From Paramecium tetraurelia (Eukaryota): 54,599 nucleotides of DNA. Below the pieces are notes generated by a model that saw only the letters and a program-made list of their open reading frames with translations, searched no databases and had not been told where the DNA came from. The translations under genes and the position numbers were made by a program. Of the stretch, positions 1-54,599 are shown piece after piece (within the stretch, counting starts at the first letter, position 1; every line of letters starts with the position of its first letter). The stretch spans positions 248,001 through 302,599 of the forward strand of contig CT867994.1 in assembly GCA_000165425.1 (NCBI GenBank). The letters run 5' to 3'.

Positions 1-149
1 CAAAACCTTTCTATCAAGACCATTTAGGAATTGTCTGGTCTTAAAAATATAAAGACGATTATCAAATGGGCATTAATGATCTAATTATAAGTATGAAATT
101 TTATTACTATTTAGATTATTTATTATATACATGAACAAACGATAACTAA

Positions 150-1266
150 TCAAATAATTGAAAATCTTGCTCTTTTGGTTTTTCGAGGATCAGCTTCAAC
201 TGTGAGAACATTTTTATTAACTGATTTTGGTAGATTTCGTTAAGTAGATATTTCACCAACTTCAATTGATTGATCATCTTGATTATAATTGTTTTTTTCA
301 ATATTAAATGTATTTAGATGTTTATTTTTCCTATTTTATGTAGTTAGTTATTCACCAAAAAGTTTAGATTTACGAAATGATTACTTGATATCTGAGATTT
401 AAATATTTTTGTTGAGTATTGATTTCTTTATTGGCTTATATTCTAAGAGTTTCCAATACAAAATTTTTTCCATTATTAAAAGTCCCTTTACGATCATTGC
501 AATTAACCATAGTAATACCAAAATTGTAATGATTGCAAAGACTATAAATATGATGAGAAAAGATTTGGAGTCTAGAAAGTTCTTCCTATCAGTAATTGAA
601 TTAGCCTCTTTTCTATATTACAATAAAGTTCATACAATCGAATTCCAAGTAAGATTACAACAACTACTAACACAATTAAGAAGACCAATAAACAAAATAA
701 AGGTAATTTATCCTTGCTATGAGACCATGCTGTTTACTAAAATGTAAAATTTTAATTTACAGGATCAAAAATCTTCTCTATTTTAAGTTCCATTTAATAA
801 GTATCAGAACAAATTTCACATTTTGCTTTATTTAAGTTAATCCGATATTTTTATATAATTTGCTTTTTCAAACAATATTCATGGACGTATTTCTGAGATC
901 TTATACATTTACATACACGAATAAGAGGATTTTCTTTCTATTCTGGAAATTCACATATTCTACAAACACAACCTACACTCTTAAATGAATCTAAGTTTAA
1001 ATATATACAAACTTCTTGCGTAAATGTCTTTATGATATATTAGTTATTGCTTGCTCTCTTATTTTTAAAGTGTAGAATCAATAATTTTTGAAGACTCAGG
1101 AATTTCATTAATGATGATCTCTATTATTGTATTTAAATATACACTCTTGAGATTAATTTTATTTTATAGCATACTTCTTCTAAATTATTTGTATAATATC
1201 TATTGGAGCAACTTGCGATTCTGAAATTTCATGTTTTTCTTCCTTGGAATTTTCAACTTTATTCAT
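150..1266 (-). CDS. RING-CH (RINGv/MARCH-type) zinc finger protein with two transmembrane segments
   Basis: Ciliate-code translation starts MNKVENSKEE and contains CRICEF...NPLIRVCKCIRSQKYVHEYCLKK...KCEICSDTY (C4HC3 RING-CH, ~963-800), followed by hydrophobic LPLFCLLVFLIVLVVVVILLG and FLIIFIVFAIITILVLLWLIAMIV; TGA at 152-150. Intron positions not resolved. Confidence 0.8.
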
Positions 1267-1354
1267 AATTATAAACTTTATATTAAAATAATACAACGAT
1301 TAAATAGATTAAAACTGTACGATAAAATGATAGTACTTATGTAATATCAATTTT

Positions 1355-2077
1355 TCACCAACAAGTATTTGATATTGTATTTTCTCCAAGATGTTAATTT
1401 TATTGTAGTTACATCAAATTAGCAGTATTTTTATTCCCATGAGAATGTGCGCTTTCTTCTCTTCCTAATTTCACCCCAAAATTTTCTAATTAAGGGTCAA
1501 TTTCTCCTAGATTGACTTTTTCCAATATCATTTAAGTCATTCTTATAAATATTTCTTCAACGCTCTTTTTCACTTTAGAGCTGGTTTCAAAAAATTCAAT
1601 TCCACAATCCTTGGCTTATTGCAGTGCCTCATTATATGAAATTAAGCTTCTTTATTACTATTCAAAATCTCCTTTAATACCAACTAAGAGCATAGATAAT
1701 TTAGGATCTCCCTTCTATTTCACTTCATCAATCCATCTAGCCGCATTCTCATAGCTCTCCCTTTTTGTAACATCATAAGCTACAATAACTCCTGCTACAT
1801 TTCTAAAAAATGATCTAGTTATTGATTGAAAGGATTCAGCCTAATTTTACCCTCAAAATGAATACAATATTCCAAATTTGTAACTTTATGTTTAATCCAT
1901 CTAATTTGATAACTTTTGATCCAAGCTCCAAATAAATAGTCGTCTCTTTATTTTGTTTAGAATGTTAATCAGCAAACGAGAGCAAAAGATTCGATTTTTC
2001 AATCACTTGAGAATTAACTCATTTTCATTACCTGGTTCACCAATAAGAATGACTTTGAATAGATAATGAAATGACAT
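1355..2077 (-). CDS. Rab2-like small GTPase with degenerate nucleotide-binding motifs (pseudo-GTPase or decaying paralogue)
   Basis: MSFHYLFKVILIGEP...KLQIWNI/AESFQSITRSFFRNVAGVIVAYDVTKRESY...FFETSSK, two ~25-nt introns (~2006-2031, ~1841-1865), ends NTCW-TGA. Rab-family motifs (SITRS, YDVT, FETS) are recognisable. Confidence 0.8.
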
Positions 2078-2954
2078 TCTGTAGTATGTATTTTCTAAAA
2101 TAAATTAAAGAAAAATAGTTTAAAAACAAATCATAAGCCTTATGATGATGTAATTGTTCTTGCTAGCTTCCGCTGTATTCTAATTTAATAAAGTACCAGA
2201 TATGAATTCAGATACTGCGCCCGCCTATATAATAATAAATTATTGTAACATAAAAAATAATCATACTAAATTGTGCTTTTTATTTTAATCCTGAAATAAA
2301 ATGCTAAGGTTTATAAAATAATAATTCTTACTTTATGATTTGTCAACAAGAATCTTCAAAAGAGTAAGTGGTTATTTTCATTTGACTAACTATATATTTG
2401 GTATAAGAAAATTTTTAAGATAATAAAATGGTAGAAATTCTATGAAACTATGATTTCTTATACTATTTTTAGGACTTTAATTTTTATTTATCACTCATTA
2501 TTTTTAATTAATATATATTTGAGATATTTATAGAAACAATGTTGATTGGTGCGTTATCAAAAGAATTTTTCATAAATTTTAGCTGGAGTGGAACTAATTT
2601 AGGAAGTAAATCTGATGATTCAAAGAAGGATAAAAAGTGAAAATATAATACATCATAAATATTGATATTCCATTCTAAATATTAAGAATTAATATAATTT
2701 TTAATATTATAAAGCAAGAGAAAAAAAGTTTATGAGGCTCATTAATAAAATAAAGAAAACTCTGTCCAATTTAAGGGATTTGTAAAAGTATGAAGGTTTG
2801 AAAAATAGAAAATGAGAAATGTAATTAGAAAAAATTAGAAGTATGAGATAACTTAAGTATAAATTATGATCATTTATTTTAAATTGTAAAGATTACGATA
2901 TAATTAAGTTCTAAAAATATTTTTGTCATCTTATAATAAAAATATAATTCAATA

Positions 2955-3449
2955 ATGGAAGACCTCAAGAAACAGTACAGCAAAATAAATAAGGAGTTAA
3001 GAGAGCAAATCATTCATTAGATCTTAGATGAAAAGAAATCAATTGCAGATGTAATTCTAAGTTATCTAACATAGGTCGCCTAACAACATAATATATTAAT
3101 GTCTACCTGTAAATCCATTATTAATACATATATGAGAGAGGGAAGGGTTGGTAAAAAAGAGAGTCGAGTAAGGAAACTTAAAAAAATAATTCGAATATAT
3201 GATATTGTATTAAATCCTATTCAGCCTTAAATGTCCACTTACCTTTATAGTCAAAAAACAGAAAATTGCATAGAAAAATCTATTAAGAGTTAGAAAGAAG
3301 ATAATGAATAAAAAGAAATTTAGGAAAATCAAAATAATGATAATTTTATGATGCTTTCTTTATGGTGTGAACAAATTAAGAATTAATTCGCACCCTATGG
3401 GTAACCCAACTACATATTCCAACCATTCACTTAAACTTATTAGAAATGA
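2955..3449 (+). CDS. Small homeodomain-like/helix-turn-helix protein
   Basis: MEDLKKQYSKINKELREQIIHQILDEKKSIAD|VAQQHNILMSTCKSIINTYMREGRVGKK; 24-nt intron 3051-3074; TGA 3447-3449. HTH assignment is pattern-based inference. Confidence 0.65.
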
Positions 3450-4588
3450 CTTATATATATAATTTTATTTAAAATTTATATCTTATTATTTAATTACAAT
3501 TTCAAATTCTTTTTTTAAAATATTATATTATAGTATTAATAATATGTGATAAAATCGAAAGAATTATTTATGCATCCATCATCTTGGAATTAATATTTTC
3601 TTATTTTCTAAAAACCTGTTTGTAGAAGGTAAATTTATGAATTTTACAAAATATTATCATATCCATAAAATAAAATTATTTGAATCAAAGTCTATTATCA
3701 ATAGAATTCAATGAACTAAAACGAATTGCAAAATGCTTACTTAATTAACACTTTTTAGAGTTGAATACCCGAAAATGGGGTCAAATTTAATTTGTTAATT
3801 TTCATAATTTAAACTTCCTACTCCAAATAAAGTTATGAATAAGAAATGTTTGAGAATCAAATAAAAATTGATTACACTTTAACAATATTCTTTTATTTAG
3901 TTTAATTGTAAAAAACTTTGATTAAATGTAGCTAATAATATAATATCCTAATGATTAATAAAACACAAAGCAATAAAAGATATGTGAATGTTACCTTATT
4001 TATAAGATTTGAATAAAGAAAACAAGGCTTTATAAATCTAGAATAGATTTAATCAATATATATTCATTAATTTATTAATGATGTTAATTGAAGTTTAGGC
4101 TGAATTAGTTGACACCTTGTCGTAAACGACAGCTTAATTAATTTGAGATAGTTTTTATTCATATCAGATTATTGCTATTGAATTTTCTATAAAAAGCTAA
4201 AATATCGCATTTGAGATGAAGTTTTTTAAGAATATACTTTATAATTATAATTAACATAAAAGGAATGATCAAATATCATTTATCTTTTTCAATCTTTTTT
4301 TCCCCATTTTGTAAGCTTTGCTGTTAAATTTGTCTCAAAATTGGTAGTGTTACATAATTGACAAACTATATTTTTTTGTTCTACACTGTTCTTTGAGGAA
4401 GCATAATTATACTCAAAGATAAGTTATTTTAATTAATATTATTTTGAAAATAATTTTGAGTATTTGATGTAGATGTTAAGAATGAAAATAGATGGCAGTG
4501 CTGATTTGAAATTTGAGAAATTATAAATATTTTGATGCTTCTAAAGGCTATTAATTAATTAATATATATACTAAAAAATAACCGAAGG

Positions 4589-7500
4589 ATGGCCACAGCA
4601 TTAGCTTCTGCAGGACAATCTATAAGTAAAATGGTCTTATTCAAAGGGTTAGTTGGAACTTATGTATAATAAGATATAGAGACAAGATTGCAATAAGATG
4701 TATATAAAAAGCAAATTAGAGTCAGGGAATTCTTTACTGATTTTGATCGATTAAGAAAGGGTTGGGTGACAGAGGACAAGGTAATGAGTTTTGATTGATC
4801 TCTAGTTTCGTTCTGCACTTTCTATGATAAATTTTCATTTTACAAAGGAGGATATAGAGGAAATCATTCGAAGATACAAACTAAATGATGGGCTAATACA
4901 ATATACAACATTTTGTAATAAACTTGAGGAGCAATTTCTCAACAATGAAGCAAAGGCTCAGGTATTTTAAGCACCTCAAGTATGAAGATGTTAATATTTA
5001 GATTTTCAATCAAAATGAGGAGGAGACTGTAAAAAGATTAATGTAGGCCATAAAAAGAAAGATTGCTACGAAAAGAATATTCTTGAAATAGCCATTTTAA
5101 GACTTTGATAGGACTGCATGTTCACATATTACAATTGATTAATTTTCAAGGGTTCTAAATTAATTAGGATTGTTGCCAAAAGATCAATATTTACAGTTAC
5201 TTATAAGATAATATATTGACAATGGAAATCCTAAGGAAGTTAATTATGTAAAGTTTTGCGATGATGTTGATAATGTGTAAGAAATGCTGAGTGGAGTGAT
5301 CACAGGAATCAAATAGAATCCAAAAGATGTAAAATGAGAAAATAATATTGTAGATTCACCCAGATGATGACTTCATAGAAGACAAAGAAGGATTGGACTT
5401 GATTTCCACTTTATTCACATCAAAAAAGTTGACAGACAATATTAATACTTTGAATCAAGTATTGAGAAAGATCTAAGGAGATGTAGTTATGAAAAGAATC
5501 AGAATAAGAGAGTTCTTCAAAGATTTTGATCCTTTGAGAAAAGGCTTGGTGACTGAATCTTAAGTATGACATCAATAAATGAATATAGTTTGCTAGAATT
5601 TTGCATATTCAAAATATTCCAGTTTCTGAAAAAGAAATTTAATTGTTGTTGAATTAATACAAGATCGATAAGATTCCAAATGGTTAAGTGGATTATAATA
5701 AGTTTTGTGAGGATGTTGATAAGATATTTACAATTAAGGGTATTGATAAGGAGCCATAAGCTTAGGTTCCTTAAATAGATGACTCTACTACTCTACCTGC
5801 AAGGAGAAGATATTTATAGATGACAGAATAGGAGGCAATTTAATTGGATGACTTACTTATGAAATACAAATAAGCAATCTAAAATAAGAGAGTTCTACTA
5901 AAACCCGTTTTTGAAGATTTTGATAAGACTAAATAAGGTTATATTACAACCAATCAATTTTTAAGAATTCTGAATCAATTCAATTTATTTCCTGACCCAG
6001 TTTCATTAAACCTCTTATTAAAGAGATTTGTCGATAAAGCTAATTTAAATGAAGTCAATTACTATGATTTTTGTAGGATTGTCGATTAATCAGATGAGGG
6101 AGTTGCTATTAGTAAATCACATGCAGATGCATTTAAAAATTATGTCAAATCAGATAATTTGAGTTAGGCATTTATTAGAAATGATCAACCTAATGATTTT
6201 GAAGATTTGATGGCTAAATTGAGAAGAATAGTCAAAGAATAAAGATAGAGAATTGCTGAATTTCTTAAAGATTTTGATAAATTAAGAAGTGGTACAATCA
6301 CAATCACTTAATTGAGAAAAGGATTAAGCATGGCAAAGATCCTCTTGTCAGATGCAGAATTCTAATTGATTCTGAACAATTTCGGATGTAAGGACAAGTA
6401 GGGATTTGTATTTTGGAAAGAGTTTACAGATTAAGTAGATTAAGTGTTCACTACTAAAAATCTGGAGAAAGTAAGTCCATCAGAAAGTGTACCATAAATG
6501 TCTACTCAATATAATTATGGTAGAGTCTCTATAACTGAAAGAGATAGACAGGTGGCTGAAGTAGTGAAAAAGAAATTCTAATATTTCTGTAAGGCTACTA
6601 GACTTGATATTAAGCAATTCTTTTAAGATTGGGACAAGTTGGGAAGAAATAAGGTGTCTCCAAAACAATTTAGATAGACATTGGCTACTGTTAATTTTAT
6701 TTTATCTGATGAAGAATTCTAGGCAGTTGTCAAGATCTATGCTGCAGAAGATGATGGTGATATCAGATATGTTCAATTTATCAATGACACTTAACCACCA
6801 TTAGAAATACTAACAGAGTCTGGAGCATCTTAGGCATATGTTGGTGTTTAGCCAAAAGAGAAAGAAAAAGTACAGACTTTTCTTATAATTAGTTATAACC
6901 TTCTGTGTTATTAGAATAGATTAAAGTGGCTGTCAAGGTCAAGAGATTGAGATTGGGGGATTATTTCAAAGACTTTGATCCTCTGAGAAAAGGAATGATG
7001 CCTACAAATAAGTTTAGAGGAGTTCTAAGTCAGATGAAGATAGATTTAGATTAAGAAAGTTTGGATCTATTGGAAACCATGTATGTAGTACCAGAAGATC
7101 CAATCAGAGTGAATTATGCTAAGTTTATTGAAGATGTGGAAATTGTATTCACTAAAACAGTAATTTATCTATTGAAAATGTTTCTAGGGATTAGATAAGG
7201 ATCCATTAATGAAACCACCTGTTCATGTGATTCCCACTTTCCTTGATCCTAGGGATGCTTTGACTCAAGATGAGGAAGAAGCTTTGCATGCGATTATGTT
7301 AAGACTTGGCGAAGTTGTGAGAAAGCATAGGATTTTGCTTAAGCCTCACTTTCAAGATAAGGTATAAAATTAAAGAGGAATGTTTAGGATAAAACAAAAT
7401 CTGGCAAAATCACTTTTACTAGATTTAGATCTATTATGGACTTTCACAAATTGCCATTGACTGACGATCAATTTAGAGTAATTTGCAAGAGGTTTTATTA

Positions 7501-7597
7501 ATTATTGATATCATTTAGATTTGCATATTAGGGCATTGAATTTAATTATGTTGAGTTTGATGAAATCTTAAAAAAGTATGAGAACTTTTACCAATGA
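4589..7597 (+). CDS. Multi-EF-hand repeat protein (~930 aa)
   Basis: Eight repeats with loops DFDRLRKG, DFDRTACS, DFDPLRKG, DFDKTKQG, DFDKLRSG, DWDKLGRN, DFDPLRKG, DKDKTKSG, mostly paired with a second (V/I)xYxxF EF-like helix; about 8 tiny introns; TGA 7595-7597. Confidence 0.85.
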
Positions 7598-7727
7598 ATT
7601 ATAATCAAATTAAATATTTAATATAACAATTCTAAATTCTATCTTCAAACTTCATACAATTTAATAATAACAAAATGATTGGCCAACTTAGTAAATTAAA
7701 CAAATATTAATAATTATTATTTTTCCC

Positions 7728-8693
7728 ATGAGTATAGGCATAATTAGAGCCAAATGTGCACTCTCCGTTCCTTAATCTAATAACGTTCCTGGTGCTATGC
7801 CTTTACTAATGACTCTTTAGAACAGCGAAAACGATAGTACGAGTTAAAACCATAATTTTTATTAGAGTATTAGAATGAACCAAAGCAAGGAGACTCGATT
7901 TTTATTCCTTTCATTAATGAAAGAGACAGAATGAACAGACTAGTTTAAGGAGACAAATACTCCACTCCCAAAAGATAAAACATCTAATAGGTTCCTGAGA
8001 CTGTAAAAGAAAAATGGATACAGCATGACCCCATGAAGTTGAAATTACCACACAAAAGACTTTCCCTAGAAGATCGACATATGAGTAATCAATGCTGCTT
8101 ATTTAGATAAGTAAAGGAGTCGATCTAATGCTGAATTGCGAATGAAAGTCATTTAGACAACTACTGAAAGATAAAGTCTCTTACTCTCATAAGATCAATC
8201 TATCTAACCTTAATTTGAAGAATATAAAAAGGCAGTCTATGAAAATATATTAAATAAAAAGAAACAAATTCTCTAATCTCCACCTCAACAGACAACAGGA
8301 AAGAATTAAAGCTCTGAAAATTTATAACTATTTCCAATATCTACGTTTGAAAAATTAAAATAATCAAGATCTCCCTCACTTATTTTTGTCAAAAAATCAA
8401 TCTAACAAACTGCATCGAAACATTAACACTTTCTAAATTTTAAATTACCATCTCTTATTCAAAAGGAATATATAAAATAGTTCTTAGACAGCAACAAAAA
8501 AATCAAAGATCTCATACAGGAACAAAATGATGAAAAATTTAAATTCCCTTCAGATTTTGAGCCAAAAATAGTTGAAATGAAAAAACAGTTAAAAAAAATG
8601 AAAAGCAGACTTAAGAATTGGGAAACCGATAGAGAAGTCACAGACAATAAAGGATTTTTAAAAGAAATTGCCTGTGGCATCATAAATAAATGA
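7728..8693 (+). CDS. Hypothetical protein (~310 aa, basic, low complexity)
   Basis: ATG 7728 (MSIGIIRAKCALSVP), 29-nt intron ~7838-7866, ends KEIACGIINK-TGA. No recognisable domain; interior not fully translated. Confidence 0.65.
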
Positions 8694-8796
8694 TATATAT
8701 TTATGTTATTAAAAATGATTACCCATAAGTTTTTTTTGAGTCAAATGAGATTTTTACAAAAATTGAAAAAAAAGAAAACAAAATAATTAAATGCAA

Positions 8797-9590
8797 TCAT
8801 ACCATTTGCTTTTGAAAATTAAATCTATGTTTAGAATTTTTCTATAATAAATCTAGCAATTAAGATGCAGATGATTGATCATCCTCATAGGATAAAGAAG
8901 AATCTAGTGATGTCGTGTTACTCTCAAACTAAAAGGATTACATGAAATAGAATACTCTCTCATCTGTCAAGGAAGATATTGTCTCTTAAACTGGTGAAAT
9001 TTGATTGAACAGATGCTGAAATTTTGGATTGGTGATTTAACGAACTTTTTGCTAGTTGTTTAATCGGTCTTTTAAAATTAAACTCTGTAAAGCATCATAT
9101 CTCTTTACAAGCATTTGCTTAGTTTTATTTAAATCCTTTATTTCCTTTATCAAGAAGGCATTTTCTTAATTATATTTTTGGAGTTCCACTTATAATTTTT
9201 TCTTCTCTTCCTGAACTGCCTTATTAGTAACTCGAAAAGATGAATAATTTTGCTAAGCTTATCTGATAAATATATACAGGAGTGTTTTGACTAAAGTATT
9301 GCATCTGTCGATCAAGGAAAACTAAAAACTCATTTTTATTTGCTTATTTCTCTAAACATTAATCAAATAACTCTATTTATGCCATTTCATTTATATTATG
9401 CTAAGAAGTGCTTCTATGCTTGATGCCCCCAAATTATTAAGTCTAATTAATATTCATTTTTATATTGGTTGACATTGATTTTGGTAAAGTGTCTTAGTTA
9501 GATCTTTGCTTTCTTAATTCTACCATCATTTTATAATTAAATTATACTTGCGTAATTGATTCCGCTTGATTTGGGAGTTGTTGAATTCAT
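8797..9590 (-). CDS. Hypothetical protein (~255 aa)
   Basis: MNSTTPKSSGINYA|KLRKQRS with intron ~9520-9547; ends FNFQKQMV-TGA; convergent with the previous gene. Confidence 0.65.
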
Positions 9591-10039
9591 AATTTAAATT
9601 TTTTTTAACTATATATAATTAAATTTTAATATTGTATTTCATCAAATGCCTTTTGTTAATATCCTCATTTTCGCTATTTAATTTCCAAGTTATCACAGAA
9701 CCCAAATGCACTCAATGTAAATTGATAACAAATATTTTCTAATTCACAAAGTTCCACAATAAGAGTCATTCAAAAAAGAAAATTACGAAATTAACATAAT
9801 TACAAATTAGAATTTAGTGGAATGCATTCTAATAATTGATATAATTGAGTAGAATCTTAAATAAATAGATTTTCATAAAAATATTCTATTATTTTTTGTA
9901 AACTTAACTTTATCCATAAAAATTAGTTATTAATGATTGTTAACCTAACTATTAGATATGATTTAGGGTAGATTGAAAAAACACCTTTAAATTTTAATTT
10001 ACAGCACTTAATTCTATACATTAACATTTATTATTTAAA

Positions 10040-12313
10040 ATGCTGCAATTATAGTTAGAGGTGAGGACAATCTAATTTTATATTAATTCAATGACAGAAT
10101 TCTGTTCGATCTAATTTATTCATAGTATGAGATATTTATAATAGACTTATCGTCAACTCCTTTGAAGTCATTATTGAGATGTAGATGTAGAGATATCCAA
10201 GAAATTAGGGAAAAAATTGATTTAAACATATAATACTTTGATAAGGGGAATGTAAGTTTAGTTATTGATATTATTGTAGTTAAGGCTGTAGATATATGAT
10301 GGCTAAATTATTTTCGGAGAAGCCACAATCAATTTAGGATTTTACATTGAAAACAGCCTACCTGTCATCATCGACAACATTACAATACAGAGTAGGTATG
10401 ATCAAGAAGCTTATGTTGAGATGAGTTTAGGATGGAACTAATTTGAGTAAACACAAACTAAAGAAATTCAATAGGCTAATCCCATAAGAGAATAACCATT
10501 ATTTATAAAATTATCTTAATAAACAGCTAATAGAGTACCAAATGAGATAGATCACCAGATCGAAAATAGATTAATCAATGCTCCTTCTTTAGAATAGATC
10601 TATATTCTTCAAAGCAAATAAGAATATATAGATAAAAAGTCGATAGAATAATAGAAATAATTAGAGGATGAAAAAATAGAAGATATCACCAAAGCACATC
10701 TCGAAACAACAAACTCTCGAAGATTCTAAACTCCAAAGGACAGCAAACTCGCTAAAAAACAGAAAATTTAAAAGTCTTCCGGACTATTAGAGCATTATAA
10801 AACATAAATTCATTCAAAATCGACATATAGTGATTCTAAGCAAGCTGCCAGAGAATAAGGATTAAGGATAGTACAGAAAAGTCCTAATATTTTTGATTAA
10901 AAAGCAAAAATTAGAATTCATAGTCATTAAAATGAAGAAAATGATGCAATTAAAGGAACTGCGAAATAATAAAGAAATTGTAATAAAAACGCAGCACCAA
11001 TAGAAGATTAAGGGAAGAATAGTTAAAAATATTTAGAGGCTGGGTTCTTTACAAGTAGGTAACTAGAAATTGATTTGAAAGAGTATAAATAAGTCTCAAT
11101 TCAGCAATTATTAAATGAAAATCAATAGATGTAATACTAGATAGAGAGATTGTCTTTAGAGAATCAAGATTTGAAAGAGTAATTAATAAAAAGTGAAGCA
11201 ACGTTTAATTTATTATCAGAGACTTATACCAACCTTAGAAATGAATATAAAAAGGTCTAGATTAAAAGTTACGATAGTTCTAATAACACCTTTATAATAA
11301 ATAAAGAATATGAATTTATTAAGAAAGAACTGGAGTAGAAGCAGAAACAGATTGAGTTCAATTAAAAGGAAACTGAATTAGGGAAAATAGAATTAGAGAT
11401 AACTAAGAGGGAAAATATTCAATTACAAATAGATCTAGAATAAATTAGGAAGGAGGTCTTTAATAAAAAGATTGAAAATAGTGAACTCTTAAAGGATATT
11501 TAAGAAAAATAAGTCAAAATAAATACCTTAGAGGAGTAATTACTAAATTAATAAGTTAATCAATAATTATCTCAAGATCTACAACTATAAGAATACTCAG
11601 AAGAATAAAATAATTATCATTTATAATAAAAGATGAATAGCATGTAAATTTATAGAATTGAAATTGATAATTATTATTAGGAATTAATATAAACACGATA
11701 AAAACTACTAATTTAGGAATCATGTGGAAAATAGCAATCAGAATTTCTGGAGGAAAGACAGCAAATTAATTCGCAATTACAATAAGAAATTAATTAGTTA
11801 AAATAAAAATTAATTGAAAGTAATAAAGAAATAAAGTCAAAGTAAATAATGAATTTAGTACTAGGACCTTAGAAATCGAAATTCTAAAAACTTAAATCAA
11901 TTCGCACTTATAAATACCGGATAACCAGAATCTAGACTTGACATCTCTTATCAATCAATAATCTACTCTATACACAAATCTTAAATAAGAAAACCAATCT
12001 TTGGGTAAATTATAAATTAAGTAAATTTAGTCCATCAAAATAGAAAAGATTAAGTCAAGCTTGAGAGTTTGTAGAAGGAACTAGGCATCTATAAAGTAAT
12101 CAATATGATATTAAGAGAAAGAACATTGTTAAGTTGAGTGAATAGAGACAACAATCTCTTGAATAAGAAATCTAATAACTTGAGAAAGCGGTTTTAAATG
12201 GTAAATAGAATATGGCTGATGTAATTAATGCTGTACTTGAGTGTGGTGGACCAACCTTAGCTGAAGCTGTGGAAAGGTTCTTAATAACGAGAAGGAGTTC
12301 GAAAATAAGTTGA
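10040..12313 (+). CDS. Hypothetical coiled-coil protein (~730 aa)
   Basis: MLQLQLEVRTIQFYIN, small introns near 10126-10145 and ~10232-10280, long E/Q/K-rich heptad region ~11100-11900, ends ITRRSSKIS-TGA. Confidence 0.7.
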
Positions 12314-12755
12314 TAATAATTTATTAAATAATTAAATTAATTTCATTCAAAAATTAAAAAATAAATTTATTATTACTTTTTTTGTATAAACAAATTTTTT
12401 AAAAATTCGACTTCAAACTTTGTTTCAATATTTGAAATGGATCAATTTTAGACGATTAACATAAGATTACTCTAAGCTAAGGACTTTCATGATGATTTCA
12501 TACTTTGAAGTGGCAAATTAAGGAAAATTATTTACATTTTGAGGTCCTCGAGTAGGGGAAATTTTGAATTTAAATGATGTTTAAAATAAACTACCAGGAA
12601 GAGGATGTGCAGAATTGGATCTTTGTAATTTAAAGATTAGCAATATCATTATCCAAAAATATCACAAATAAACCAATGAAATTAACGAAATTTAATAATT
12701 CGAATTTAAAGCTTATAACAAAAAATTAATAATAAAATAAGAAAACATAATTAAA

Positions 12756-13054
12756 ATGGCAAAAGGAGCAACAAAGGGAAACAAGGGAGCCAAGAAGGCT
12801 GGAACACCAAGTGAATTATTTAATTTATTGTAGAAGCTACAAAGAATGTTAAGAAAGTCACTAAAAAGACCACTGATGCTACTCCAGCACCAGCCCCAGT
12901 GACAACTACAGCACCTGCACCTACCACCGCAACACCAGTTGCTGCATCAACACCCAAAAAATAAGGAAAACAAGCAGCTAAACCAAAGCAAGCAACTAAA
13001 AAAGCCGCAAAGAAGGCTCCCAAAAAGGATAGCAAGAAATAAGCCAAGAAATGA
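12756..13054 (+). CDS. Small Lys/Ala/Thr/Pro-rich basic protein, histone H1-like (91 aa, no globular domain)
   Basis: MAKGATKGNKGAKKAGTP|KATKNVKKVTKKTTDATPAPAPVTTTAPAPTTATPVAASTPKKQGKQAAKPKQATKKAAKKAPKKDSKKQAKK-TGA; 23-nt intron 12811-12833; 26 of 91 residues are Lys; TPK/TPKK motifs. The CDS is clear; the H1 call is inference. Confidence 0.7.
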
Positions 13055-13986
13055 TTAGTTATTCAAGAATTAATCTATTAATTAGATATTAAATATTTCT
13101 TTTTTCTCAGATGCATATTTGGATAAAATCTATTTCTATAATATTATCAATTTCATATAGTTTTATGATCGCTGATTCGAATCCCTTTCCTCCTCTAATG
13201 TCTTTATGACCTAATGAAATCAATAATAATTAAGATATCAATATTTTTTATTTAGAATACTAATAAACGTGTTTTGTTTCTACCTTAGTTCAATTCATTT
13301 CCTGCTCTTCATTTAAAAAAATACCGAAAGCAATGTGACAAATATTCAAATAGCACATCCTTTATGTTATTATCTAGTGAATGATCACAATTAGTGTTGT
13401 CCCAATGTTTATATCTAAATAAAATTTATTTTTGAAATCCGAATTCTTATTTACATTGCTTAAATAATAAATGGGTTTCTTTGAAAATAGAAAGATGTCT
13501 TCTAACTAATATTTTAGAGATGTGATACTTTGATGAAGGTAAATTATCGGTATTTTTATGGATGAATTTAATGTAATTTTTATTTTTCAAATGTATTCAA
13601 AAGCGAAATAGAGTTAAACTGAGTTTAAAGATGATACATTATAAATGATTAGGAAATATATTCAGATTTCCTTATAATTAAGAATTTAAATCAAATTATT
13701 AGCTAATATTAATAGAAACAACTTATTTTATTTTAAGAAGCCGTAATAAATATTGGATATATAGATATATCAAATAATGTTTGAGGGGTATAAATAAATT
13801 AGTATTATCAAGTAAGTATCTTTATATATAATAACTCAAATTCAAAGCTTGTGCTATAAATGAACATCATATTTGAAAATACAATCTTGCTATAGAGATC
13901 ATTAAATGATGAAATTTATTAAATATTTAATTTAAGAATTTATAATTTTAATATTCTTAATATATTATTTTAATGTTTTTATTGAA

Positions 13987-16900
13987 TCATTAAATATTAC
14001 ATTACTCTTAATTGTCCTTTTTAGGCTTCTTTTATTTTGAATCTTTTTGCGATTTATCTTTTTGTTTTTTATTGCTTTGATCAATTATATTTTGTTTAAT
14101 AGCATCCAAAAATACTTCTCTTAATTTTTTGTTTTGATCCTCTTTTATAATTTTCTGATTACTCTTCTCTAAATATTTTAAAATAATCAAAGTATCTTCA
14201 ATTCCTTTTTTCCAATATACGTCTTTGCTGCTCTCCTCTGAAATATTTTCTTCATCTGATAATTTCTTAATAAATTCTATGAATTTTGAACTTGGTATCT
14301 CTTTTAATCCAGGTTACTAAGCTCGACTTAATTCAATGGCAGTAAATTAGACTTCTCTTTCTAACTCTGAAGGAGTAATAGCAAACAGTTTCAATATGTT
14401 AGTTAATAGCATTAATCTTTTCTTAAACTTTTCCTCTCTTTTATGATCCACCACAAAATTCAATGCCTCATTGATAATATGAAATGCATGTTCAGCTATA
14501 TGTACTGTTTCTAAGACTTTTGCTCCTACATTAAATGCTTTTTTGACAACATTCATTACTTTTTCAGATGTACTTTCTATCATGGCATTAGTATTCACTT
14601 AGAACAAGTTTGTAGAGATCTCAGACATAGCATGTAAATAATAATACAAATGCCAAAACAAAGATCTGAAATAGGTTAATTGATGTTTATTTTTATTTTA
14701 TTTTATTTCCTTCATTTCCTGTTCAATTTTAAATGAATCTTATTAAACCAATTAATTAATAACTTAATCCTATGAGCTTACTTTGGCTTAAAGTTCTTTT
14801 AATTATTTCTCCATCTATTAAAAATATGATATCATCATTTGTTGTGTATCAGCTTACTGATCTTGATTGATTGGTTGAACAGAATAAGATACAGATCTTT
14901 CAATACATGTTACTTTTTCTAAGTACTCTTATATTTATTCGTTATTTTAGCTTGTTTTAGGCAATTAGGCTATTTATTATTTCATTTTTTAAATTTCATT
15001 TTCGATCTAGGTGATTAATTTTACTTTTGTTTTAATGAAGTTCAAATTTCCTTAAGTTAATCTCATTTGACTAATTCTTGTGGTTGAGAGAGTGTCTATA
15101 TAAAATTATGCTTATTTATAATAATGAGTTGCTTTTTCAAATTATTGATCTGAATAATATCTATCTCCTAAGTTGGCCAAAAATAAAGGATTATCAGGAC
15201 AAAGTCTATTTGCATTTAATACATCTTATAGAGCTTCGTCTTTCCTACCAATGCTCTAAAGTAAAAGGGCTATTGTAAGATGTTACATTAACCTCTGTTA
15301 TTGTAGGCTAAATAGCTGTTAGAATTTAGTTCGATGGTTTTATTGTAATCTTAAAGTGCCAATTCTTTCTATTAAACTTGATTGTAGTAGATAGCTTCAA
15401 ATATATTCTCTTTTACCTCTGTTATAATAATTGGCCGCTTCTCCAGGATTAACTTCTATTGCTTTATTATAATCTTGTAAAGCTTCTTCCTTTTAAGCCA
15501 ATTTCATCAATAGAGGGGCTAAAAAAATATTTCAAGTTTATAAACCTCTACTAGAATAACCTCCAGATTCGTTTGGAATTATTTCTATCACCTTAGTAAA
15601 ATCATTTAAAGCTTCTTAGTGATTTTTCATTAGATCGTAGGCGTCCCCTTAATATTTTGTAAAGTATGATACCTCTTTTCAAGAGTGCACTTGTACAAGT
15701 TGGATTTATAATCAAAGCCTTATTGTATTCTGCTATTGCATCCTATGGCTTATTCAATTCTTTGAATATTAAACCTAGAATAAGCAAATCAAAATTACCC
15801 TTAACAATATAAGGAAGTTCATTTTTTGGATTTATTTCAATCGATTTATTGCAATCAGCAATAGCAAGCTCGATTTTATCGATGGATCTATAAAGCAATG
15901 CTACTTTAGGAATTGATGATACCTCTCTAATAATATGAAATAAATGAATTTGGAGCAATTTCAATTGCTTTATTATAATCTTATAAGGCCTTCTCATGCT
16001 CCTTGGCTGGATCTTGTAAAATGTTGCCTAAAAGGATCAAAAATAGTTAAATACCTCGACTGACATAATAATCAGCTTAATTTGGATTGATATTAATAGC
16101 TTCCGTGTAATCTTAGATTGCCTAAGAAATTTATTGTTTTTATTTATGTAAATTTCCTAAAAATATAAACTGTATCCCTTACCTCTCAAAATCAGAATAT
16201 GACTTTATTTTGGATTGATTTGTAAAGATTTGGTGAAGTCATCTATAGCTCTATCCTTCTAATTCATATCTGATAGCAAGGAAGCTCTTGAAGAATATGA
16301 AACCGCACTTTTAGGATTTAATAAAATCGCTTTATCAAAATCGGCAAGTGCTTTCTCTTTTTCATTCAATTTATTCCATAAAATAGCTTTATTAGTTGTG
16401 TAAAAATATGATACCTCTATTATGATAAGCCAAATAATTATTTTGATCTAATTCTGCAGCTTTATTGTAAGAGTCAAGAGCCTATTAGTTTTAATCCAAA
16501 GATTTCAGTAAATTGCCTAAATAAGAAATACTCCGATTAAATACCTAAGTTAACATGAGCATCATAACATCGTGGATTTATTTCAATAGCCTTGTTATAA
16601 TCATTTAATGCCTTATCTTTTTCGTTCATATTATAATATAAGATCCCTAATATAGAATAATATTCAACCTCTTTCAACAAGAGTATATGTGATTTTTGGG
16701 TCAAGTTCAACTGCTACATTCAAATCTTGAAGTGCTAAATCATTCTTTTATTATTTTTAATAAATTTTTGCTTTAGAGATATGATTACATTTATACCCCG
16801 ATTATAATAAACGATCACAATTTTTGGATCTATTTAAATTATCTTATTAAAATCTTGAAGGGCTAATTCATCTTAGTTTAGTTCTTTGTACAAATTTCCT

Positions 16901-18743
16901 TAAATTATTAATGAAATTACCTCGATGATGATATGCATTTAGATGGTTATGATTAATCTCTAAGATTCTATGAAAATCTTAAAATGCTCTTTCCGTTTAG
17001 TTCAATTACTTGAAAAGCAATGCTACATAAATTAAAAGGATTTGAAACCTCTATTCAATAACGCAACTTCATTATTTGGGTTGATTTCAATAGCTTTTGA
17101 ATAATCATTCACAGCCATATCAAGTTGATTAGTCAATTTATTAAGATCGCCTAATTCATTAGAATATGATTTATCTACCTCTTTTGAGATACAAATTCGC
17201 ATCTTATGGATTTAATTAGATAGCCTAATTCAAAAGGGTAATGGCAAGTTCATTCTATTATAATTCTTCCAAGAAAAGGGCTTCCATAACGAATTTTGAT
17301 ACCTTTTTTATAATAGACATTCGAATTTTTTGGTTCAATCTCCAAAATTTTATCATAATCTTTCGTTGCTAAATCATTCTAGCCTAACTGTTTATACAAA
17401 GTAGCTTTTCAATATATTACTAATTTACCTCGTCTAACGTAATTCTCGGTATCGTTAGGATTAATTTCAATCGTTTTCGTATAATCTTAAAGAGCTAATT
17501 CATTCTATCCGAGCTATTTTAGTAAATTACCTTTTATTAAAACCAATTTCTTACCTCTGAATTAGTAAATTTTTTCATCTTTTGGATTCAATTCTAAGAT
17601 TTTAGTGTAGTCACTTAAGGCTTTATCATTTTAATCAATTTCTTTATAAAGGATGGCTAAGAATAGGAATTCAAATGACCTCTGTTTTTGTAGGCTTTTG
17701 CAAATTTAGGGTTAACCGAAATAGCTTAATTGTACTCTTCAAGGGCCTTTTCTTTTTCATTCAAAACCTTAAAAAGCAATCCTTAGAAGTAAAACCATTT
17801 ATAAACCTTTATTCAAATAATAATTAGCAACTTTTGGATTTAACTTAATGGCCATATTATAATCTGAAAGTGCCTCTTCGTATTTCTCCAATTATTTCAG
17901 AAGTATTCCTTCCATAACGAAACAAAAAACCTCTGCACTCATAAGTTTAAGCTTTTTTCGGATCAAGTTCAATTGTTTTGTTGTAATCTACCAATGCTTC
18001 TTCTTTCTTATTCATATCTGTTAATAGTTCTGCCCTTTCAAAATAGGCATCGCTGGAAGTTGGCCTTATCTCAATTGCTTTATTGAATTCTAACAAAGCA
18101 TCCTCCTCCTTTTTTAGAGCACGGAGAATCAAACCTAATCATTCGTGATTTCCCTATTACCGCTTTAATAGTGTGCAGGATAATTCATTTAATCTAACTC
18201 TATGGTTTTCTAAAATACAGCAAGAGCTTCTTATTAACTTCCTGATTCCTTCATAATTATGCCTACGATGGCTTAAAATATTCATACCCTTAAAGTTAAT
18301 AGTTTTAGTTGACTAAGGATCAAGTTGATAATACATTTCAGCATCATTGAGAGCCAAATTGTAAGCTTTATTCTTCCTGAAGATAAGAGCTAAACTCACA
18401 TGGCAAAATACCTCTGTTATAATATGCTTCCTTCAGTTGAGGATTCAGTTAGATAGCTTTATTTACTTCTTCTAATGCTTATTTCGTATCTCCTTTTTTT
18501 ACTAAGATCTCAGCTAATAAAAGTATTGGTTTTTTTTACCTTTTAAATTTAAGGCTTCTGAATAGTTGGAATTTATTTTGAGGGCCTCATTAACTTCATT
18601 AAGAGCATCATCCAACACTTGATTTTAATGTAAGGTCTGGACATAAAATGTTTAACTACTTAAGATTTTTCAAAATGATCTTTGGCTTTATTCGACAATT
18701 CTTCTTGAGTTTCCTAATTTTATAGATTGTTGTCTTAATTCAT
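13987..18743 (-). CDS. Large TPR-repeat protein (~1,370 aa, ~28 TPRs) with coiled-coil/helical C-terminal domain and CaaX end
   Basis: Repeated A(L)xDYxKAI(E)(I/L)NPxxxxAYxNR units; about 26 tiny introns. The frame continues without a stop through 14820-14700 (QQMEKQLKELQAKV...EQEMKEIKQ...YFRSLFWHLYYYLHAMSE) to ...QEQQCNIQ-TGA at 13989-13987. Confidence 0.88.
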
Positions 18744-19682
18744 AATTTTATTTTTCAATATAACATTTTCGTAATTCCATATATAAAAAGTCCATATTCT
18801 AAATATTCTGGTGAATTAGTGTTTTATAATACAATATTACAATATGGATTTTATTGGAATATCAAAAATTCTGCATAAAACAAATCCTTTACAAAAATTG
18901 GAAAATTTTGAGAATATCTAGACATGGAAAATCATAAATTGAAATGTTGAAAATGTTCCAAGATAACTCCTTTTACATATATCATTAATCTCGCTATTAC
19001 ACGATTCTCCAATATGAATAATAATAATATATAATTATTTGAAATTCATCTCGCACTATAACCATTGCTATGGATTAAGGGTGTAAAATAAATTTATTTT
19101 TTTATAATAATTTCTTTGAAACGATTTTATAACAATAAAGTATGATATTAAGTCCTAAACAAATACTAACATTATTTTGAGAAATCATTAAAAGTAAGGT
19201 GCATTTTCTGTTGTCGACTTTGATTTAATATAAAAGTTTGAATAATAAATTGTATTTCTTTTGAAAGAGAAGATAGCAAAAAGGTTTTTCGAATTTATTT
19301 ATTCCTTCCTTTAAGGATGGTAGTTTAATTAAAGAGATTAGGCATTTGAGTAATGAGAATTACTATGTGGGTGATTTTAGAACTTTAAAGAATATAAAAA
19401 CGTTAAAAATCTTTTCAATATAGAATTATCAAATAACCCTCATAATCTATATCCAAAAACTGAAAATGGATTTCTAAATTATTCAAACTTAGAAACAAAA
19501 ATTTTAATCGAAATGAATAAATATTTAATATAGGTATTAAAAGTGATTCTACAAAACTGTATTATATATAGTTACAATTTTTTGGATAGTAATCTTTATT
19601 ATATTTAATCATAAGACATTAGACATAATGCTTTAATTTAGTTTTATCAATAAAAATATTTACACTTTGTTTATTATAACAT

Positions 19683-19707
19683 TAAGAATAAGAATAAGAA
19701 TAAGAAT
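19683..19707 (+). repeat. Short tandem repeat (TAAGAA)x4
   Basis: taagaataagaataagaataagaat in the intergenic region 3' of the fibrocystin-like gene. Confidence 0.8.
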
Positions 19708-19835
19708 GTAGAAACTAAAAATACAATTTGAATTTTACAAAGTTATGTGGTATCTACCAAATAGGTATATTTTAATATTTAAAAATGAATATTATAATAG
19801 ATAAATGGCACATACAAAAATTGATCATATCATTT

Positions 19836-22800
19836 TCAGATATTGTATTGCACAATGTCATCATCTATCTACTCTGGTTTTGACAGAATATCTGGGCTAC
19901 TCTATTGGTGGACTCTGGTCTTGAGCACATTTTGTCTTCTGTTCCACAAAGCACCAGAGATGATTAATGAAATTAACACTACACCTCCCACTGCGCAAAT
20001 GACTGAAATCAATAAAATATTATCGTTTGAATTGTCTTGAGGCTATTTGAGACCTTTTTTGTTTTGGTTTTGGATCGCATCTTCATCGTTTGAATCATCA
20101 TTCGAATTGCCAACATAATCATTTTGTTGGAGGATATCATCATTGAGGGTAGGATCTACGTAATCTTCGTCTCCTTGGTTGACAGGTTCATTTCCATAAT
20201 AGGGATCATTGGAGCCAGATGATGAACCAGAGTTGTTAGATGAAGGATCAGGTTGTTCGGTTGAAGTGAAATTAAGAGAGGTGATGGTTTGTATTTCAGC
20301 AGTGTTGCTGATGACGGTTCCCAATTCAACAGGATTAAAGGATTGAAGATTGGCAGCTATTTGTTCAAGATTTGATTGAGAATTTTGTGCTTCAACAGTG
20401 CCAATGTCTGCATTGTCAATAATGGCCCATTGAACGTCAACAAAGTTAGATAAGAATCTTCTGTTCTTTGACTTGTAGGTTCCGACAATGAAGTAATTGT
20501 ATGGATCACCTCCAAGAAGGGCAAATGCATATTATAAGAATTTGTCTCCGAAGAATTCCTCACTAGTTATTTCCAATCTAGTTGAAATCATCAAAGTGTT
20601 TTTGAGTGAAAGAGATACTTTGCAACCAGCAGTCACAACAAAGTGAATGGTACGATTTTCATAGAAATAGTTATTAGAACCACAAGCATCAGTATACTCC
20701 AAAAGATTCATGTGTTGATTGATCTAAAATTATGAATATTATAAAATACCCTTGTTAATCCAGGTTGAACTAATTTTCCATCGGCGCTTACTTAGACAAT
20801 GTTTGGAACATCGAATTGTAATTCAATGATCACCCACTCATTATTTGGTCCTGCAATGGTTCTCTTACTCAACCAATAGTCTGAATTGGTTGGATTCTCG
20901 CCCTTATTGGTCATGTTGATGGTGGTATTGATTTGAATAAGCCCAACGAATTTAGACTCTCTTGAGTTCTGAGGTTCAGGTCCATTCCAATTCCATTCGG
21001 CGAAGGCATTCAAAACGTTCTTGAATCCGGATCCAATCAAAGTAGTTGGTGAATAGAGCCTTAGATTTTGATCTGAGGCTGTACTTAGGAAGTTCAAGAC
21101 TCCAATATTGAATAGGGGACACCAATATCCATTCCACAATTCTTGTCTGCTGCAGTAGGTTGCACTTGGACCGAAATATGAGTTATTACCAATGGCCTGA
21201 CCCTTTTCGCCAAAGAAGTTACCAGTCTGATCTTCAACTAAGAAGTTCACCTAACCGATGCATTCCATTTGACCGCAACCTCCATACCATCCTAATTTAG
21301 CGTAATTGGGGTTTCTCAAACTATAGAGTAATGAATTAAATTCACAATTTTAACATAGAGTGTTAGTCAAGTAATGTTGTCCAACGACATCCAAGGCGTA
21401 TACGTTTTATCTAAAGACAGCATTGTTACTGCACTAGGGGAATTGCTCATAAACCAATCTGTAGCCATCGAATTAGACATTGTCAATATAGACTCTAGTA
21501 TCCATTCTTTGAATTGTGTTGATGATGTCAGCATTATTGGATGATCTACTGACTGGTGGATAGGCGTTGGATGACACAGAAACCAATTAGAAGGCAACAG
21601 TGTTGGTGCATCTCAAGCCTTCGAAGACAGCTCCTATGTAACCATTGGAAACTTAAACGACATTGGCGTAATTATTGGATGATCCTGGTTTGATAACAAC
21701 TCCTCTGTCAGCTTCAATAATTTAGAAGTCCTTTAATTTAAAGGTTTCAGTGTAAATGGATGCCATAACACCAACACCTGAGTTATAAGCTTGGAGTTGT
21801 TTGACCACATTGCATTTGGTGTTGGATTAGGTTATGTGGAAACATGCCTAAACTGTGTTGAAACATTGGTTTGAGAAGAAGCCTGCTTAAGATTCATCGT
21901 CACAATGAGTGGCCATGATGTGGAATCCTGTATCAGTGGAACCGATACCAACATTGTTAGAAACAAGGATGAAATTCCTGGTGATTTTGGTACCTGAAGC
22001 ATATCTGAAGGAAGCCAAGACAGCCCAATTGTAAGTGCCTGTGATAGCAGAATTGATTGAAATCACTCTCTTTTATACCAAAACCAAAGTATTCTATTAG
22101 AACTTGACGTATTTGGAATTGATGAATTGAACCAAAGCCTTCTATCCATTGTAGAACACATTTTGGAGAGCATTAACATATTCTGAATCTTCCACTTTGA
22201 ATAAGTAACCATCACTATCATGGAATGAACATCCAACTATATCACTAGAAGGAGCAGGATCTCCACCCACCGCACTTTAGAAATCTAAACCTGCAAATTC
22301 TTTATTCACTTATCCGACATTAATGAATTCAACTCCTTGTAATTAAACGTATCCTCTTCTCAATCTAGTCTTTTCAGTAAAGGCATAGACTAAGACTCGA
22401 GCTCCCCAGGTTTCTCCTGAGATTCTGATGTTTCTAGTTAAGTGTAAAACTGTTGCTCTGGTGTCTACGAGTGTACCAGCAGACACTCCATTGTGATTGT
22501 ATTTGAGGGAAACACTAAAGATGACAGTGGTTCCAGCAATCTAAGTGATTTGGACTTTTTCAGCTTCATCTGGATTGGCACCAGTGGGTGAAATGACAAT
22601 CCAATCACCAATTTACCAATCAGTAGTGTCTGTCACACTAATTGAAGTAGATCCAGCAGATGCAGTTGCTGTTAATCTGGCAACCTTGCTTTAAGGTACT
22701 TTACCATACAATTCTAATCCTCCAGTCACAGCCAAGACATTGTTTCCTGCCTCGATGTTATTATCAATTAAAAGTTCATAGTCACCTGAAGTACCAGTGA

Positions 22801-25800
22801 GGATGATGTTGATGATGCCAGTGAATGCTTGGGAAGCACTTCCTGCAACCAATCTACCATTTCTTACAAAGATCTTTCTGGCTCTTAAGGTAGTAACTGG
22901 TCTTCCATTGTCAAACCACAATTCTCCTAGAATCAAAATGGTATCGAATTCTGGGAGTTCGATATCAATGATGATGATGTATTCGTAAGAGATTGTGACG
23001 TTTTCTCCTGCCACTGGTAGTTTGCCATTTGGCCAAATTGATACGTCTGACCACTTCTTTTATATCTTCACTACCACATCATCAGTGTAGGCAGGACAAG
23101 TCTCTCTGCAGAAGATTCCGTATAAAGCAAGAGTATCTTATTGTACTCGTTATTTGCCTGAGACACAAATGTAGAAGAAGGATGTGCCTCTATCGTTGTA
23201 CCAGTCTCCGTTGTTGCAAGTGTTTGGATTTGGAATTTCTGGAACTTAACTGTAATTTGAAAGGAATTTGTGATTTCTGTTTCTGTAGACATCGAAGGTC
23301 TCTCTCTAAACAGTGTAGTTGAATCTGAATACAAGACCTGGTTCTTGAGAACTCATGTATTACGATGCCATGATGGATAGACTGAGCCAATTGTTGTACC
23401 AATTCACATTGTATGTGTATCCTAAGGCGAATTGAGATGCATAACTGTAGGCAATATCTCCACTCCAGATTCCAACGTATTATTCATATTGATATTTAGT
23501 CAATTCGAGTGGCAATGGGGCATTCAAAGAGGGAACTCTATAGATCCTCAAAGCTTGATTGACATGGGCATCGTAAGGAGTAGGGTAATTCAATACCACG
23601 TCTCTTAATTTGGTTTGTTGTGAGTTGCAAATCAAAGAATTATCCCATTAGGCATTATCTTAATGAGTGCATCCATTCAAACCATCCAAATGCAATTTAT
23701 ATGCCACGATCTAAGCTCCAGTGGGTATGTTGGTGAGAGTACCATCTAGATCCCAAAAGATCTCTCTTCTGAAATTGTTCCAATGAATGATTCTGGCACT
23801 AGCAGAATTGAGGATCTTAATTCCTTTGAAGTGTGTATTCTTTCCTCCTGTCACCCACACCAAGTAACTACTACAAGCTGAACATGACTCAATCAAGGTC
23901 GATGTACTTGGGAAGTTGGCAAATCTGATTGTATCAGCCAAGAATCCGTTGGTTCTGGGCACAATCAAACCAGTACTAGTTTGTGAACCAACAATAACAA
24001 AGTTCCTAATGGTTGTACCTTCAGCGGAATAGTTGGCTTTGTGTTACTGATAACCAGCAACCTTCGAACTTGCAATCAACACATTCTCAATCACAACATT
24101 ACCCAAATTATCAGCCAACACACCAACTTAAGCATTAGCCCAGGTGGTGAATCCGGACAATTTAGTTTGAACACTTGGATTGGCACTAAATGGATCATCT
24201 AATGCATCATTTCTATGAGTAACACAAGGGGCCACTTTTGGAATCAGAGTTCCGATTCTTAAACCAACTCTACCAGTTGAATGGGCAGCATTGTTAGTGA
24301 AGTTCAACAATGGAACACCATTTGGACACACATCACTTGTAGAGGCAACACCTGAAGGATTTGATTTGAATGCCAAGTAGAATCCATACCATTCTGCTCC
24401 ACCTACTCTATTATTGAAGAAGGTATTCTTGGGGTTGGTAATCCAGAAGGCTGCTGCTGTTGCATCTGATTGATACAATTACCAAGAGGACTTGACGACA
24501 GCCACTAGATTGTGTTCGAAGGTGTTGAACATTTCATTACCATTTTGATTGTAGATGGCATGACCAACGATGCTGTAACAAATGTTGTCAGACACTTCCA
24601 AATGTGATACACTTTGTAATCCAATGCAACGAGCATTTGAATTGTGAATTGAATTGCTTCTGATGTATGAATTGGACACCACTCCATTGTTATTGAAATT
24701 GATGGGGAATCTATTCAAATATCTTTATTGACCACCATTCACTATTTCGACATTCTCAATTCTCACTTCAGTACCATCATCTTGTGTTCCTTAGATGTAA
24801 ATGTGAACTCCATGGTAATTTACTAAATCGCCTTAGATTCTAATGCTTCTAGTCAAACATCCCACTTCCACTTTTCTTGGGAACTCAACTCCATCAAAGT
24901 ACTCTGATACTGTTTCATGAACATAATTCAAAGTCTAATTCAAAGTCAAGGTTCTTTTATCAACAGAAATAGCAACGATCTTTCGAACTTCAGCCTCAGT
25001 TTAAGCTTAATTACTGGATGTAATGATGATTTCATCTCCAACCAACCAATTGACTGGCTCATCTACAGTTAAGGTGCCATCATTTGTAGTAGTTTATGAC
25101 AAGAGAGTCCATGATGGAGTTCTATCTCTACCATGAATATCGATTTGACATTCGTTGCAACCAATCATTTTGTTACCCATATTTGGATATTAGACTCCTC
25201 TCTCCTCTCCTCTTATGGTAATCTCAACTTTATGTTAGTGTGGGACTTCCTAAGTACCAATTTGGAATGTTCCTCTATTAATAACAACGTATTGTGCATC
25301 CAAAGAAGTATCAGCATCATCTGCAAATACCAAATTACCCTCTACCAAAACTTGCACCAATTTTGGAGTATGTACATCGACAATTAAGGTGGCACCTTAA
25401 TATACCATCACTGAATCTCCATCTGATGGGAATACGTATCCTCCCCAAGTCTTGATGTCTGACCATCTCTATCCATAGATGACTTGAGCATTGTTTACTG
25501 CCTCATCTCCATCAACTACAACTTTGAATTTGTTGGTCACACTGGCAGTTGTCACATCCTTCAATCCACTCAAACATTTGATTTCAGTGGCAGTCACAGA
25601 TTGAATTTGGCATTCGATGTCATCAATAAACACTGAGGTTGATCCTGAGACGAATCCTGTACCAGTGATGGTAATGACAGTCTAAGTGTGAGGGGGAATG
25701 TCCTTGGGCAATACAGTGCTGATGACAGGAGTGGCAGATGGATCGTAGGTGACACTAGAGTTGATTACTCCCATAGATTCATCGTCAACAAATACTTCAG

Positions 25801-28800
25801 TATCACAAGAAGAACTGGTCTCGTTGTCTGAATCATTTTCAAGCCATCCTCTGAAATCTATGTCAGCAATCTAACATCTGGATCCGCTTGTTCCTCTGGG
25901 ATCTATGAATTTAATGGCTCTGATGTTATCCAAATCAGCCTCCTTATTGTGATGTTCGGGTTCATCATCTTTGTCTTTGCCACCGTGAGAGTTCTTTTCT
26001 TTTGAATCGTCGCATTTTGTGGGTCTTTGAACATTCCATCCTTTGTGGACATCGTCATCAATGGTGAACCAATCTTTGAAGGTTACACCATCAGTGGAAT
26101 ATTGGAATTTGGCTCCTTTCAAATAAGAGGCACCAACATCGATTCTAGGTAAGAAACTAAGGTGGTCCAATTTCATTTTCCTGTTCTTTCCAAAATCAAT
26201 TTACACCCAACAATTTGTAGCTGAATTTGAAACATGATAAGTAGTTTCGGATTAATCAAAGAATTTCTTGACTACACTCTTGTCTGTGACATCTGAAGTC
26301 ACTTAGAACTCCTCATGATCAAGTTTGTAATTCTTGGATTTCAATCCCTTCTACACCTTCTTAGCCCAAGCTGGGTTGAAATCTGGTACTCTGCATAAAA
26401 TGCTATGATAATTCACATTCAACAAGTCGCATTTCTTTCCACAAACCTTGACATTGTGACTCTCATGGAAACCATGACCATGAATCTCCAAATGTTTTCC
26501 TCCTTTGCATGATGCCTTGGGTAATGATCCACTCAAAACTGGATTTTAGAAGATGATCTTCTGGTATTACCATGTTGTCCACAAAGCTACTTTGTCATCG
26601 CATTAAACAACCACATCAAATTATCCCAAAGGCACATTGGCGAAGGAAACTTGAATCAATGTGGCATTACTAGATACAATGGTACCTACGATATCATCAA
26701 GTCCCTCTTTCTCCAAATGGACATCCAAAGTTGTAGCACCCAAATTAGTACCAACTATATTGAAAGTCAAGGTCTCAGTTGATGCATTGTAAGTATAAGC
26801 TGACTTTCCAGACACATAAACAATTCCAGCATTATTATTGATCTAAGTGATAGCTGGTTGACCAACATTGGTAACCTACAGATTGGTTGGGAATTAGCAA
26901 GATGATTTTGTTTACAAGTTCTTTCTAACGTCACGATAGAGTATTTTCACACCGTATCCAGCATTGGCTGTGATTCTTGGAGTTCTGCACTTCAATTTTC
27001 TATGTCCAGTCTTCTTCACTCTCAAACACTTCCATGTTCCAATGTACACTTCAATGTCATTGTCATCTCCAAATCCACTACCACTAATTTCGATATCCTA
27101 TCCACCTTGTACAACTGTGGTTGTTGAAATTGATGTAATTTGCAATTCAACATTAGTAATCCACATTCCAGTGGCATATCCAGTGGATGTCTGGATTCTT
27201 GTCTTGTACTCACCTTAAGGTAAATCAGGAACTGTATAGATCAATTAGCCAGTCTCTGAAATTGTTCCAGTTACTGAGTATTTCTCATTGAACACTACAG
27301 TGACTGATTATGAAGTTGTGGTTATGCATTGTATGTTTTCGACTTGATCAACTGTGTAATTCTTAACCTTATCAAAGATGTAATCGTTCCAGAAGGACAA
27401 GTCTCTTCTTGGACTGCTCTCATAAGTTTAGTAGTGACTAATTCCAGTAGAAGACATGGTTCTTTTTGGTTCTGGATGTTCTCTCTTTTGAACAATATAC
27501 TTTTAATAATCTGGTAATCCGAGTTGATCTTCAGATAATAATCTTGCACCTGCACTTGCAACTGAGTCAGATGGAGCACCACAGGATAGAGTCATGGTGG
27601 AATCATAAGTGAACTCGCAAGATCCTTGGCAGACTGAATCAAACAGAATTCTGGTTGTAACTATGACCCTTTGGGGTGTTGTGTATCTGAAATGCTTTGG
27701 TGGAGTGACACAGTACAATTCTGTTGAAGTGGAAGCATCTTCATCTAAATCACAAATCCAATTGATTTCATCACCAATAAATACGATGGTCTCTTGAGGC
27801 ACAAAATTGAATCCATTAATTTTGATTCTAGTTCCTCCTGCTTCACTTCCTGTAGCATTGTCAATACTGGTTATCACTGTGTTGTATTGGAATTTGTTGG
27901 CATCTCCAGCAGCTGTTGCTTCTCCTACTCCAGCTCTGTTCACAATGAATCTATATTCTCCTGGGAGACCTCCTCTCAAGTAAACAACTATTTGGTCATC
28001 TTTTACACTAACCACTGGGCATTAATATGTTTTATCTGCATTCACCAATTCTACTGTGATATCAGATGTGACTAATCCAAATCCAGTACCAATGATAGTG
28101 TTGAATCCCTTATAAATGGGAGTTAATATGGTCTCTTGCACTCTTGTGATCGTAATGTGAATTGTATGATCATAGGTGAAATCAGCATTTTGAGCTTGTC
28201 CATCCTTGAAATGCAAAACAATGATTGAGTCAGGCATTGACTCTACGTATGTTGGAGTCTTAATTACGACTTAGTTACTTGAGGTAGATTTGATGACAGT
28301 CTAAACTCCTCCAAGATAAACGCTTAAATCTTCGGTAATTTCTTTAGGGAATCCCTTGCCAAATAGGGTAACGACAGTGCCACCATCTTCTGATCCACTT
28401 GTTGGATTGATGTGGGTGATTATCAATGGGGCTTAGTAGGGAAGTACACTAGGGTCGATATCTGCATTTCCATATTCCTCATAGTGGAAGACTGGGAAAT
28501 ACTTTCCATATTCAAATTCTGTTCCATCGACAGTGCAAGTGAAATCGTATTCATAATCATCAGTTTAAACCATTACAATGTCATAGCAATCATAATCTCC
28601 GAAACTAATTGTGGAGAGGGTGTCATCCAAACTGTTTCCTAATGTAGTACTACCAACTGTTGATATGTGGAGACTAAGAGTAGTAGCTTCATCATAAGTG
28701 AAATCAGTCATGGTCAGTTTCAAATCAACTGGAGCATCCAAATTGCAAGCACCTTCTTGAGCACAAGCACTTAATAAGCCATCTAAAGTGATGGAAACGG

Positions 28801-31031
28801 TTGGTGTTGCTGAATAAGTAAACAATAATTCATTTGGAATAGGTTCATAGAGAATGTTTGAACTTGCTTCTTATAGAGTTGTTATGGTGACCTTGACTTC
28901 TCCATTTCCAGATATCAAGTTGTTGGTGGCAACTTTAAAGTTACTTAATTCTTGGACTCCCTTTATTTAGACTTTCCAGATGTTTCCATCCTATGGAGTT
29001 CCTTCATTCCAAACTATGGGTCTGTATCCAGTGGTTGCTTCAATTGCATCAGCTAAAGCAGAGGCACTCAAATCAAATGGTAAATCAACTGAATTGCTCA
29101 CCTTCAAGTATTGTTCAATGCTGTCATAATCAACATAACTTAATTGGAATGTACCTTCTATTGGAGTAGAGGGAGTTACCAAAATGGCTGAGGCCTTACC
29201 AATAGCACTGTTAGCATTAGCAGTGATGTTGAATACAAATGATGGTTTGACTTACACTTTTCTGTATCTTTAGAATGTGATAACATATCTGAAACCAGCA
29301 AATGTGGTGGCTGTTTAGTCCAGTAATTCTTCACCAGCAGAATCCACTTTGGTGCTGGCAACTGTCACACTGTAAACTCCAATAGCATTAATGGCTGATG
29401 CAACTTGTTCAGCAGTGGCAAGAGTTGAAAGCCATCCTGTACTGTAAGAGAATGCTGGATTTGCAGTTGTACTTGCGAAGACCAACTGATATTGTCCTGA
29501 GAGTTTAGTGTCTGCCAAAGAGTTAAACACCTTGTATTCGACTTCCTCCTTGATTGGATTGTATGAGGTTGAAATACTGTAAAGAGCACCTACTGAGTAT
29601 TCAGTGAATGTTTCGTCCTCGATTTCTACTGATACAGTGACATATCCTGGACCAGCACCATTGGTATGATTGATTTGTAGTTGATAGTATTGGCCCTCTT
29701 CAAGAGTGATGTAATCTGATATAGAATTCACTGGGGTGCTAGAAAATTCACTTTGCCAGTAGTTTCTATATCCTGATAGATTGTTTTCGGCAATCAATTC
29801 TAATTTCGAATTATCGATTGATGATGGATTTTTATTCAACTCAACAGTGGCTCTGTCGTCTGAGGCTACGTAGAATCTATAGGATCCTGTCTTTGGAGCC
29901 TTGAAGAATCCTTTGAACTATTCGTTGTAGTAACTTCCATAAACATTTTGGACATCTGGTTCACCAATAAAGTCATTCTGATAAACAGTGTTTCCCCACC
30001 ATCTCTTATATCTAAGACCGCTTCCATCTGCATAGGCTTCCTAACCGTGGATGGTGATGTTGAAGAATTTAACTGTGATGGTTGATCCGTCATTTCCAAC
30101 AACTGCTGTGTTTTTCAATTGGAGTTATCCTCCGACATAGACTCTGACTTAACAGGTACCATATCCGAATCCAAGACCATATATACTCAACATACCTCCT
30201 TTCTTGGACAACACCTTGGTGCTCAAACCTGTAATGACTGGGAGGATGATTGATTGATAAGTGTCTGTGGTTGTGGTATATTATTATGATACTGACACAC
30301 TATTTTGTTGATTACCATTGACTGTAGTTATGTAGATTGGGTAGATGCCAGCTATGCCATCAGTGGGTACTTAACATTTAATAATGTCATCATTGGCATC
30401 AATGTCTGATTAAGAAGATTAGCTTCTATCACAAATTTAATTGTCAAATTAAATCTATAATTGTGCACTTGACAAAGAGCTAACCAAGAATTTACCTCTG
30501 AAAAAGGTCCATTGACTGGGGTAGTTAACTCTTGGACTTACAAAATAAAGTTGGCTTGTCAAAGATTTCAAATAAGTAAAGTAACAATAGACGCCTGCAG
30601 TGCATGTAGAATCTGCAGATCCTGTCACTTTGATTACGATTGGGAGTGATCCAAGACTATGGTCGTCTGGCTTGACTTGAGAGGTAACACAAATGATTGA
30701 CAACCCTGAAACACCATTTTCAGGCACTATGCAAGGGTATGTTCCTACAAACACTGCATTTTTAGAGACAGTAGTACTCAATCCAGATGCCTAATAGTAG
30801 TTTAAAAATAAATTACTTGGATGTATAAGGTTGTTCCTCCAGCCAACGAACCTTGAGGGATGGCAGCTGATGTGGGACGGCAAGATGCGCTTGTAATGAT
30901 CACAGGAACTACGGTTTTAGGTTTAGTTGTAGTCTTGGTTTAGGCTTGAACTAATAAATATGTATTTGGTAATTCTTACTCTCTGCCACGAAATAAATGA
31001 AGAATAATGCTAAAGAAAGATATTTTTACAT
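19836..31031 (-). CDS. Giant type-I membrane protein, fibrocystin-L/PKHD1L1-like (IPT/TIG repeats, PA14, F5/8-type-C-like, two G8 domains, parallel beta-helix repeats), ~3,700 aa
   Basis: Signal peptide MQKYLSLALFFIYFVAE; TIG motifs GSLAGGTTLYI, GSEAGGTRIKINGFNF; PA14-like KGFFKAPKTGSYRFYVASDDRA; F5/8-like WVQIDFG...GAKFQYSTDG; G8 starts RWSDIKTWGG (~25470) and KWSDVSIWPNGKLP (~23056); AAFWITNPKNTF beta-helix; TM NILLISVICAVGGVVLISLIISGALW; three introns seen (~30951-30979, ~30792-30816, ~20724-20748); ends VQYNI-TGA. Confidence 0.9.
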
Positions 31032-31323
31032 GTAAAATAAATTAATTATTGATTATATGGTGTTGATCAATCCCTTAAATACTCAACGAATCATATTTTT
31101 TATAAATTTAGATTCGTTTTTTTCTAGATTAGTCTCAATCAAATGAATCCATATCAGTAATTAATAATTAATGTAATTGGTATTCCTCCTGCGAATATTT
31201 GCACTTCCTCCAAACTTAGTAGGATTCTCATTACTGAATTGATTTTTCAAGGTTTTATCATAATCCAAATTAATTCGAGTGATCAATTTTCAACGTTTTT
31301 ACATTTATATATATATCAAATAT

Positions 31324-34300
31324 TCATGATTTATCTAACCTCTTCAAGGGTCTATCCTTGTCGTGACTTTTCTTCTTTTTGGGTACTTGTCTACTTTCTG
31401 TTTTGTTATTTGGATTTCTTCTTTCCTCTGAATGTTCCTTGTGATTGTATTCCTCATGCTCCCCATCGCCTGCTTTCCCCACTGATTTCATTTTTTCCTA
31501 ATTTGGCGCCTACTTTTTTGAGTCGTGGGCAGTGCTAGTCAAGTTAGTCTTGGGAGCATAAACTGGTAGAGTGTTGATTTTATCTTCAATATGGAAATTC
31601 TTGATCTAAGTTTTGATGTCCTGAATGTGACCGTAGTCCTTCTCCACATCTTATAAATATATTTTAATATATTCAGCCACTTGCTGAGTCGGAGGAAAAA
31701 TATCTTAAACTCTTTTCAAAAATATCAAGGCATTCCGAACCTAACCCATAACCATTACTACATACCTGAGTCTCATTATTTTTCAAAATTCGTATGAACT
31801 GGGCCATCTTGAAAAAAATGTTTTAAATTATATACTGTTTCTCCCTGTCGTAACCATCGATTGAGGTGTCAAAGTAGTTTCTCAAGTCGTTCTTGAACTT
31901 AGTCTCGTCATTCCAATTCGCATACGGTATGATCAGTTACTACATAAATATGCTCAGATTCGAGGCCTCCTCTTCAGTTGCACACTGCAAATATGTAAAC
32001 GTGAAATAGATGATCTCCTTGGGTACATAGAAGGTGTAAGTGTATCTAGGTTTCCCAATCTTCAACATTTTTTGTACAAACTTCGCACAATATATTGCTT
32101 CCGCAGGATCTATCAGAATCCTCGGTAACAAACAAACTTATGATAGACATTAAGCAAATTTGATATGATAATTCTCCTTCGCTTGATCAGCCTCCTTGAA
32201 ACTAAACACATGTTTCTTGTCTCTCAAACACTTGTCGAATTACTCCTGTCGTTTTTTGTTGTTGTCCAACTCATTCTGCAATTTATCAAATGCTTTTTAA
32301 TGCTGTTTGCTCTGCCTGTCCTTCGTATCCGGATTCTTGTTGATGTTCTCCTGCAGCCACTTCAACTATTAGTCATAAATCGCCTATGGCACATAAATAT
32401 TATCCAAACTCAACAGCCAAAATATCGCAAACAACTCGGGATTTATAATCGTCCACAAGATGTCCTTCACATAAGTATGACATATCAATGGCAATTGCTG
32501 AACCTATTGATTGTTTATGTCCGGATTGATGCACATCACCTTAGGATCAATCTTATCGTAGATGTTCTTGATGTTGTCCACCTCCTCCTGAAACTCCTCC
32601 TCACTCATATTATACAAACTTTTGTAACTGTATCTCACAATATGGAATGCAATCTCAAAAGGCAATTTGAAATCGATCACCATCCTCTCTAGTGGATTCT
32701 CAGGGAATAGCTAGGCATAATGAGTTGGCTTGTCAGTTTAAAACAACAAGCATTTGGTGAGTTGATTGATGCTGCAAGTGAAGTTATCATACAATGCAAC
32801 CAAAGGTTTCAAATTTTGATTATGATAATTCAAAATGAATCTCGATCTCTATTAACACAAAACCACCAGCATCAAAAATGCCAGCGAAACTACCTCTTCC
32901 TGATTATTTTGATTCAGGATTCTCTGTGAATTTATGGTTTACGACCAAAAGAACTGTTCCAAAGCACTAGAACTTTTTCTAGACCTCCTAAACTCGTTAG
33001 TTTACGAAGTAGTTTCAAGCTAAATGTACCTTCCTCCTGCCAAAGCTTATATTTATTAAGGTGTCAGATCCTCAATGTGGACTATTCCTGTCATCTTTTC
33101 AATCAATTCCCTCAATATGAGAATTTCTGGTTTTATGATGGATTCGTTCTTACTTATTGAGGGATTGCTTTGATCAGTAGAAAATACATCAATCAAATAA
33201 GCAAACAACCCTTGCATATCAATAGTATAATATTTTCTTAGTACACTTGCTATGAATTATGCAATATTCTTAAACCAATATCTGCATTCTATGTCTTTGT
33301 CTCGAACTTTGGATTCATCATTGAAATCACAAAGCCATTGTATCATTATAAACTACAATATGTCCAAAGATAAAGGAGTTGCCAACCCTAAAGTGTGAAC
33401 AATCACTGAATTATTATCTGGTATTTCTAATCTGTTTCTCCTTAAAACATTCATTACGATCATTGGTTGGTTGTGAGATAGTTTAGCGAACTTCACCATC
33501 ATTTTATCCTTGTTATCTTTATCAATCTTATTAAAAAAGCTTCTAATGTGTTCTTTAGTAAGTTGAGCAGCTCTGATTGTCTGGTTGATGGTAGAAAATT
33601 AATGGATGTCTTTCCATTTTGAATAACAATCAAATCTCTTACGAAAGTCCAATTGTCCCAAGTATTTCCATAGTTCTATTACAATAGGTAAACATTCTCC
33701 ACTTTGGACAGCTGGAATCAAGTGATCAAGAATCAGAGGTTGGACATCAGGATTTTAGGATGATATTAACACTTTAGACAGCTTGTGAAATACTAAAGGA
33801 TACTCACCAATATATGGGGAAAATATTGATAAGATCTCATTCAATATGGATATTGCATCTTCGTCAATAACTTCTAGCTGTTTTATTTAGAAGGCTGTAG
33901 TACAATCTGGATCATATATAAACTAGGTTGAGTAATTAGTATAATTACTTTCTTTTGTTCTCTAGATCTACTCTTGAATAGAGTTTTGTTATATAATTAC
34001 TCATGTAATGGATCGATCATCCAATCAATCAAATCTGCCAGAGTTCTTTTGATTGGTAGGAATATTGTAAAGTCTACTATTCCTTCAAAAGATTTATAGA
34101 GCTCCTGAAATATATTGAAAGCATTGATATGGATTAATCCTTGCATCAACCACAATTTTTAATTGTCTAATTTAAATATAAATTAAAAATACATAGTTAT
34201 TGTCCAAATAAGTCTTTCTTCAATTTTTCTGATTGGTCATTGTTGTTTCTTGAATCTCTCAATTCCTCAACTTACATGACTTAATCAAACGATTTGTAAA

Positions 34301-35301
34301 ATTTATAACTGTCTTCTGCTAGATCTTCAAAAATCTTAGAGAAATCTTGGTCATTTGGTTACAAGTATTTCCAAATGTTTCCAAGTTCAAATAGTTTGTA
34401 CTTCAAGGCAGTTGCTGTGATGATGATCAATTTGTGATCTGGAATTTTCTAATCAGTTTGCATAACTTAAGCTGAATTAGCCATTTTAGTCATCAATATG
34501 CTTATGTTGTTATTGTTGGAGAGGGTTTAAACGATTGACTCGAATCGTTTACCTAAGAATTGGCAAACGGAGATGCATTTGAATTATTTAAGAATTTTCA
34601 CATAGGATAAACTGTAGGGGTATTCAGTCCAACTTTGAATTATGATGTCAACCACTCTGTCAGGGTCTAGATCAAAATATCCAATCAGATGTATTATGTT
34701 TTCGATTCTTTATTTAATTTCCTCGTCGTATATATGAGTGTGTTTTGCTGCATCCAAAATTTCAACCATCAATTTGCTATATCCTTCATTTTCATCCTTC
34801 ATTGACCAAAACTTATTTTGACAAAAATTGATATCTGTGTTTATTTTCCTCTTTCTTTGTGAAAAAGTATCTTATTAAACAAATCCACATTCCCACAATA
34901 CTTCTTCATCGAAGTTGTCAAAGAAAACCTACTTTTAAGTTTAAGTCAATCTTTCCGCCAAACTTTGCATTAGCTATATTAAAAGTTTTCTTGAATCAGA
35001 CGATTATTAAATAACCATTGTACACAAATAGAGATTTTCTAAAAGAATAGTAAAAGAGGCTTCATTTTACTAATCAATAATTTAAATAGGATTACTTGAA
35101 TATTTCTGAGGAATTGAATTACTTTGTCAAATGGAATTTTTTGCTTCAAATAAAAGTCGGACAAATATTGATAAATGAATTTATTCTTCCTTCTTGGATC
35201 GCTCACGGTGAAATAATTTATCGTTCTAAACGCATTATTCCAATGAATTACCTATCTACATCATTTATTAATTCTTAAGTGATCACTAATATATCACTCA
35301 T
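31324..35301 (-). CDS. THOC2: THO complex subunit 2 (TREX mRNA export)
   Basis: Signature motifs CQNKFWSMKDENEGYSKL, LIGYFDLDPDRVVDII, LPRILIDPAEAIYCAKF, CATEEEASNLSIF; start MSDILVITQELIND at 35301, several tiny introns, charged tail ending RLDKS-TGA. Confidence 0.9.
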
Positions 35302-35340
35302 TAATATAATTTTAATATATAAATAAATAAATTAATTTTA

Positions 35341-36921
35341 TCATTTCAATGCTGAGGCAAGTAATACTTCTGCATCTCTAAATCTTTAGTTCATCGAAGA
35401 ACAATTTAAAACAACAATTATCGCCTCCAAATTATCATTCTTGTAATATCCCGTGAAACAAGGTCCAGCATTAGGAGTAACCCCAGTCTTCACTCCCATC
35501 CAACCAGACTTCTTCAGTAACTTGTTCGTATTTTTCCATTTGTACAAAGTCGACTTGCCTCCTTTATCAGTCAGAGCATGAGTCTTAAATATTTTTGTCG
35601 TTATGATCTCGAGGAATACATCCAACTAAATGCACTTCTCTATCAATTTACTATTGTTTTTATAGAACAAAGCAAGTACCTTATATCATGAGGACACGAG
35701 ACATTCTTCTCATCATTCAAACCATGGACAGAAGAATAATTAGTATTCTCCATCTTGATCGAACTGGCATGTTTGTTCATTTGATCAAGGAACGTGTGTT
35801 TGAGTAACTTCTTGTTTCTTTCAATCTGCGGCTCGATGTCGATGATTGTGCCTTTCAAGTGTCTATTATATTGATAAACCTCGGTCTTTTGCAATATCAT
35901 CAAGTAGGCTATAGTGAAACTCAGAACAAGTGCTGCATCATTCCCAGAAGGCAACATAAGAGCGAATAACAATTGTTTGATTGTTAATATGCCTCCTGCA
36001 TTTAGAAAGGCACTAGTTCCATCAATGCATTCAGCATGGCCTGGAATTTTTATTTTTATTTATTCAGGCTCAAATATTGTATTCTTTTAAATACGTTAAT
36101 GTGGTGTAACAAGTCATGATTTTTGTGATACTGGCCATTTCCCCTTTTTGAAACTCCTGCCATCCAACCGATTTATTAAAACATTTCTCATTCTTTTGTT
36201 TCGTGAACATGACCCATCTTTTAGCACTTACTTTATGCTTAATAGAGGGAATAGCTTAATGAACTGATAAAGATACAGTTAGTTTGTTTGGGAATATTTT
36301 TTTGGCCATCAGACTAGTTGCAGTTTTTATTACTTTCTGGGGCTACCTCTAGGCTAATTGAGATTCTACTAATTTTTATCGACTATTAAAACTTACTAGA
36401 TTAAGGTTCTTTCTGTTAACTCTATGCATAAACTCTCATCCTTTCCCTTATCAATTGAGCAGGCAAGTTAGGCAAAGTAGGTTAAGGATTTATTGAAATT
36501 TGTTGTTCTGAAAATTCATCAGATTGAATCGTTTGTCCATTCGCCTACTTGTACCTTTTCTCCTCCTGTGCAATCACATGCAAGGCATCCAAGTAAGTGT
36601 CCACGAATACGTACTCAGATTAGTTCTCATATCTCCTCTATATCCATAAATAAAACTGTATACTACATTAGCTTTTTTAATAGGATCATTTAGCATACAC
36701 TAAGCCTCATGTACATAAAATTTTAAAATATGAGGAGATCTTTTCGGAGATGCTTTAATTTTTGCACTCTGCAATCCTCTAACCTTCAACTCAGGAAGTG
36801 GAATGTTTTGACCATCATTGAGTTGATTGCATCCACTTGTGTTGGCCATTTGAGAGTGAACGCTTTTTCGATGAAATTTTGATAAGGAAGCCGAGAATGC
36901 ATCTTTAGGTTTCGCATTCAT
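35341..36921 (-). CDS. Serine-type D-Ala-D-Ala carboxypeptidase homologue (peptidase S11, PBP5/DacA fold) with long low-complexity N-terminus
   Basis: All three PBP motifs in order: SxxK (EMASITKIMT, ~36132), SxN (ALMLPSGNDAA, ~35945), KTG (GVKTGVTPNAGPC, ~35485), plus NYSSVHGL; ciliate code; TGA 35343-35341. Confidence 0.9.
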
Positions 36922-37217
36922 ATTACAATATTAAATATTATGAAGTAAAAATTATGTTAAACACAAGATTTTCACCCTAAAGAATTTTTTATGAATAGAA
37001 TGAGCTTCAACATTCTTGAAATTGTAGCCAAGTCATTTAAAAGTAATATAATTAGAGATTTTATAATCAAAATAATATTTTTACTGCTTAAATCGACAAA
37101 CATAAAATTAGATGACAATTCAATAAATGATTTCAAATTTTGGAGACTTTAAGCAATTGAATCACTTCTTTTTTTTAAAGAAATAAAATTTCTATTCGAT
37201 TTTTTTTGATAGATTGG

Positions 37218-38615
37218 ATGGCAAAAATAATGCTCATTGATATATAATAACCTGAAATTTGTTGCTTTGTTTGTTAGATTAAAGTTGTAGAATTATTGAG
37301 ATGCTCACAATTCAAATCATTATATTACTGTTCAAAGAATGCTAAAAGTAAGGATTGGAAACAACATAAGTCTATTTGTTCTGAAATACAATTACAATTA
37401 TAACGAGAAAAACAAAGAGCAGAAAGAAGGTATAAGGGAAGAAAGATATTGAAGACCTTGCTGATTTTTAGACTGTCCTACAGGGAAAATTTTCTGTAAT
37501 CTTTCGGGTTAGGGATATTGAAGCCAATTAATTTTTTGCTTTAAAGTAGATTAATAAAAGAAGGTTTACCTAAGTAAACAAGGAGAAAGATTTATTCATG
37601 GAAAAACATTGTTTAGGCAAACTTGCTGACTGCCCTTATGTTATTAATATTTTATTCAACCTTTCAGGATGCTGAAAATCTATACATGTAAATGCAGTAT
37701 GTTGAAGGTGGAGAATTGTAGCCACTAGTTAAAAATTTTGGAGCTTAAGCTTTTCCTCTTTGTCTTTACTATATAACTGAATTAATCAAAGGTAATTATG
37801 AAAATGAGGATAGCCATAAATTCCATTCATAAGCTTGGGACTGTACATAGAGACATAAAAAGTGAAAACTTGCTGTTAACTTAAGAGAAATAAATAAATT
37901 TGATTGATTATTTGGTACTGCAAGAGATATGAATCATCCCACAATCGAAGGGAATGGAAATGGAAGAGAAGGTAACAAAATGGTTAAATATAATTATAGG
38001 AAAATAAATCAGGAAACATTTTGTGTGAACTCCATACTTTATGGCTCCTTAATGCATTAGAAATAAAGATTCCAATGAAAAATCAGATATATATTCCTTA
38101 GAAATCCTGTTCTATTATATAGTTTTGGTAAGTACCCCTTTGATGGAAAGAGTGAATACCTTATTTTTAAATAAGCAACTGAAGAAGAACTCAAATTTCC
38201 AGATGGATGAATTGATAATGAATAGTTTAGGAGCCTTATTAGGAGTATGATGCAAAAGGATCCATTAGACAGATCAAGTTTAGCAGAAATAATGCAGGAT
38301 CAGTTGTGGGGCGAGAATTTTGATTGGAAGGCTCCACAAGGTATGATTGATATTTCTAATAAGACTATTAGACCATTTTTAATAGTTTGAATGAAATTGA
38401 TAATTTACCTATAATTTAGGATTAGAATTAAATAGTGCTTTAAAGTTGAATCATTGTGTTGGTCTGAAGTAAGAGGCTGATAGGGAATTTTGAAATATGG
38501 AAAATTAATGAAAGATGAAAATTACTAAAAATGAGTTGATTATATGAAGTAAGTAGTGGAATAAGATCTGAAAGAGATGAAAGAGGATAAGGAAAAGCCT
38601 TTATATTTTGTTTGA
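37218..38615 (+). pseudogene. Disrupted MYND-finger plus AGC (PDK1-like) protein kinase gene
   Basis: CFVC...RCSQFKSLYYCSKE(C)...WKQHKSIC (MYND; one Cys replaced by Phe). Kinase motifs FSTFQDAENLY, VEGGEL, HRDIKSENLL, FDGKSEYLIF. Lesions: 2-nt insertion in DFG (gatTAtttggt, 37906-37916), TGA replacing Gly in FVGT (38026-38028), APE changed to APQ. Confidence 0.82.
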
Positions 38616-38646
38616 ATATATGAAAATACGATTTACAAAAAGAGAA

Positions 38647-39502
38647 TCACTATATTCTAAATTGCTTTCTTTGATTTGAGAGGGATTTAACTTTCTAATC
38701 AAGTTGCTGAGCTTCTTATCTGATTTAGACATAATTTTTAACAAGCTTTTCGTTTTACAAATATAATTTTTCCAACAATTATAGTTATTGATCCGTGTTA
38801 CCAAATTAATAAAATTTATGTCTTTAAACTCTACTGTTTTCGATGATGGAAAATAAGGATTGTCTTAGACTGTTTAATTCTTAATTATCACTCTTTTGAT
38901 AACTTTCATTTTGCAGTTGTTATTGTTGAGCCTTGAATTTTGCATATCTATTTTGTGATTGTTCGTAGTTCGATTAAACTTTATCAATAATTTCTATCTT
39001 AATTTAATTTTAGGGGAGATTAGTATGCAATTTGATTTGGTTTGACAACTCCTCTTCTTCTTCGAATTATGTTGAAACGATTAATGAATTTTTGGAAACC
39101 ATATTGGAAATTGATCGAGTTCGCTTATACTCAATTTAAAATTACTTTTGAAGTTAACTTGGTTTATGGTTCCAATTTATTTTAACTTAATGAGCTTTTA
39201 CGTTTGTTTTCTGTGATGAATCTATGATGTTTGTATTTTACACTATTGTAGGATAACTTTTTGATGAGCTCAGTTGTTTGTTAATTGAGTACTGAAACAT
39301 TTTTTGCATTATTTTTTTGATTTGTGGCACTTGGAGATCTTGATTGCTTGATTGAGGGTAATTTTAGGTGTTTGTAAATTTAAGGAGATATCAAATGATT
39401 TGATTATAACGGCGACAAATTTTATCTAGTATTCCTAACTTCAACTGAACGGTCGATACATATTCGAATTCTGTTATTGTTTGAATCTTATCTCCTTTGC
39501 AT
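38647..39502 (-). CDS. Hypothetical protein (~275 aa, basic N-terminus, coiled-coil C-terminus)
   Basis: MQRRQDSNNNRIRICIDRS...; open frame if a 22-nt GT-AG intron (~39124-39145) is removed; ends RKQFRIQ-TGA. Confidence 0.6.
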
Positions 39503-39593
39503 TAAATATTTATTATTAAAAAAATATACTTTTTTTTCAGTCAATCACCAATAAGTGAGACCTGGCTATCTAAACAAACAATATTTAGTTATC

Positions 39594-40897
39594 ATGAGAT
39601 TGAATGAATTAATAAAAGTTATTTTAATAAAAAGGCATCACTCTATTAAAGAAACTAATTTCAGAATGTGAAATCCTATAAGAATATTTAGGATAGCCCA
39701 GAGATTAGTCATGATTATATTATTCGCTCATCATCAATTTGTCTTATAGATAGTAATTTGCCAACACTTCTGAATCTACTATTTTCTTTACACATTCATA
39801 TAGGTTACTTAAACCATCTTTGAAAGGTAACTATTTGAAATATAATAGTGTAGCCATAACAACTACTAAAGAATATGTTTCATCAAAAAAAATAAAGCAG
39901 ATAAGAAATTAAATTGGTAGATCTGAAGAAGTTTAATTCCTTTTCAAAAGAAACTAAAGTGCCTTAAAATCTAAAAACTATCAAGAAGGTGCCAGAAATA
40001 ATTGATAACTTAACCAAATAATTATAATTATACTTTAAATTTGATTTCTCTTTTAGTTTAGAAAAAGCCTACCCGAATTTATTTATGATGCTTGCTAATC
40101 AGAACCAGATTTGATAACGAGATGAGGAAGGATAAGTATGACCCTTGCCTATTTTGGTGCAAAATGGGGTAAAGGAGTCTAATACTGATCAGATGGTTCT
40201 TACTATGAAGGCTATTGGAAAGATAATAATAAAATGGGAAGGGAAGACTTATCCACGTGGAGGGAGATGTTTATGAAGGAGATTGGAAGGATGACAATGT
40301 GCATGGCTATGTAAGTATATTACTGACTACATTATGGCAAGTTAACTACGTCAAGTGGTGGATATTATGTAGGATAATGGATTAATGACAAATAGAATGG
40401 TTAAGGCAAAGAACTATGGCAAGATGGAGCAAATTTTTAGGGAAATTATGTTGATGGAATAAAATTCGGTTAAGGGATATACACAGTTGCATATGGTTCT
40501 TAATATGTGGGAGAGTTTGCAGATAATCGCTTTTGCGAATATGGAACATAAAATGCTCAGGTGGGACTAGATATGCAGGGTAATGGAAGTAAAATAAATA
40601 AGCGGATATGGGGTAAAAATATTTAAATTTACTCCAAGGAATTTTATTAGAATGATGAATCTAAATAAGTTGGAGAATTCTTTAATGATTTAAGAGATGG
40701 ATATGGCACTTTCTATTACGGCCATGGAAGAGTAATTATTTAGAATATTATTATATATTTATAAAGGGTAACGGAAAAATGGAAAATGATATGGAAATGG
40801 AACTTATATTGGAAAAAAAATATTGAAAAATAGAGCAAATGGTAAAATGGAGTATTTGATATTTGGGAGAAATAATATACAAACTCAACTGCTGGGG
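39594..40897 (+). pseudogene. Degenerate MORN-repeat protein gene
   Basis: [72 protein letters not shown], with frameshifts (e.g. ~40230, ~40550). Ends are approximate. Confidence 0.7.
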
Positions 40898-41081
40898 ATA
40901 ATTCTTTATTTCATTGAGTTGTTTTTTCGAATTTATATTATGCTATAAATAAATCCTGTTAAATTTGAATTTTTGGAATAAAAAGTATTTTTGAAATAAA
41001 TTATTTTCAGATTTTGAATCTAATTTAGCTATTTGATAAAATAATTTATATAATTTCAATTTTAAAAATTTGAAACCTCAA

Positions 41082-42210
41082 ATGCTGATGAGATAAGAAA
41101 TATAATAGATGCTGTTTACTTTATGGACTCATGAATAAGCAACCACCTTTTACTGGATGGAGAGAGAGAAGATCAGCTTATGATCTAAAAATAATGGATG
41201 AAAAACTTACCATCCGTTATTGGGATTAAGACAATATAAGAGCTTGGGCTATAAAATCCAAGAATAATAATGGAATTCGAAGCTGATGAAGAGAGTGGGT
41301 CTCAGCATATATATCATTATTTAGAAAAATAAAAGAAAAAATTGGTTAAGTGGATTTAGTGATCGCTTTGGATGCCAGTTGTGAGAGCTATGATAGAAAA
41401 TGGGTTACAACTACATTGAGAGGAATAGTTGTTGGTACAGTCACAGTTCAAGTATTAAATGAAGTGTTGATGCATTCCATTTCCTTTAGAATTTTAGATA
41501 ACTTTTATATAGAATTGAAAATCTATAGACTGGAGATGTAGTTGATGATTTTCAAGTTATTATTCCTGGAGAACAATATTTAGAGGGCTAAAAAACTGCA
41601 GAAGTCTTTAAAGAAGTGATTACTAAATTCCCATTCCATAAAAATACTTAGCCTGTTTATCAGGACCATTTAGCATATTTGAATAAAATATGGAGGGCGT
41701 AGTTATTAGTAATCGGCAGAGATGATTTGCCTGTTTCCTACTCTGCTGAAAATGTTATAACACCTAAAACCACTCTGAAATTATCATTACGACTACTAAA
41801 AATCACTTAGAAGCAAAATAATGCTTTGTTAAATCAGTATATATTGAAATTTTTATTCTTTAATTAACCACAAATTTTCCATATAATGCTTCCCTCACAA
41901 TCACTGGTTTAAGTTTAGGTTCAGGATTTAATGCTTTAAACAATCAGCCTTATTTAGATTCAATTATTAATTAAAAATCACTCAATTATTATGGGAATGA
42001 ATTATACACTTTTGGAAACGGAGAGTTATTTATTTGATGACTCATTTATAAGCCATTCATCCTAAGGTTTCTTTCTTAATTATTGTAGTTTTAGGTACAC
42101 GCGCTAATGAACATTGGCCTAACGAATGCTCAGATTTACCCAATATTAAGAAACTTATAAGTTGCAATATCAAATTCATATCAGAAGTTTAACCTCATAT
42201 CATAAAATTA
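41082..42210 (+). pseudogene. Degenerate M20-family (ArgE/DapE-like) peptidase gene
   Basis: LLYGLMNKQPPFTGWRE (family YGHxDKQP with metal-site residues altered), FEADEESGS, DLVIALD...WVTTTLRG, NEHWPNE (family NAHGPNE); the GRGxxDD segment is missing and frames shift. Ends are approximate. Confidence 0.75.
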
Positions 42211-42604
42211 TAGCAATTTTTTAATATATCTATTTTATATAATGAATATGATTATTTAAATTAATTTAAGTCTCATACTTATTTATTATGAGTTGAATTT
42301 GTAGTATTTTTTTTGATTTATGAATTTAGGAGATTTCGAAAATACTTAAGTGAAGGTGTTATAAATTTGTTTGATTTAACTTGGCTAAAAAAAAAATACT
42401 AAAGATCATTGTTATGAACTAAATATTAAAGATGAAGTTATTTAGTTTTTATATTTTGTAAGATACTTAATGCTCAAGATTTACACAAAAAGATTTCTGA
42501 TAGTTTCAACATCGCAAATGAAATATTATCAAAGTCTAAGAATTAATTTTCTTAATTTCTTTGACAAGTGATTATTAAAATTAATTTTTTTATTAAAAAA
42601 CAAT

Positions 42605-45600
42605 ATGTTTTCCTTTAATTAATGTTGTTTTTGTTAATTTTTTCCTTCTAAATTTATCACTTTATTTAATCTCTTTTGCTAAGTTTTCATCTAGAATTAA
42701 ATCAGAATTTAATGAATTAAGTAGATGAACAGATTATAAGGCTTTTAGACTATTGCATCCCATGTTTTTAAAATCATTCTGATGGAATCAAATTTATTAT
42801 AAAGTATATTTGAATACCTAATTGCTGCTCTAAGTTATGAACTTTCTTCGTAAAAACAGCTGAAAATTTTAAGTATTGTGCGGCTGGCTAGGAAGATTAT
42901 GAAAATTATAATACAAATCTAGTAGCTCTTGGAAAACTATGTTGCCAATAGTACTAAATTAGTTACTATATAACGTGTACTATACTAAGGACTTATTTGA
43001 AGAAATACATAAAGTATAGATTAAAATTAGCATATAACAGCACTATTACGTTGCGGAAGTTAATTATATCTAAGAATAAACAGATCATACACATCTTGTA
43101 GCTCTGTATATAGATGCTGTACAACTAGTATGGAAAATTGTTAAAGCTAATATATGAGAAACTAACTTTTTATTGTTCTGCCTTCCTGTTGCTTGATATG
43201 CCCTTCCTGAATTTAGGTGTTCATTAAAATCAGTTGCTTATCATGTTTACTATAGTTGTCTATACTGATTGAATACTTATAGGATGCATCTTTTTAAAGA
43301 TTTCTTGCGGAACTTGTAATACCTGAGGATTCATATAAATCAAGTACTTAATGTATATCAAGTTTGAGCGATTTAAGCTAGATATCCATATTTTTAATCA
43401 CTGTATACCATAAGTGAAAATCAAAACTACAACATAATACCAATTGAACCAACTTTTTGTTTGAATGCAAATGGTCCATTTCTGAAAAAAATTACTCTAC
43501 TTATATTATTGAATTTGATTAAAGTTCGAATATATGTATTAGATTTCTACTACTATTTTTATATTGCTCAATAGCATTATTGTGTGGCAAGTGTTGATAC
43601 TATATACTATGCTAATTAAGTTATTGCTGAGACAGAAATCTTATGGTTTGTTTTCTCTTCAGAAATCTCGACAACAGGATAAATATATGGTGAATTGTTC
43701 ATTAATTAAATTTTAACTTTTGAATTCCTAACTGTTTCAGCTACTGGAACTCTCAGTTGCGAGTTGCGAATTTCGAATTTAATTTATAAACATAGGTCTT
43801 GTTTCTCGGTGTTAATTAGTGAGCTTCCTAAAAGACAGCAATGCATCTGATACTTTATGCTAACTATTTTGAATCTTGTACACATAAACTGCTACCAACT
43901 ATGGTTTTGATGCATGAAAAATTGTTAAATTTACAAACTGATCCAACAGTATTTGTTATTCAGCATTCTTGTATCTTTAAGAATCTTATCTAAATTGCTC
44001 TTCTCTAACCTTACAGGTTAATAGATATAGTCCTGCTGAATTTAGATCATGTATTTATAGCTACTCTTTTCTACATTAGAGAAATGTTATGAGGATCCAA
44101 ATTTAATCTTAAAAGCAAACCAAATACATTGTTTCTATTGATCTTCTGCCTTACATTAGAATAAAAAAGTAATTCTGGACCAAGAACCAAATTATATGTA
44201 CTTCTTGTATTGCAAGTTGCCTTTGAAGTAAGTCTTCATATATTTTAAATAATTTCACTATAAAGGTTATTTTTCTAGTGATCCTGAATAGCTCTGCTCT
44301 TCTTATTAAACCAATACGACCAGGCAGTACAGAAGCAGTGCTTCCTAGGTTAAACTTGGGATCTTATTGAGGCAGTAGCCATTCTTAAATATAGTAATGA
44401 GTGGGTACCATGTTTATCTACTACAGTATCACTTATGAAACAAACTACTAAATGATGATTTATTGTGTATGAGATTTACTAGCACTGCATGGGTTATTTT
44501 CCAAGATGTTTAAAAATAGATTTGATTCTTATGCTCAATCTATCGCTTAAAATATTATGATATCGGTGCTTATTTCTCATTACATTTAGGCATCTATTCA
44601 GCATATTCTTCGTGCAACTTATGTGTAATTTCTTACTTCAATCTTGTTAGAGACACTTTCCAGATATTTATTAACTTCTGATCCTCTCTAAAATGTGAAT
44701 CCTGTTTAAATAATATTTTCATGACCACCAAATGTATCAATAATTAAAGGATCATTCCAAACCCTTTTAATTACTAATCTGTAAGATGGAACCAGATATC
44801 TATAGAATAATGTTACCTTTAATACTTGTTGTTGTCAGCTATAAACTCTAACATTCAAAACTCTTTTTTACTTTTTGTGTTTCCTATTCAATGGTGTAAC
44901 ATTTGTATTTCTAGTTTATGGTTGTGATTCGATATGTATTAATAGTTTTAGTTATTGACAGTTTCGAAAAAATTTGATTTTTTTGAGCTTCACACAACCA
45001 ATTATGGTTTTACTACTATGAACTTAAATTATCATATGTTTTAATCATTATGCTGCACCTTGAAAATACTCAAATTTTTATAAACAATTCTATTTAGATC
45101 AAAATAACTATCTCGAATTTAGAAGTCGATGGATAAGATTTTAGACAGTTAACTATATTTTATTTTGCATCAATATTATTCTCACATACTGATACTAACA
45201 ATATAAATATTACTGCTATGTTAACCTAATACCACTCTGATGGAAGTTCCGTATGTTCATTCTCTGGTAGAAAATGGCTTTGCTATGAAAATAGGTTCAG
45301 TCTTTAAGTGGATAGTATATATAATTACAAATAAGATAGTGCAATTCTGATATGAATCAGCTACTACATGTTTAACTTGCAAGATATAAAATAATACTAG
45401 TTACTATGTTGACAAATTATGAATAGTATCAAGTTATGTTAAATGTTCAAATTCATATCCATATTTTAAAAAGTGAACTCAGAATGTCAGTGTCCATTAC
45501 CCTGTATTATTTCCTTTTCTTTAGTCTCAGTCATTTCGCTGCATGTAAGAAAAATGTAGCCGGTTTCCGTCTCAATGACAATTGATACATGTTAAGCTTG

Positions 45601-45660
45601 CCTTCTTGTAACTTCCTTTTGGCCATTAGATAAGGATGGCATTAATTTTTGCCATCCACA
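42605..45660 (+). pseudogene. Highly decayed Cys-rich surface/membrane protein gene
   Basis: Scattered Cys-spaced fragments and coding-like composition, but frequent TGA; I could not find a continuous frame. Boundaries uncertain. Confidence 0.4.
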
Positions 45661-46329
45661 ATTCATGTTGATATTTACAATACAGGAAATATGCGTCATA
45701 TTAATCAAAATAGACAACCTTATACATTGCAAAATAAAGTAATGGGTTCAAAAGCTGATCAAGCCCACCATACTCGCAGAAGGATAACCCAATAAATAAG
45801 GTTCAAAATCAAAACTCTAGCTCAGCAAAATAGAATTACAAGGATGATCTTATAAAGCCATCTTTAATATTATAATTCTACCTGTAAATTATAAAATAGT
45901 GAGGCTATTCAAGTTATGACGATGATTCGACTAGATGAGACAGTTTATTCAGTCGTTATCCATCTTTAAAATGATGAACTGCATATTCAAAAATGATCCT
46001 CCCTTGTGAGTCGATGTTCATATAGATGATCAACATATCTATGTATTTCATGCTGGGAATTATCACATAACTTAATGGCTACATATGTCTTTAAATTGTA
46101 ATTTATTACCCTTTATAAATAAACTATCTATCTCTAATTCATAAATGTTCAAATTAATGTTTACTAATAATAATTTTCTGCAAATTCAATCCAATAATCA
46201 TTTTTTTTGTCTTATTAGGTAAATATTTCTCCACCTCAAGTATTAATATATCTTGAAGCTATTTTACATCAACTTAAAAGGTCTTTTATGATCACCTTTA
46301 AATTTATAATATATATGCCATTGACCTAT

Positions 46330-47060
46330 TTTTTGACCATTCAGATAAGACTCACTAAATTAAATTTAATTTCCCCAAAAAATAAAATTTCTATTAGATT
46401 CATACCTACTAAAATGATCGTTCACCTCAACCCAATTTCCCTATTTTAAGCCCTTCTCGTCATACACACCTCCGTCACTTTAAAATTATTATATAATTTT
46501 CTATACATTTGTATTTTTGTATTATCTTCTATTTCATGATAATCGATTGTCCAAACTCCATTTTTTATACCATTTTATTATTCACCTTCATAAGTTATTT
46601 AGCATCAACTTTAATTAATTTGAATTAGTTTGATTACTGATAAAAACTTTCAGATATGTGTATCCATTTACTAAATTTCAAACCCTGTTCATTGTTGTAT
46701 CCTCGTTAAGTAAAATATGATAATAATTATATGTTACGTTTCATCATCTTCATGTAAATTTCCAATATCCCTAAAGTTAATTAAGCCCTTCTATTAGCAG
46801 TAATCAAATATAATTTACATTCTGAAATTATTAATCGGCAATTTCCAAATCCCTTATTTCTTCCCATTAAAATACAGTTATTTCTATATGTGCTTTACTT
46901 TACCATCCTCCAACACGTTTCACTATTTTTCCCTTCCCCTATCCCTTTCCTACTTTATTGTATCTATCTCTTGTCCTAATAATTTTATTCCACCTAGGCT
47001 AAATCACTATACTAGGCTTGATATTCATCCATCTTCTATTTTATTTTACCTACCAATTTT
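46330..47060 (-). pseudogene. Remnant of a GGxYD...KxGxWxE (MORN-variant-like) repeat gene
   Basis: Minus-strand fragments GGVYDEKGLKQGNWVEVNDHFSR, EGEQQNGIKNGVWTI, KFSKWIHISESFYQ; disrupted. Confidence 0.6.
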
Positions 47061-48869
47061 CTTAAGTAGTTTAGAATTTCAATTTTAATAATTTGTTAAA
47101 ATGAATTGCCATAAAAAGCCATAATGCTCTTATGTTCCTTCTAAATTAATACAAATCTTAATTTTTGGAGAATACAAGTAACTCAAAGCTTTAAAATTGT
47201 TAGTTATTATGCAAGCAACCATTTTAGTTAAGAAAGACTGTTTATTTATTCAATCCAAAAATAAACTTTCATCATAAACTATGTATATTTGCTTATGATA
47301 TCAGGAGATTGTATTTCATAAGCTTACAAATTATATCGATATCCAGATCTAGACTTTCACAAAATTTAAAAAATAAACTTCCATTTATGGAAATTTAACA
47401 GAATAATACTTAACATTTTTCATTCTTAAATAAACTATAAGGTTTTCACCTAAAAGTTAAGAGAAGATCTTCTTATTAATTGAATTAATTATCCACTTAG
47501 ATCACTGCTATTCACTCTTGTTTCCATTATATTTCTTTAAATTAGTACATTTCATATGCTAATTCTAAAATTATTAAATTAATTCTCTTTGAGGATTGTA
47601 TATGAAGAGATCGAATTGCAATCAGATATAATTAATCATCTAATTTATTTTTAATGATCCTGCCTTAGTATGACCATCGTCCGTTCGCAGATTCGTAAAT
47701 TAATTCTATCTGTGAAGGCTAAAAAATAAGGTTATTGAAAATGGATTCGATTAATTTCTTTGTGAATAAGCCGAGTTCTCCTATTTTTCTTCAGACTTGG
47801 AGAACTAAATACCACAATTGATTCGAACTTAAAAGACGATCAATAAATCCTATTTCTTTTCTTCTTAATACTAAAAAGTTATTATAAACTTTGTCAAAAC
47901 CAAATTTAATGATTTTGAATTTTTTGGAAATTATATACCAGAAAACTCATGCATAAATATCAAATAAACCTACTTGACATAAATCTATAAAATTTAACAA
48001 AATATATATTTAGAAAATTATTAAATTAAGGAATTTTTTTAGATGCAAAACTCCATTAATCAATTACCTAATATTTTTCATAAATTATTTCAAATACTAT
48101 CAAAATTATAAAATTATAAAAGGTTGTTGGCAAAATCTACAATGATTTTCATTTATGAAATTCTTTAATGATTAATTTCAATTAATTATGGTTTTTTCTA
48201 ATCCTTTAAAAAAATTTTAATTAATCAAAATTTAAAAATGAATACTTTTATTAATGAATATTTTATGTAGATAATTATACGATAATTTTATATTAAAACA
48301 CTATCATCTATTTAGTTTTATTAATAAACATCAAATATATTGTAGAAGAACAATGTGTTTTATCTTGTTATTTTGTGATTTAAGAAAAAATGACTTTAGT
48401 TTGTTTCTAATTTATATGCTTTAAACCATTCAATTCTTGACAAATTTAAATTATTATTACATTATAATATCGTGTTATATAAATAATGATTGTGAATACA
48501 AGATGGCTTCATCATTTATCAAGTAAATAAAGCTAATGTATATTCTAATCTCTTAGACTTAGTAAAAAAAAAAATCGCTTTTAGGAAGCCGAATAATTTT
48601 CATGTCCACTAACACCATATCTAAACCTTATATAAAAAATGGGTCAACGAGTCGTCAAAGTTCCCGAGAACATCAATGTGACAAAAAATAGATTGCAAGT
48701 TAATTAAATTTTCAAGTTTTACCAGAGTTGAAATGAATAAATTAGAGTTTTAGCAAGCATTAATTCTGCTAATTTCAATTTAAAATTCATCGATATTTAA
48801 CTACAAATATCATTACAATTTGGCAGTAGAATCATTCAGAAAAATTCAATAAATTTTCCTCATTGATAA

Positions 48870-49260
48870 TAGCATGCAATTACTAATTGTATAACAAGAA
48901 ACAATTCAAAATATAACTTTTCAAAGAATTTATCATTCAAAGCGGAAAAAGATATAATGTATCTGAATAGAATGAAGAATAAATGGATTAATTTGATTTA
49001 GCTATTTAGAAAAACCCAAAAAATTCACAAAATTATGATAACAATTTAAATTCAAGTGAATTTATTTGGCCAAAATTTTAATGTAAGTGGATAGGTTAGA
49101 AGAAGCATTAGAATGTAGTGATTTAGTTATTTAGAAAGGCCCTTCAAATTCACTATATTATCATAGAAAAGGTAAATAAAGAAGTTAATTTTTAGCAAGC
49201 ATATTAATGTAAATGAATAGATTAGAAGAAGCATTAGAATGTAGTGATTTAGCTATAGTT
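48870..49260 (+). pseudogene. TPR gene fragment with two near-identical repeats
   Basis: RLEEALECSDL encoded twice (ttagaagaagcattagaatgtagtgatttag at ~49096 and ~49222, 126 nt apart) with a ~24-nt intron between; no intact start or stop. Confidence 0.65.
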
Positions 49261-50028
49261 TATTATTCGATCTAATAAAATTAAAAATGTATAAATTATT
49301 ATAAATGTTTTTTGAAATTTATTAAAGCATATAAAATCAATTCCCAAAAACTTTTTGAACCTAGATAAATATCAGTTTATTTCTTTCAATTTTAATTTAT
49401 GTTACTTTAAAATTATTATATGGTAAACTTTATACTTCTTTTTGAAAATATTGCGATTTATATCTTCTATTTGTAAGTGAAAAAAATACAAATTGAAATC
49501 TGTTTATTTGACTTCTTTCAGATCTATCTTAAATTTAGTTGCTGATTTGCAACCAGACCATTTAAAAAATTTAAAGCAGATCAGTATTCGCTTTGATCTG
49601 TTCAATCACATCCTCTTCAAAGCAAACTTGATAAAAGAAATTTCTGTGAGAATAATTCATAGCTTTTGCAAAATAAGAAATGCCTACTCTCGATTTAAAA
49701 GCTTGTCTGAAGATCTTTACGAAGAAAAGCCTATTTTATTGTACATTTTTATCAAGAAATAATATGATTATAAGTGCATTAAATCAATTTAAACATCATG
49801 CTTAAGGTTGAAAACAAGTAATATAATTTTAAATAAGCATTAATTATTAGATGTTTCTTTTCGAAATAAAATAAAAAGTAAAAGAGAATAATTAATTTGT
49901 AGTAGTTTAATTATGATTAATCTTTTAAGCTAATATTTCTAATTTATATTCTGATAAAATTCTTAATAGAATTTCGTAATAGATTTAGCTGAAGAGTTTT
50001 GATTTAATCTTGTAAATATTTAAAAAGT

Positions 50029-52022
50029 ATGCTTAAAAACTAAAACACAAAACAAGTAGTTTTAATTGGATACATCGGTCACGGTAAAACAACTCTATTT
50101 AATAAAATTTGTAAAAAAAATCAATCAGTATAATTTGGAGGAACCGATGCGTCTCTTCGTTATATAGCTGTTCTCTCATCGCCGTCGCCTCATATTGTTT
50201 GGATTACATTTTACTCTCCTTCNNNNNNNNNNNNNNNNNNNNNNNNNNNNNNNNNNNNNNNNNNNNNNNNNNNNNNNNNNNNNNNNNNNNNNNNNNNNNN
50301 NNNNNNNNNNNNNNNNNNNNNNNNNNNNNNNNNNNNNNNNNNNNNNNNNNNNNNNNNNNNNNNNNNNNNNNNGCTACCGCGCCGGGCTGAGAGGGCGTTG
50401 GCCGACGATTGCTCGGACAGGTATCGAGGAGCTCGACTACAGATCACGCAGAGAGAGCTGAGGCGAGATCCGGTAGATGCTGCGAGGGGAAGGCGGTAAT
50501 ATTTCTGGTGCGAAGCACGGAGTTTTGGTTGGACGCTCGGGTCCCGGTTTAACCATCTCTATTTTATAAAGTCTGTACAAAAACTCAATCAGTATAATTT
50601 GGAGGCCCATCCGTCACTAGGGAATCAGTTCTTAGTTAAAGTGCATATGGAGAAGGTTTTGATTTATTCTGCACCCCTGGTTTAGGGTCAGATTAAGATA
50701 AATTGGCACATGTAATTTGCATTGCTGCAGCCTTAACAGTTGGATAAATTCATCAAATTTTAATAGTTGTGTAATTAGAAAGGTTGGGAACAATGAAGCA
50801 AAAGCTAAGACCAATGATCTAATAGTAATTTAAGAGATTTAAAGATATTATCACAGTTGTTGTAACTAATTGGGATAAAGCAGAACAACCTGAAATAAGA
50901 AAAAAAGAAATGGTTGATTTGCTTAAAGATTATAATATTAAATCGTTGATATTTGTATCAAAAGAAACAGAAGGAAAAGAGTTATGTCAAATGATTGAAG
51001 GAATTCTTTAGAAATGTGATTAACAAGGAAAAAGTTGTTAACTAACTTAAGCTGAGATATAATCTTATTTTGATATTACTGATTTGTAAGATGATGTGAT
51101 TGATTAACTAAATGAAGCAAAAGGGAAAGTTAGTGCGAAATTTGATAAAATAGCAAAATCAATAAAAGGTTTCATTATGAAATTTTCTGAAACTGACCCA
51201 GTCATGCCAGAAGTTATGCATCAATTAACATTAGCTATTAAAGAACTTGCGGATGAAACAATCTTAAAATTTCAAAAGGAAAATATCCAACTTTTTAATG
51301 ATTTATATACAAAATTAGAAGATGAGAACTTAGTTTATATAATTGATGCATAATTAAAATAAGAATTGGTACTTTAAGTAAATGGTTTGATTTCCCTTGC
51401 TTAAAAAAAGATGAAGCTATCCTAAAATTAATGTTTTAATTATATTAGACAATGCCCCCATTGCGGAGAGATATGGATGAAAGTCTTTGGATGTGAAGAT
51501 GAAACATTTTGTGGAAAATTACCAGAAAAGGAAGCAGAACATTTCAAATAATAGAAGACTCCCAGAAGATTTAAATTTTCATTCTAGGAATCTGGAGTTA
51601 TATATAATGATTTACAAATTTCATTTTTGAAACTTGATACCAGTAATTAAATATAGAAATAAAATGATGCAACAAGGATGAAATATTAGAATATGGAAAG
51701 AGGACAGAGTTTCTTTTCTAAATTTCAGAAACAACTTATTCAAGATTCCTCATAAAATATAGCACCAAGCTTTCACATTTTCCATTAAATTTTATAAAAC
51801 GGTGTAGATTAGGACAAAAAGGGTAAGGTTGGTTGTGGAAAATCATTTATATGGCATGAATTAAAGCCTCTATCTGAAGAAAAGTTAAAGGAATTGCTGG
51901 ATCCTGGTGTGTTGGATTATTTGGCAAATGTAGTAGATGAGGAGAAAAAAGCTAAATAAATGGAATTAGCGACAAAAATTGAAAGTCTTTTGAAAACAAG
52001 CAAAGTACAATTTTTAGAATGA
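50029..52022 (+). CDS. P-loop GTPase (AIG1/MMR_HSR1-like) with helical linker and C-terminal Cys-rich motif; interrupted by an assembly gap
   Basis: MLKNQNTKQVVLIGYIGHGKTTLFNKIC (Walker A), SVTRE (G2), LFCTPG (G3-like; Cys instead of Asp, near low-quality sequence), VVVTNWD (G4), then QCPHCGEIWMKVFGCEDETFCG...GCGKSFIW; TGA 52020-52022. Confidence 0.8.
50143..50580. other. Assembly gap (N run 50223-50372) with low-quality GC-rich read-end flanks and a false duplication
   Basis: 50057-50141 and ~50521-50605 are noisy copies of each other; both end in tcaatcagtataatttggagg, and similarity degrades toward the Ns. Confidence 0.85.
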
Positions 52023-52138
52023 AATGAATATTCATCAAACAAATCAATAGTTTTTTTTTAATTTTGCTTTTCTTTTTTAATAGAATTAATAACATATTAT
52101 CTGCATGAATTCAAATTTTTTACTATTTTATTTTTATT

Positions 52139-54208
52139 ATGTAGCCTCTTATTATATTTCTTGGTGAAGGTAATTCTTATAAGGATTCATTATTTTAATT
52201 ATTACCTACAGAATTTAAGGAGATTGTATTTGAAAATTTGAAAATAAAGGAGAGAATTGATTCAAAGGGTCCAAACCTTTTATTAATTAATTTTCCAGAA
52301 GAAAAAGAAATATCTAAAGCACTTTATTCTTTATTAACTTTATCATAGTATTTTAGAATTACATAGATTGTCTTCTGTTTACATTATCATTAGACAATCT
52401 TTGAGAAAGTACAAAATATTGAAAAATGGATTAATAAAGAGTTATTATTGCATGCAGAAAATATTTCTACATATTTTATCAGTAATTCCCCTTCAAGTTC
52501 TTAAATTAAAAAGAGCAGAATATATTAATTTTAAAAAATTGATGAATTAAATAAAACAAATATTATTAGAATCTTTGAAGCCATTTGCTTTCAAAACAAT
52601 AACTGCTCCTAAATTTATTTATAGAATACATTATTGTAGTAATAAAAAGAATCATTAAGGTAAGGAGCAAATATGTTATAAAAATAATTTAATGAGCAAT
52701 ATTTCTCCATTAATGCGGATACTAATTTAGAAACTTAATTAGAGGCTAAATTATAAAAACTCTTATCTAAAGAAGGTTAACCATAAATCAAGACTAATAT
52801 TGAAATATAAAATAAAGATATCGAATTAAATCAAATCATACTATATAGCAATGCAATTTAATAGCTTTGTTTTTTAAATTCCTAATGGAACTAATATCCA
52901 TTAGAGTTTTTCGGAAAATGGTTCTCAAATTATTTGTATTGTAGTACTTGCAAAGTATTATATAAAAAGGAAGGCGATAAATCAATATCTTATGAATTAT
53001 CTTTATTCTCATTAGATCAAAATGAAATTGAAATTAAATTAACAAACCATAAAGATAAATGTTTTAGATGCCAATACTATCTTACTTAAAAGATTGTTGC
53101 CGTTCTGCCGATTATAGAAAAAATCTATTATCTTGCATAAATTAAAAATCATTTGAAAATAAAAGAATTGTATCATAAAAAAGCTAATAACTTATGTACT
53201 TAAGAAAGTAAATTATAAATAAGACAAAAAGTAAACTAAATAGCTGTTTTTGTTTTGAGTGATGAGGAGGGACTAAAAGAATTTGTGATGAAAAAGGTAT
53301 ATGATGATAACAATTACAAAGAAAGTAATCAATTCAAGGAAGGTCAGATACTGGATGATTCCTTTCATCTCATTGATACTCCAATATTTTCTTTTGATGA
53401 GGACTCAGATTAGTTAGAATCTATTTACTCTAATTATATCAATGTTAATCCTATTAATTTCATAATATTTTGTGTTAAGTTATAAAGATCAAGTTTAATT
53501 AAAGAGAGACTTTTAATGATGTTAAAAAAATTTCCCAATATTAATAGATAATCATTTAGTGCAGTCATAATTGATTAGAATAATGATATTTCAGAAGAGC
53601 AATCGTCTATATATGATAGCATAAATAGCGTCAAAGGATTAGTTCCATAGGCTGCTCTTATCTAAAATAATAATTCAAGTGTGGATGTTATCAAAAAAAT
53701 CTCAGAATTTATTATGAATGTTGATCAATAAAAGCCGATATCATTTGAACAAACAATATTTTATAAATCAGAGGATGAGGCAGATAAGAACGAAATTGAA
53801 ACATCTTTAATGTTAATAACTTAAAATATTAAAGATTAATTTAAATAAAGTTGTGAACAAGAATTAAAAGATGAAGAAGCAAGGCAAGTGGTGAAAGAAT
53901 AATTAAAATAAAAATTACTTTAAAAAAAATCTTCTATGGCAATATAATTTTAAGAGAAATAAAAGGAACTTACAGATATTATCAATCAAATTAAACAATA
54001 GCTCAAAATAGAAGAAAGTAATTACAAAAATGCTGTAGACATTTTGAATGATTAACTTTCTAAAATTGAAATGGATTTAATTAATTCCAGATTTAATATA
54101 ACAGAGAAGAAAACTTAATTATACTAATTGGAATCTTAGAAAATTAAAATGAATCATTAATATCATAATTTAACCGTAAATTAGAATAGGAGAATTAAAA
54201 ATAGATGA
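52139..54208 (+). CDS. Apparently intronless 689-aa protein with two degenerate GTPase-like domains, a CxxC..CxxC motif and a C-terminal coiled coil
   Basis: Start and stop 2,070 nt apart in one frame: MQPLIIFLGEGNSYKDSLF; NYLYCSTCKVLYKK...KCFRCQYY; IAVFVLSDEEGLKEF...FHLIDTPIF...FIIFCVKLQR; E/Q/K-rich tail; TGA 54206-54208. Confidence 0.72.
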
Positions 54209-54350
54209 TTCTATTAATATTTTTATACAACATTTAATATAAATTACTTTTAAGTTAATTTTTTTCTCATAAAAAAATCAGCAAAATTTTTGGAGTTGGT
54301 ATTATAACTATTTTTTAGTATTTGTAATTTTCGAAAGAAAAATTATTTAA

Positions 54351-54372
54351 AGAGAGAGGAGAGAGAAAGAAA
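54351..54372 (+). repeat. Purine-rich (GA)n-type simple repeat
   Basis: agagagaggagagagaaagaaa in the intergenic region. Confidence 0.5.
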
Positions 54373-54599
54373 AGAATTATTTTTTCGTTTAGAAAAACAT
54401 TGTCCTAATTTGTGTAAAATGAGAATAATGCTCAAAAAAATCATTTAAGTCATAGATGATAAAGCAAAAAATCCCCAGCGGCGAATTTCGGAAGACCTTC
54501 ATACCCAATTACCTGAATTTTGTTGCTTGCTAATTAGGTGAAATTATACCCATCTCTTAGCTTAATAACGGTAGTAATTCGACCTGAAGTTAGTTAGGC

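Follow-up and report, generated by a model that had tools for sequence, protein, structure and literature searches.

The window analyzed, a stretch of 54,599 nucleotides of the Paramecium tetraurelia genome read with NCBI table 6, carries two co-oriented genes on the + strand, each ending with a TGA stop and separated by an intergenic spacer of 116 bp (52023..52138). A reading with table 11 gave no ORF of 100 aa across 44000-54599 and was dropped. Introns are absent from both genes by comparison with orthologues and, for gene 1, also with an RNA contig. Orientation, spacing and the apparent lack of introns had been described in a first-pass annotation of this DNA and are all borne out, and every motif it quoted was found in the window sequence. 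Its layout of the first gene stands for the pair and the motifs, but not for a continuous ORF in the window, where gene 1 is split by an assembly artefact. The earlier observation of a tandem pair is, overall, partly confirmed: the gene pair is real, a partnership of its products putative.

The 5' part of gene 1 (50029..50142, +) holds the start codon, beta1 and the G1 P-loop GYIGHGKT (50068-50091) and matches MMR_HSR1 with 22.3 bits (cut-off 21.9). The 3' part (50607..52022, +) holds G2 (SVT), G3 (50670-50681), the conserved Arg after beta4 (50781-50783), G4 TNWD (50865-50876), the helical region, the five-Cys domain and C-terminal helices. Between them lie 464 bases (50143..50606) made up of a 150-N run (50223-50372), which separates the P-loop from the remainder of the gene, degraded GC-rich read tails (GC 0.36-0.75 per 50 bp in the flanks of the run) and a duplicate of gene 1's own 5' sequence, seen as a direct repeat of 55 nt with 87% identity (50087-50141 and 50551-50605); in the window the frame of SVT differs from that of the P-loop. 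Contigs of three of the four sequencing runs, DNA and RNA, join 50142 directly to 50607 with no base intervening, none of the 26 raw reads of the fourth run crosses this joint, and read depth is 0 in both bins wholly within 50143-50606 in all four runs. This stretch is an assembly artefact. An intron or an insertion element at this position is ruled out, since both the DNA-type contigs and the RNA contig pass over the stretch and nothing maps inside it. When the 464 bases are skipped, a single ORF of 509 aa with G1-G4 intact is obtained, so a gene broken by an assembly gap in this reference, a gap overlooked in the first-pass annotation, is now corrected. The G3 of the window reads CTPG, while the letters in all four runs encode DTPG, which rules out CTPG as a genuine change.

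With G3 taken from the four runs, gene 1 carries G1 GxxxxGK[ST], G2 Thr, G3 DxxG and G4 TxxD. Its family, large and eukaryotic with 551 representatives, combines a GIMAP-like G domain with a helical region and a five-Cys domain. Pfam AIG1 exceeded its 27-bit cut-off in two of three gene 1 orthologues (38.1 and 36.4 bits) and was not listed for the third; ranks 1-10 in a Foldseek search for gene 1 were all GIMAP7 and GIMAP2 (GIMAP7 E 1.6e-9). VIA-align placed FeoB (Z 16.4, rmsd 3.0, 158 aligned) level with GIMAP7 (Z 15.9, rmsd 2.7, 174 aligned). An Arg after beta4, a candidate equivalent of the arginine finger in the GIMAP conserved box, is present in 89 of 100 aligned family members. The proposed homology holds, gene 1 being a GIMAP/AIG1-like GTPase. 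It shares with GIMAP7, GIMAP6 and GIMAP2 the G-domain fold, the T-x-x-D form of G4, an Arg after beta4, a helical extension and the occurrence in gene clusters, but differs in identity (about 17-18%), in matching MMR_HSR1 better than AIG1 (in all three orthologues) and in having a five-Cys domain after the helical region. Sequence searches of the PDB with both window proteins returned nothing meaningful, none of 61 pattern matches to the family in viral contigs was confirmed, and BFVD matches were generic G domains. We found no publication on this family, which is apparently undescribed as well as large.

Gene 2 (52139..54208, +) encodes a predicted double pseudo-GTPase of 689 aa with a C-terminal coiled coil (53774..54205, +). 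The N-terminal pseudo-G domain (residues 1-155; 52139..52603, +) reads GEGNSYKD at G1 and NFPE at G3 and lacks the conserved Arg, while the C-terminal one (residues 366-545; 53234..53773, +) has lost G1 (LSDEEGLK), reads D[TS]PI at G3 and keeps the family Arg (Arg450; 53486-53488). The Gly of G3 is lost in both, GxxxxGK[ST] is absent from four of four gene 2 orthologues, and these motif losses suggest that the G domains of gene 2 no longer bind nucleotide. A CxxC (C268, C271; 52940..52951, +), invariant in four of four orthologues, is probably what remains of the Cys domain, without a Cys at the catalytic position. In HHalign comparisons with the gene 1 family the C-terminal domain reached probabilities of 80.9-93.3 with E-values from 1.3e-5 to 2.8e-7, not attained by any of 30 shuffles; the N-terminal domain is weak (probability 10.9, E 0.0028), with 115 columns in the register that the first-pass annotation had proposed and none of 60 shuffles reaching it. 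In Atlas the C-terminal domain has a TM of 0.63 to a G domain, a structure row covers the N-terminal domain (residues 1-195), and the gene 1 orthologue shares the top three clusters of a gene 2 orthologue. The suggestion of two dead G domains holds on these data, but the wider picture of gene 2 as a decayed repeat of the whole gene 1 layout is only partly so: likeness of the helical regions is not demonstrable, and the match of NYLYCSTCKVLYKK to the Cys motif, although it is the top-scoring local alignment, was matched in 7 of 60 shuffles and is not above chance.

If gene 2 were unrelated to gene 1 and the motifs a chance likeness, one would understand why Pfam, at E up to 1, found no family for gene 2 or two of three orthologues and a coiled-coil match alone for the third, and why the AlphaFold model (4 sequences) was unusable (pLDDT 39), its fold search giving coiled coils only. 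BLASTP between the two products gave a single weak segment (E 0.001). The HHalign values, with their shuffles, and the Atlas features and structure have already largely refuted this explanation, and we consider it very improbable. Judged by these comparisons, the gene 1 family includes gene 2 as a conserved pseudo-GTPase, firmly so for the C-terminal and weakly for the N-terminal domain.

The frame of gene 2 is intact, as previously stated: 689 codons without a TGA, where composition would predict about 13 (P about 2e-6). The gene is conserved in three further species, and a profile search for further relatives returned the same three only. That gene 2 might be a pseudogene in decay with its frame still unbroken finds some backing in its faster divergence (50-52% identity compared to 66-70% for gene 1 in the same two species), in its weaker codon-usage score (-0.089 vs 0.018) and in little RNA: in run X20 gene 1 has a depth of 91.9 and gene 2 one 209-nt piece at 3.7, contig depth being a poor measure of expression. 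However, products are full-length (675-691 aa) in four species, the in-frame codon score is far above those of the off-frames (-0.42 to -0.57), sense-consistent reads fall on gene 2 in run X24, and conservation is strongly uneven and domain-shaped, with the pseudo-G domains as the most conserved parts. Identity of the window gene to P. pentaurelia and P. primaurelia is 67 and 65% in the C-terminal pseudo-G domain, 31 and 36% in the linker and 41 and 37% in the coiled coil; between the latter two species the N-terminal pseudo-G domain is 98% and the coiled coil 73% identical. The best 60-column window has 46 identical positions, reached by 6 of 2000 permutations, and residues 405-470, around the family Arg, which is kept in four of four orthologues, are 73-91% identical. 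A pseudogene is for these reasons improbable, and this protein-level proxy favours purifying selection on gene 2.

In both species in which the two genes were found, their orthologues lie on contigs of the same length whose accessions differ by two; in limited searches gene 1 alone was found in P. sonneborni and gene 2 alone in P. octaurelia. The arrangement of a dead next to a live copy has an independent origin at one metagenome locus (L001), where a member without G1 and G3 but with the Arg kept lies 0.4 kb from a live member, which is also its closest relative (tree support 99/91). In two further proteins (P0108 and P0143) a degenerate and a live G domain are fused, and the family Arg is lost in the first domains of these proteins as in the N-terminal domain of gene 2. 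Live-live tandems are commoner than dead-beside-live arrangements. An intact dead partner is present at one of five metagenome loci with at least two family genes, and P. tetraurelia itself has a live-live tandem (P0160/P0013); clustering therefore requires no partnership. In the tree gene 2 is not placed next to gene 1, its position being tentative on branches of 3.2-3.5 where long branches meet, and the profile of its C-terminal domain favours gene 1 orthologues slightly, with 23.6 bits vs 18.3 for the next. Tandem duplication and synteny partly explain the adjacency of gene 1 and gene 2.

The interpretation that we prefer, with a probability of roughly 0.45, builds on the structures of both genes, their membership in the family, the lost motifs, the conservation and the independent recurrence of a dead copy beside a live one at one other locus. 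Gene 1 would be a GIMAP-type (paraseptin) GTPase which, by the precedent of GIMAPs and septins, may switch through head-to-head dimerisation of its G domain, and its zinc domain would derive from, or be similar to, the Rcat of RBR ligases. Gene 2 would be an old duplicate from the same family, both of its G domains past GTP binding and hydrolysis and kept by selection as docking surfaces. Its C-terminal pseudo-G domain, better conserved and with the family Arg, would most likely bind gene 1 or its paralogues and control their GTPase cycle, either by blocking it, as GIMAP6 blocks GIMAP7, or by lending the Arg in trans, while the coiled coil may place or oligomerise the complex. Binding between the two products, the direction of regulation and any role in defence are what we infer here. 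The dead-beside-live locus, the fused proteins, the Arg kept in four of four orthologues and the neighboring accessions were counted for pairing, and the live-live tandems, the unequal RNA in X20, the one-gene finds, the tree placement and the loss of the Arg in the N-terminal domain of gene 2 and in the first domains of the fused proteins against it.

It is also conceivable, with slightly less confidence, that gene 2 is a selected pseudo-GTPase acting apart from gene 1, a scaffold with partners of its own, and that the genes are neighbours as a leftover of tandem duplication, preserved in the aurelia complex by ordinary synteny. Such independence agrees with the frequency of live-live tandems (four of five multi-gene metagenome loci lack an intact dead partner), with the unequal RNA cover, the very long branches of gene 2 and the slight margin of its profile; it agrees less with the independent dead-beside-live locus and the fused cases, and with the conserved part of gene 2 being the stretch around the family Arg. 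Non-canonical IRGM proteins, which the first-pass annotation cited, regulate canonical members of the p47 IRG family, also clustered GTPases. The P-loop is retained, with a GMS change, in IRGM but missing from gene 2, and no IRG family was listed by Pfam or among the listed fold matches. The closest precedent for our proposed docking of gene 2 on gene 1 is the pair GIMAP6/GIMAP7, in which a member that does not bind GTP inhibits an active one through the G-interface (PMC9111091). The kept Arg need not be the regulating feature, because the R134D mutant of GIMAP6 still inhibited GIMAP7 in the same work. GIMAP8, like gene 2, has several G domains (PMC8201404), but in gene 2 the P-loop is lost outright in two tandem domains, and the likeness between the partners is about 25-30% at most. 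Of the earlier reading as an active/inactive module in defence or membrane remodelling, the homology part is supported, and a functional module, defence and membrane remodelling are hypotheses. The text of a transcriptome paper on Caedibacter infection (PMC5814942) does not contain GTPase, GTP binding, AIG or ubiquitin, and five paralogue ids are absent from one of its supplements (others may exist).

The Rcat-like character of the Cys motif of gene 1 was overlooked in the first-pass annotation. The first half of the domain, C-x2-C-x9-C-x5-C-G (51453..51515, +), has its third Cys (51492-51494) where RBR ligases have their catalytic cysteine; the second half, G-C-G-x2-(I/F)-x-W (51831..51854, +), follows a variable insertion (44-268 aa across the family, median 58). 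All five Cys are present in 83 of 91 family members, and 92 of 99 have the one at the catalytic position, with spacings of +3, +10, then +6 (89/98) or +5 (9/98) before the last Cys. In the Rcat of fly Parkin, C436, C439, C449 (catalytic), C454 and C459 are spaced +3, +10, +5, +5, and both the catalytic His and the triad Glu are needed (PMC3709501). The family thus has zinc site I spaced as in the Rcat/RING2 of Parkin and HHARI (Pfam IBR_1, PF22191), together with a Cys at the catalytic position, but its fourth ligand comes only after the insertion and the domain is fused to a GTPase. A His within +1..+4 of the candidate Cys, where Rcat has its His at +2, occurs in just 3 of 100 members, while 6 of 100 have a Glu at the triad position and 3 of 81 have Cys at the zinc site II positions; an upstream RING1 or IBR is absent, with at most three Cys between G domain and motif in 94 of 100 members and no RING family in the Pfam results.

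The Cys domain could be either derived from, or similar to, the Rcat of RBR ligases, or a purely structural zinc ribbon whose Rcat likeness is convergence or a non-catalytic remnant. We lean somewhat towards the ribbon, given the rarity of the His, the Glu and the second zinc site. IBR_1 was never above its cut-off (best 20.7 bits vs 27) and matched 4 of 30 Cys-domain segments, three of them among five chosen for Rcat-like spacing, as against 7 of 30 for generic zinc-ribbon families; it also matched one of 18 whole family proteins (E 0.038), and the motif of gene 1 itself gave no match. With two motif profiles, no RBR was among the listed PDB matches (two for one profile, the best 60 of 203 for the other, mostly CxxC knuckles and a viral protease). 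On the other hand, five Cys are conserved rather than four, with Rcat spacing; IBR_1 has the best E-value among the segment matches (3.9e-4) and extends over the entire first half (profile 2-25 of 47); and the IBR proper is described as lacking this Cys (PMC11354881). Fold-search lists were filled by the G domain, and the strand order of the Cys domain in the model is compatible with Rcat. It is speculative and rather unlikely that the family is a widespread eukaryotic group of GIMAP-like GTPases with a split, RING1-less Rcat, a minimal GTP-gated E3 whose conserved free Cys would transfer ubiquitin or a ubiquitin-like protein upon G-domain dimerisation on a target membrane and mark intracellular invaders like RNF213. 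Gene 2, its G domains dead and its Cys absent, would then be a pseudo-GTPase and pseudo-ligase serving as brake or adaptor, and such partners would have evolved several times beside or fused to live copies. RNF213 and RNF112 join an NTPase domain to a ubiquitin-ligase module, being AAA+ or dynamin-like motors that carry RING or RZ modules. The G domain of RNF112 was among the fold matches of gene 1, in which ligase activity is, unlike in these proteins, hypothesis only.

Regulation of a live GTPase by a dead one is known for vertebrate GIMAPs and IRGs. A ciliate with a conserved double pseudo-GTPase next to the live relative, together with the independent recurrence elsewhere, would mean that this logic has arisen repeatedly among microbial eukaryotes, and Paramecium offers a genetically tractable host for such a pair. 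The larger point, beyond the pair, is the gene 1 family itself: hundreds of its clusters carry 'G domain-containing' as their sole annotation, with the five-Cys domain unrecognised, and if the free cysteine carries ubiquitin, the family would represent a new E3 architecture, a GTPase with a stand-alone Rcat that has neither the His nor a RING1.

The window is AT-rich, and under code table 11 it holds no ORF of 100 aa within 44000-54599, while long ORFs appear under table 6. The species of the Paramecium aurelia complex are the source of all close relatives of the gene 1 and gene 2 proteins. In the window gene 1 is broken by a 150-N run flanked by GC-rich sequence, its P-loop piece (50029-50142, forward strand) being in another frame than its remainder (50607-52022). 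This run is straddled by a 55-nt repeat (87% identity) whose copies lose identity outward from a common core, as is expected of degraded read ends. When 49700-54400 was compared with four sequencing runs (X1, X6, X24 and, for RNA, X20), position 50142 was found joined directly to 50607, with zero letters between, in contigs of X1, X6 and X20, and depth was zero in all four runs for both bins wholly within 50143-50606; none of the 26 mapped raw reads of X24 crosses the joint. The window also differs from all four runs at four positions near G3. The corrected gene has 1530 nt, 509 aa, one stop and a G3 that reads DTPG, and it is uninterrupted in three orthologues too. The split of gene 1 is an assembly artefact. 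The tandem genes and the G domains of gene 2 described in the first-pass annotation stand, but not an intact frame of gene 1 in the window as assembled. Upstream of gene 1 (48900-49550) there is degraded TPR-like sequence (TPR_1, E 1.9e-4) with a low codon score and a short duplicated unit, and downstream of gene 2, 54231-54331 is matched at about 85-90% by several other contigs, being a dispersed repeat or motif. Elsewhere in the window a 3452-codon ORF (20711-31066, reverse strand; GC 0.38-0.39, repeated beta-rich units) presumably resembles a fibrocystin/G8-type surface protein, and THOC2 (31676-34000, reverse), an EF-hand protein (5583-6947, forward), a MYND-finger protein (37161-37862, forward), a MORN-repeat fragment (40327-40914, forward) and a TPR protein (13990-15396, reverse) are ordinary neighbours.

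With a profile built from four close sequences, 551 representatives of the gene 1 family were collected at an E-value of 0.001 or lower; 150 of them were listed, and 100 near-full-length members picked among these form the alignment A6. Named members come from five Paramecium species and Physarum (28 proteins looked up), Atlas clusters of the family are 98-100% eukaryotic, and the genes found next to family members in metagenome loci encode, among others, telomerase, poly(A) polymerase and a BET bromodomain protein (23 ORFs scanned). The AlphaFold model of the gene 1 protein made with A6 has a pLDDT of 83. Foldseek ranks GIMAP7 and GIMAP2 on top while FeoB and GIMAP7 tie in VIA-align, and these rankings suggest that gene 1 works like a paraseptin/GIMAP GTPase, yet belongs to a separate family rather than being a textbook GIMAP. 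Twelve of 148 full-length G domains among the collected family proteins fail a G1 or G3 pattern. Other architectures include a G domain with ankyrin repeats (P0151), one whose long N-terminus is unannotated (P0126, from a contig of 99,960 bp), and two with N-terminal coiled coils and no Cys domain (P0028, P0066).

Gene 2 (52139-54208, forward) has no Pfam match, and the P-loop is absent from every orthologue of the three found (76, 52 and 50% identity). Its residues 370-545 align with the family profile over 173 columns (prob 80.9), and there VFVLSDEEGLKEF, proposed earlier as the decayed P-loop, falls on the family P-loop. Profiles bore out the relationship expected of both genes: MMR_HSR1 scores above cut-off in all three gene 1 orthologues and AIG1 in two of them, and the C pseudo-G domain searched alone matches the family at prob 93.3, equalled by none of 30 shuffles, with gene 1 orthologues among its best matches. 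Residues 2-120 align in register as well (prob 10.9, E 0.0028, 0/60 shuffles as good). The best alignment of the middle region sets CxxC on the family CxxC, but 7 of 60 shuffles do equally well, so homology of this motif rests on position; the idea that gene 2 repeats the gene 1 layout holds for both G domains, the likeness of the Cys motif being no better than chance. The candidate catalytic Cys is missing from gene 2 in the alignment with the family. With the P. octaurelia gene 2 orthologue as Atlas query, the three top clusters were those of the gene 1 orthologue (first score 0.90), and residues 361-543 of a weak model match a G-domain structure (TM 0.63 by target). At 53252, 53366 and 53474 the window differs from the runs covering gene 2 (V372L, H410Y, V446L), through errors or strain differences.

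Conservation of gene 2 follows domain boundaries. Identity with P. pentaurelia/P. primaurelia is 54/55% in the N and 67/65% in the C pseudo-G domain, 31/36% in the linker and 41/37% in the coiled coil, and between those two species it is 98, 91, 89 and 73%, respectively; the best 60-column window has 46 identities, which 6 of 2000 permutations reach. That gene 2 is merely decaying is very improbable. The Arg after beta4, present in 89 of 100 family members and kept as Arg450 in all four gene 2 orthologues, is a candidate for the septin/GIMAP arginine finger. In septins such fingers act across the G-interface, and they are said to occur in GIMAPs also (PMC11238149).

In the RNA run X20 gene 1 is covered by a contig of 1446 nt (depth 91.9) and gene 2 by a piece of 209 nt (depth 3.7), and X24 has a few sense-consistent reads on both. 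Both genes seem to be transcribed; stoichiometric co-expression is not supported, and of the active/inactive module suggested at first, the live gene 1 and the P-loop-less gene 2 remain. In P. primaurelia and P. pentaurelia, where synteny with P. tetraurelia is expected, the orthologues of both genes sit on contigs of equal length whose accessions differ by two; for P. sonneborni the gene 1 orthologue alone was found, and for P. octaurelia that of gene 2 alone. Among 53 metagenome loci with family genes (16 of them 4 kb or longer), five carry at least two, and the adjacency looked for recurred at one: L001, from a standard-code eukaryote, has an intact dead copy beside a live one, the other four having three times live neighbours and once a fragment, with no intact dead partner. 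The L001 genes (746-1837, reverse, and 2263-3654, forward) are divergent and 0.4 kb apart, and the dead member (363 aa) has neither G1 nor G3 nor a Cys domain and keeps the Arg and G4. It arose independently of gene 2, since its best match is its live neighbour (31%) and the two are sisters in the tree (99/91). The tree does not place the origin of gene 2. A live-live tandem is also present in P. tetraurelia, and in P0108 and P0143 a degenerate G module is fused to a live G domain. These two form with P0037 and P0053 a clade of proteins with two modules, first G-helix-Cys and then G-helix, in which the first G domain is decayed to varying degrees; P0037 and P0053, whose longest contigs are equal in length, may be a gene cluster. 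L022:495-7371 is a tandem array of family genes in which a 222-aa ORF occurs twice with identical profile scores, and the member at L005:990-1955 has a duplicated N-terminal segment with a dead P-loop ahead of the intact one. An independent role of gene 2, its adjacency to gene 1 being a relic, is a serious contender at somewhat below even odds.

The reading we prefer, at a probability of about 0.45, is that gene 2 regulates live family members. The best-supported model is an arrangement like that of GIMAP6 and GIMAP7, in which the gene 2 product would bind that of gene 1. GIMAP6 does not bind GTP and inhibits GIMAP7 via the G-interface, silent GIMAP2 is activated by GIMAP7 (PMC9111091), and paraseptins dimerise head-to-head (PMC5084822).

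The Cys domain of the family reads C-x2-C-x9-C-x4/5-C, then G-C-x3-(I/F)-x-W after 44-268 residues (median 58); 98 of the collected proteins carry the first half and 80 both, and all five Cys are kept together in 83 of the 91 members covering all five columns. In fly Parkin RING2, site I ligands are C436, C439, C454 and C459, and C449 is catalytic (PMC3709501, PMC3305615), giving steps of +3, +10, +5, +5, compared with +3, +10, then +6 (89/98) or +5 (9/98) in the family. At the Rcat catalytic position 92 of 99 members have a Cys. On 30 motif segments Pfam IBR_1 gave the best E-value (3.9e-4), spanning the entire first half, but it matches four segments, each under cut-off and three of them among five chosen for +5 spacing, versus seven for generic zinc ribbons, and gene 1's own motif has no IBR_1 match. 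By membership the family is not an RBR ligase, since the catalytic His (3/100), triad Glu (6/100) and zinc site II (3/81) are mostly missing, RING1/IBR are absent, and a PDB search with two Cys-motif profiles had no RBR among the matches listed. The domain may nevertheless derive from Rcat and carry a reactive Cys; transthiolating activity is rather unlikely. In the openly available literature we found no paper describing the family or a GTPase-Rcat fusion, though a prior description is possible; term look-ups in the available parts of PMC8857920 (0 matches), PMC8136499, PMC11354881, PMC5814942 and one supplement gave nothing on the family. It is in this five-Cys domain that most of the potential significance of the gene 1 family sits.
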